Source of the DNA: Narcine bancroftii
Taxonomy: Eukaryota
Length of the DNA: 64,000 nt
NCBI RefSeq assembly: GCF_036971445.1
Contig: NC_091472.1
Coordinates: forward strand, 250,170,001-250,234,000
Direction: 5' to 3'
Both the position numbers and the translations under genes were made by a program. The notes below the pieces were generated by a model. That model was not told the origin of the DNA, ran no database searches, and worked only from the letters and a program-made list of their open reading frames with translations. Positions 1 through 64,000 of the stretch are shown here, piece after piece; position 1 is the stretch's first letter; every line of letters begins with the position of its first letter.

Positions 1-97
1 TCCACCAATGCTTGGAGATCTTGGGGGGTGGGGTGGGAGGTGGGGGGAGGAGAAGAGAGATAGCTGTTTAATTTTTAAATTTAGTTTTAATTGAGAG

Positions 98-1515
98 ATG
101 CAGCACGGTAACAGGCCCGACCAGCCCACAAGCTCATGTCAGCAAATATATCCTTTTTTTCTTTCTTCTTCTTTGGCTTGGCTTCGCGGACAAAGATTTA
201 TGGAGGGGTAATGTCCAAGTCAGCTGCAGGCTCGTTTGTGGCTGACAAGTCCAATGAGGGACAGGCAGACACAGTTGCAGCGGTTGCAAGAGAAAATTGG
301 TGGGTTGGGGTTGGGTGTTGGGTTTTTCCTCCTTTGTCTTTTGTCAGTGAGGTGGGCTCTGCGGTCTTCTTCAAAGGAGGTTGCTGCCCGCCGAACTGTG
401 AGGCGCCAAGATGCACGGTTTGAGGCGATATCAGCCCACTGGTGGTGGTCAATGTGGCATGCACCAAGAGATTTCTTTAGGCAGTCCTTGTACCTCTTCT
501 TTGGTGCACCTCTGTCTCGGTGGCCAGTGGAGAGCTCGCCATATAACACGATCTTGGGAAGGTGATGGTCCTCCATTCTGGAGATGTGACCTACCCAGCG
601 CAGTTGGATCTTCAGCAGCATGGATTCAATGCTGTCGGCCTCTGCCATCTCGAGTACTTCGATGTTGGTGATGAAGTCGCTCCAATGAATGTTGTGGATG
701 AAGCGGAGACAACGCTGGTGGAAGCGTTCTAGGAGCCGTAGGTGATGCCGGTAGAGGACCCATGGTTCGGAGCCGAACAGGAGTGTGGGTATGACAACGG
801 CTCTGTATACGCTAATCTTTGTGAGGTTTTTCAGTTGGTTGTTTTTCCAGACTCTTTTGTTTAGTCTTCCAAAGGCGCTATTTGCCTTGGCAAGCCTGTT
901 GTCTATCTCGTTGATGATCCTTGCATCCGATGAAATCGTGCAGTCGAGATAGGTAAACTGGTTGACCGTTTTGAGTTTTGTGTGCCCGATGGAGATGTGG
1001 GGGGACTGGTAGTCATGGTGGAGAGTTGGCTGATGGAGGACCTCAGTTTTCTTCAGGCTGACTTCCAGGCCAAACATTTTGGCAGTTTCCGCAAAACAGA
1101 ACGTCAAGCGCTGAAAAGCTGGCTCTGAATGGGCAACTAAAGTGGCATCGTCTGCAAGGAGTAGTTCACGGACGAGTTGCTCTTGTGTCTTGGAGTGAGC
1201 TTGCAGGCGCCTCAGATTGAAGAGACTGCCATCCGTGCGGTACCGGATGTAAACAGCGTCTTCATTGTTGAGGTCTTTCATGGCTTGTTTCAGTATCATG
1301 CTGAAGAAGATTGAAAAAAGGGTTGGTGCGAGAACGCAGCCTTGCTTCACGCCCTCAGTTATAGCCACGTAACCAATTAAACTACTAACCCCATACATCT
1401 TTGGAATGTAGGAAAAACCCAGAGCATCTGGAGGAAACCCATGCAGACAGAGGGAGAATGCACAAACTCCTTTTCGATAGTGCCAGATTCTAACCTGGGT
1501 TGTTGGTGCTGTAAG
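98..1515 (-). mobile_element. tRNA-derived HE1/V-SINE-like SINE split by the RTE insertion (98-153 and ~1355-1515)
   Basis: CAGCACGGTAACAGGCCC... on the left and ...GGAGGAAACCCATGCAGACAGAGGGAGAATGCACAAACTCC on the right match the intact copies at 14680 and 21990. Confidence 0.7.
154..1353 (-). mobile_element. RTE-clade (BovB-like) LINE, 5'-truncated, RT C-terminal half plus 3' tail
   Basis: ORF 220..1398 has GVKQGCVLAP, LLLADD, GLEVSLKKT, QLRWVGH and a C-terminal CxxC..H motif. Microsatellite-like (GAA)n tail at ~154-180. Inserted into a SINE whose halves flank it. Confidence 0.92.
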
Positions 1516-2885
1516 GTCAGAGAAGCCGATCCTACAGGATGGTGACCATGGCAGTGGACCAATGAGGGGCTCAGCAGCTGAGAGACCTACACAGGCTGCA
1601 GGCGACCCACACGGGCTGCGGGCTGCTGGAGTTTCGCCTATGGGAACCAGGTACTGGAGCCAAGATTCAAGAGAGCGCTGAAGGCAAGAAGGGCTCCCAA
1701 TGGGCCTCAGATGGTGAAGTCTTCCTGATCAAGTTGATGGTTTGGATCTGGAGCTCGGGTTTCTGAGAATTGAACAGGGATCTGTGCAGCTGCAGAAGCT
1801 GTGGGAGTGCTCGAGGCGAATCCATGGACACTCAGTGATTCGGAAGGGATTCTCTTTTACTTCTCTTTCTATCCTACAGTAAGGGATACCAGGCGACACT
1901 AATAGCAATTCTTTGTCTACCTTATGGCAGGCAAAAAATAATTCATGTAATATTGCATATTCTGTATTCTTTTATTGTTCATTTATTTTTGTTTTTTCTT
2001 TTACTTTTACTTCATGTTATGGGGTGGGAGGAAAAAGGGGAAAAAATGTCACTATATATTTTAATGATGAATGTATATATTTTTATTGTAGTAGTTTACA
2101 TTGAAATATTAAATAAACAAACAAAAAATTGCATATTCTGTACTATTATATGACAATAAAGATAACTTGAATCTTAATTGGGTTGCTCTAATCTCTATGG
2201 TAACCGTGCCGCTGTTTAACCAGGATTTCCTTGGACATGTTAATGGGGTGAGGGCTTTTACTTGTGATCATCCTCAAACACGTGCTGTGTTCCATTGCTG
2301 TGGTGAACATTCCGGATCATGATCAGCATCCTGATTCACGAATTACCTTTCCAATTAGAGGTCAATAAAACTATAAGAGTCTCATTTAGGATAAGGGGAA
2401 AGAGGTTTAAAGAACATCTGATGAGAATGGCAAGTACCTGGAGTTCACTACCAAAGTGTGGTGGAAGTAGATCAGCAGTTAAGGTATGTCTAGATGAACA
2501 CTTGAATCAACTCAGCATTGAAGGCTACAAGACGTGCTGGGAAATGGTCAGCCAAATAGCCTGTTTCCCTGCAGTATAACTCTGACTCCGTGGCTCCATG
2601 CTCAAATTGGCGGATTCTTAACATTTCCAGAGCAAAGATCAACTGCTTTGTTTCTCTAATGTGATCAAAATGGGCATGAGGAATGGTTATGCTGCAATGT
2701 GCCTGTGTATGTTCTTTCATATTACTCAACTCCTTACAGTTAACCTGTGAATCTTCACTTACACCTTACAGAAATCCAGGTGTTTTCTTCACATTTTATT
2801 TCTATTGACCTAATAATACTCAATAACTGTCCGAGCAATGTGAATGTGGTGGCTTAAAAATGTTTGGTAAATATTCATCTTTTAC

Positions 2886-3068
2886 CTCAGACACAGCACA
2901 GATAGAGGACAAAGCTTCACCACGAAATCCATACGTTCCCAGAGCTTCCAGGTCTTCGTGATGAGTAATTTTGGATGTGTAATTTTTCAGTCCCATGACA
3001 GGGGCATCAACAGTTTTGATTCCATCACCATTATCTCTCACTTCAATCTTGTCAAAACCATTGTTTTC
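2886..3068 (-). CDS. PMS1: PMS1 (MutL family) coding exon 2, GHKL ATPase region
   Basis: AG|[61 protein letters not shown]|GTAAA; 183 nt, phase 0/0; contains the MutL GFRGEAL signature. The gene continues off the left edge. Confidence 0.95.
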
Positions 3069-3479
3069 CTATTTCAGACACAAAGAGCCTTTGTTAGAAA
3101 GTATCCAATGAGCAAACATTTCATTAGATCAAAAGTGGAGGTGCTTGTAATGTTGACAAGATGCACTGTGATTCAGAATGTTGCAGGATAGATTGGACAC
3201 AAAATCCCTTGTCATAAATCCACAGCTTCAGCTCTCACATCAAGGAAGAGAACCACCTGCCAGAGGGCCTCACATTCACCACACTGGGAACCATATCCAA
3301 GAAAGGAGACAAATCAGACTGTGGCAACAATAGCGGGGTTCCCCAAATGACCATATGGATCCCTTCCTTCCAGCGGCACAATAGACAGTGGGCATCAATT
3401 CCAGGAAAAGGTACAGAGCAGCCTCATCACTACACTTTGATCTCTCAGGTCACTGTCTCCTTCAGTCAAGATGGACTGT

Positions 3480-4350
3480 GAGGCATCTTTTCAGCTACCT
3501 TCAGAAATTTGTCTCTATCCTATCTCTGCTATACGACAGCACCCAAGCTATGATCTTAACCAATGGCCCACCACAGACCCAATTTCAGACCAGAAAGGGG
3601 ACCAGGCAAGGTTACACATTCATCCCAAAATATTTACTGACCTCTCTTGCTGCAGTACTGCATCTCACCTCCACAGGGTTCCACTGGCGTAGAGCTAAAC
3701 CACAAGGTTAATAGGAAGCTGCTTAATTTATACTGCCACTACTCTTGAAACAAAAGCCACTCCAAATTCACTGAGAGCTGCAGTACACAGCTAACTGCAT
3801 ACGTACAGCTCAGTGGATGAGCTCCAGACCTTCATCACATGTTCACTGAGGCACACAAGAAAATGAGCCTTACACTTAACATCTGTAAAACCAAGGTCCA
3901 CCACCAACTTTCCTCTACCGTAAAACACAGCCCCTCTGCAATAAAGGTTGACAATGTGACCACTTTGAACATTTTGGTAGGCACCTTTCAATGAAGGTAG
4001 ATACTGATGATCAAATTCACCATTTTCTCCATTGCCAGCAAAGCCTTGGATTACCAAAGGAATTAAATTACTCAAGTAGCTCAGACTTAACCCAATGTTC
4101 AGGCAGCCTTGTACACCTCTGTAAGTAGCATCTATAAGTTGCATGTCAAAGGCCTGGAGGTATGCCTTCTATGCTACCTCTACAAATCTTTCAAATCCAC
4201 AAGCAGCGTCAGTGATTCAACATCAGCATCCTCTCCAAGGCCAATACACCCAGCATTAATGTGCAGCTAATCTAAAAGGAACCAAAACAAACACATTTTT
4301 CGAAGTTTTTTCATGGCAAGGAAGTACCAGAATCCAAGGATCTTTCAAAA
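3480..4350 (+). mobile_element. Old, degenerate RTE-like LINE fragment
   Basis: Decayed motifs KGTRQG and LTLNICKTKV and a KFVSILSLLYD-like segment; many frameshifts. Confidence 0.5.
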
Positions 4351-4974
4351 AGTGTTGTATCCCAAGTTTATTATCATATGTATTGAAAATACAGTGATAG
4401 AGGCTGCTTTGTTAACAGATAGCACAGTACAAAAGTGCAGAGTTAGAGAATGATCGGTTGGTAGAGCAGAGGCAACATAATTTTACTATTTTTGAGGTAT
4501 AATGGCAGAAAAAAAAGTGTCCTTGAATTTGGATGTGCATGATCTCATACTTATGAATCTTTTTCCTGATAGGAAGGAGTTGAAGCAAGTGTGGCTGGGG
4601 TGGGATGAGTATTTTAATACAGAGAAGTCCTAAAATCTGCACAGCTCAGGGATTCAGTGCTTGTACTTTCTGGATTGTCTTGCAATACTTTTAAAATTCA
4701 AATTTAAGGAGGAATAAAGAAGAGATGAACAGGTAAATGTTGATAGTTTATTCATTAGCAAATATAGCATGCTTCATTTATCAAAATGATCAATTTTAAA
4801 TAAAAATAAAGTCAACAAGCATGTTGCTTGTTACCACCCTCTGTGCATCTATGGCACTTACGTGTGCACGCACACCCACAAAAGCCCACCAAATAGAAAA
4901 AGTTTGAGAGTTTTCAAAAAGTCTGGATTCTCAGGTGGCCTGGATTTCTAGTATCCAGAGTTTTGACTTCTATT

Positions 4975-5305
4975 GTATGTTTTCTGCTTTTCCAAGGCAG
5001 CAGCAATTATAGATGGAGTCAATGGAGAGGAGTAGGGTGTGTATGATGGACAGAGCCAGGTTCTTGCTGTCTTGGGCAGGGAAATTCCTGTACGCTCAAT
5101 GATGAACCTGTGGAAATTGTTAAGGGATACTGGTGATGTGCCAAATTTCTTCAAGCTTCTATGAAGGTAGAGGCACAGATGCAATTTTTTTGGCCATTGC
5201 GTCATTATGGGTGGACCAGGACAAGTCACTAGTGACGTTTATATCTAAGAACTTAAACTGTTCACTACTTCCGCCTCAGGACTGGGGAATGAGCTCCATC
5301 GTCCT
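4975..5305 (-). mobile_element. Rex1/Babar-like LINE fragment
   Basis: Translation LYLHRSLKKFG..SLNNFHRFIIE resembles the Rex1 RT C-terminus seen in other copies here. Confidence 0.55.
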
Positions 5306-6339
5306 CCAGAAGTCTGTCGCAGTCACACACTTAACTGTATCGGGAGAAGGGCCAGTCAATGATGATAAGCAATGCAGCATGTGTGAGTAATAGCACACAT
5401 GCACGGTTGTGTTAAGCGTCAGTATACGGGTGATGGATCTCAGATGCAGGAGGAAGAGAGTGAGAGCGTCAGGATCACCCATGTGGCAGTGAGCCAATGA
5501 GAAGGTTAGAGGAGTTTGGCTGGGTGGTGTTTGGGGAGTTGAAGAATGCAATGTTGTGAATAATTAAAGAAAGTCGACTCTATGGTGTGCTGAAAGAAGT
5601 GAGTGAGTGGATTCTTTATTTGTTTGTAAGCTGCGGTAAGTCAGTGTTGTTCCAAGAGGTGACCCCGTGAGTTCACAGTATCTTCTAATTTAAAATGGAT
5701 AGTGATGAGAATTAACCCCTCACAGGAGCAGTTGGGGAGGTCACATTGAAGATTCCTCCTTTTATTTTTAAATAATGCAACAGCATGGCTCATTTTGCCT
5801 ATATTATTCTGGAACATAAAAGTAATTATTTTCTTTAACCCCTTGTATACTTTTTAATCCTCTCCAATAACATGGATGAGGAGCTCATGGACATTTTGTC
5901 AGTAGAATTATAACCATCTAGGCCTACTGCCTATGATGCATCCCATTCTTCTCTTCAGCCATCGGTTCAAACTTCCAGGATTCTTCCCTGGCCCTAAGTC
6001 CTTAACTTGCAAATTTCTCTTATATTGAACGAACCTCACCTTCAATCCAAAATAATATTGGAAACGAATAATTTACTGACTACTCAACATCTGATACCAC
6101 ATTAGTTAATGTTATAAACTACCCCTACACCTTCAGATATTATGTCATCAACCCTACCATCTAAAGAAAAACAATCCCCTCCAAAAACAAACGATTGTTT
6201 GTTTTTGCTCATTGTCATGAGCAAGTCATGAAATTCTTACAACATCATTATGTAAAAAAAATTAAAATAATAGTGCACGAAAAGTAAGGCAGCGTCTTTG
6301 GTTTATAAAATTATTGATTATTCAGGAATCTGTATAAAT

Positions 6340-6975
6340 ACAGGTGTACCACAGTTTTCGGCAGAATCACAAACGGCAATGAGGAAGCGTAGAGGAGGGA
6401 TATAGATCAGCTCGTTGAATGGTGTAACGACAACAACCTTGTGCTCAACGTCAGCAAATCTAACAAGATGATTGTCGACTTCAGGAAGAAGTCAGGGGAC
6501 ATGACTCAGTCCTCATTGAGGGCTCAGTATTGGAGAGGATCAAGAACTTCAAATTACTGGTCAACGTCTCCGAGGATCTGTCATGGAGTCTCCACATTGA
6601 TACAATCACAAAGAAGGCTTGCCAGCAGCTATACTTTGTGAGGTATCTGAGGAAATTCAGTATGGCACTGAAAACTATTGAAAACTTCTATGGGTGTACT
6701 GTGGAGAGCATTCTGATTGGCTGTACTGACTGTGGTCTTCCAATGAGAAAGTCAAGGATCCAGTTGCATGGGGGGCGGGGGTACAGAGGCCCAGATTTTG
6801 TAGCTTCTTGATCAGCACTGAGGGAATAACGGTATTGAAGGCCAAGCTGTAGTCGATGAAGAATTGCTATTTTCAAGGTGATCCAGCGATATTACATCTG
6901 CTGTGGAGAGATTGTGATGATAGGCTAATTGCAGCAGGTCCAGAACTTTGGTTAGGTACATGTTAATTCTGGCCA
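6340..6975. mobile_element. Rex1/Babar LINE with internal inversion (+ strand 6340-6725, - strand ~6725-6975)
   Basis: + strand gives LNVSKSNKMIVDFRK and KKACQQLYFVR..FYGCTVESILIGC; - strand gives CNWILDFLIGRPQSV. Confidence 0.75.
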
Positions 6976-7798
6976 AATGAATTAAAAAGAGACAATAAAT
7001 ATGTTTTAAAAAAATGACTGTGAAATAGTGCAGCCAGTTTTTTTTGTGGTGTCAGAGCAGTCCACAATTAGTGTAATAAGGAGGAGTTCAAGAGCGTGAT
7101 AGCAGTTGGAAAAAAAAGTTCTTGAACCTAGAACTACTGGTCTTCCAGCTTTTGTATCTTCTGCCCCAAAGTAGCAGTGAGTAGAGTTGTGACCAGGATG
7201 ATGGGGTCTTTTATGTCACTGGCTGCCAACATTCTCAAAGAACTTGTGGCAGTTTGTCAAACTTATGACCATCTACCTCTGCCCTTGATAATTTTAATAC
7301 AGTTCTGGCCAGTCTCTCTTGTTCTATTCTACATAAATTTGAGGCCGACCACAGCTCTGGTGCCACTGATCAAAGTTGCAGCAAATGCAGTGCATCAGTG
7401 TCAAATCCTAACTGAACAGCATCTTTATCAATTCCAAATCCATTCACGCACTCATACGCTCCCTCTCGTTGCCATTTTCTCCAGCTTAATAACCTTCCAA
7501 AATATTTGTTCATACACAAATTTATTTCTGCACTATTTGTAGTACTGTCTTTGGTTTCCAAAGCATGGGCTCAAAACATACTTCTGTAAACCTCCCAATG
7601 ACTCTTTTCCTCCTACAAGATGATGCTTGATCTTATAGACATCCAGCCTGTCTTCAGCTTATGTGGCTTAGCATCTATTTTTACTAATCTCACTACAAAT
7701 GCTTTAGGATGTTTTGTTGTATTAAAGATCCTTTGTAAGTCGAAATTATTATTTATAACTACAAATGATGGCAAGGAAAATAACAATATGACACTTAC

Positions 7799-7930
7799 TA
7801 ATCTGACTTCAATGCTTGTTGCATTTGCATCCAAGGAATTTTCCACGAGTTCTTTCACAACATTAACAACCGAGGATATTGACTGAGAGCTTGAAAGAAG
7901 TCTAATGGTGCTGGGTGGTAACTGCTGCAT
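7799..7930 (-). CDS. PMS1: PMS1 first coding exon (exon acceptor at ~7955)
   Basis: [44 protein letters not shown]|GTAAGT; 132 nt; Mut[11 protein letters not shown] motif with a PMS1-type N-terminus. Confidence 0.95.
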
Positions 7931-8439
7931 GATGACTTAGTGGACGAATATATGCCTGTAACAAGGTACATCAGTTACAAGAAATTAATCTCTTGCTCTA
8001 ATTACTAATGGGAACATTTTAACATGCAACAGTAACATGTAATAAAAAAGAAAAAAACAGTAAAAAGTAATAATGCCTGAAGAATGATTTATAATCCACA
8101 GTGACTCAATTGACCTTACATTAGATGGATCAAAACCAAATGGGTAAATAGGAGCAGGAAAACTACCAGGCTCCTCAAGCAGACGTTATCATTCAGTATG
8201 ATCTTGGCTGTTCTTTGCCAGGCTTCAACTCTTCTACGCCAATCCTATATGGCCCTCAACATTACCTGATCTTTCAAAAAATTTGTAGATGTTCCTTAGG
8301 TTCTAGTGATCTAGCCTCCAGAATCCTCACAGTAGAAAACTCTTGACATTCAACTCCTTCTGATTACTGTTGTCATTAGCTTTAGAGTTCTAGTACAGGA
8401 ACTGGCCCTTCATGCCAACCAAGGGAGCCTGCATTTGCC

Positions 8440-9095
8440 CCTTATCCCTCTAAATTATTCCCATCTTTGTACCCATCTAAATGACTTTTGAATTACAATC
8501 GTCCCCACTTCTACCACTTCCTCTGGCAGCTTGGTCCATACAACACTTCTGTGTGAAGGGTGACATTTCTTTTAAATGTCAAATACATGCCCTCTAGTTG
8601 TAAATTCCCCACATGAGGGGAAAAGGCAGACTGTTTATCTTATATATATGCCCCTCATTTTAAAAAACCTTTGCATGTACCTTCTCAGCCTCCTGTGCTT
8701 CAGTGAAAAAAGTCCCAGCCTCTCCTTATAATTCAAACTCCCACTTCCTTTAACATTCTTGTCAACCTTTTTTGCAACTTTCCAGCCTAATGATATTTTT
8801 CCCTGTAGCTGGGTGACAAAAATTGCAAACAATGCTCAAATGTGGTCTTACTGTCTTGTATAGTTATAACACGGCATCCCTGCTCCTATACTCAATGCCC
8901 TAATCACTTCATCACCTTCTTGACCAGTAACACAGAATCATGGGCCTGTCCCCCAAATTCTCTTTGTTCTACAACACTCTCCAGAGTTCTACCATTCACC
9001 ATGCAAGTCCTGCCCTGGTGTAACCTGTCAAAGAGCAACAGCTTGCATTGGTTTGAGTTAAATTCCATCTGCAATTTCTTGGCCCACTTTCCCTT
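8440..9095 (-). mobile_element. CR1-like LINE 3' fragment
   Basis: YKERLGLFSLKHRRLRR is a typical CR1 ORF2 C-terminus. Confidence 0.65.
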
Positions 9096-9105
9096 CTATC
9101 TAGAT

Positions 9106-9460
9106 CAGTGGTTCTCAACCTTTTTCTTTCCACTCATATAGCACTTTAAGTAATTCCTATGCCATAGGTGCTCTGTGATTAGTAAGGGGTTGCTTAAGAT
9201 GGTAAGCGAGTGGGAAGGAAAGGTTGAGAACCTCTGTTCTGGACCCAATTGTTACTGAAATATTTTGCTTGAAAAAAATTGTCATTGGCCCATTTCCTTT
9301 GGAGTTATGAAACTGTGCACATAACGAGTCAATTAGGTACAATTAAAAGTGGTTTTCAATCCACCCACATACCACCTTAAGCAAGTGGTAATTACAGAGA
9401 ACCTACGACATAGGGAATAAAGCGGTATATGAGTGGAAAGAAAAAAGGTTGAGAATCTGT
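9106..9460. mobile_element. Non-autonomous hAT-type MITE (composite)
   Basis: CAGTGGTTCTCAACC terminus with internal repeated GGTTGAGAACC ends; reverse-complement relative of the copy at 25273-25635. Confidence 0.7.
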
Positions 9461-9498
9461 TCTACACTCATAACTGTGTGGCTAAGCACAATTCAAAT

Positions 9499-10546
9499 GC
9501 TCATTATTGATGGGGAGGAGGGGAGTCATTGGATCTGATTATTTATCTGGCCGAAGTCTGCAAAAGTGATTAGAATATACATTCAGATGAAAAGAGTTTA
9601 GGCTTGTTGCGATGACAAGTTCAGCAGAAATACTCTCATCTGGTGCTGGAGAGTCCTTCATTGCACAATTTCTTCAGTCCAAGAGAGCCAGAAAGAATCA
9701 GAATTTATTGACGTGAATTGGTTGTTTTGGGGCAGCAAATATTGCTATAAATTACATTTCAACAATAAATAGTACGAGAAAAATAGGATGGAGTGAGATC
9801 ATGTCTATTTCATGGTCCATTCCAAAATCCGATGGCAGAGGGGAAGAAGCTGTACTTGTGCCACTGGGTGCTGGTCTTCAGGCTCCTGCAGCTGCTTCCT
9901 TCTGACAGCAGTGCGAAGAGGTCATGGTGTGGGTGGTGGGGGTCCTTGAGGATAGAGGCTGCTTTCCAGTGGCTATGCCTCATTTGGAGTTGGAGGAGAT
10001 TTGGTATGTCACTAAAAACTTGCAGATTTGTGCAGGCATACTATGGAGGGCATTCTGTCTGGCTGCATCACAGTCTGGTATGAAGGACAGGAAAAAAAAC
10101 CTCAGAGTCACCCACACCATGACCTCTTCGCACTGCTGTCAGAAGGAAGCAGCTGCAGGAGCCTGAAGACCAGCACCCAGTGGCACAAGTACAGCTTCTT
10201 CCCCTCTGCCATCGGATTTTGGAATGGACCATGAAATAGACATGATCTCACTCCATCCTATTTTTCTTGTACTATTTATTGTTGAAATGTAATTTATAGC
10301 AATATTTGCTGCCCCAAAGCAACCAATTCACGTCAATAAATTCTGATTCTTTCTGGCTCTCTTGGACTTAAAGAAATTGTGCAATGAAGGACTCTCCAGC
10401 ACCAGATGAGAGTATTTCTGCTGAACTTGTCGTCGCAACAAGCCTAAACTCTTTTCGTCTGAATGTATATTCTAATTACTTTTGCAGACTTCGGCCAGAT
10501 AAATAATCAGATCCAATGACTCCCCTCCTCCCTATCAATAATGAGC
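9499..10546. repeat. Long inverted duplication: arms 9499-9935 and 10109-10546, ~173-bp spacer
   Basis: The arms are reverse complements with about 7 differences found by eye, including a 1-bp indel. Confidence 0.93.
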
Positions 10547-11130
10547 GACACCGAGTGCGAAAGGAGCATCCTTTTCCCATGGTTCCGTGCGCGTGAGGTG
10601 ACTCGGAGCACCCAAACCAAGTGCTTAAACTTTTCCGGTGACGTTCCAAATGGGACTCCAGCTGTCAACATGCCCTCGAAAGACTGCCTCATGACCCCCA
10701 GGCTTTTTCACCGCACCACACGGCCACTCACCCCGGGCGCCTCACACCCCATCCAACCCGCCGCCACCCGATCACAGCGTGCGCGCGTCGTCCACCGGGC
10801 GAAGGGATCGTCCGCGCTCGTGGAAATCCCGCCCTTCGGTCCGTGGCCCGCCGCCGCCGGGAGCTCCGGCCGGCCATTGGACGAGGAGGAGCGCTGCGGC
10901 CGTCGCTCAAAACTGCGTCACACTACTTCCGTTCTAAAGGGAGTTGAAAAACCAAGAACCCAGCGAATGGTGGGACAGGTATGGATTTGAGAGTGACGTC
11001 TGGTTTTAAAATCAGCCTTTTCGCCCTAGCGACGCGGTCACTGGGTTGGGGTGAACTCTGGTGCGAATCGTTCCGGTGAGCGTGCTGTTTCTATGGAATG
11101 GTACATTGAGGATCGTGCAGGGCCTAGTGC
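10545..11130. promoter_or_regulatory. CpG-island bidirectional promoter for PMS1 (-) and ORMDL1 (+) with putative non-coding first exons
   Basis: CpG-dense. ATTGG (CCAAT) ~10876, ACTTCCG (ETS) ~10925, TGACGTC (CRE-like) ~10994. Candidate donors are GTGAGT on - at 10731 and GTGAGC on + at 11076. The head-to-head PMS1/ORMDL1 arrangement is as in human. Confidence 0.75.
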
Positions 11131-11869
11131 TGTCAGGAGTCCTCCCCTTTGAGCCTAGATCATGACGATCGATGCAAACCACTTCGCGTTCAGCATGCCT
11201 TCTATGCGAGATCTTTAAGGTGGCAGTTCGTTTCTCTAGCACAGGCTGGGGTGAAACACGAAAGTGTGTAGAAGCGCAGCAATGCTGGAGGAACTCAGGG
11301 GGTCGTCCATGGGGGAGGGATGTATAACCGATACTTTGTGTCTGAAAAGCAGGCAGGCGCCTGAATTCAAAGGAGCAGGGAGAGGAGTGCAGATCGTTAG
11401 ACAAAATGTGTTCATTGGACAGGAGAGAGGAAAGGTGAGAATGGATTGTGGGAGGGGATGGGAGTATTGGCTCGAAATGGAGAGTTGGGGGGGGGGGGGG
11501 TGGGGTGGGGGAAGGGAGGAGGAAACAATAGCCGCTTTCAGGTGCCTGGACGCAGATAAGGTGCCGGCAGACGCGGCTGGGTGGCTGCGGAGAAGAGCCC
11601 TTTCTATCACCTGAACGTGCCAGCTGAAGGAGAGCCACGTCCAAGCAAACGCCGGCTCCTGTGGACTGTGCCCATAGTCCCACTGCTGCTTTCAGGTGCT
11701 ACAGGGGATTCTCGGAAGGAGGCTTAGGTAAGAGCTCTTCCTGGCTGGGTTCTCCACTTTCAGGTGGCCTCCCGACAGCCGCATAGGAGTAGAATATGCG
11801 GCTTTACATTGGGGTATTTTGGCCCCCTGAAAGTGCCTAACAAAAACTGAAGAGGGAGACTGAGCAAGA

Positions 11870-13880
11870 AGATAGGAGACATAGGAATAGATGGGAGGTG
11901 GTGCCAACAGAAAGCAGAGAAGTTGATGTTAGGGTGGTCACATTCTGGCAGCGCACGAGACCATGGTCAGCAAGGGAATGGGATGGGGAATTGAAATGGG
12001 TAGCCACTGGGTGATCCTTGCTATTGTGGCAGACAGAGCCCAGGTGCTCAATGAAGCAATCTTCCAGTTTGCAGTGAGTCTCTCTGATCTGGAGGAAACC
12101 ACAATGAGAGCACTGGGTGAAGTATTGCCATTGCAGATTCATGGGTTGCTTCATTTGGAAGAACTGTTTGTGATCCCAAGTAATGGTGAGGGAGGAGGCT
12201 TGGGTGCAAGTGCAGCCAGGGTTAGGTGCAAAGTAGGTGATTGGTGGGAAGGTAGGAGTGGACGAAGGAGGCACGGAAGGAGCGGTCCCTGCGGAAAGCT
12301 GAGAGGAAAGGAGAAGGAAAGATGTGCCTGATGATGGGATGACATGGGTGGTGGAAATTGCAGAAGATGATATGTTAATTGCAGAGGCTGGAAGGCTGGT
12401 AGATGAGGACAAGGGGGATCCAGGATCGACAGAGATGGATGAATTGAGAGAAAGGAATGGAATCCTTACAGGGTACAGAGTGTGAGGAGGTGTGGTCGAA
12501 GTAGCTGTGGGAGTTTGTGGGTTTGTAGAAGATAGCTGTTGAGCATTTGTCTCCCAAAATGGAGATTGAGAGAAGGGAGAGTGTTACTAGAGAAGATCCA
12601 AGTGAATTTGAGGTTGAGGTGGGAGTTCATAGCAAAGTGGATAAAGTCAATAACCTCATTGTTAATGCATGAGGCAGCACCAAAGTAGTGTTGATGTCTT
12701 GGAAAAATAATTGAGGAGCTTTGCTTGTGTCAGCTTGTAGCATAGCTTGCTCCATGTAGCCAACAAAAAATTAGGCCTAGCTGGGGCCCATGTGGGTACC
12801 AATGGCTACTTCTTTGGATGAGTACAAAATCTTCCAACTCGAGGGTGATGGTGTAAGTGACTGGTGGGGTCTGCTCTCAAGAGAGGAATAAAGGGCTTTG
12901 AAACCTTTGGTATAGGGGAAATGGTGGTGTTTAGTGCTTGTATATCCATGGTAAAAATGAGGTAGTCGAGTTCAGGGAACTGAAAGTCGTTGAAGTGATG
13001 GAGAGCATATGAAGTATCATGGATGTGGGAGGGACTGGACCATGAGGACAAGACTGGATTGAGGTAGGCAGATTCCATTTCAGTGGGGTAGGAGCACACA
13101 GAAATGATGGGTCTGCTGGGATCATTTGGTTTGCGGATCTTGGGAAGGAGGTAGAACTGGGCAATGCAGTATTGGAAAATAATTAGGATGAAGGCTTTGC
13201 AACAGTGATAACTGGAAGTGACTAGTACAGAGATGGTGCATGAGACGGTGGTTTTGTTAATTTTGGTGGGTTCCTGTTGGAGGGGTAAGTAAGAGGAGGT
13301 TCTGGGAGTTGCATTCTGGCTAGGGCCAGATAGCGGTCAATGAGCCAGAACATATCAGCAGCATATTTGTCTGCAGGATGGATGGTCAGGTGGGATTAGT
13401 GTGGAGAGAGTGGAGGGTATGGCGTTCAGAGGGGTGGGATCGGAATGAGTGAGGGGAGTCGTGAAGTCGAGAAGGTTGATGTTTCGGCAGCAGATGAAAA
13501 TATGGCCAAAGGCTGGCTCGAGGTGTCCAGGAGGAGGAAGGTTTAAAATGGGAGAAGGGGTGTGTAGTGGGGGGGTGGAGAATCCTGATTGTAGGTGGGC
13601 ACCGAGATTAAGCCATCAGAAGAAGAGTTTGACATCGTAGCTTGCACCGAACTCGAGGTGTGGGTGAAGGGGGATGAAGATGAGGCCTCTTCTGAGAACA
13701 AAGCATTCCATTTCTGAAAGCTGGGGGTTGGAGGGGATGGTAAAGAACAGGCAGGTGTTGAGTGGGGGTGGGGAGGGGGTTGAGGGGGAAGAGAATGGGG
13801 GGAATCATGAGGTGGAGGGTAGGAAGGATCCAAGGGGGGGGAGGGTTGGGGAAGTCAGGGGAGAGGGTCCAAAGGGCCAG
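11870..13880 (-). mobile_element. Degenerate Penelope-like retroelement (RT plus GIY-YIG endonuclease)
   Basis: QCSHCGFLQIRETHCKLEDCFIEHL..PVATHFNSPSH (GIY-YIG-like), FTMDIQALNT and FYKPTNSHSY (Penelope RT motifs); frameshifted. Confidence 0.8.
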
Positions 13881-14677
13881 AGTTAGAATAGAAATGCCAA
13901 AATGACTTGATGTTATTAACATACTATTGGAAAGCAAAAGGGCTGTAGCCAATTTTGTGAGTTATTAGATCAATGGTACACCTTGGCCAAGGGTCAAAGT
14001 AAAGGCGTTTCAAAGTTTAAATTAAAAAAAAAAGGTGTGATCAGTAAAGCTAATCTTCAGTTCATTCCCTCACCCTCAAAGTTTTGGTTGCGATGATTTG
14101 ATAAGATCCAGTTAAATGTTTTATCTGATAGTTTGATTGCAAATTAATTCGTATCTTTGGGCCTTTCAAACTGACCAGATTTTAAAATATAAAGCACATT
14201 GAATACCCTGTATTGAAAATGGCACTCTGATCCAGATTGACTGGTATGTAAATAAAAATCCAACATATGACACAAGGTTGGATGGTTTGAAGCATTAATT
14301 AAGTTAATTAGGACAAGTAAGACCATAACTTGAAACTTGTTTATTAACTGTCGGAGAATTGGGGACAGTATAATGGTTGGGGTGATTTTATGATATGTTG
14401 TGTTTTTTTTTAATTCTGAATAACCATTGTAAAGAGAGAGGGTGAAGCTGAAAGTTGATCTTTGTAGTATGCCACCAAATCTTGGAGATGTGATTTGAAA
14501 GCAAAATCTGAAGCTGCTCGAATTCTGGAGGGGAAAAAAAGCAGTCAAGGATTTTGATGAATGATTGTCTACCAGAAATGCTGAATGTTTCTCCTGGTAG
14601 ATTGCCTGATTTGAATATTTCTGTCATTTTCTGTTTTATTGAAGATGTGATGCAAGGCAATGAGAATTTTTTTAGTT

Positions 14678-14910
14678 TAGACATATAGCACAGTAACAGG
14701 CTATCTCAGCCCATGAGTCCATGCTGCCCAATTACACACAATTGACTGACAGCTCCTGGTATGTTTCAAATGGTGGGAGGAAACCGGAGCACCCGGGGAA
14801 AACCCATGCAGACACAGGGAGATCATGCCAACTCCTTACATACAGCATGGGAATTGAACCTCGGTCTCGATTGCTGGAGCTGTAAAAGTGTTGCACTAAC
14901 CATGCCGCCC
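14678..14910 (-). mobile_element. HE1/V-SINE-like tRNA-derived SINE
   Basis: tRNA-like head on - (GGGCGGCATGGTTAGTGCAACAC...) and the V-domain-like core GGAGGAAACCGGAGCACCCGG. Confidence 0.75.
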
Positions 14911-15769
14911 ACAAGTTGATGCATTCTAAAACCCTTCTAGCCATTCTTGAACTTGTAACTGTATTCCACTGGTGGGGGAAAAAAGCAAATAATATCTGAA
15001 CTGCAACTAAATACTGTATTGATCAAATTTTTGGATGTTAAATTATTTGTTTGAGATGTATGGACCAGGAAATTAGGGAGAATTTCTACTATATAATTGC
15101 TTACATTCAAATGAGAGGCCTGAGAAGGCTTCTATTAGCTAAAAGGCAGCTTTTAGCACATTCTTGATGTGCAAGTTTGGATTAATTACTCAAGTTTTGT
15201 GGCTGGACTTCACCCATGTCCTTTTTCCAGGTTGATGTATATATATTTTTTTAAATCCAATCAAATTAATGATAAGATTAAATTGGACTAGTACAGGTAA
15301 TAATGGACATGTTAGGTTAACATGAACAAAGGTGGAATGTGATTGTGAAGCATAAATAATGGCTCAGAACTGCTGAATTGGTAGTTTCTGGGATTATGAC
15401 ATACTCAACTAAAGCAACACTTTGGTTCGAGGAATGTAACAAGTAACTGATCTCCTGAATTAGAAAAAAATACCATGATCAAATGTAAGGTAGGCAAAGT
15501 TCTGGATCTATTTTAGATGAGGAAAAAAATAATGTGGATTTGAACAATAAGAAAATTAGAGAAAACAAAACAAATTTTCATAATGCATGAGTGTTATAAG
15601 CTAAGACATTAAAATTTGGTAAAATTGTAAAAGAGGTGCTGTGGAGAGATGAAATAATTTGATGCATAGTAAGGTTTTTTTTAAGCATTTATACACCTGT
15701 ATATTTAAGTGTTTATTAAATTTCTAAATGTAGTTAAACTTCAGTGCTGGAATCACTGCAGGCAAGACT

Positions 15770-16505
15770 TCAGATTTAATGCCCGAGTACATACATGACA
15801 TCACCTACTATCCAGGCAAGGCAGAATTACGACTTATCAATAAAGTGCACAAGTAGAGTCCTTGAATGAGTCCCTAATTGATTGAGTTTGTCGTTGAGGA
15901 GTCTGATGGTGGAGGGATAGCAACTGTTCCTGAACCTGATGGAGCAAGTCAAGTGGCACCTATACCTCTTTCTTGATGGCAGCAGCAAGAACAGAGCACA
16001 TGCTGGGTGGTGTGGATCCTTGATGATTGCTGCTGCTCTCTGACGGCAGCATTTCCTGTAAATGTTCTCAATGGTGGGAAGGTTTTGCCTGTGATGTCCT
16101 GGGCTGTGTCCACTACTTTTGGAGGGCTTTGCACTTGGGGGTATTGGTGTCCCTGTACCAGACTGTGATGCAGCTGGTCAGCACACTTTTCCACTACACA
16201 TCTGTAGAAATTTGCCAGGATTTCTGGTGTCATACCAAACCTCTGCAAACTCCTGAGGAAATAGAGGCATTGACATGCTTTCTTCATGATGCTATTAGTG
16301 TTGGGTCCAGGAAAGATACTCTGAAGTAGTACTCCCAAGAACTTAAATTTGCTCACCCTCTCCACCTCTGATTTCCCCCAATAATCACTGGATGGTATGG
16401 TCAACAATCAGTCCCTTAGTTTTGGTGACATTAAATACAAGGTTGTTGTTGGTGGTGCACCATTCTGCCAAGTTTACAATCTTCCTCCTGTATGGTGACT
16501 CATCA
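15770..16505 (-). mobile_element. Rex1/Babar LINE 3' fragment
   Basis: VERVSKFKFLGV and KKACQCLYFLRSLQRFG..NFYRCVVE. Confidence 0.8.
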
Positions 16506-17499
16506 GGCAAAGCTTTCATTTTAAGAATATAGTGACGGTGGAATAAACCGTGAGTTCTTGATCATAGGTTATTGAGGTGGGAGGAACCCTGGATACAGTA
16601 CACTAATGCACCTGTGGCATTGGAAAGTTGTTCATTGTTCAAGATGTGGGATAAATTTGGCAATTAGAGAGTAATTAACACATTGAATTTGTGGCTTGGC
16701 CTTTGTCTTTTCTTTGTATGTTAACTTTCAATTAATTGAATGCAGTTACTGGAAGGGTTTTGGGCAGATCTGGCTATTTTTTTTTGGTTTAGGTTTTGTG
16801 CAGGTAACAATAGGAATAATGGTCAGTTGGTCATTCCAGTACACTGAAACTGACTGCAAATTCTAGAGTTTAAGAACCCAAAAAGGTGTTGCTGCTGTTC
16901 TCTGCAACTCCACAGGGTTTGTTGAGCTGAGCATTTATAAAAAAAAAAAAAAAAAAAAAAAATTGAAATGGTTGTTTTGCTGTTTCTCCAATGTGTAATA
17001 ATTAAATCTGTTGGAACATTCAAACTAAAATGTACTTGCTCTTTGCTGTCAAGGCTTGTGAAACTGCTGTAGATTCCCACTTCACGGAACTTGACTGTGA
17101 TCATTGAGATCAGAAGGAAACTACAGGTCAAACGTTGGCAGCATAACCTCCTGCTTCACCACCATGTGAAATAGGAGTGTCAAAAGCTGATGGAACAAAT
17201 TGCCTCTACCTCCTCGGTTTTAAGCTGTCTTGTGCAGCTTCGATCAAAGGCTACAAACTATAAAATCCTGAATCCACTTTGTTCTGTAGGACAGGAAAGG
17301 GAGTGGAATGGAACTGCTCACAAAAAATGTCCAATAAAATGTCTTGCAAGACAAAACATGTCAAGAACATTTTAGTTGGTATATAGCAGTCGAGGATGAA
17401 AGGAAAGGACAAAACAAAGATGCTAAATATCCAGAAGCAGAGAATTGGGAGAAATGACCCATCTATATAGTTCCCTGACAGTGGAAATGCAGAAAATCA

Positions 17500-18010
17500 G
17501 AGGGGTTTTTAATGCGCAAAAGCCGCATTATTCCCTGCTCACTTTACAGAAATAAAAGGTGAATTTACCTTTTATGCAGAGGACAGAAAAGGCAAATCAT
17601 GCGGTCCTTTTATGCAGAGATTTCCCAGCAGGCTTCTGAAGGTGAAGGAGGTGGGGCATGTCGTGCAGTAGCATTGCCCGCCACCCTGACATGGAACATG
17701 CGCGTGGGAAATGAAAACGCCCTATATACAACACTATATACAGCAGGTACAAATGCTAGTGGAAATCTGTTCGAGCAGTCTTAGAACTCAAGCAGACCTT
17801 CTGCGCCTCGTAATCTCCTTTTTTGCAGATGGGTACTTTAAAATTTGTGATGTCGTCAGCCCTCCCCCCCTTAGGAGCCGCTTTTAGCAGCAATCCTTTT
17901 ATACAGCAGGTGGAGTGACTTCACTCCACCTCTGACACTATCGCCCTTGGGGGAGGGAACCTGGATCGTGTTGGACCCACCGATTCACCTTTGGACCTTT
18001 TATGCAGGTA
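17500..18010. mobile_element. Possible MITE with repeated CCTTTTAT(G/A)CAG motifs
   Basis: Four to five copies of CCTTTTATRCAG; boundaries uncertain. Confidence 0.3.
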
Positions 18011-18846
18011 AGTCGAGTGTTTTAAAGGTAGAGGAAATCTGTCTTTACATTTCACTATAAAAGGCCCTATACTGTGTTTTGTGTATCGGAATATACCTGA
18101 AGTATAGGTCAAGACAAATCTGCACCAGTCTGCATAAACCAGTTGGATCACTGAAATTAATTTGGGATAGAAGGGATATTGAAGATAAAAAGCACAAAAA
18201 AACTGAGAATAGTAGTTATGAATTCTAATACTTTTAAATTACATATGAACACTTGGCCAAGGCTGTTTTGACCTTCCCAAACCTAACTCACCCCTTCTTA
18301 GCTCGAACACCAGTGGACCAGCTCTCATCCCTGGTGAAACTCATCAGTAATCTTGCAGCCAAGCTACCATCATTTTGCTTTTCAAGTTCAAGCACTTTTT
18401 CATCCAGATGCTACTTTTCCTCTCCTCTATCTGTTTGATTTCCCCCCCCACCTCCCTGCACCCCCACCAGAACCCTTCTGAGGCATCTTGAGAATAAACT
18501 AGTTGAAGGATTAGAGTTCAAAACTGTCACTAACCATAGAGATTGTTTGTGGGGGGGTGGATAGAGCAATTTTTTTAATATACAGGAATTATGGAAAATT
18601 ATGCAATATTATACAATAGCGTGAAAAGTATTCACTTTTCCAAAGAAAAACTGAGTAAATATTTGATACTGAACTGCCATTTAATAGCTCTCAAATAAGT
18701 TTTGATGGCATCTTCAAGCAGCTGGAGTAGAATTGATGACTCAAGTACCTCAGTATGCTTTGAATAGCACACTTCAGAATTTGTATTGACGTCCTATAAT
18801 TTTGATTTCAGGAAAGTTGTGAATTTTATCCTTTGAAGGTGGAAAG

Positions 18847-19020
18847 ATGAATGTGGGTGTTGCACACAGTGAAGTCAATCCTAACACAAGGGTGATGAAC
18901 AGCCGAGGAATATGGTTGACCTATGCGCTTGGTGTTGGAATGCTTCATATTGTGCTCTTGAGTATCCCCTTCTTCACTGTTCCAGTTGTATGGACTTTAA
19001 CCAACGTCATCCACAACTTG
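18847..19020 (+). CDS. ORMDL1: ORMDL1 coding exon 1
   Basis: [26 protein letters not shown]...VIHNL|GTGAGT; 174 nt; ORMDL1-type residues and adjacency to PMS1. Confidence 0.96.
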
Positions 19021-19743
19021 GTGAGTAACTTGTTTTCATTGTTAAATTTTTTTATGATGATTCTTGAACTTGTTGCCATTAGTTTTGCACTTGGTGTAGG
19101 GCTCACTTTTTAAGACTGAATACAACAGTCTAGATTTTTGTTTACAGCAATACACAGACTCAACTTTGATATCTGCAGACTTTTCTTCTTTCTCCAGATT
19201 TTCATCTACAATCTAATTTCAATATATCCACCTGAATTTAGTTTTAAACTATTGCTTAATTGTAGAGATTTTAAAATATTCTCCAAGATGTCATGCACAA
19301 TTTGGATTCATAAAATTATTATAATAGACCATTTGGTTTGCTCCTAGTGGAGCAAACCTGTCCATTCCTGTCATTGTAGGAGGCCTTAATTTAAGTTCCA
19401 AATTATTTGTATATTTCTTGCTGGGAAAATTGCTAACCTGCACTGAATGTAGTAACAGCATCATCCCCTCAAAACTGGGCAGCAAACTCCAAGACTTAAA
19501 TCACAAAAATCTGAGAGACACTGGTTGAAGTAAAAAGACAAAATGCTGGGGAAGCTCAACAGGTCAAACATTTGTCCTTTATGTAGCAAAGGTTGATCAA
19601 TACCCAACATTTCAGGCTTTAGCCCTTCATCAAGGTGTAAACTTTGATGAATGTCTCAAGCCCAAAACATTGGTTCTGTATCTTTGCCTTTGCCCTCATA
19701 AAGCACACTGACTTGCTGAGCTTCTCCAGCATTTTGTATTTTT

Positions 19744-21030
19744 ACAAACTCCAAGACCTGGGCCTCAATACCCCACTGCATAAATGGATCCTGGATTTCC
19801 TTACCTCCAGACCACAATCAGTGAGGATTAGTCAGAACATTTCCTCCACAATCTCCATCACCACAGGACTGCATACTTAGTCCCCTGCTTCTACTAGCTA
19901 TACACCTATGACTGTGTGGCTTAGTACAACAACACTACTATCTACAAATTTGTTGACTATACCAGGGGAATGGGTTGTATAAAGAAAGGCGATGAGTCAG
20001 CATACAGGAGGGAGATTGAAAACTTGGCTAAATGCTGTACTAACAACAACCTCGCACTCCATGTCACCAAAACCAAGGAGTTGATTGTGAATTTTAGGAA
20101 GGGGAAACCAGAAGAGTATGATCCAGTGATCATTGGAGAATCAGTGGTGGAGAGGGTGAGCAAATAGAAATTCCTGGGAGAGTCACTATGTCAGAGGACC
20201 TTTCCTAGACCCAACATACTAATGTGAAGAAATCATGTCAGCACCTCCTTTTTCTCAGGAATTTATGGAGGTTTGGTATGACATCGGAATGTGTAGTGGC
20301 AAGTGTGCTAATCAGCTGCATCATGGCCTGGTATGGAGGCACCAATATTTCTGAGCGGAAAGCCCATAAAAGGTAGTGGACACAGCCCAGTACATCAAAG
20401 GCAAAATTCTCCCAACCGTCAAGATAACCTATGTGGAATGCAGCTGTCTGAGAGCAGCAGCAGTCAACAGAATCAAAATTAATAGTCATGAAATTCAGTG
20501 TTTTACAGCCACATCATAGGGCAAACATTCATTTTATAACCATCTTACAACATTACTATAAATTAAAAAAAAATAGCTGATCACAAAAAGTAAGGCAGTG
20601 GCTTTGGTTCATTGATTATTCAGGAATCTGATGGAGGTGGGGGAAGCTGTCCTTGTGCCACTGAGTGTTTATCTTTTGGCTCCACTCCACCCAATACGTT
20701 CTCGGTTCTCGCTGTTGCCATCTGGAAAGAGGTATAGGTGCCACAAGACTCTCACCACCACGTTCAGGGACAGATGCTACTCCTCCACCATTAGATTCCT
20801 AAATAACAAACCTAATCAGTGACTTGTTTAAGGACTCTTACTTTGCACACTATCGATTATTGAATATTTATTTTCTATACTGCAGTTTGTTTGCATTTCC
20901 TTGTTTACATCTCTTTTGTATTATCTTTTTGTACTATTGATAAGTATAAATTCTGCCTGGCCTGCAGAAAATTGTCAGGGCTGTATATGATGTCATGAAT
21001 GTACTCTGACAATTAAAATTGAACTTTGAA
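19744..21030 (+). mobile_element. Rex1/Babar LINE fragments in ORMDL1 intron (interrupted ~20465-20690)
   Basis: [41 protein letters not shown] and FSLLPSGKRYR. Confidence 0.8.
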
Positions 21031-21112
21031 CATAAAATCTTTGGTTTCTGGTTGTCTTCTGTTTAAAGGGTTTGTAAATATTACTAATTTGTCTGATATT
21101 TGCTTGTTGCAG

Positions 21113-21264
21113 GGAATGTATGTGTTCTTGCATGCAGTCAAGGGGACACCCTTTGAAACACCTGATCAAGGGAAAGCTAGACTTCTGACACATTGGGAAC
21201 AATTGGATTATGGAGTACAGTTTACATCTTCCAGAAAATTCCTCACCATATCACCAATTATTCT
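21113..21264 (+). CDS. ORMDL1: ORMDL1 coding exon 2
   Basis: CAG|[50 protein letters not shown](L)|GTAAG; 152 nt. Confidence 0.96.
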
Positions 21265-21987
21265 GTAAGAACCTATTTCTTTAAGTGTTCTTGAAACTCT
21301 ACCAGTCTGACTTTTGATTAGCTTTAAACCAACGTTCAGTGTTCTTGATAGGAGTGTGAATTATTGAAACCAATTATTGAAACTATACCTTCTGTTGTGA
21401 AAGCAATGAAAATGAGTGCAAACTTGATTCTTAATTAACCTTTTCAAATTGAGTTGGGGGAGAGCTCAATTACAATTAGCTTTTGGAAAATGAACCCTAT
21501 TTTGTGAAATACCAAAGGGAAAATTAGGACAGCAATGATGCAAATTGATTGATAGTATCCTTGTTCCTGTTAAATGATGGTACAAAGTAACAATGGAAGC
21601 CTATTCTCTGCATTACTTTTTTTTTGACCAGTATGTGTGTGCAAAATAAAGGTAGGATTTGAGCATGGGGACATGTCTTGTAGTTGTTCCTACATTGTTA
21701 GCAAGGAGGGCAAGCTTGATATTCTGATCTAGCGGAGGAGATATTGGGCATGCAATTAAGGTGATATGGATTCCATATTTGAAGGATTCTGTATTGGTGG
21801 ATTGGACTTGTACAATTTCTTCCTCTAAAATCCCTGTAATTTGAATGGTAGTAAGACATGGTGAATAATTCAAACTGCAACCAAAGTTGCATCAGCCCGA
21901 CTACTCCAATTATATATTATTATACCTTGGGCATCATTAGTTTTGATTAATTTCATTTTGAAAGGAGGTTGGAGTATTTTAAAGTTT

Positions 21988-22205
21988 AATTTAGACATGC
22001 AGCATGGTAACAGGCCCTTCTGGCCCATGAGCCTGTGCCACCCAAATACCCTGGTAAATTTTGAAGAGTGGGAGGAAACTGGAGCACCAGGAGGAAACCC
22101 AGGAGACACAGGGAGAACATACAAACTCCTTGCAGACAGCGCTGGATTTGAACCCAGTTCGCTAGTGCTGCAATAGCGTTGCGCTAACCGTTTTGCTAAC
22201 CGTGT
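21988..22205 (-). mobile_element. HE1/V-SINE-like SINE
   Basis: Same core as the 14678-14910 copy; tRNA-like head GGTTAGCGCAACGCTATTGCAGC on -. Confidence 0.75.
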
Positions 22206-22513
22206 TTTTCCTGAAGGAAATTGAAAAATGACAAGGTATTGCAGTATATTTCCATCAATGGCTCACCTCGTGATCCTGGAGCTGGCCAGCTGTACATGGT
22301 CATTAAATTTGTTGATGGATATAACGAAAGACAACAGAACACTCCAAATTTTTTTTTGTGTGTGTGTATAAATCTGAGTATCCTGTTGCAGAATTATTGG
22401 GGTAAATGCACAAATTTTGTATAGCTTTCAAACTTAATTTAAAGCCTAATCTTAAAAAAAAAAAAAATTGCTGCTTTTGTTTGTTTATTCTGCTGTTTTT
22501 GTTCTTGTTGTAG

Positions 22514-22649
22514 GTACTTTCTGGCCAGTTTTTACACCAAGTATGATCCAACACATTTTATTGTCAACACTGTTTCTCTTTTGACAGTGTTGATTCCCAA
22601 GCTGCCTCAATTACATGGAGTTCGGATCCTTGGAATCAATAAGTACTGA
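22514..22649 (+). CDS. ORMDL1: ORMDL1 coding exon 3 (stop TGA 22647-22649)
   Basis: TAG|[45 protein letters not shown]; total 153 aa. Confidence 0.96.
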
Positions 22650-23996
22650 ATTAGAAATTGTCATCCACCTGCTAACTAGCTTGTTACATGTACTGGGAAG
22701 ACTTAAAACTGGTAATCTGCTGTACTGTTATTGAGCAGTCCATATATCTTTCTGCTGTTTTCATTGTTTGTAACCATTTCAAAATGCTATTTATAATCAT
22801 GGTTTTGTAATGGGATAAACTAATGAAATCTGGTCATTTGGAACTGCTATACTTAATCCTGTAAAAAGCTTCCCAGGAAAAATCTGGGCGGGCCCAGCTC
22901 TGACATGGGAAGGAACTTGACAAGGCTAAACAAAGTTGGCCAAGTGTATAAGACAGAAGTTGCATGGAGGTGTTGCAACTTTGGACCCTTGGAGTGCAGT
23001 GTATACTGAGGTACAGAATATTGGGGCACTGCTGTGTATAAAATGAGTGTCAGTTTTTGAATTTTATGATTTTTGTCATTTTGATTGAAGGCATGCTGTT
23101 TCTTTCAAGATTATACAAATGGTACAAGATTGATTTATAAATCGCAAAATTCTTGAAGCTAATGTATGTGATTATAGATTCCTTTTTACCACATTGGTCT
23201 AGTTGGTGAAACATTTGTATGTTTTGAGTAATTTGCCAGTGTTCAGTCAATTGTGTAAAAGCAGTTTTTGTATTCATGTGCTTATGAATGCCAGAATTAC
23301 TAAATAGTATTTCAGGAAAAAACTTGCCATGTTTTGAAGATTTATGTGGTTGTTTTGGTTAATGATCTTTTAAAAAGGTTGATGCCAAAGATTCCCACCT
23401 CTTCTCTACCGCTTATTTACTTTGGTGTTGGCAATGAGATAAAAATGCCAAAGTTCATGTGCTTAGAACTGCCATGGCAATTTCTCAATCTCTTGCATGC
23501 TTTCAGGAAAATATATGAAGCAGGAGCTAATTACCTGTATAAAGAGGATATTAGACCTGTCTCCCAGCTGCAATTGCAGTTCTTGGGGAGCTCAAATGAC
23601 ATGATGTTGGGAACAGGATGTCCATTTACTTTCTCAGCCTAATATTTTCCCTTTTATCTTCATAAACTCTTGCACCTAATTTGAAGAATTGGATAAGTAA
23701 CCCAAATTATTGACTCTAAACATGGGCTGTTGACACATCAAGATCTTACAAGTTCAAGAGATTTCTCAGCAACACAAATGTCAATCGAGGTTAGTTTACC
23801 ATTCTGTATTATAACAGGTGCATACAAAAGAAGACATGAATCTACTGTTTCTTTAAACTTGTGATTTTGTGATAATGGTGAAAAAAAAATATAATTAAAA
23901 AAAAATGTTTGAGGGAATTGCTCTTTCTGTTACTGGTATTTCCAAATGCAAACCATCTACATGTTCTATGCAATATTCTTTGGAATTTGATTCTTC

Positions 23997-24002
23997 AATA
24001 AA
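23997..24002 (+). terminator. Candidate ORMDL1 polyadenylation signal
   Basis: AATAAA after ~1.35 kb of non-repetitive AT-rich 3' UTR, followed by T/GT-rich sequence. Confidence 0.5.
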
Positions 24003-25272
24003 AAGTTTTGAGCTTGCAATATTGTGGCCCATGCTTTTTTAAAAAGTGTAATTAACTTTTAGAAATGCAATGTGGAATTTTGAATGGTTGCCTCTTTGAT
24101 GTGTTGCTGTTTCAGTGTAATATGAAATGTGTATTTTGCTGTAATCAATTTTCATAAATTTATTTTTGAATTTGGCATGATGAGAATTTTATCAGTGTCT
24201 TCAGTTTTTTAATTGCTCAGGGCATGGAGTATAAACAGGAATGTCATGTTGAGGTTACAATAGAATCTGTCTGTTTTTTAATACTCATTCAAGTCCTTGA
24301 GTTTTAAGACATTCAATGATCTCTGTAAAATATATACATGCACTCTTTGGGGATCATGGGATTTGTACATCAAGGCCCATCTATTTCTCTGTACATTTCA
24401 GGGTCTTGCAATTCACTGTGCAGGATCTGTGTTGTACATCTACCCTTATTTAGAAGGATTGAATTCTATCTGCCATTGTTCTTTGATCAATATCATCTTG
24501 TAGCCTGACAACAATCTTCACTGATTTTGCTACCAATTTTCATGCCTTTTGTGAACTTGCTAATAAAATATACCTTGTTCACGTCATTATTAATCACAAT
24601 AGCGGGAAGGGTGTCAACTTTAATCCCTGTCACATACTTGCAGAAAGATTCCACATTCATTTTACTGTCATGTAATACCACCAAAAATGTAATGAACACA
24701 AAATTTCCAAAGTTGCCATTAGTATTGCCTGGCAACCCTAACAGCAGGAGAAAGAGAGTCCTTTCAGAGACGCTGAATCTCCTCCAGTACTGTCGCAACC
24801 TTTGCAGCTGCATGGAACCCTATCCAATCCATTGGCAACCCGAGCTTCAGGTCCAAACCTTTGATGCGATTAGGAAGCTTTCAGCAACCGAGGCATTACA
24901 AGAGCCCTTCTTGCCATCAGCACCCTGTCAAATCCTGGTTCCCATGAGCCAGTCTCCAGTAGCCCCCAGTCTGTGTGGGTCCTTTGACCACAAGCCGCCA
25001 GCAGCCCGCAGTCTCTGGGTCCTTCGACTGCAAGTCACCAACACCGTGCAGCTCGTATGAGTGTGGGTCCTTCAGCTGCTGAGCCCCCTGCAGGTCATTG
25101 TCCTGTAGGGTGCTTCTCAGTGGGGGTGTTATCCCAATTGGTGGTGCCCTGCACCAGTCCGCTGCACCTCCAGAGTTTGCAACCCCTCGAGGCCTGCTGG
25201 CAAGAACAGGTGCTGCTATCTAAGGTACAGACCTCACAATTGCAGAATTTTTAATAAAAAAAAAGTTTAATG

Positions 25273-25635
25273 CAGTGGTTTTCAAACTGCCCCCTAAACT
25301 CACATTATCACCCTAAATAATCCCTATGCTATTGATGCTCTGAGATTAGTAAGGGATTGCTTAAGTTGGATGTGAGTGGGAAGAAAAGGTTTGAAAACCA
25401 CTGTTTTAATCGTACCTAATTGACTCGTTATGTGCAGGGTTTCATAGCTCCAAAGGAAATGGGCCAATTACTATTTTTTTCCAAGTGAAATATTTCAGTA
25501 AAAATTGAGTCTAGAGCAGTGGTTCTTAACCTTCCCTTCCTGCTCATATACCACCTTAAATAATCCCTTACTAATCATAGAGCACTTATGGCATAGGTAG
25601 AAAATTAGTTTGGGGGGTCAGTTTGAAAACCACTG
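25273..25635. mobile_element. hAT-type MITE with 8-bp TSD
   Basis: TIR CAGTGGTTTTCAAACTG...CAGTTTGAAAACCACTG; flanks GTTTAATG / GTTTAAAG (7/8 match). Confidence 0.85.
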
Positions 25636-26279
25636 GTTTAAAGCATGTATTGAACTGCTGGAATTGGGACCAGGCAATAGGACACTGCAGAGCATTGCTG
25701 TGTCTCTGCTCCCTGTTCCTCTAGGTCCGCACTAGCAATGTTATCATTACAGCAGCGCTGCCATTTAAAAAAACCCTCTAGCATAATATTTTAGCTCTTA
25801 TAAAGTCAAATTTGTCCCTGCCTTTGATCCAATTAATGCAAATCCTTGGGATGAGCCTCCCATGTGGAACATTGTCAAAGGCCAAACTGCACTGCCCTCA
25901 TCAGTACTTCCTGTTAACCCCTTAAATAATTAAATTATTTTGACAGGATTTACTTTTCACACCCACCTCCTCAAAGTGATACCCACAGATCAAAATCTAA
26001 TTAATCCCTCAGTAATTTTTCCAATAACTTCCCTTCTATTGATGTTTGATTCACCAGCCTGGAATTACTTAGTTTATCTCTGATGCCCTTGAATGAAGGT
26101 AGGATATTTGTTGTTCTCCAGTCATCTGGCACCTAGGCAATGACTAGCAAAGATTTTAAAAATCTGTCAGGGCTCCACCAATCTTATTTCCTATGCATCT
26201 TGATGTCCATCTCATAATGCTGACATCAGCATGGTTTCCTTCTAGGGTAAATCTTACTTCATTAAAGAATTGTATCGGA

Positions 26280-26780
26280 TTTGATGGGCAACAAGCAGGA
26301 TAAACAAAGAGTCAATGGATGTTGTTTACTGGGATTTTCTGGCCTTTAGCAAGGTGCTGCACATCGGCTGCTAAATTAGATAGGAGCTCTTCCTATTTCA
26401 GAAAAGGTACCAGCATGGATAGAAGATTGGCTGACAGAAGGCAGAGAAAGAACACAGGTGGCCTCTCTGGTTGCCTGCCAGTGGCTACTGTTGTTCCTTT
26501 TTCTACTTTTCACATGTAAATTATTTGGGTGAAGGAATTGATGGCTTTGTAGCCAGGTTGGCAGATGATAAAATAGGTGGAGGGGCAGGTAGTGTTGAGA
26601 AAGCAAGGAGTTAAGTGATTGACACAGGTTTCGCAGATGAAATACAGTGTAGTGTATAGTCATGTACTTTGATAGGAGGAATAAAGAAGTGACCACTTTT
26701 CAAATGGGTAGAAAATGAAGGTTCAGTGGAACTAGAGAGTCTGAGTGCAGGATACCCTCAAGGTTAACTTGCTGGTAAAG
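26280..26780 (+). mobile_element. Degenerate CR1-like LINE RT fragment
   Basis: Decayed WIEDWLTE(G)R.., VA(R)LADD.K and W.MK...(C).VM(Y)F-like CR1 segments. Confidence 0.5.
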
Positions 26781-26867
26781 GTTCTGTTATTATATAAATA
26801 CTACATTTAGAATGGAACATAGATGAGATTCTTTAATTTTTGCCACTTTGTCCAGTGCCCGTCACAG

Positions 26868-26951
26868 AAACCCACAGCACCTGGTATTCCCAGGCGGTCT
26901 TCTCTCCAAGTACCAACCAGTCTTGAGCTTGCTTAATTTCCAAGATCAGAC
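26868..26951 (-). pseudogene. 5S rRNA-derived fragment (pseudogene or SINE3 head)
   Basis: The - strand GTCTGATCTTGGAAATTAAGCAAGCTCAAGACTGGTTGGTACTTGGAGAGAAGACCGCCTGGGAATACCAGGTGCTGTGGGTTT matches the 3' two-thirds of vertebrate 5S rRNA with many substitutions; the 5' end is missing. Confidence 0.85.
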
Positions 26952-28549
26952 TGCTTAGGAACACCAGGATGTGAGTGGAAAGAAAAAGGCTGAGAACCAC
27001 TGTTCTAGACATTTATCAACTTTTAAAGCCTGCTACGACATCCAATAACTCATTTTTCATGTTATAGAATTTCACCATTCACCTCCCAAATCTCCAGCAA
27101 CAATGTCCTTCTTACCAAATACAGATGATGATCATTCCTCACCTATGCCCTCTGGCTCTTTTGATGAGAGGTGCAGGCCCAAAACATTGGTTACCCTTTA
27201 CTTCCAACAGATGCTGCATGACTTGCTGAGTTTCTCCAGTACTTTTGTGTCTTGCACTACAATCCTAGCATCTACAGACTTTCCTATTTTAAATTTTCCT
27301 TTGGTCTCTTCTTATTCTTAAAGTGCTTTGGGATTTTTAAATGGAACTTGTTGTTCAATTTTGTTTCCTTGTTTTCTATTTACAATAGTGCTTCTAGGTA
27401 ATGTGAATTTAGACAGACAGACATGCATATTGCATGGTACCAGGCCCTTCCAGTCATGGTGAGAATGTGCAAACTCCTTACAGACACCACCAGATTCAAA
27501 CCCGGATCACTGGTGCTGTAACAGCATTGTGGTAACTGTGCTGCCCTTAAGTACAAGATACTTTGGATGCCTTGAGATGAAAAGTCTTATGTAAAAAAAA
27601 AATTCTACTAAAATACATTATTTATCTAACATAAAAAGACACTCCCTCTTGCAGTATTGTGGTGGATATGTTTGAAAATTTGAGGGCATTTGGTCCTGAG
27701 TAACAACTTCATCAGATGAGCTGTTACTGTGAAGACCTTAAAAAAGAAATGCTGATCTGAGAGGCAAATTCCCTTTTGATGTGAAAGCTACCTTCCTCAT
27801 CGACCAAGTACTGCACACTTTTCAGTGCTGTCTCACTCCCAGCTATTGCCTCCATTCCAAAGAGAAAACTTTTAACACTCATCTTTTTCAGTTTCATCCA
27901 CTTCTACTTTGCATACATAGTCACCTGAATCAAACCCTATAATTTTCATGTCTTCCTCCAGGACTTGTTCTTGTTCATTATCAGAGGGTTCTTGCCCCCA
28001 CAATGCCTTTTGATAGCCAACTTCATATTTTCCTCACTTCTCTTGTTGGCTCCACCTCCCATTTCCATTCTCTTCAACAAATTACATTCTCTTCCCACAT
28101 TCTTTTTATCACCACTCATTTCATGCTTTATTTTCAAAAGCCCTTAAACACTCCTTCCTCTGCTCTTTCCATCCTCTGTTAAATCTTAAATTACACAAAA
28201 ATTCATTCCACATTTTCTATGCACTGGTTTTGCAAAGAGGCCACAATTTCAAACTTTTAAAAATCAATTACTAGTTACTGCAATGTATACAGTTTTGTTG
28301 TTTGTCCAGAACTGCTGCTTACAGTATGATGTCACTTTAAAAGCATTACTTCAAATCACAGGTTATTTCAGAATGAGGCCAAGATGGGTTTTGTACATTA
28401 TAGACTCAGTCATAGAGCATGACAAAAATTATTTAATAAGTACAGTAACAAAATTCCATGAGGTGTATTCAATCAAGTTAAAAGTTATTAAAAATAAAAT
28501 GCTTTTAAAAATATTTTACCAACTATTTAAGAAAATCTGAAAACATTAT

Positions 28550-29623
28550 TCAATAGTATAAAAGTTGACATTCCTTTTCCAGCAGTCCTTTAAAAACATC
28601 ATAATGGTGATTAAGATCTTTTCTTGTATGTATTTTATATTTAGTTCCCAATGCTCCATCTGGGAAGGAGGTTGCATAAAAAACTCTGTGTATTCTGGAA
28701 TGTACCAATGCCATTGCACACATCACACAGGGTTCTCTGGTAACATACAAATCATACCCAGTGCATATGTAAGGCAGTCCATTTGCCTCAGTTTCTTTTG
28801 GAATATGGTCATCTAACAGATGCAAAGGTTTTGCAATGCTGATTGCATCATAACCTAGAAAAAGTTCTGCAGATGTAAAATTGCACTTCGGATACTTGTT
28901 ATGATTAAAAGCACCACCTCCTTGCCGATAAGCAACCTGATCAATACACACCATAACTGCATGAAGCAAAGGATTTAGTCCATTTCTGCAGTCATGACCT
29001 ACAGCAATTATACTGTCAGATGCTGGATTAACTATTACAGCACCAACTGGTTCCATCCCCAATTCTTTTCCTGTTTTTGCAACTTCAATGGCTTTCTCCA
29101 TAAAAGCCTGCATCTTTGCTTTCTCTTCAATATTAAATAGCTGGCCTCTGAGGGCTTCTGTCATTTGCTTGTTTTCATGGAACGATGTTGGCCAGTGCTG
29201 GCTAGCAACTTCAAATTGCAGTCTCGTCAATGGTTGGTGTGCAGGTATCTTGACCAAAAAAGGTTCTCCAAGACCAATGACATCAATATTTCCTTCTGGA
29301 AAGAGCCCACTAAGAGTGACTTCTCCGTTTAGTGCACCTGTGTCATTCAAATCACTAAGTAGGCAAATAATAATCTCTAAAGGATGATTACTTTTCTTCT
29401 CCCTGCATGGTCGTACTCTCTTGATGTGTGGGAGAGTGCTTAATGGATAGACATCAGCCAGACGTTTGACAAGAGTCGCTGTTTGTTTTTTATTGATAAT
29501 GGGGGCTGCATATGCTTCCAGAAATTTAACTTCACAAGACTTCTCGTCTGAGAGTACGGGCATCAGCTCCCAAGTGAAAGAGCCAAATGTTTCAGTTTTT
29601 CTCTTTTTGCACTGTGGCTCCAT
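28550..29623 (-). CDS. ADAT3: tRNA adenosine deaminase 3 (non-catalytic subunit of ADAT2/3, I34), single coding exon
   Basis: 357 aa with LPHIKRVR, WPTSFH, the pseudo-active-site HAVM (Val replacing catalytic Glu), YICTGYDLYVTREPCVMCAMALVHSRI and DGALGTKYKIH..DLNHHY. Kozak context ACCATGG. Confidence 0.95.
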   Translation of the reverse strand: MEPQCKKRKTETFGSFTWELMPVLSDEKSCEVKFLEAYAAPIINKKQTATLVKRLADVYPLSTLPHIKRVRPCREKKSNHPLEIIICLLSDLNDTGALNGEVTLSGLFPEGNIDVIGLGEPFLVKIPAHQPLTRLQFEVASQHWPTSFHENKQMTEALRGQLFNIEEKAKMQAFMEKAIEVAKTGKELGMEPVGAVIVNPASDSIIAVGHDCRNGLNPLLHAVMVCIDQVAYRQGGGAFNHNKYPKCNFTSAELFLGYDAISIAKPLHLLDDHIPKETEANGLPYICTGYDLYVTREPCVMCAMALVHSRIHRVFYATSFPDGALGTKYKIHTRKDLNHHYDVFKGLLEKECQLLYY

Positions 29624-29739
29624 GGTATCTTCGACCTCAGATTTGGGGAAACAATCAAGGCCTCAGTTCTGTCAAAGGTCTTCGCTCTGCAACATGAACT
29701 GTTTCTCTTCCAACAGATGCAGAGTCATGCACGTTTCGA

Positions 29740-29990
29740 AAGCGGTCATCGCGTTTCCGACAGATGGACCTCTTTACCCGATCAATTGCAAGAACAGCAG
29801 GCAGGCTTCTCATCCGCAAAGTCCAGCACACAGCCACATTTCCGGCGCAGACGTTGCATTACCCGGCTGTCCCCTTGATTGGAGCACGAGGCGTAGTCCA
29901 CATGCGCAGTCGCGGGGCTGCGGTCGGGCGGTGCCGTTACCAAGGGAACCCCGGGGAAAGCGCGATCGATCCGCGCGCAATTGATACAGT
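29740..29990 (-). promoter_or_regulatory. CpG-rich ADAT3 promoter/5' UTR
   Basis: CpG cluster immediately upstream of the ATG; ATTGG, CATGCGCA (NRF1-like) and X-box-like GTTACCAAGGGAAC (29936-29949). Confidence 0.65.
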
Positions 29991-30176
29991 GATGAGACTT
30001 TGCTGAAATCCTCCTCTCCCACCCACCTTCGTTCTCTACCTCTTGTGCCACTAACTAATCCCCCGCCTGCTGGACAGTTCCCAATGAGTTCAGGGTCAAA
30101 CTGTTAGGACGGTTTTTATTTGGGAGGAAGTTGGGCTAAAATAAAAGCTTTATCATTCTAATTTTGACTTGCCACA

Positions 30177-31790
30177 TGATCTTTTCCCTATCGTTCATAT
30201 TGATCACTATTACTGATGTAATTTAAACCTTAAAGTAAAACTCTAGAAGACAACAGCACAGTACAGGCCCTTCAACCCTTGAATATTGTGCCAGCCTATA
30301 TATTCCTACCAAAAATATTAAACCCTTCCTACCTTATAACCTTCTACTTTCATCCACAAGGTTGACGAAGAGTCTCTTAAATACCCCTAACGTTTTAGCC
30401 TTGGGAGGGGTTCTGTTTTTTTACAAGCAGAGAGGAAAGAAAACAGGATTTCTCTGAGAGACAGTGTGTGTAAGAGAGAGAAGGTGTTCTTTGAGGCTGC
30501 ACATGGCAAGCTGGCAGGCTTTTTGAAAATCCCATTTTGAAGACGGGTCGTGAGTTCTGAGTTCAGCCTGTTGTAGTTCTTACAAGACGAAATGGATGGC
30601 TAGAGTGAACTTTGGGAAACAAGAGGAACTCTGTGGTGGCCTGGAAGAATAGGTTATCATTTGGAAAACTCATGATAGGGCAAGCTTCTTCAGCAAGACA
30701 ATGAAGTGGCTGATTGGAGGAAATTAGTTTGAGTGTATCCAATGAGCCACAAATATCTCTCTGAAACCAACAAGAACTTTCCTGAGCGGTTACCATTTAG
30801 CTTTAAGTACCAGAGCCAGGTGAAAATTCATAAATGTTAAATTCTGTGCACAGTATAAGAATTGCCTGATATTGGTGAATTTGGAGAAGTGATCTTTTCC
30901 CTATCGTTCATATTGATCACTATTTCTGATGTAACTTAAACCTTAAAATAAAACTCTAGAAGACAACAGCACAGTACAGGCCCTTCAACCCTTGAATATT
31001 GTACCAGCCTATATATTCCTACCAAAAATATTAAACCCTTCCTACCTTATAACCTTCTACTTTCATCCACAAGGTTGACGAAGAGTCTCTTAAATACCCC
31101 TAACGTTTTAGCCTTGGGAGGGGTTCTGTTTTTTTTACAAGCAGAGAGGAAAGAAAACAGGATTTCTCTGAGAGACAGTGTGTGTAAGAGAGAGAAGGTG
31201 TTCTTTGAGGCTGCACATGGCAAGCTGGCAGGCTTTTTGAAAATCCCATTTTGAAGACGGGTCGTGAGTTCTGAGTTCAGCCTGTTGTAGTTCTTACAAG
31301 ACGAAATGGATGGCTAGAGTGAACTTTGGGAAACAAGAGGAACTCTGTGGTGGCCTGGAAGAATAGGTTATCATTTGGAAAACTCATGATAGGGCAAGCT
31401 TCTTCAGCAAGACAATGAAGTGGCTGATTGGAGGAAATTAGTTTGAGTGTATCCAATGAGCCACAAATATCTCTCTGAAACCAACAAGAACTTTCCTGAG
31501 CGGTTACCATTTAGCTTTAAGTACCAGAGCCAGGTGAAAATTCATAAATGTTAAATTCTGTGCACAGTATAAGAATTGCCTGATATTGGTGAATTTGGAG
31601 AAGTGATCTTTTCCCTATCGTTCGTATTGATCACTATTTCTGATGTAACTTAAACCTTAAAATAAAACTCTAGAAGACAACAGCACAGTACAGGCCCTTC
31701 AACCCTTGAATATTGTACCAGCCTATATATTCCTACCAAAAATATTAAACCCTTCCTACCTTATAACCTTCTACTTTCATCCACAAGGTT
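30177..31790. repeat. 714-bp tandem duplication, ~2.3 copies, near-identical
   Basis: Identical 77-aa ORFs at 30563 and 31277 (offset 714). Units start TGATCTTTTCCCTATCG at ~30177, ~30890 and ~31604. Confidence 0.93.
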
Positions 31791-32515
31791 TTTTTAAAAT
31801 TTTTTTTTTCACACCATAAATCACATTAACCATGATACACACTTTTTTCTTTTCACACATATACAGTGCCATTTTCTCCCCACCCCCCCTCCTCCCATCC
31901 CACCCTCCCTACCTCCCCCCTCCCGTCCATTTAAGGTACAAAATCTAGGATACATTAAACCAGTCAGACAATGTTGTCATTCAATAAAAATACACCAGAA
32001 ATTCCACTGAGTCCATTCTTTTCATTTCCTTTTCCTTCCGTTAACTTAGGTAGTGATTGTCCCCGGTAGGTTTTCGCTATTGTGTTTCATGTAAGGCTCC
32101 CATATTTGTTCGAATATTTCAATATTATTTCTTAAACTATATGTTATTTTTTCTAATGGAATACATTTATTCATTTCTATATACCATTGTTGTATTTTCA
32201 AATTATCTTCCAATTTCCAGGTTGACATAATACATTTTTTTTGCTACAGCTAGAGCTATCTTAAATCTTTTTTGTGCATCCTCCAAATCAATTCCAAATT
32301 CTTTGTTTTTTATGTTACTTAGGAGGAAGATCTCTGGATTCTTTGGTATATTGTTTTCTGTTATTTTATTTAATATCTGATTTAGATCTTCCCAAAATTT
32401 TTCTACTTTCTCACATGTCCAGATTGCATGAATTGTTGTTCCCATTTCTTTTTTACATCGAAAACATCTATCAGATACTGTTGGGTCCCATTTATTTAAC
32501 TTTTGAGGTGTAATG
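31791..32515 (-). mobile_element. 5'-truncated L1-clade LINE with 14-bp TSD
   Basis: ORF2 C-terminal CFRCKKEMGTTIHAIWTC motif; poly-T at the left end; TSD TCATCCACAAGGTT at 31777-31790 and 32516-32529. Confidence 0.9.
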
Positions 32516-34179
32516 TCATCCACAAGGTTGACGAAGAGTCTCTTAATACTGGAGTATTAAAGCAAAAGACTTTCCTGAACATATACACATAACATACACA
32601 TGCGCTTAGAATTAGAAGAGGGTTAGGTTAAGTTAATAGTAATAAGTTAAAGTTTGATCCTGTTTTTATATTTAAAGAAAATTAAAAGCAACTTTTGTTT
32701 AAGTAGCCATTTGTCTTGGTGAATTTCTATTGCTGCTGGGTTTTGGGGTCCTCTGCTTGTAACAAAGGAGACTGATGGGAAACTTAGTTGAGATGTACAA
32801 AGTTATGAGAAACCTAGAGTAAATAGGGAAAATCTGTTTCCTGCATCTGATAAGTCAAAAACCAGTGACATAAATTAATTTTGTGGAATAATTAGAAAGA
32901 AGTTAAAATGCATCCATAAAAATCTAGGGACCTGAGATTCACTAGCTAAGGAGGTGGGAGAGTTAGAAACTCTCATCACAGTTAAACAGCATTGGATACT
33001 AGGAAGAGGTATGACTTCTAACTCCACAGACCCAAGTGCTGAACAAAGGGATCAGTTTGTTCTTTTCTGACAAGCTGACCAACCTCCTTTTATTCCTACA
33101 TGTTCTTTGATTAAATGCAAGACCACAGAGAAATATGGAAATTAACTTCATCATCAGCATCTGGATTGAGAAAGGGTGGATTCTCCATGGAGACAGACCT
33201 GCTGCATAATTACAAACTGTTAGAAATAGAAGTACCTTTAAAGAAATTGCTCGAGACAAATATTGAGAACAAAGAACATTTATTACAACAACAATGCAAA
33301 GTTGGGTGCTTCCCCTTACCCTGGGAATACACACATACACTGGGGCTCACCCAACTTTTATACAGTAAATTTCAGTATCAGAATACCCTCCCCCTTACAT
33401 TCTTCTGCCTCCTGCTGGAGAGGTTTGGCATTAGGCAATCCTTCCTGCCTACGTGCAGTTTCAGTATACTTGGAGAACCAGGGGGTATCCTGTCGGTGTC
33501 CCTTCATGTTATTGTCCTTATTCACACCTTCCTGATTCTCGGGGCTACAGTCTCTTGGTATGCAGAGTTGGCTCATCCTGTCTAGGGTTGGCTAATTTAA
33601 TATGTATAAATCTGTGTAAGGTTAGCTAATTAGATATGTAGGACTTGGTACTTCTGTCCAGGGCTAGGAGACCCTTATCTGATCCAGACTACCTCAACTT
33701 CCTACATTGTCACAAAGACTAGAAGATTCTTATGTTAATCGTGCTGACTGCTTTCCTGCATCCTAATCCCCAAGCTCATCCTGTTTGTACTGGTTACAGC
33801 CATTAACTGATGTATGAATTTTAGTTTCCTTCATGTTCATAATTTTAGATCAGTTTTCCCATCTCTCACAAAACAAAATAGAAGGTCTGGCCACAGAATG
33901 TGATGAAGGTGGAAACCGGGAGGAACCTATTGTGGTCTTCAGGAGCATTGAGCCAAACTGTGCTATACTACATAAATAGTCTACTGTAACACACATCACT
34001 GGCTGCCAGAGTCTCTACCACTCTACCACCAGTTCATTCACTGTAACACACATCATTGGTTGACACAGACCTGACCACCAGTTCATTCACAGTGCCATAG
34101 ATCACTGGCTGTCAGAATTTATATCCAGTTTCTTCTGTGCAACAGACATCAACTGCTGTTACATGCATGTTCCAATGAA

Positions 34180-34850
34180 TGATTCAGTGATAGGGTTTGT
34201 GGCAGAAGTGATGTGTGTTACAGTGAAGTGAACTTGTCAGGTTTGTTGTGAAAGAAATGAAGGGTTTTGATGCCTTCGGTATGGGGTATTGACGTGTATG
34301 ACGGAATGACCTTGGTGAAGATGAGACAGACAAATTCAGGGAACTGAAAGTTTTTGAAGTAATGGAGGGTATGTCAAGTATTGTGGATATAGGTATGGAG
34401 GGACTGGAGCAAGGGGTACGAAACAGAGTTGAGGTAACCAAATTACCATTTCAGTGGAGCAGGGGAACATGGAAAAGATTATTCTATGGGGACAATTGTG
34501 CTTGTGGATCTTCGGTAGGAGGTAGAACCGGGCTGTGTGGGGTTTGGAAACAATGAGTTTGGAGGCCATGGAAGGGAGATGACCAGAAGTGATATGTTCA
34601 GAGATAGTGCTTGAGTCAGTGGATTGATGAGTTTTGGTGGGGTCCTGTCGAAGGGCTAAGTGAAAGGAGGTATCAGAGTTGTCGTTTGGCTTCAGTCAGA
34701 TAGAGTTTGATATGCCAGACCACATCATCACCACATTTGTCTGCAGGTTTGATGATGAGGTTTGGATTAGTGCACAGAGAGTGGAGGGCAAGGTATTCCG
34801 GGGGGATGAGATCGGAATGAGTGAGGGGTTTGGTGAAATCGAGGTCTTGT
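34180..34850 (-). mobile_element. Penelope-like element, left part (continues at ~43977-44400)
   Basis: TARFYLLPKIHKHNCPHRII RT motif; collinear with the 12850-13480 copy. Confidence 0.75.
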
Positions 34851-35381
34851 CATGCCAGAATTACCTCGTTCCTAAGTAAAGACCTGGACCCACTACAATT
34901 CGTCCACAGCAGATGTAATCTCATTGGCTCTCCACTCAGCCCCAGATCATCTAGACAACCGCAACATCTATATCAGGGTGGTTCTCACTGATTACAGATC
35001 AGCTTTCAACATTTCAGTACAGGTCAGCAAGCTGCAAAACCTGGACCTTTGCACCTTCCTCTGCAAATGGATCCTTGATTTCCTCATCAGAAGACTTAAA
35101 GTCAGTGTAAATTGGTAACAATAGCTCTTCCTCACTGACAATCAACACAGATATACCTCAAGGATGCATGCTTCTCCCACTGCTGTACTCTCTCCACACC
35201 CATGAATGTGAGGCTAGGTAGAATTCAAATGCCATCTACAAATATGTCCATGACACCACAGTCTTCATCAGAATCACAGGTGGCAATGAGGAAGTGAGAT
35301 AGATCAGCTAATTGAGTTGTGGCACAACAACATTGCACTCAACATTAGCAAAATTAAGGAACTGATTGTGGACCAAGAGGG
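34851..35381 (+). mobile_element. Rex1/Babar LINE, left part (split by the ERV)
   Basis: YIRVVLTDYRSAFN, LCKWILDFL and LNISKIKELIVD; the sequence resumes at 43334. Confidence 0.85.
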
Positions 35382-36192
35382 TGTTGGAATCTAGGGGTTA
35401 AAACAGTATGAAATAAATGATTAATTAATAAGTGTATATTTACTGCATGGTTCAGGGAAAAAGGAATGTGATTAAGTGGCAATCACAGCATGGAGCAAAG
35501 TTGGCTGAGCAAAATTGTCTGCTCCAAAATACAGGGAGAGGAAATGCATAAAACGATTTAGGAGGAATGCTCAAACTAAAGGAGGTGGTGAGTAGCACAG
35601 GAGACACAGGCCAGATCAGAACAAAGAATGGCCTGCAAGAAACAAAGGGAATGGAAAACCAGTCTAGGAGGAAGATTAAGGCAGGGGGAGGTGTTAAAGA
35701 GAACAGCAGAAATTGGCCGGACAAGAACAGAATGGTGATTAGAAATATCTGGGGATGAATTAATTTCTGATCAACACAACAGGATAGTCTGGCCTGGAGG
35801 ATTAAGATGGGAGTGCTACACCCCAGATATCTGCAAAACAGGAGGTGACTTGTGATAACCCTTATGCAAAAAGATCTAGCAAAGGAAGACAACTTTTGTT
35901 CTGTATGATAATGAAATCTAGCAAAGGAAGCCAACTTTTGTTCTGCATGATAAGGTTGATCTATATAAACTGAGCCAACTGGACAATAGGGGTCAGTCTT
36001 GGGGAATAGCTCACTGTGCAGGTGACCTATGAACTAATGACTGACCCAGAGCTCTGTTAAGTTTTATTCTTGTGCTGTGTAATAAATTGACTGTTGAACC
36101 GAATACCTTCTCCTATCACTTCATTCAAAGAACACGCTGGACTCAGACTACACATAGACTAAATTAAGAGTAAGGTAAAGCCAGAGTCCGAC
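35382..36192 (+). repeat. ERV LTR, inverted copy (U3 outward, U5 fused to integrase)
   Basis: TGTTGGAATCT...GAGTCCGAC. TATATAAA at 35962, AATAAA at 36081, 42-bp direct repeat 35874-35953. Reverse complement of 42523-43333 with one mismatch noticed (35845 G vs A). Confidence 0.95.
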
Positions 36193-39100
36193 TTGCATCC
36201 CATTGAGCTTACCTCATTCTTCGTAGTCTGAATTTCGGCTCCCGGTCCTGGAAACTGGTGCCCTGTTTGTAGTTCATATGGAGTAAATCCTGTCACAGAA
36301 CTTACCAAACTCCTTATTGACATTAATGCCAGGGGCAACGCATCCACCCAATTTAGTTTGGTCCGTGCTTGTACTTTCCCGATCTTACCTTTTATTGTTT
36401 GGTTCATCCTCTCCACTTTCCCTTGGGATTGCGGATGGTACACCGTTCCAAAGGCATGTTTCAATCCCAACATTGCTTCTACCTCCTGTAGATCGTTATT
36501 TTTAAAATGACTTCCATTATCAGACCTAATTTTCCTAGGAAATCCGTGTCTCGGAATGTACTGGTTGATCAGGAATTTACATACCATCCTTGCATCTTCT
36601 CTTTTGGCAGGGATTGCCTCCGGCCACCCTGTGAACACATCTACTGCTACTAAGAGGTATCGATAGCCACTTACCCTCTCAATCATGTCCGTATAATCAA
36701 GTACGATTTCCTGCCCTGGTAACTTAGGTAATGGGAACTGTCCTTCATGTGGCTTTACAGTCGCCTTTACATTGAAAGTTATACATACCTCACACTCTCT
36801 AATATGGTTCTCCACCATCGCCGGCAGGAAGGGGTGCCACCAATGTATCAAGTACCTTATCATCTGCTTCTTTCCACAGTGTGTTAGCCCATGCGCCTCC
36901 TCGAGGAGGGGTTTCATGAGTCCAGATGGTAAAACTGGCCTCCCGTCTATCGATCTCCATAGTCCTTGATCCTTGGTTGCCCCCCTTTTCTCCCATACCA
37001 TCCTTTCCTGAGGTGATGCCTTTGCTTGTTCCTGTATTATTACTTCTACCCTACACGGTGGTAATAAGTCATGTACTGTTCTGTCTGCCTGTATCATAAT
37101 AAACTGAGGGCCGTATCCTGCTGCCCTTTTAGCGGCCATGTCCGCTTCCTGATTTCCCCGAGCCACCATCGTATCTGTTCTATCATGTCCTTTACATTTA
37201 AGAACTGCTAATGCCCTTGGTTTCAGGAGGGCCTCAGCCAGTTTCCTAACGTCCTTCTCGTGTTTAATTGGGGTCATTGCTGCTGTTAAAAACCCACTTC
37301 TAATCCATTGACTAAGTTCAACCTGTATTGTCCCTACCACATATGCCGAGTCTGTATATATATTGACCTCATTCCCTTCTGCCCATTCTAATGCTGCTAT
37401 CATTCCCTGTAGTTCTGCAAGTTGTGCTGACTCCTTTCCTCTCACTGTCCCTGTAATGATTTCTTCAAATCCTCCTGTAGTTTTTCGTACCACCGCATAG
37501 GCAGCTTTCAATCCATCTGTGGGGTGTCTGTAACAACACCCATCTGTAAATAAGGTTTCATCTGGTTCTCTTAAGGGTGTAGCCTGTAAGTCAGGTCTTA
37601 TTTTAATATCCTTTACTACCCTCTTCTCACAACAGTGTGGTTCTCCCTCTCCCATATTGTCTGCCATGTTAATGCCTTCATGGGTAAATGTAACATTTGG
37701 AGTATTCAGGATCTTTTCTAGTCTCGTCTGCCTTAGTGAAGTCATTGTACATGCTGTCGAGCTCACAAATGCTACAATGCTATGTGTTGTTAATACCGTC
37801 AGGCCATGTCCCATTACTATGTGTGCCACCTTTTGTAAAATCTTTGCTACTCCTGCTGCATGTCTCGTACATGGTGGGTGTCTGTCTTCCGTTGGGTCTA
37901 GTGTGATACTCACATACATGAGCACACATCTTCCACCCCCTTTTTTCTGAAAAAGAACACCATCGATTGTGTGTGCTTTTTCAGAAACATCCAAAAAGAA
38001 AGGCAGTTTATAATTTGGAATTGCCAAATCTGTAGCTGTTGTAAGAGCTTGCTTCAATAGAATAAAACTCATCTCAGCCTGTGCAGTCCAATCAAGTGTA
38101 GCTCCCAGATTCCTCATCCCCTGCTCATTCACCAAAGTTCGCAGTGGATGTGTCAACTCACCATACGATGGGATAAACTGCCTACTATAACCTGACAAAC
38201 CCAAAAACGAAAGCATTTCCTTAACTGTCTTTGGTTTTGGATGATGTAGTATCGCTGTTCGATGTGCAGGGGAAATCCCTGTGCCTTTCGCTGAGACCAT
38301 TCTACCTAAAAAGGTGACCACCTGTCTGCAGCATTGCAGCTTTGAGCGAGAGACTTTAAAGCCTGCCTTGAACAGCTGCACTAGCAGGAGACAGGTGGCC
38401 TCCAAACAGGAGATATGATCAGGTGCTGCTAATAGGATGTCATCTACATACTGGATCAGAACTACCCCACCTGGCAGTGCTAGCCCCCCCAGCTGTTCTT
38501 TCAACACCTGATTGAAAATCCCTGGAGATAAGATAAAGCCCTGCGGAAGCCTAGTATACCGCAACTTTCTACCTCTATACGTGAACGAAAACACATCTCT
38601 TAATGGTTCTGCCAGCGGCAAGCAAAAGAAAGCATTCGCTAAATCTATGCAAGAGAACCACTTGTGGTTGGGGGTTAAAGCAGTCATGGCAGTATATGGG
38701 TTTGGTACTGGAACTGTGGGTGTTCTCACAATACCATTGATGCGCCTTAAGTCATGGGACATCCGATATTTGCCCGTGTCTTGTTTAGGAACAGGTAAGA
38801 TGGGTGTATTCCAACTAGAACGCGAATGTTCCAACACCCCTGAATACATAAGGCCATCAATGGTCTCTGCCAAACCTTCCTCAGCTTCAGGTTTGTTGGG
38901 ATACTGCATCTGCCAAATAGGGGTGTAATCTGACAGTTCGAAGGTTATGGGATCAATCTGCTGACAAAAACCCACATCTGCTGATCCCACTGACCACAGG
39001 TTCTCAGGGAGAGAATCTAGCATAGGGGCTGAGTCGGGGTGATCCATCTTCTCTCTACCATGAAAGCGTTCAATCTGTCTATGCTCAAGGAGGACTTGAT

Positions 39101-40022
39101 CATATGTCGGAGACAAAATTCTGTATGCATGACCAGATGAGGAGAACTGCACTGTCGGTATTTGGGTGTCAGACCAGTCACTAAGGGACCTCAAGTTCCG
39201 ACACATCGGTCCCAATTCTTTTGCCTGGTGAGTAGTGCCAATTGCAAGGGTGACATGAGGAATGGCCTCACCTGCCATCTCATACCATTCCAGCTGTTCA
39301 GATGTCAGTGCCACCGTAGCGGCCACTCCCTCCTTTCCTACCACTATGTAGTCCGAATTAATTTCCCATAGCATGCCCTCTACCTCTTCATAAAAGGCAT
39401 GCTGATACATTTCATCCCCATCCCTATCGTAAAAGAGGGTCATATGGGGAGGGTCCGAGGGAGGGGTATACGGGTGTAACGTCTGGATCCACGGCTTCCA
39501 TTGATTATAAAGCTTTAGCAGCCCTCCCTTCTGTGGGTCCTCTGTTTCCAACAGCCCCCAGTAAATGTCAGCCCATTGTCCCTCAGACGTGGATCCTCCA
39601 GCTGCCGCCAACAACATCTTAGAACCGGAATGAAGTGTAGTTACTGAACAGTTCATAGAATATCCATTTGGAAAGGTGACCTCTATTCCGCTGGGTCCAC
39701 AAAGGATCGATGCTCCGCACTTGACCAACAGGTCTCTGCCCAAGAGATTGGTAGGGCACCTGGCTGACAAAATGTATTGATGTGTAAAAGTCTGTCCCGC
39801 CACAGAAGTGACTAGTGGTGTAGAAAACGGCAGATTTTCTGGTGTACCCGAGAACCCTATCAGCTGGACGCTAGAGGATGATGTTTTATCTTGAAACTCA
39901 GCGCCAGTAAGTGTTGAAAATCTGGCTCCCGTATCCACTAAAAAGGATACTTCCATGTCCATTACTTTAATCTGCAGGAAAGGGTCTGCCAACCTAGCCT
40001 GCTCGTGGGTGCTCGGGCTCCG
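36159..40022 (-). CDS. pol: ERV Pol: protease - 2H phosphodiesterase-like - RT - RNase H - integrase (C-terminally truncated at 36193; last 10 aa come from the inverted LTR)
   Basis: FLVDTGA and LLGRDLL (PR); HMTL and HVTL; LPQGF and QYVDDILL at 38439-38450 (RT); FTDG, SAQLAEL, YTDSAY, GNQEAD (RNase H); HHCC, SDNGSHF, HPQSQGKVERMN (IN). Open for >1270 codons. Confidence 0.95.
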   Translation of the reverse strand, partial: RSPSTHEQARLADPFLQIKVMDMEVSFLVDTGARFSTLTGAEFQDKTSSSSVQLIGFSGTPENLPFSTPLVTSVAGQTFTHQYILSARCPTNLLGRDLLVKCGASILCGPSGIEVTFPNGYSMNCSVTTLHSGSKMLLAAAGGSTSEGQWADIYWGLLETEDPQKGGLLKLYNQWKPWIQTLHPYTPPSDPPHMTLFYDRDGDEMYQHAFYEEVEGMLWEINSDYIVVGKEGVAATVALTSEQLEWYEMAGEAIPHVTLAIGTTHQAKELGPMCRNLRSLSDWSDTQIPTVQFSSSGHAYRILSPTYDQVLLEHRQIERFHGREKMDHPDSAPMLDSLPENLWSVGSADVGFCQQIDPITFELSDYTPIWQMQYPNKPEAEEGLAETIDGLMYSGVLEHSRSSWNTPILPVPKQDTGKYRMSHDLRRINGIVRTPTVPVPNPYTAMTALTPNHKWFSCIDLANAFFCLPLAEPLRDVFSFTYRGRKLRYTRLPQGFILSPGIFNQVLKEQLGGLALPGGVVLIQYVDDILLAAPDHISCLEATCLLLVQLFKAGFKVSRSKLQCCRQVVTFLGRMVSAKGTGISPAHRTAILHHPKPKTVKEMLSFLGLSGYSRQFIPSYGELTHPLRTLVNEQGMRNLGATLDWTAQAEMSFILLKQALTTATDLAIPNYKLPFFLDVSEKAHTIDGVLFQKKGGGRCVLMYVSITLDPTEDRHPPCTRHAAGVAKILQKVAHIVMGHGLTVLTTHSIVAFVSSTACTMTSLRQTRLEKILNTPNVTFTHEGINMADNMGEGEPHCCEKRVVKDIKIRPDLQATPLREPDETLFTDGCCYRHPTDGLKAAYAVVRKTTGGFEEIITGTVRGKESAQLAELQGMIAALEWAEGNEVNIYTDSAYVVGTIQVELSQWIRSGFLTAAMTPIKHEKDVRKLAEALLKPRALAVLKCKGHDRTDTMVARGNQEADMAAKRAAGYGPQFIMIQADRTVHDLLPPCRVEVIIQEQAKASPQERMVWEKRGATKDQGLWRSIDGRPVLPSGLMKPLLEEAHGLTHCGKKQMIRYLIHWWHPFLPAMVENHIRECEVCITFNVKATVKPHEGQFPLPKLPGQEIVLDYTDMIERVSGYRYLLVAVDVFTGWPEAIPAKREDARMVCKFLINQYIPRHGFPRKIRSDNGSHFKNNDLQEVEAMLGLKHAFGTVYHPQSQGKVERMNQTIKGKIGKVQARTKLNWVDALPLALMSIRSLVSSVTGFTPYELQTGHQFPGPGAEIQTTKNEVSSMGCKSDSGFTLLLI

Positions 40023-41526
40023 TCACTGTGGGCAATATTGCTCCTCCTCTGTCAGCAAAGGGAATTGTCTCTTCGGAGCTAGAGCCGCATAGGGTGCCTG
40101 ATGTACTGGGGGTGGCACTGACGATCTCTGGGGCTGGACCCAATGCTCATTTTGTGGTGGTCCATATCCCCTTCTCCCAGTGTCCCGAGGATCCCAAGCT
40201 AGGGGGCAGTCTCTCTTCCAGTGTCCTGGCTGACCGCATACAAAACATACGGCTGGTTGCATTCGTGGAGCACCCCGACCTCTCCCTCTTACTCGGAATC
40301 CCCCCATTGGACCTCCCATTCTGGCCACATAGGTGGGACATAGGTGATGGCTGCGGTGGCTGCTGAATCATCTGGTTCGCACCCTTTGAGGAAATCTTTT
40401 TTGCCTCGTTTGCCTTTTTCCTAGCCTCTTCCAATTGAAGCTTAAGGAGTTGCACTTGTGCCGACTCCGTAGTTTGTTTGTCCTCCTTTTGCTTAGCCCT
40501 GTAACGTTTCATGTGATGGGTCAAATGTTTTTCCCATTGCTCACTCGAGCAGCCAGGAATATCAGGGTTGTTCTCTAATGCTTCCCTAACTACAGCTGGC
40601 AGTCCGCTCGTTACTGCAGCCCTAAAGAGTGTAGTCTGCAAGGGATCTGTGGCTGGGTGTACTCCTGCTTTATCCGTCCAACTCTCCTTACACTGACTCC
40701 AAAAGGTCAAGATCTCCTCATCCTCTGACTCCTTTTGTCTATTGTGAGGAGTGGGGGTGGTGTGATCCTCTGACATTCCTACCGAGAAGGCTTTCTCAAG
40801 TGTCTGTTCTTGCTCTCTCTCATTTGTATATCCCAAGCCCCTACTATTTTTCCTTACTGCACATCTATCGTTCTGTACTTCGTGCACCCACTCTTTTGTT
40901 TCCTCCACTCTCTCCTGCGTAACTCTCTTCAGTCTCTCCTTCGCCTCATGTAGTTCTGGACCTGTTAACTCAGTGACATTCACTATTCCCTCACTTATCT
41001 GCATCGCTGGCATTTGGGGAATAGAATAAGGTGGTGGCAATGTCTCCGGTAACTCTGGATATAACGGGGCTGACGGCTTCACCTCCCCCGTATTCTCCTT
41101 AGTGTTATGGGATCCCTTTTTAATATCATGTTGAAGGTTCGCTTCCACAGCCATGCAAGCCAATGTCATAATGTGTAAATCTGCCCTTCTCTGTTCCTTC
41201 ACTTCTCTCTGTTGTTTAAGCCTTCTTCTATTCCATATAGATCCTTGTCCCTTTGCCTCATGTTCCTGTACCTCCTTGGCTGCTTCCCTCTCTGCTTCTC
41301 CTAAGTACAGTACCAGCCGGATTTTTTCAAACCCTCGTGGTACCTTCCCCTGACTCTGCAGCTCTCTCCATATCTGTTCGTACCGTGCCATAGCCTGTAC
41401 CTCCTCTCCCTTCGGTAATCCTCCCAGTAATTGATTCCTTGTTTTTTCCCACTGTTGGTTTACAGATGGGGGAACTCCTCTGTCTTCCCCGAGCTCTTGC
41501 CCTACATCCCTATTTACTCCTTCCAT
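40023..41526 (-). pseudogene. gag: ERV gag, frameshifted near 40330-40370, single CCHC zinc knuckle
   Basis: ORF 41526..40147 has a PSAP/PPPY late-domain region and a capsid-like C-terminal part. The overlapping frame carries RGRGRG and CFVCGQPGHWKRDC and ends in TGA, in frame with pol. Confidence 0.85.
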
Positions 41527-41649
41527 CTCTGTTCTGATTTTTAACCCTTTAGACTTTGTACTTCACTGGGTCTCTCCCCTGGTAGGATTTTGACACCCTG
41601 CAATATACTTCGTCCCTTCCCACGTTATTATGAACACCAGCAGCACACT

Positions 41650-42025
41650 ACACACGATCCTTAAACAAATACTTATTATAAACTATTATGATACACTAGA
41701 CGATTCCTAAACAGATACTTATACACTATAGAAACAAATAACTATAAAACAATGCACCTTATACAGATACTGATTATACACTACTATGGTATACGATCCT
41801 TAATCAAATACTTATTACACACTATAGAAACAAATAACTATAAAACAATGCACCTTATACAGATACTGATTATACACTACTATGGTACACGATCCTTAAT
41901 CAAATACTTATTACACACTACAGAAACAAATAACTATCACAATGCACCTTATACAGATACTTATACACTACTATGGTACACGATCCTTAATCAAATACTT
42001 ATTACACACTATAGAAGCAAATAAC
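41650..42025. repeat. ~91-96-bp tandem repeat (~3.5 copies) in ERV leader
   Basis: ACGATCCTTAATCAAATACTTATTACACACTA recurs at ~41793, ~41889 and ~41980. Confidence 0.9.
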
Positions 42026-42081
42026 CATCACCATACACCTTATTCTAATTGGCCAAGTGTCTAAACCTATCTCTCGAGATC

Positions 42082-42313
42082 TCTACGAGGGGACTCCAAC
42101 CCCGTTCTACTAGGAGGACTCCAACCCCCTTTCTACTAGGAGGACTCCAACCCCCTTTTTACTACAGGGGACTCCAACCCCATTCTACTAGGAGGACTCC
42201 AACCCCCTTTTACTACAGGGGACTCCAACCCTGTTCTACTAGGAGGACTCCAACCCCCTTCTACTACAGGGGACTCCAACCCCCTTCTACTAGGGGGACT
42301 CCCAACCCCCTTT
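42082..42313. repeat. Nine ~24-28-bp tandem units in ERV leader
   Basis: Unit CTACTAGGAGGACTCCAACCCC / CTACAGGGGACTCCAACCCC. Confidence 0.92.
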
Positions 42314-42500
42314 TGTTTTATTCTTTGGCTTTAACGAGGACTTTTGCAGAGTAGTGACAACACACAATTTATCTTTGCCAATAGCAGAACTTCGTTAAAA
42401 TAGGCGTCTGCTTACCTCCCTTTGTAGGATGGTCACTTGTTGTTATCACCACAATCGACCGGTGTTTCGTATCTTTTTTTTCCGTCACTTCTCCATCTTC

Positions 42501-42518
42501 ATCACGTCGGGGTCACCA
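42501..42518 (-). promoter_or_regulatory. Primer-binding site, tRNA-Trp
   Basis: The - strand TGGTGACCCCGACGTGAT lies 3 nt after the LTR terminal CA and is complementary to the 18 3'-terminal nt of vertebrate tRNA-Trp (same PBS as avian leukosis virus). Confidence 0.92.
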
Positions 42519-42521
42519 AAT

Positions 42522-43333
42522 TGTCGGACTCTGGCTTTACCTTACTCTTAATTTAGTCTATGTGTAGTCTGAGTCCAGCGTGTTCTTTGAATGAAGTGAT
42601 AGGAGAAGGTATTCGGTTCAACAGTCAATTTATTACACAGCACAAGAATAAAACTTAACAGAGCTCTGGGTCAGTCATTAGTTCATAGGTCACCTGCACA
42701 GTGAGCTATTCCCCAAGACTGACCCCTATTGTCCAGTTGGCTCAGTTTATATAGATCAACCTTATCATGCAGAACAAAAGTTGGCTTCCTTTGCTAGATT
42801 TCATTATCATACAGAACAAAAGTTGTCTTCCTTTGCTAGATCTTTTTGCATAAGGGTTATCACAAGTCATCTCCTGTTTTGCAGATATCTGGGGTGTAGC
42901 ACTCCCATCTTAATCCTCCAGGCCAGACTATCCTGTTGTGTTGATCAGAAATTAATTCATCCCCAGATATTTCTAATCACCATTCTGTTCTTGTCCGGCC
43001 AATTTCTGCTGTTCTCTTTAACACCTCCCCCTGCCTTAATCTTCCTCCTAGACTGGTTTTCCATTCCCTTTGTTTCTTGCAGGCCATTCTTTGTTCTGAT
43101 CTGGCCTGTGTCTCCTGTGCTACTCACCACCTCCTTTAGTTTGAGCATTCCTCCTAAATCGTTTTATGCATTTCCTCTCCCTGTATTTTGGAGCAGACAA
43201 TTTTGCTCAGCCAACTTTGCTCCATGCTGTGATTGCCACTTAATCACATTCCTTTTTCCCTGAACCATGCAGTAAATATACACTTATTAATTAATCATTT
43301 ATTTCATACTGTTTTAACCCCTAGATTCCAACA
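42522..43333 (-). repeat. ERV 5' LTR (812 bp)
   Basis: The - strand TGTTGGAATCT...AGAGTCCGACA has imperfect 11-bp terminal inverted repeats; TATA at 42746-42753 and AATAAA at 42629-42634 on -. Confidence 0.95.
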
Positions 43334-43976
43334 AGGGGGAAATCAGAATACAAACCAGTCCTCATCAAGGGGACCCCAGTGGAAAGGGTAAAGGACTTTA
43401 ACTTCCTGGGTGCCAACATTTCTGAAGATCTATCCTGGGGCTTTCATGTCAATACAGTCATGAAGAAGGCTCACCGATGGCTCTATTTCATTTGGAGTTT
43501 GAGGAGATTTGGTATGCCACTAAAGACTCTTGCAAATTTGTTCAGATGTATTGTAGAGAGCATTCTGACTGGTTGCATCACTGTCTGGTATGGAGATAGC
43601 AATGCTCAGGACAGGAAAAGACTACATTGAATTGTGAACTCAGCCACCACCATCATAGGCATGAGTCTGCACTCCATTAAGGACATCTAGAAGAGGCATG
43701 CTTCAAGAAAGCAGCCTCTATCATCAAGGACCCTCACCAGCCAGGCCATGCTCTCTTCTCACTGTTACCATCAGGAAGGCCTGAAGATGAATGCTCGATT
43801 ATAGAAAAATAGCTTCTCTACCATCATATTTCTGACACAACCTTACTTTTTCTTTTATTATGCACTAATTTATGTATTTTTAAAAATGCAAGTTATAGCA
43901 ATTTTTACTCCTGTAGTGTTGCCACAAAATAACACATTTTGTGACATGTGTTCATAATAATAAATTCCGATTCTGA
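43334..43976 (+). mobile_element. Rex1/Babar LINE, right part with 3' tail
   Basis: VERVKDFNFLGANISEDLSW...FRCIVESILTGCITVWYG; ends AATAAATTCCGATTCTGA. Confidence 0.85.
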
Positions 43977-44400
43977 CAGGGTTGATGTCTTGGTGGCAAT
44001 TGGAAATATAAAGATCCAGAGCAGGCAGAAGGCCAGAATGAGGTTTCCAGGAGGAAGGTTTAAGGTGGGAGATAGGGTCTGTAGTGGGTTGTAATAGGCA
44101 TGGAGTCAGAGCCGAAGGAAGAAGTGTTGGCATATGGCATGCATGGGACTCGTTGAGGTGTGGGCAAAGAGGGATGAAGGTGAGGCCTCTTCTAAGGACA
44201 GAATGTTCCGACTCTGAGAGGGGAAGATCGGAAGAGATGGTAAAGACCAGACAGGGCTTGGATTGGGGGCAATGGGGTGGAGGTTGTCGGGGGGGGGGGG
44301 GGAGGTTGGTGGAAGATGTCAGGAAAGGGGGAGGAGGATGGGGCGGAGGGTGTAAAGGAGAAAGGGAAGGGTTGAGAAAGTAAAGGGAGGCTGAGAAGAG
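43977..44400 (-). mobile_element. Penelope-like element, right part
   Basis: GGTTGATGTCTTGGTGGCAATTG resumes the Penelope sequence, collinear with 13470-13800 (PALDLYISNCHQDIN). Confidence 0.7.
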
Positions 44401-44849
44401 CTAGAGTGGGAGTTCACGATGGAGGCTTGGTCCTGATAGTGAAGTGGTGGAGTCTTGGTGAGCTAGTTCAAAGAAAAACATAAATAGATAAACAACCCGA
44501 CTGGAAGAGCTAGCATCTATGGAGGTAGAGGGATCCTCACATTGGACCGTGTGCCGAGGGAGAATAACCAACAGAACGAGGTGGGAGAGCTGGGCTGCCA
44601 TGCGGAACTGTGGCCTTTTCATCCATTTCCTCTCCATGATGTAGCGAAACACGAAAGTCTGCAGACGTTGTGATTGTAGTCAAAACACAGAAATGCTGGA
44701 GGCGCTCGGCCTTGAAATGTCCCTTTTACATATTTACGAGGCCTGCTGAGTTCCTCCAGCATTTCTTTCATTAATGTGTACGAGCTACATTCCCTCGACT
44801 CTCTCCATTTCATTTTAATGGAGAAATCGAGGCTAAAAGAGGAACGTGA

Positions 44850-45076
44850 ATATATTTACGAATCTGGCGACGAAATTAGGAGGAATAATTTAACGAAGGC
44901 GGAACGTTTCGACGGCCTCTGCAGCGGGGAACAGGCAAACGGGAACACAGACGAGTCCTACCCTTGTGGAGGTCCGGCCAGACGAGATGCGATCGTCTCG
45001 CTGCGAAGCGGCCCAGGAAAGGCGTGCACTCGCTCGCTGGGTTCGGAAATCGAACCTTGACCCGGTCTGCGTTGCC
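44850..45076 (+). promoter_or_regulatory. CpG island / 5' region of OSGEPL1
   Basis: CpG-dense stretch running into the first coding exon. Confidence 0.65.
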
Positions 45077-45270
45077 ATGACGATGCGTTGTCTCCGCGTT
45101 CGCGCTCTGAGTTCGGTGGCTGCCCGTGGGCTCCACGGCCACCCGTGGCGCGAGCCCAGCGTGGTTCTGGGCATAGAAACCAGCTGCGATGACACTGCCG
45201 CGGCGGTGGTGGCCGAGAGAGGGCGCGTCTTAGGAGAAGCCTTGCATTCTCAGAAAGAAACTCATCTGAA
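45077..45270 (+). CDS. OSGEPL1: OSGEPL1 (mitochondrial t6A synthase, Kae1/TsaD/Qri7 family) coding exon 1
   Basis: Arg-rich presequence MTMRCLRVRALSS.. followed by VLGIETSCDDTAAAVV; donor AA|GTAGGT. Confidence 0.92.
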
Positions 45271-46499
45271 GTAGGTGAAAATACTTGCACCAGTTATGAT
45301 TCCGGGGCTGACATTTGCAAAGTAAATTGTTTTAATTCTGACAATCTTGCTTCTCGTTTACTTGCATAGAAATTCAAGCACAACAGAGAATGCTGGAAAC
45401 ATTCAGCATGTTGAGAGATGGTCAACTTAAAAACTAAGGGTTTTTTTTTTGCCAGTTGCTGTACTGTATTTCCCTTGATACTTGTAAGCCAATGTTAAAT
45501 TGTTTTGAAACAATAAAACACAATTCTGTAAAATAATTCCAGGAATAAGTAACCATTTCACTTGGCTTATTGCCTTTTGATAATCCCCTGTTATATATGT
45601 TATGCTCAACATAATGTGAAAATTAACATTATTGGGTTAATTTCTAAGTTAACTTCTAAGTTAACTTGGTTAACTTAGACGATTTATTACAAAATAAAAT
45701 AGGTTTGTATGTGATTCACCTTGAGAAAACGTGGAAATTTTAGACCAATGTATGCAAATCTGAAAAGAATTTCTCATTATCAGAAGGAAAAAAAATTCAC
45801 ATCCTTCAACTGATAGATACATTTTGGATCACGAATTTCCTTCTGAATATTTCATAAGCAGAAGGTGTTTTGCAAAGCAGATTTTGGAAACTACGACAGG
45901 AAAGTCAATCGCATAAAGCAGGGTTACAAACCTGAAACATTGGCCTTCCTCCAGTGTTTTATTTTGCTCCCGCATCTTCAGTCACGTGACATTTGAATTG
46001 AAACGCACACATGCCACTTTTCTCTTTTATCAATACAGACCATCCCAGATTAACAAATGGATTTCACTTTTTACAGATGTCATTAAGTCGGATTTATCCA
46101 AAAGTCAGAAAATTTTCAAAAAAATCACCCATACCTTCATTTATTTATTGTAGTAAATAGCATCAGAAGTGTTAAAAGCCCGTTAAGAAAGAACAATGAC
46201 TGAAAATGGAGCAAGAGAGGAAACTACTTCTCCATTCATGGACTTTTAAATTTAATAATGTGAGGAAAACTTTTATGTAGAAGTGTCCAGAAACTGGGCA
46301 TTCATAACATGGGGATTTGCTTGTAATAGTTAAAGTGCCAGTGACATCCACATGGCGTGAAAAATCAAAGATTCCAACAAATGTCTTTACCTTTGTGTTT
46401 TAACTGAAAAAAGGAAGAATAAGTATTTGAGTATTTTATTAACTTATAAGTCAGAAATATATATATATATCAAACAAATATATATTTGTTTTGTTTCAG

Positions 46500-46887
46500 G
46501 ACAGGTGGAATTATTCCACCTGTAGCTCAGAGGCTACACAGAGAGCACTTGGACAGAGTAGTGAAGGAAGCTATGGATAACAGTGGAGTCTCCCTTAATG
46601 AACTCACGGCAATAGCAACTACAATAAAACCAGGTCTTGCTCTAAGCCTACGTGTTGGCCTAGAGTACAGCTTAAAACTAATAGAACAATACGAGAAACC
46701 TTTTATTCCTATTCACCATATGGAAGCCCATGCACTGACCATTAGAATGCTGCAGGCGGTAGAATTTCCCTTTCTGGTCCTGTTGATCTCCGGTGGTCAT
46801 AGTTTACTTGCTGTTGTCCGTGGAGTCGATGACTTTCTTCTTCTTGGACAGACATTGGATGAAGCCCCAGGAGACACATTGGACAAG
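46500..46887 (+). CDS. OSGEPL1: OSGEPL1 coding exon 2
   Basis: TGGIIPPVA..PGLALSL..PIHHMEAHAL..LLISGGH..GDTLDK|GT; 388 nt. Confidence 0.96.
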
Positions 46888-48072
46888 GTATGTACTGAGG
46901 GAAAGCTTAAAATCAGCAATGAAAAATCAGCTGAATTTTAACAGTATTTATTCAAGTCACATCTAAAAATCCAAGGACCAGGAACAAAGTGTACATGTTA
47001 AGCCTCATCTTAATGTAATAATACTGAAAATATTTTGAATTATCCAGTGGATTAATTAATATTGTAAATCCCAAAATTCAAATAATGAATTTTTATTTAA
47101 AAATGCATTATCAGATCATTATAATTTGTACTTTAAAATTTTAAAAAAGGATATACTGTACATGAAATTGTAGGACTTATGAAAGCATATTAATTTATCA
47201 TTAAAATTTTCAGTCTTGTTATCTTATATGTTTGTTACGTTTCTGCACTGGAAAAAGCTGAGATTATTAAAACTTTCAACACAATGAAAAAAAGTATTAA
47301 ACCTGAAATTCAATTTTATTATCATCCGATTGCACAAGTACAATCTGACGAAGCTGCGTTCTCCAGTCCTCGGTGCAAAACACGCAGACACAGAACCAGA
47401 CATAGCACACATACAGTTAAACAATACATATGCAGGACAAATTAAACATAAAATAAATAGATTTAGTTTAGTTAATATAAGAGTTTCGGATGGATAGTGC
47501 AAGCAAATGCTTTGGTTCTTCAGCATTCTCACTGCCCCTGAGAAGAAGCTGTTTCTCGGCCTGGCGAGGCTAGCTCTGGTATTCCTGTATCTCTTTCCCC
47601 AAGTCAGGCTTGATGTACAAACAATTACAACATCAGTCATATAATCAATTAACCAAAGACACTGTTTTACTTTTCATACACTTATTTTTTTACAGTAATG
47701 TCATAAGATGGTTATAATATGATGCTGCCATGAAACACCAAATTTCATGACTTGTTCATGACAAAAAATTCCGATTCTGAAACAATTGCAACTTCAGTCA
47801 TTGCAAACACATCACCTCATGCATTTGTCTTAGATTTTATTATAGATAATAAGGGAATAGTTAATTAGTTATAAGTGGAATTAGATCCATTTTACTGATC
47901 TCTTAATAGCCAAATTTCGCTGTTTACGGCAGAGCATTAAAAAAGTTCTGCATGAACTGTGCAAAGTCTCAATGGTGAAGGAATGTTGTTTCAGGTTAGA
48001 GGGATGGCCATTTAGGGTTGAGGCAAGGAAGAATTTTTTTCTCCAAGAGTGTTTCAATAATGAAGATATTTA

Positions 48073-48554
48073 GCCTTTATGATGCCTTTATGCATCGAGT
48101 CCACGCTGCTGAAGATCCAGCTGCGCTGGGTGGGTCACGTCTCCAGAATGGAGGACCATCGCCTTCCCAAGATCGTGTTATATGGCGAGCTCTCCACTGG
48201 CCACCGTGACAGAGGTGCACCAAAGAAAAGGTACAAGGACTGCCTAAAGAAATCTCTTGGTGCCTGCCACATTGACCACCGCCAGTGGGCTGATATCGCC
48301 TCAAACCGTGCATCTTGGCGCCTCACAGTTTGGCGGGCAGCAACCTCCTTTGAAGAAGACCGCAGAGCCCACCTCACTGACAAAAGGCAAAGGAGGAAAA
48401 ACCCAACACCCAACCCCAACCAACCAATTTTCCCCTGCAGCCGCTGCAACCGTGTCTGCCTGTCCCGGATCGGACTTGTCAGCCACAAACGAGCCTGCAG
48501 CTGACGTGGACTTTTACCCCCTCCATAAATCTTCGTCCGCGAAGCCAAGCCAAA
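48073..48554 (+). mobile_element. Young 5'-truncated RTE LINE with 11-bp TSD
   Basis: Nearly identical to the 63345+ copy; TSD GAAGATATTTA at 48062-48072 and 48555-48565. Confidence 0.9.
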
Positions 48555-49354
48555 GAAGATATTTAAAATATAAATAGCTTGGACAAACAGAACCAAGGAT
48601 ATGATGGAGGGTGAGGGTGGTTCGGCAGAAAGTGGTCGAGGTCAAAGGCAGATCAGCTATGATTTTATTGATTGGCAGAGCAGTGCTTGAGGTGGAGTAG
48701 GCTGAGGTAAAGCAAGCTTCGACAACAATTTCTCATTTCTTATGCAAACACACGCTTCCAGTTATCTAACCATCTCTTACTCATTACGCCTGGCATGCAT
48801 AAGAATGTACATTTGAAAAAGTTTATATAATTTTTATCTGTGAGATACTGATGTCCTACCACAGGATTCAAAGCTGCAGAAGATTCCGTGCAAGCTTCAG
48901 TCAGAAGGAAAACACAAAACAAATGAATTAAAAAAAAATCAACTTTGTGTTTTGCTGAATCTGAGATCTTAGACTAAATTATCAAAGTATTTTTTGCAGG
49001 AAGTTCACATGCAGTTGTTCTTGGTTTATTCATTGATGAACTGATGTGTATTTGACTGCAGCCAAAAATATTGAGGAAATATGGGAGGAGTGAACTTGGA
49101 TGTTGATTTGTAATTGAGTTTACTCAGTTTTTGGATGTTTTTGGAAACCAATATTTACCACTAAATATATGTTTCTAAGTGATAATTAGTCTTTTAATTG
49201 TTCAAGAGTAGTTTATATAAATAAATACTTTCAACCATTTTTAAATGTTTCTAAAGATCAGAGCTGTTTGGAAACAATTCTAAGGCTTTTTAACATAATA
49301 AGTGAAGGCAGTTTTTCTGATAATAGTGATTTTAAACCATTACACTCTTTGCAG

Positions 49355-49559
49355 GTGGCAAGGAGACTGTCGCTGAAAAATCACCCAGCTTGCTGTACAA
49401 TGAGTGGTGGTGAAGCCATTGAATATTTGGCCAGAACGGGAAATCGATTGCATGTTGAAATAACACAGCCCATGAGCCGCCACCTGGACTGTGATTTTTC
49501 CTTTTCTGGTCTCCGCAATCAGGTCAATCAAATAATTATCAAAAAGGAAAAGGAAGAAG
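49355..49559 (+). CDS. OSGEPL1: OSGEPL1 coding exon 3
   Basis: CAG|VARRLSLKNHP..MSGGEAIEYLA..CDFSFSGL..KEKEE G|GT; 205 nt. Confidence 0.93.
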
Positions 49560-49649
49560 GTTTTTTGGTCTTTTATATTTTTACTTTATGTGGTTCAATT
49601 CTGATTCATTTTCGTACTCTCTATAAGTTGCATATATTTCTGTAAGCAG

Positions 49650-49798
49650 GTATCCAGAGTGGACAGTTGCTGTCATGTGTGAACGACATCGCTGCTACTG
49701 TACAACATACAGTTGCTGTTCACTTAGCAAGACGTACACATCGAGCCATTCTCTTCTGTAAGAAAGAAGACTTGTTACCTCAATCAAACCCAGCCTTG
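49650..49798 (+). CDS. OSGEPL1: OSGEPL1 coding exon 4
   Basis: IQSGQLLSCVNDIAATVQHTVAVHLARRTHRAILFC..PAL|GTTAGT; 149 nt, after a 90-nt intron. Confidence 0.92.
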
Positions 49799-50399
49799 GT
49801 TAGTATCTCATGCCACACCTATGCACGATTTGGGCACAGTCTGTCAAGTCAAGTTTATTGTCATTTGATTGTACAAGGTCAACCTTTGAAATAGCGTTCT
49901 GCAGTCCTCAGTGCAAAGCATGCAGACACACAACCAGACATAGCTCACATACAGACAAACAATACAGATGCAGGACAAGTATTTTATCTATACAAATAAA
50001 TATCATTTTTTTGCAAATGAGTGGTTAGTGTGAGCAGTTCCTTCAGCGTTCTCACTGCTGCCTGTGCTGGGCATCATGAGGTAAAATGGAAGTGCGTAAA
50101 CAGAACAGTGACAGTAGAAGGAAAGTGCAGAGGAGAACACTTCCAACAGTAGTAGTTTAACATTTACAAAGAAGAAACTGCATAGGAAAGGGCCATTTGC
50201 CCCAGTAATCTGTGCACTTGTTTATGGTCCACACAAGTCTTCTCCCATATCAGCCAATTCTTATGTAGAGTTTCTATTCCTTTGAGTTATCATTCTTTAT
50301 TATGACACCATTGGATAATGATGATGAACACAAGAACTTCTACATAACAAGGAGGGACAGTGAGATGCAGACTCATCTGGTCTGCTTTTGCATATCTGT

Positions 50400-51260
50400 T
50401 AGCAACAAGAGGAAAACAAAAGCTTCAGACGCTGGGATCTTGAGCAGAATTGCTGGAATAACTCAGCAGATCTGACAGCAGTCATGGGGAGAGATGGTCA
50501 GGCTGCAGATTGGGTTTAAACCCTATATCAGGACTAAGAAAAAATAAGTGAAATTTCATGCATAAAGTGGGGGGGGGAGGAGGGAGGAGGGAGGGAGGGA
50601 GGGAGGGAGGGAGGGCCCCGAGATGATAAAATATAGGACAGAGCATGTGAGAGATGGAGAAACAGGGAAGAGATAAACCATTAGGAAGGGACAGAGAGAA
50701 AAAAAGTTAGAGAAAAAAATAAGTACAGGAGGAGGTTTAAAAAAAAAAGATGGAAGTGAGAGTTGACCTAAAATTAGAATGTTCATGCTATTAGGTTTAA
50801 GGGTGTGCAGGAGGAAGATGTCTTCCTCAAGTTTACAATTGGCTTCACCCTGGAAATGGATGAGGCCAAGGATAGACATGTCTTTGTAGGAATGGTTGGG
50901 AGAGTTGAAATGTTTGGCTTCAGAAAACTCAAGTTTAATTGTTGGACAAAGTGGTTGCTCAATCTGTAATGGTCTCATCGATGTTGAGGAGGCCTCACTG
51001 GGTACAAAAAATATAGGTTGGGCAATGTGCACGTGAAGCTCTACCTCACCTGGAATCAGGTAGCAGGATAGCACTAACTTTAGTGTAATCTTATCCTCTC
51101 CACCCTGTTCTCTTTGCAAGGATCATTCCCACAGTAAGTGTCTCTACACCTCCACCTTGACCTCCATCAGGATTACAACAGTGCTTCCAGGTGAGACATA
51201 GCCTTACGTGCTCATCACCCAACCTAATTACTGCATCCAATGTACCCAGTGTGGCCCTCC
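50400..51260. mobile_element. Penelope-like 3' fragments
   Basis: AKHFNSPNHSYKDMSILGL..KLEEDIFLLHTLKPNSMNI (GIY-YIG C-terminus) on -. Confidence 0.6.
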
Positions 51261-51271
51261 TCTACATCAGT

Positions 51272-51842
51272 GGCCCTTTTCACACCCCAGTGTAGAATGA
51301 AGATTCCTGGGAAATGTTCCCAGATCACCCTCTCCTGTGGTGTGAAAAGGCAAATAGCCAAGTAGGAGAAGTCTTGTGACATCAGCGCTTGTTTGCTGCA
51401 TCACATAGGTGATTAAAATTAAAAGATACATACCTTCTGACAACAGCGGGCCCCTTCAATACATCACGATGGCAGCATAATGTGGGATGAATGGCCATCT
51501 ATGTTAACCATATTCCCTCATCTAGCTGGATTTCCCAGAGCAGATCCAGTTGTGTGAGGAATTATAGGCCATTCATCCCGCACTGTGCCGCCATTGCGAC
51601 GCCGGGAAGCGGGGGAGGGAGTGGGTGGACGAGTAACCGACGGATGGGGCTGAACGTACTCTCACTCCTGTGAGTGCATAACCCATTATTGGTTGGGGCA
51701 GTCCCCACCCCCCTAAATTGCTGGGGAGGGCAAATTCCCGGGAATTTGGACTGCAGTGTGAAAGGCCCGGGAGGTCCTGAATTCCCGTAAATTTCACTGG
51801 GACAGCGTAAAGTCACTGCTCGCCTGCGGTGTGAAAACGGTT
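51272..51842. mobile_element. Putative MITE (Harbinger-like termini)
   Basis: GGCCCTTTTCACAC ... GTGTGAAAACGGT with internal GTGTGAAAAGG repeats; GC-rich island within an intron. Confidence 0.45.
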
Positions 51843-52310
51843 CACCAAACACTTATGTCCTGTTTGTGTATCTCAACTTGAGCTTCCTGTAGCCAACCAT
51901 TTTAATTCCCCAACCCTTCCTACAGTGACATGTTGGACCACAGCATTGATATGGCCTCCTGTTTTCTCTGCTTTCTGAAAGCTAATGGCTGCATCTGCTA
52001 GACTAGAGGATCTAATTAAAGGTATAAGTAGACTTTTGTTAGCACAATCTATCAAGTGACATGCACACAGAAATTAAGTGGTCTCTTAAAGAGATGCAAC
52101 AGATTTACATATTGATTTCTTGCACATTTTGTAGTCATTAATTTGCAGGGCATGTTGAAGAGATCTGGGAGAGTATCCAATGCAGCCTTCTGATAAGGGT
52201 TATTAAGGAAACAGGATTACATTTTTATTCATTGACAATTTCCGACAGTTAACATTTTATGTTTCTATTTCTGTAATATTTATTCATGTTTATTCCTTGC
52301 ATCATCTCAG

Positions 52311-52441
52311 GTGGTTTCAGGTGGAGTGGCCAGTAATGAATATATCATAAAAGTTCTGCAGATTGTAACTGACGCAAATGGGATCTCACTGAAGTGTCCT
52401 CCTCCAAAGCTCTGCACAGACAATGGCATCATGATTGCATG
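52311..52441 (+). CDS. OSGEPL1: OSGEPL1 coding exon 5
   Basis: CAG|VVSGGVASNEYI..CPPPKLCTDNGIMIA(W)|GTGAG; 131 nt. Confidence 0.95.
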
Positions 52442-54153
52442 GTGAGAGGAGCATAAGCCAGGATGTTATTATTGTTTGATTCTTTTGAAGAATATTTGAG
52501 TCAAAAAAGCACATACTTGGAATCTTCCAGATTCTTGGTCACAAATGTGTGACAAATTGTCATCTTCAATATTCCAAGAAGCGGTTGAAATTCATCTGGA
52601 CAACTTTGACTTTGTTTTCTATTGGATTGTGGTCCAAATTTCGAAGTAATGATTCTAAAACACTGTAAATAATTTATTTCCCCTTTAGCAGTGTACTTTC
52701 AGCACCTCCTTCAGCTAGTTTTTAGCACTGCTTTAGATCAGCAATAATTTCTAGTACCCCTCCATATAATATGTTACAGAGTCCACTACAAGTAGTAGAA
52801 ACAGGACACTGAATTGCATAAGAAAAATTGAGACATTAGGTAGTTTTTGAATGCAACAAGAGCACTCCAGAGGCTGAATGCACAGCTGTTGCATGGTTTA
52901 ACATTAATCACTTAATTCCTTCCCTCACTATTTGATTGAATCTCAAGGTGTAAGATTATTCTTTAGCTCTTGAACATGTATTTTCTTTATGCAATATATA
53001 TATATACATATACAGTTACATAAATTTCAGCATTTTTAATTAGGAAATTTGTTGATGTAATAGAAAACAATGTCAGATTTTCAACTTGGCATAAGATAGG
53101 TACAGAAAAGGAAGGCCATTTGGCACACCTTGGTCATTTATTCTGAAAGATCCTGCTGTGTGCTCACTGTTTCAGTTGATGCCAAGATTTACTCCTTCAC
53201 TACTTCTCCATATCCTCCCTCCCATCTGAGTAAAAATGATTCATTCATGAGTGAAAGATCAGTTGCCTAGTTCAGTTCTAAAGTTAATACTAATTTGAAT
53301 TGTATTATCTTATTGCATATTCAACTTTTGACGTGAATTTAGACCCTGAGCCTATTACTAACTCGAATACTTCTTCAAGATCTCCGTATTTTATATTGTG
53401 ATTGGAACCAAACTCTATAAGATTATTGTAGTTGCTCTTAGCGATGCTTCCTAGCTTGAGTGTCTTCTTTCATGGTACCGTGCCCTCCAGTACTGAGTAC
53501 AAAATTCAACATGTGATAGAGCAAGATTACAGTTTAAACATGGTGGTCTGACTTTTCTCTAATGCATTGCCTGCATTTGATCAGTTTTATTCCACATCAG
53601 TTACCTTGTCCCATGGGAAGGTGTAAATGAAAAATAGATCAATATAATCTTTTTATACTTTTTTTCTGTTTTCATGAGACATACTCTGCTGCTACTTTTA
53701 ATTTAATATTCACTTCTTATAAGCTGCCCATTTTCTGATATATAGATTTTGATAATGCCTCTTTCCCTATCCGTCTGCCTTCTTTTCTCCAGCTCCCCAC
53801 CCCCTCCAATCAAAGAGCTACTTCCTCCCTCTGTCATCTTAGCTTTTTTTTTCTTCTGCCCTCCCACCTATGACCTCTTACTTGTTGGGATAGGTTCCCC
53901 CGTGCTACTTCTTCCCTCCTCTTCTCTTGAACCCCATCTTTTTATTCAGACACGTACCTGCTTTTTGCTCATAGCTTAACAAAGGTCTCAGGCCCTAAAC
54001 ATTGGTTACCCTTTGCTTTCTATAAGTCCTGCATGATCTGAGTTTCTCCAGAACAATCATGTCTGCAGACTTTCCTGTTTGATAATATTTGTTTTTTATC
54101 AAATGATGTACAACCATTAAAATGATATACACATGTACGTTTCTGTTTTTTAG

Positions 54154-54225
54154 GAATGGCATTGAGAGACTTAGAGCAGGAATTGGTGTTCTGAATAAAC
54201 CAAAAACAATTCGATATGAGCCTAA
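54154..54225 (+). CDS. OSGEPL1: OSGEPL1 coding exon 6
   Basis: TAG|G NGIERLRAGIGVLNKPKTIRYEP(K)|GTGAGT; 72 nt. Confidence 0.92.
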
Positions 54226-54403
54226 GTGAGTAACAATTTTTTAGTTTCTGTTCAAAATCAGTGTGAGTGCAATTTTTTTGATTTTCTGCCATGCTATTTA
54301 AGAATGATGTTCAAAACTGAGGGAAAGGTACATTTGAATATTGTGGCCATTTTTGAGAATGCACTGTTCATATTAATTTACTCTCATTTGTTTTATTTTG
54401 TAG

Positions 54404-54482
54404 AGCCCCTCTTGGAATTAATTTATCAGAGCAAGTCAGGAAAGCAGCACTGAAAGTCCCTCATCTAAAACTGAATAGATGA
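54404..54482 (+). CDS. OSGEPL1: OSGEPL1 last coding exon (TGA 54480-54482)
   Basis: TAG|A APLGINLSEQVRKAALKVPHLKLNR*; phases are consistent; total CDS 1218 nt. Confidence 0.9.
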
Positions 54483-54575
54483 TGAATAGGGCTTCACTGG
54501 GTAGTTGGCCATTTTCAGAATCAACAACTTAAGAACTGCAATAACCCTGAATTTTAATTTAAATAAATACCTGTA

Positions 54576-57500
54576 TCTTGCCCAGCGCGCGCCTGGAGCA
54601 GCGATTATGTTGTCACAATGCACGAAGTGACTGAGCACATGTTGCCCTTAAAAGAGCGGGTGCTGAATTTGAATAAAAACAGTCATTAACAACTTTCAAT
54701 GTGGTGGCTGAGTCTTTCTTGGCTGTGTCCAGCACTACATTGGTGACCCCGTTGAGCCCAGATGCCTCTCTGGTCTTAAGAACATGGATCTGGCAGACAT
54801 CAACACTGTTGCCATCAAACCTCCCCCCTTTTGGACCCATTGCTCGCGTACGTGGTTCGGGCAGGTGGAGGTGCAGTTTCAACTGAGGAACACTTCAGCA
54901 GACGCCACGATGTTCTACCACATCATGAGCGCACTGGACAAAGAAATGGCAGCCAGGGTGGATGATCTAATACACAACCCACCAGCCAAGGGTAAATATC
55001 CTGCCCTCAAGAACCTGGTCCTTGGAACTTTCGGGCTCTCCCCTCAGCAGCGTGCCTCCAGGCTCCTGCATCTCGACGGGCTTGGGGCCCTCACACCATT
55101 GGCCCTAATGGACGAGATGCTGGCGCTAGCGGAGGATCACAAACCTTCCCTATTCCGTTAGATCTTCCTCGAGCAGAGTACATCTACAGGGAACACTGCC
55201 GTCGGTGGGCAGCAGCAATCATTAAAGACCTTCACCACCCAGCACATGCTCTGTCCTCTTTGCTGCCATCAGGAAAGAGGTCTAGGTGCCACAAGACTCA
55301 CACCACTAGGTTCAGGAACAGCTGCTACCCCTCCACCATCAGACTCCTCAATGACAAACTCAATCAGAGATTCATTTAAGGACTTACTTGGGCTGGGAAG
55401 CGCAAGATTGCAAGTGCCGACAAATGTGTGATTACCAGGGGAAACGACCCGGCCAGCCACCATTGATGGCTGTACAGGAGCGGAGCTGAGCGTCCTGCCC
55501 CCCACCACCCTTGAGACATGCATCCGATCTTGTGGTCCCAACCTGCGGGCAGACAACGGTTCCGCCATCAAGACCTTCAGTATCCGCAGGGTGCAGATCC
55601 AGATCGGGAAAAAGAAATTCAGCTGGAAGTTCGTGTTAGCCTCACTGGGTACTATGTTGTTAGGAGCCGACTTCCTGAGGGCACACGGACTGTTGGTCGA
55701 CATGAAGGGCAAGAGGCTGGTCAACGCTTGCACCTTCCATTCGGTGCACCTGGATGCCACAAACACCTGCAGGCCCAAGATCACCGCCATCGCCACTTCC
55801 AGGGATGAGTATTCAAACATACTCCATCGGTTCCCCACCATCCTTCAACCATGATTCAGTACCATCTTACCCCAGCATGGAGTATACCACCATATCTCCA
55901 TGCAGGGCCCCCCACTGCACACCAAGCCCAGATGACTTCCGCCCGAGAAGGTGCAGCTGGCAAAGAAGGAGTTTTCCCAGCTGCAGGCATTGGGGATCAT
56001 CCGTCGCTTGGATAGTGCCTGAGCTTCCCCTCTCCACATGGTCCCCAAATCCAACAGGGACTGGAGATCCTATGGTGATTACCAGCATTTGAACGATGCG
56101 ACCACACCGGACAGATACCCGGTTCCACACATTCAAGACTTCTCAGCCAATCTCCACTGTGCGCAAGTCTTCTCCAAGGTCGATCTGATGCGGGGGTATC
56201 ATCAGATCCCGGTCCACCCCGAGGATATCAGCAAGACAGTGATCATCACCCCCTTTGGCCTCTGAATTACTGTGTATGTCTTTTGGCCTCAAAAATGCGG
56301 CTCAGACTTTCCAGCGCCTCATGGACGCAGTGGGTAGGGACTTGGACTTTGTGTTTATCTACCTGGACGATATCCTTATCGCCAGCCACAACCGCGAAGA
56401 GCACAAGCCCTACCTCCGTACCCTGGTTGCTCATCTGGTGGAGTTTGGCCTCACGGTCAATGTGGCCAAGTGCCAGTTCTGCAAGCAGATACTGCAGTTC
56501 CTGGGGCACACCATCTCGGCAGCAGATGCTGCCCTGGCGCCAGAGAAGGTCGCGGCCATCCAGTGGTTCCCCAAGCCAATCACCCTCAAGGGCCTGCAGG
56601 AGTTCGTGGGGATGGTGAATTTTTATCATCAGTTCATCCCTGGCCCTCCCCGCGCCATTCGACCACTATTCACGTTGATCGCCAATAAGGAGAAAATCTT
56701 GACCTGGTCGGAGGCCCTCGCCAGTGTAACTCTATTGGTGCACCCACGCCCGGTGGCACACACAGCACTCTTGGTGGATGCCTCAGCCATGGCAGTAGGG
56801 GGCGTACTCAAGCAATGGCTCAACGGACAGTGGCACCCGCTGGCTGCCTTTAGTAAACAGCTGTGCCCGCCGGAGCTCAAAAACAGTGCTTTTGACCGGG
56901 AGCTCCTGGCGCTGTACCTGGCCATCCGGCACATTTGATTCTTTCTGGAGGGCAGGCCCTTCATGGTGTTCATGGACCACAAGCCCCTCACACAGGCACT
57001 CACGATGGCCAAAGATCCGTGGTCGGCTTGCAGCAACGCCACCTCTCCCACGTGTCGGAGTTCACCACCGACATCCGGCACAGGGCAGGCAAAGACTGTC
57101 ATGGCAGATGCGCTCTATCATCTGGTGATCAACCCTCTTGCCCCTGGCCTTGACTACACACAGTTGGCACAGGCCAAGAACTGGACACAGAGACGCAGGC
57201 TCTCCGGATCGCCATCTCTGGCCTCGAGCTCCAGGACTTTTAGCTGCCCAACAGCCCGGACACGCTGCTTTGCGACGTCTCCACCAGCTCACTGTGCCCG
57301 GTAGTCCCACCGCAGTGGAGGTCGAGGGTTTTCAGCTTAGTCCATGACCTAGCCCACCCCTCGATGAAGACTTTGGTGCGAATAGTGGTAGAGCGGTTTG
57401 TTTGGCACGGGCTCAAAAAGGAGGTGGCCATTATGACGAGGAACTGCACTAGGTGCCAGGCCTCCAAGGTCCACCGGCATACGCAGACCCCAATCCAGCA

Positions 57501-58577
57501 ATTTGACCTGGCGGTGTGGAGATTTCAGCACATCCATGTTGACGTTGTAGGCCCCCTGCCGGAGTCCAGAGAAGTGCACTATCTTCTCACAATAGTCAAT
57601 CAGACCATGAGATGGCTGGAGGCCGTCCCCATCAAAGAGGTTTCTGCAGAGACGAGCTCCAGGAACCTAGTTAGTCATTGGAACGCTAAGTTTGGAGTCC
57701 TGGCACACATTATCAGTGATGAGCGCCAAGTTCACTTCCGCGATCTGGGCTCAGCTGGCGAACCTCCTTGGGGTTAAACTCCACCACACCACATCCTACC
57801 ACCCGCAAGCAAATGGTTTAGTGGAGAAGTTTCATTGTCATATGAAATCCACCCTCATGGCTCACTTCACCGGTCAGAGAACTGCCCTGGGTCCTCCTCG
57901 GCATCAGAACAGCACCTAAGGAGGACCTACAGGTGTCTTCTGTGGAACTGGTCTACGGCGTGCCGCTCTTGCTGTCCGGTGAGTTCTTTGGCCTAGAGCT
58001 CAACATCTCGTCCGAGCACACAAACCTTTTGGCAGATCTCCGTAAGAAACTATCCTCACTAGCCCCCTGCCTCCTTCGCATCATGGCATCCGGCCGACAC
58101 ATCGTCCCAAAGAGCTGGACTCGACGGAATTCGTATTTGTTGCCTAAGGTCCATACAAGGTCCTCCAGCGGTCCAGCAGGACTTTCTCTTTGGACATCGG
58201 GGGTAAAGATAAACTTTTCACTGTGGACCGTTTGAAGGCAGCGCACTTAGACCTATCACGGCCGGTGTAGACGGCCATGCCTAAACGCCGGGGCTGCCTG
58301 CCGAACCTCGTGGTTGTGTGGCGGCGCAATATTTCATGGCAAACTGGCCCTGCGTGTAATGCCACGTGGTGGGGCAGCCATGGGAAGATGGCGCTGTCAT
58401 GGTTTTCTCCCTGCCTCAAGTCTCCTGCCCAGCGCGCGCCTGGAGCAGCGATTATGATGTCACAATGCACGAGGTGACTGAGCTCATGCTGCCCTTAAAA
58501 GGGGGCATGCTGAATTTGAATAAAAAGTCATAGACTTTCAGTGTGGTGGCTGAGTCTTGGCTGTGTCCAGCACGACA
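54576..58577 (+). mobile_element. Decayed Ty3/Gypsy LTR retrotransposon
   Basis: 5'-truncated LTR 54576-54739, PBS TGGTGACCCCG (Trp) 54741-54751, gag KPPPFW, PR region LLGADFL, RT YPVPHI/FSKVDL/YLDD, RNase H DAS/RELLA, IN HIHVDVVGPLP/YHPQANG; 3' LTR ~58317-58577. Many stops and frameshifts; Rex fragment inserted at ~55175-55390. Confidence 0.9.
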
Positions 58578-59738
58578 TCACAGTTCTTTTTGCCACAGTA
58601 AATTACCAGTTTTAATGCAAGTCTAATTCTGTGAACAAACCTGAAATGTCCTCTTTAATAAGCAAAGATTTGTAAATATATTCAAAGTTGATTTGATAGT
58701 AAACAAAAATGATTCAAGATACTGCTTAAGATTATAAATGAGCATCTATTTCACCAACAATATTAGATTCATTATTTGCATAAAATGAGAGAGCTATTTT
58801 ATATATTTAGGGAAAAGCTTTGAAACTCAAATTCAGGAATAAATTTTATTTTAAAATTATATTTATTTCCCTGTTTTCTTTCATCATAAAGGTGTCAAAT
58901 TAGACTGAGATAGAAAAGAGTTGTACAACAGGGAAACAGGCCCTTTGTCCCAGCAAGTCTACCCACTTTCAAGCACTTATTTGTGATCCACGCTGATTCC
59001 ATTTTATTCTGCCATTCTCATCAACCACTCCAGATTGTACCACTCACCTATAAAAACGATGATTCTGGGATCAGGGAGGATACTGGAGCAGTCAGCACTC
59101 CAGTCTGTCTTGTCTGCGCATAGCTATGATATTTTCACTGACGATCAATGCCACTCCTCTCCCTTTCATCCCTCCTACTCTATCATGTCTGAAACAAGCA
59201 AACCCCAGAACAATGAGCTGCCTCTCCTACAACCAAGTTTCATTAATAGCCGCAATGTCAAAATTCCATTTACCAATCCACACTCCTAAGCTTGTCTCCC
59301 TTTCCTACAATACTCCTTGCATTTAAATAGATGTAACTTAGAACATAATTTCCACCATACACAACCCTTTGATTTCTGTCTTTACCTGTATATGCAGTCT
59401 TAACATCATCTTTTTCATCTTCCAATTCTGTTGCTCGTACCTTGATGAAAAGAATGTCCTAATGAAAATTGGAGAAGTTGATGGTAATTCCATTTGGTTG
59501 GAGAGTGCCCAGCCAGAATATTAGATTCCTCCAGTTTGCGGGTGGCTTCAGTTTCTTAGTGCATGAGCTGATAGACAGACCTGTCAGCATGGAAATGGGA
59601 TGTGGAATTGAAATGGCTGCCCACTGGAAGGTCCCTTTAACAGGAAAGTTTGCAGATACTGCCTACCACTACTTCTGGGTGTTGCACTTTAAAATTCCCA
59701 GTTGGAATGTCTTCAGTGATGCCCATCTAACACAATTG

Positions 59739-60002
59739 GTTTTTTTTTGAAACTTTATTTATTAATTTTAACGTATGAAGAAAGTAAGTAATTCACGTAC
59801 AGAAAAAATACAAAATAAAGTAATACAAGTACAAAGTAACATAGTTAATACAATACCAATCTCAGCATCTCCCCCTAACAACTAAAAACTAAGACTAAAA
59901 AAAAACATTTTTAACCCCTAAACCCCCTTCCCCACCCCTACGATAAAGAGTGAAGAATTAATACTATTAGTATAATTTAAAAAAAAATCTTAAAAAAAAA
60001 AG
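59739..60002 (-). mobile_element. Short 3'-UTR-only L1-like insertion with 15-bp TSD
   Basis: Poly-T then TTTATT at the left; TSD CATCTAACACAATTG at 59724-59738 and 60003-60017. Confidence 0.8.
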
Positions 60003-63000
60003 CATCTAACACAATTGTAATGTCATCGTACATTTGCTACAATTATGTCTCAGATATGTTTCCACAGATATGGAACTATTTTCTGTATTCACCTCTGTCT
60101 TATAATTCCTCCAATCTACAAAATATACTTTTCATCTCTGAATATCTATTAGTAGCAAACAACTTTGAATACAATGTTGGCTGGATCTTGAGAATGAACT
60201 CTGGTTAATATTTTATGCTCTTTACATTGGTGTACTGAGGATAATGTTCAAGATATTAGGAATATGAGCTGGTGAAGGAAATGTGCCTGGCTCCAAGCCT
60301 GCTCTACCATTCCATAAATCAATGTTCTTCTATTCTTGGTCTCAATTTCACTTTCCTGTCCAATTCCTATAACTTCTTTCAGTTTAAAAATCTAAACTTC
60401 AGCTCTGAATTACTTGTTAAGAACAAAACACTTAATTACATCAGAGGCCAGCAGCAATTTCCTTCTCTCCAAAGATGATATGTATTTCAAACTCTTTTAT
60501 CCAAAAATTCGTCAGATGAAGGAGGTGAGTGAACATCACAAATTGTGAGATTGAGTTTCACAAATATTGCCTTTCACCTCAATCATGCTTTTTTAAAAGT
60601 TTCTTGGCACATTTTCAACCAAGGATCTGATTTCACAGTTGATATTTCTGTTGCAAAGAATGAATCCAAAGGAATACAAATCTGAATATGATGAAAACCA
60701 AATTGAATCAACTTGATAAACAGGCGATGTGATGTTTTACCCCAAAGAATCCATTAAATGGGTGTTTGTTGAGTGTTCATTCATCTGTTGAATATTTTGT
60801 TGAACACTAGAAATTACCGTGTGTGCCAAAATTAATGAATGGATTTTCAGAAGAAAATCGTATATGACCAAACTTATTGAATTATTTTAAACAGTAGAAG
60901 TAATAGTTGGATTTCCAATAAGGCCCTGGCAAATAGTCTCTACTAAGATTAGAACATGCGGATTTGGAAGATAAGGAGTAGAATGGATAGAAATCTGCTG
61001 CAGGAAACAAATAATATAGGTTAAAATGTCACCCAGATGGGCAGAGAGTTGATTGGATTCCATAAGGATATAGAACATAGAAAATACAGCTCAGTACAGG
61101 TCCCTCGACCCTCGATATTGTGTCAACCCATATATTCCTTCCTTAAATAAAGTACTATACCCTCCCTACCCTGTAACCCCTTATTTTTTTTATTCATCTA
61201 AGTCTCTTAAATTCCTCCAATGTTTCAACCTCTTTAATACTTATGCTAATATTTTTATTATTCACTAATTCTACAAATAGTGTGGATTTTTGAATTGTCA
61301 ATTACAAGCAGATTTGAGGTGATATCAAATTTTAATCCATTCAAAATCAAGAAAGATTGTGACAAACTAGAAAGTAAATCTAAAGAATGGGTATTAATTG
61401 GTTATATTGGTGAATAAGTTATAGTGTATAATGAAAATTCAAAAAGTACTATAATTTTATTGGTAATTAATTGGTGTACTATTCAGTGTGAAGTGACACA
61501 TTTTAGTTGAAAGATTACGGAAGACATAGATAGCATGTTCTCAACAGGTAAGGGAGCAAGTCCAAGGGATTAGAATAATAATAATTAATAATATGACAAG
61601 CCAGTTAAGCAAAATGCTGCAATTCATTTCCAGAGGAATAGAATTGATGGCAGGGAAAATTTAGCAAAGTTTTGCTTCATGGTTAGACTGAACAATTTAT
61701 AGTTCTGAGATAAAGGTGGGCACTGAGCACATTGCAAAAATACTGGGATTATATAAGCACTTTGAAGTTAGTTTTTTCAACAATTGTTTTCTGATAGTTA
61801 TTTCTTTTTTTACCTAGGTAAGAAAAGGCTTGAGGCAAACTAATAACGAACTTTGAGGAATATTTAGTGAAGTAATTGTGCAGAAAGGGAGACAATAATA
61901 AGTGCTGGAAAAGAATAGATAATCAGATCAATAAAATATGTGCAACGGAGAATTCAGCTGAAACTTCTTTACCCTGAAATCAGAGTGTGAAATTCCCTAT
62001 CAGAAACAGGGGCTATCTAAGATTTTCTTAAGAGGATAGTAGTTGGAAGCAGTTATGAAGAGAATTATAGGACAGGAATGGTACTGGTTGATCTCAATTA
62101 TTCTTTTCCATGTTGTAAATTGTTTGTAATCTAATTCTCATTGCAATGTAGGGTACAACATTTTAAAAATAATGTCAAATTAAAATTTTAAACTTTCAAA
62201 GGTTAACATTGCAAACACCTAGAGTTGTGTTTCAATATAAGTAGCTTTTTATTTGCAAAGAAATATATTTTGAATTGGTGTTTAATTCTTAACCTTTTCT
62301 AGCTATTTTTTCAGTCCCTTTTAAATACATTGATATTGAGATGCAAAGGGTTTCTCCGTTCTATATTCTGACCTTGGCTCTGAAGGAAATTAGTATTTTA
62401 GGTTCAAATGTAATAGTAAAATTACCACTGGAAATTGTGAAGGTGCTTGATTCTCCCAAATGCAAAGTACTTGGAGATCATGTGACACACTTGGGAAACA
62501 ACCTGCATTTAGGTGTCTTGCATGTTGTGTTATACCAGGAAATATCATCTGCCAAAATAAATAAATAGATTCATTTGAGACGCAGCATTTTAATTGCTGA
62601 AGAATAACCAGCCAGGGAAGACAAGTTATCTGACATTCTCCTCAATTAGAAATAATAGAAATAAATAGAATAGTGAGTGTAAGTAATAGGGCATGAAAGT
62701 CTACATTCTGTTTATATTCTAGAGCAAGAAATAAGACAGAAGTTCAGTATGAATTTCTTTGATTTCATTTTTGAAGATAAATAAGTTTTGTTGCAGAAAC
62801 CATAATCAAAATCTTCAATCTGAGATTCCACATTTTCATTTAGGAGCAGATCTCCTTTGTAAAGCCAAACTTTTCTTCTTTTCACGTGGACATGTGTCTG
62901 TTTTTGATCTCTCTGATTAAAACAAGAATTTACATCAGTTAAATAATTTAGAACTTGCCTTGATGTTATTATTAATCAATAGGTAAACAACAAATAGTTA

Positions 63001-63344
63001 ATATGTTGAGAAGCATAATTTTTGTATATCATTTGGTATACATAGCATTGATTTGGATATCAGAACTTGTTCTATTTTTGAGTCAGATAGGATTTATTAA
63101 ATGTTTCATTCTTCGGAAAATACTCAAAATAATAAAGCCTTGGTTCTACAAAGAATGATGACAAGGAGCATAAATTCTGTCTCTGAACAGGAGAGAAGCC
63201 TTCAAACAGAGCTAAATAAAAACAAGAGCCTTGGTCTAACGTGGACTTCAATATCTCTCTGCTTTATCAATTACAAATTGCTTTGTAAGTGTTGAATAAC
63301 ATTTTTGTCTATTTTTTTAAACTGGTGGGAAGATTATTCATTCA

Positions 63345-64000
63345 CAATTCTTTTTTCTTTCTTTCTTCTTTCTTCTTTGGCTTGGCTTCGCGGACGAAGA
63401 TTTATGGAGGGGGTAAAAAGTCCACGTCAGCTGCAGGCTCGTTTGTGGCTGACCAGTCCGATGCGGGACAGGCAGACACGATTGCAGCGGTTGCAAGGGA
63501 AAATTGGTTGGTTGGGGTTGGGTGTTGGGTTTTTCCTCCTTTGCCTTTTGTCAGTGAGGTGGGCTCTGCGGTCTTCTTCAAAGGAGGCTGCTGCCCGCCA
63601 AACTGTGAGGCGCCAAGATGCACGGTTTGAGGCGTTATCAGCCCACTGGCGGTGGTCAATGTGGCAGGCACCAAGAGATTTCTTTAGGCAGTCCTTGTAC
63701 CTTTTCTTTGGTGCACCTCTGTCACGGTGGCCAGTGGAGAGCTCGCCATATAATACGATCTTGGGAAGGCGATGGTCCTCCATTCTGGAGACGTGACCCA
63801 TCCAGCGCAGCTGGATCTTCAGCAGCGTGGACTCGATGCTGTCGACCTCTGCCATCTCGAGTACCTCGACGTTAGGGGTGTGAGCGCTCCAATGGATGTT
63901 GAGGATGGAGTGGAGACAACGCTGGTGGAAGCGTTCTAGGAGCCGTAGGTGGTGCCGGTAGAGGACCCATGATTCGGAGCCGAACAGGAGTGTGGGTATG
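63345..64000 (-). mobile_element. Young RTE LINE (runs off the window)
   Basis: ORF 63427..63855 is near-identical to the other two RTE copies; GAA-rich tail. Confidence 0.92.

Follow-up and report, generated by a model that had tools for sequence, protein, structure and literature searches.

Autointegration joins the processed CA end of retroviral DNA to internal viral DNA, as described in the available part of PMC2644782, and in the opposite-strand (inversion) autointegrants of MLV and HIV-1 a sense LTR is joined through its U5 end to antisense internal sequence, as it is in the element described here. However, the autointegrants in the available text of that source (PMC2644782) are non-productive circles with an intact CA, whereas the present element is chromosomal, is bounded by an outer duplication and lacks the A. 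A second likeness is to defective proviruses of HIV-1 and HTLV-1 that carry inversions or asymmetric LTRs and are likewise integrated products of faulty reverse transcription combining inversion with deletion. In living infections two classes of HIV-1 provirus with inversions make up 1.3% each (n=1 each), for which intermolecular strong-stop transfer has been proposed, according to the accessible portion of PMC9278108; the corresponding figure for HTLV-1c is 1.9% in the accessible portion of PMC13427564. Those portions do not describe the inversions as two-U3 proviruses, and the defective proviruses they cover retain ordinary 5' and 3' ends. The element here is germline. HIV-1 and HTLV-1 assays, whose primers are set for direct LTRs, would probably miss a two-U3 provirus.

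A foamy-like endogenous retrovirus of the guppy is said to have an inverted LTR (PMC5210030, available text), but it belongs to another retroviral class, and its ends, duplication and mechanism are not stated in that text. In the literature searched this brief remark is the sole reference to a fish ERV with an "inverted LTR", and the search yielded no described two-U3 provirus and no case of integrase using two U3 ends inside cells; concerted insertion of two separate oligonucleotide ends by integrase in vitro is reported in the accessible part of PMC5329712. DIRS retrotransposons are likewise reverse transcriptase elements with inverted terminal repeats, but they rely on a tyrosine recombinase, their repeats are not identical and they contain an internal complementary region (PMC7192593); the present element instead combines a DDE integrase core with near-identical LTRs and a target duplication. 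Pfam scanning of three element frames gave no recombinase family, the integrase core being present, and the LTR matches only the two arms, the matches of the internal region being confined to its leader repeats. With neither recombinase nor internal complementary region, DIRS membership was rejected.

The 64-kb stretch of DNA analysed here, referred to as the window, contains an element (Table 1) whose two LTRs form an 811-nt inverted repeat (35382-36192 / 42523-43333). The copies are identical at 810/811 positions, the sole mismatch (35845/42870) being a transition, and the last base of the 5' LTR is the only base absent from the left copy; LTR divergence is 0.12% (95% interval 0.003-0.69%). 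Both outer ends are U3 ends of the TG...CA type, and when flank duplication lengths of 2-8 were compared a direct match was found at 4 only, two 4-mers from the window being expected to match by chance in 0.5% of cases. The inverted-LTR anatomy of the element is confirmed: the first-pass annotation had taken the left repeat as the reverse complement of the 5' LTR rather than a direct repeat, both outer ends as U3, and AGGG as present on both flanks, and the sequence of both arms and flanks agrees in each respect. The element thus has the TG...CA outer ends and the direct target duplication of 4-6 bp (here 4) of an integrase-made provirus, but not the one U3 and one U5 end with direct LTRs.

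Table 1. Features of the two-U3 element and its host site (positions in the window)
Feature	Position	Strand	Remarks
Decayed host LINE, left part	34854..35377	+	from flank alignments
Target-site duplication, left copy	35378..35381		AGGG
Inverted LTR	35382..36192	+	U3-R-U5 rightwards; complete except terminal A
TATA box	35962	+	inside inverted LTR
Polyadenylation signal	36081	+	inside inverted LTR
Inner join	36192..36193		U5 end minus one base, tail-to-tail with pol, inside codon 1277
pro-pol	36193..40022	-	1276 codons without stop
Insert between protease and reverse transcriptase	39030..39599	-	two HxT motifs, 2H-phosphoesterase-like
In-frame UGA between gag and pro	40023..40025	-	context UGACGG
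gag	40026..41526	-	one CCHC zinc knuckle
Leader, ~1 kb	41527..42500	-	tandem repeats of ~26 and ~96 nt
Primer binding site	42501..42518	-	3 nt past the LTR's CA
5' LTR	42522..43333	-	812 nt, TG...CA, imperfect 7-nt terminal inverted repeat
Target-site duplication, right copy	43334..43337		AGGG
Same LINE, right part	43338..43778	+	collinear with left part

The sequence is that of a ZFERV/SSSV-like endogenous retrovirus of class I, a known virus type. It shares with that group the order LTR-PBS-long repeated leader-gag-UGA-pro-pol, and the UGA context is similar to the UGACGA of ZFERV and the UGAAGA of SSSV (PMC13517186). gag and pro occupy one frame split by the UGA, which is a probable read-through site. 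Protease, a 2H-like insert, reverse transcriptase, tether, RNase H and the zinc-binding and core domains of integrase follow in the retroviral order with a separate tether domain, and RVP, RVT_1, RT_RNaseH_2, RNase_H and rve all scored above the Pfam cut-off. The candidate phosphodiesterase-like insert resembles that reported for some epsilon-like fish ERVs (PMC4977317). It scored below the cut-off in Pfam (E 0.025 and 0.12), had a feature score of 0.96 to phosphodiesterase clusters with a recognition value under the tool's threshold, and matched no solved structure among PDB sequences (best E 0.12). The primer binding site is presumably that of tRNA-Trp. No tRNA genes were found in the window, and Rfam gave three matches over 35000-43800, all far under the gathering score. 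A frame change at ~40330-40370, absent from the first-pass account, interrupts gag.

Relatives occur in teleosts, bamboo shark and electric ray, the closest named ones being from electric ray, with 86-91% amino-acid identity over matches that fall short of the break; no protein match bore the name ZFERV or SSSV. A search of a phage collection gave no match, as expected, and exact look-up of three translation products found 0/3, an uninformative outcome since their start sites were guessed. Unlike the ZFERV/SSSV-like layout, the second LTR is inverted here, and the window lacks the integrase tail, env, a PPT and a 3' LTR. pol breaks after the integrase core, ~90-110 residues short of its relatives; tblastn of the last 100 residues of six named relatives to the window gave 0/6 hits, all three env-bearing relatives matched it over pol-like parts only, and neither env, PPT nor a direct 3' LTR was found within it, in keeping with the earlier report that the integrase C-terminus, env and PPT are missing.

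One integrase event with two U3 ends, as proposed at first pass, is the simplest account of the outer junctions and the 4-bp duplication. The reading preferred here, with a probability of about 0.7, is that an aberrant two-U3 DNA was inserted in one such concerted event, the inner join having been made without integrase. That the structure is instead an assembly artefact, the true locus having direct LTRs of which one was inverted by the assembler or by a chimeric read, is highly improbable. Short reads cope poorly with two almost identical 811-nt repeats when the family is multicopy, the gag frame change is unexplained, and the single mismatch could be a consensus error; the mismatch at 35845 is indeed present as first annotated, but it is weak evidence against an assembly copy. 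Yet the 64-kb window contains no N, and from the fourth base onwards the left junction is U3 sequence, distinct from the U5 end, so that a simple mis-join cannot account for it. The flanks are unique, collinear and not palindromic, and fold-back chimeras would not be expected to regain the correct host base together with a 4-bp duplication. Compared as reverse complements the flanks do not match, and the structure is therefore not a fold-back of host DNA.

The host site lies in a decayed LINE that has further copies in the window, and each flank was aligned separately to three of these, which are only ~65-80% alike. Placed on the 20.0-kb copy, the flanks share exactly 4 bases; on the 6.4-kb copy the overlap is ~5-7 bases with ambiguous gap placement; in the 16.4-kb copy the site falls within a deletion, so that this copy is uninformative. 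Overlap is thus seen with 2/3 copies and loss with 0/3; the flanks are collinear, and the interrupted LINE does resume across the site, as had been noted. The overlap supports a duplication, short of base-level proof since the copies are ~65-80% alike. The name Rex given to this LINE at first pass is putative, the right flank having been assigned to no Pfam family. A pair of separate insertions, head to head and only bases apart, with deletion of the DNA between them, would also yield two outward-facing U3 ends, but they would need near-identical sites and a chance 4-bp match (0.5%), and the LINE flanks overlap without loss; the probability of such a history appears negligible.

At the inner junction the U5 end lacking its terminal A is fused into the integrase codons, as first described, and a 10-residue LTR-derived tail is appended to the pol frame. 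The join lies 1-2 bases from the U5 terminus, a position with a 0.4% chance if anywhere in the LTR were allowed, and this proximity probably reflects a physical end or nick there. No upstream microhomology of at least 4 nt is found at the join; on the primer binding site side no suffix of at least 4 nt matches, one offset 3-nt match being at chance level. On the LTR side the native bases at the break were deduced from relatives only 65-76% identical, with named hits alone considered (31/114 in one set; 15/187 in a second, with 12 extending to the anchor and 9 alignable over the break). In 8/9 of the named relatives spanning the break the codons of the next residue exclude the LTR-derived start base, which limits overlap to 1 nt, whereas in the remaining one the next residue would permit an overlap of 3-4 nt. 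The comparison with relatives proposed at first pass, microhomology versus a clean CA join, thus allows microhomology of 1 nt at most in 8/9 and no clean CA join, the A being missing. Little or no overlap is typical of non-homologous switching or end-joining. A 9-nt word common to the last 60 nt of pol and U5 was discarded as evidence: 3/88 non-overlapping windows, including the observed one, do equally well, the word was picked out post hoc, and its sense is wrong for guiding a switch.

Insertion of one element into another and collapse to a solo LTR both happen commonly, and an integrase-made inner join that later lost its terminal A might have arisen through them, a second family member entering pol and collapsing to a solo LTR with deletion of the original 3' part, or through opposite-strand autointegration of the U5 end. 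The polarity, sense LTR followed by antisense pol-gag, is that of an opposite-strand autointegrant, a geometry deduced from the available text of PMC2644782. In that text autointegration joins the processed CA, whereas here the CA that integrase would join is incomplete, and autointegration as such, including the single-ended form suggested at first pass, was rejected as the source of the inner join. Later loss of the A would have a probability of ~0.001 or less per site, judging from LTR divergence. After autointegration the second U3 should moreover stay attached to env and PPT, leaving integrase no free end, and the nested route needs three further events. An integrase-made inner join is accordingly very unlikely.

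A further possibility is that a normal provirus came first and that host rearrangement later flipped or recopied one LTR, deleting the integrase tail, env and PPT, by template switching during replication or by breakage and rejoining, in either case via the imperfect 7-nt terminal inverted repeats. The duplication would then be original and explained without two-U3 integration, and the U3 and U5 termini, alike in their outer 3 bases and in 6/7 overall, offer possible microhomology. An unrelated old inverted duplication elsewhere in the window (9499-10546), matching at 430/437 positions, indicates that this genome makes inverted copies without retroviral enzymes. Against this, both new junctions would have to fall a few bases from LTR termini (~0.4% for the inner one), the inner junction has no useful homology to pol, and a single mismatch in 811 leaves little elapsed time. 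Host rearrangement is for these reasons quite unlikely.

Under the preferred reading, concerted insertion of a two-U3 DNA with a non-integrase inner join, we infer the following steps from the observed anatomy. A class I fish retrovirus would have entered the germ line and undergone faulty reverse transcription, plus-strand synthesis halting within the integrase gene. A second LTR copy attached tail-to-tail at the halted point would give a DNA with two U3 ends, both of which would be inserted in concert by integrase brought in with the particle, producing the TG...CA ends and the 4-bp duplication in the LINE. For the inner join, a template switch by reverse transcriptase at the U5 terminus is tentatively suggested, at somewhat less than even odds. 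It is there that the minus strand starts and that strand displacement leaves a nick. The plus strand, once stalled, may have copied an LTR backwards, or plus-strand strong-stop DNA may have primed on sense pol. Somewhat less probable is a co-insertion of two molecules, truncated LTR-gag-pol DNA and a one-LTR duplex, by their U3 ends, after which host end-joining would fuse the inner ends left free, with the loss of one or two bases. This third route was missed at first pass; of the two sources named there, the aberrant reverse-transcription product leads, and single-ended autointegration, with the terminal A missing, is unsupported. Template switching and co-insertion are inseparable from one sequence. 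Either would leave a dead-end provirus with both promoters facing inwards.

Most likely, then, this is a young, broken element in a probable ray genome, a rare mishap involving a known type of virus and formed by two-U3 integration with a non-integrase inner join, and as a single dead locus it is of modest importance. It lacks a PPT, and its RNA would end without a sense-strand R at the 3' side; the canonical strand transfer cannot operate with such an arrangement, and normal self-copying is impossible. The earlier suggestion of a TIR-like element built from LTRs found no backing, there being no second copy of the structure in the 64-kb window and no LTR-derived read-through tail in any of 187 fetched proteins, and spread of the inverted-LTR element to new loci is extremely improbable. 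If reads confirm the locus, it would be a natural germline record of concerted integrase insertion with two U3 ends, for which the literature searched otherwise offered only in vitro work with short ends. The locus also suggests a searchable signature, an inverted LTR pair with TG...CA outside and a 4-6 bp duplication, which would escape LTR finders built on direct repeats and which TIR finders might wrongly list as a DNA transposon. Two-U3 proviruses may even be a recurring integration class, missed by LTR finders and proviral PCR because both presuppose direct repeats, that supplies antisense and long hairpin RNA silencing its own family; this is rather unlikely, but if true the locus would be the first described germline example. 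By prediction, transcription from the left LTR could yield RNA antisense to pol and gag. A sense transcript that extended into the inverted U5/R might base-pair with its own 5' end along ~150 nt, a possible source of small RNA against the family.

Of all inverted repeats in the 64-kb window, the longest is formed by the two arms of the provirus (35382-36192 and 42523-43333; 811 nt each, spaced by 6330 nt). These differ at a single position of 811 (35845/42870), which bears out the first-pass annotation in its claim that the left repeat is the reverse complement of the 5' LTR and that both outer ends are U3. The right arm is identified as the 5' LTR, with U3 at its outer end, because a primer binding site, presumably of the tRNA-Trp type, follows its CA end; the left arm repeats this LTR in the opposite direction. 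Within the 812-nt LTR, the TATA box lies at position 581, the polyadenylation signal at 700. The inverted-LTR structure is real in the assembly, there are no N bases in the window, and misassembly is considered quite unlikely.

Features of the provirus and of the surrounding window
Feature	Position	Strand	Remarks
Left arm, inverted LTR	35382-36192	+	U3 outermost; final base missing
5' LTR, 812 nt	right arm plus base 42522	-	starts TG, ends CA
Primer binding site, 18 nt	3 nt beyond 5' LTR end	-	
Leader, ~1 kb	inward of 5' LTR		tandem repeats
gag	from 41526		frame change ~40330-40370, ahead of CCHC knuckle
UGA stop	between gag and pro-pol		in frame with pro-pol
pro-pol, 1276 open codons			protease, reverse transcriptase, tether, RNase H, integrase core (Pfam profile search)
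pol insert	39030-39599	-	between protease and reverse transcriptase; two HxT motifs
Inverted duplication	9499-9935 / 10109-10546		spacer 173 nt
Deaminase frame	28553-29662	-	intact, 370 codons
Tandem repeat	30177-31790		714-nt unit, ~2.3 copies, 97-99% identity
TsaD/Kae1 family gene	44894-49645	+	exons (Pfam TsaD)
Gypsy-like pol, separate	55993-57856	+	fragmented; reverse transcriptase, RNase H, integrase pieces
Young LINE	205-1728, 48092-48641, 63371-64000		three copies; 3' ends 94-97% identical

The two flanks are halves of a single decayed LINE, show no mirror-image relation, and share a direct repeat at length 4 only (lengths 2 to 8 compared; two random 4-mers from the window match by chance in 0.5% of cases). 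The proposed 4-bp duplication thus stands at that length alone. The proposed clean continuity of the LINE is upheld less exactly: when each flank was aligned separately to three other LINE copies, they overlapped by 4 bases against one and by ~5-7 against a second, the third being deleted at the site. Two insertions would be a most improbable origin of this locus.

The feature that decides the mechanism is the inner join, where the U5 end of the inverted LTR is fused to pol. It is set back from the LTR end by 1 base (by 2, should one base be common to both sides), and since a chance landing within 2 bases has a probability of ~0.4%, the joining probably took place at a U5 terminus that was a physical end or a nick. 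Integrase would have carried out a concerted insertion of two U3 ends. The inserted DNA is a putative product of faulty reverse transcription, with plus-strand synthesis halted inside the integrase gene. At the U5 terminus, the point where the minus strand starts and where a nick exists during strand displacement, the polymerase may have changed templates. We give such a template switch a probability of roughly 40% as the source of the join. Somewhat less probable is that two molecules, a one-LTR duplex and the truncated genome, went in together and had their inner ends joined by the host. Inserting two separate ends in concert is described as routine in vitro in the available text of PMC5329712, and inverted, deleted proviruses are put at 1-3% in living infections in that of PMC9278108 and PMC13427564. 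A normal integration followed by host rearrangement via imperfect terminal repeats is unlikely, and an unrelated inverted duplication in the window (430/437 positions matching) shows that such events occur here. That integrase itself made the join and the A was lost later is less likely still: integrase joins an intact CA (PMC5329712, PMC2644782, as excerpted), whereas the A is missing here, and the chance of its later loss is near 0.001 per site.

The U5/PBS boundary shows no match to any pol suffix of 4 nt or longer. For 8 of the 9 named relatives spanning the break, LTR-side overlap is at most 1 nt, because next-residue codons cannot start with the LTR-derived base (the ninth would permit 3-4 nt), an indirect estimate drawn from relatives 65-76% identical, the closest ones stopping before the break. 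A 9-nt inverted repeat (36143-36151 / 36223-36231) sits roughly symmetrically about the join; 3 of 88 windows do equally well, and it may be chance.

In one protein search, 114 of 1097 candidates reached E 1e-30 or better and, in a second, 73 of 1031 reached 1e-60 or better, nearly all from fish. The closest named relatives belong to the electric ray Narcine bancroftii itself (86% and 91% identity over 443 and 536 residues), followed by bamboo shark (72-76%) and the closest teleosts (67-75%). ZFERV and SSSV share the UGA at the gag/pro position, the ZFERV context differing by one base from that of the provirus (PMC13517186, in part). The pol insert weakly resembles 2H phosphoesterases (Pfam profiles, cluster atlas), its nearest atlas clusters being phage and eukaryotic tRNA-ligase phosphodiesterase domains, and has no solved-structure match; comparable inserts are mentioned for epsilon-like fish ERVs in the accessible portion of PMC4977317. 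Since relatives extend a median 143 residues (31 named hits) beyond an anchor 31 residues before the pol break, ~90-110 integrase residues are missing. None of six relatives' integrase tails matched anywhere in the window, nor was env found there, three env-bearing proteins matching pol-like parts only.

A transcript from the 5' LTR would end in antisense U5-R, whose sense minus-strand strong-stop DNA shares, so that first-strand transfer would lack an acceptor. No PPT lies beside a U3 and a primer site is missing from the left LTR; judged from its sequence, the provirus should be a dead end for replication. Both LTR promoters face inwards. Sense RNA that extends as far as the antisense polyadenylation signal at 36068 could base-pair with its own 5' end across ~150 nt, although termination could come earlier, at another signal (36396). 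Antisense RNA could start from the left LTR, provided that it is not cut off at that LTR's own signal at 36081.

LTR divergence is 0.12% (95% interval 0.003-0.69%). At borrowed rates, 7e-10 per generation from the epaulette shark (PMC10587355, in part) or the 2.2e-10 per year assumed in the available text of PMC4422223, this corresponds to ~0.9 million generations (0.02-4.9 million) or ~2.8 million years (0.07-16), ages that would look too young after conversion between the inverted repeats. The insertion site may still be polymorphic. The left LTR is strongly CpG-poor though the element is young (observed/expected 0.16 vs 0.40-0.43 in gag and pol), a poverty that the parent virus may have passed on.

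Inverted circles, rearranged unintegrated DNA and swapped attachment sites belong to older retrovirology. In a literature search largely outside that older work, no description of a two-U3-end provirus was found, nor, in one set of 17 papers, the phrases "two U3 ends" or "two U5 ends"; such a provirus may well have been described in the laboratory before. The available text of PMC8672886, PMC12789967, PMC11042837 and PMC7192593 describes none, and that of PMC5210030 gives a guppy foamy-like ERV with an "inverted LTR" a single sentence lacking detail. DIRS elements likewise have inverted repeats (PMC7192593, in part); membership was rejected on the recombinase and the internal complementary region. 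The window holds no second copy, the 10-residue LTR-derived extension of the pol frame across the join occurs in 0 of 187 fetched proteins, and within these bounds there is no sign of a mobile family; the provirus is probably a one-off accident. A single dead locus known from the assembly leaves the field as it was; its signature is easily searched genome-wide and would draw a retrovirologist's second look.

Elsewhere in the window, the inverted duplication contains, in arms and spacer, pieces of the LINE family hosting the provirus and resembles the product of an older fold-back or twin-priming event. The tandem repeat, which has an unrelated 31-nt match close by on its right at 32516, is a recent tandem duplication or an assembly duplication. 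The deaminase frame has a cytidine/deoxycytidylate deaminase domain and presumably resembles ADAT3, and the young LINE is taken to be RTE-like. The first exon-like frame of the TsaD/Kae1 gene, which we take to resemble OSGEPL1, begins ~1.6 kb from a U3 end of the provirus.
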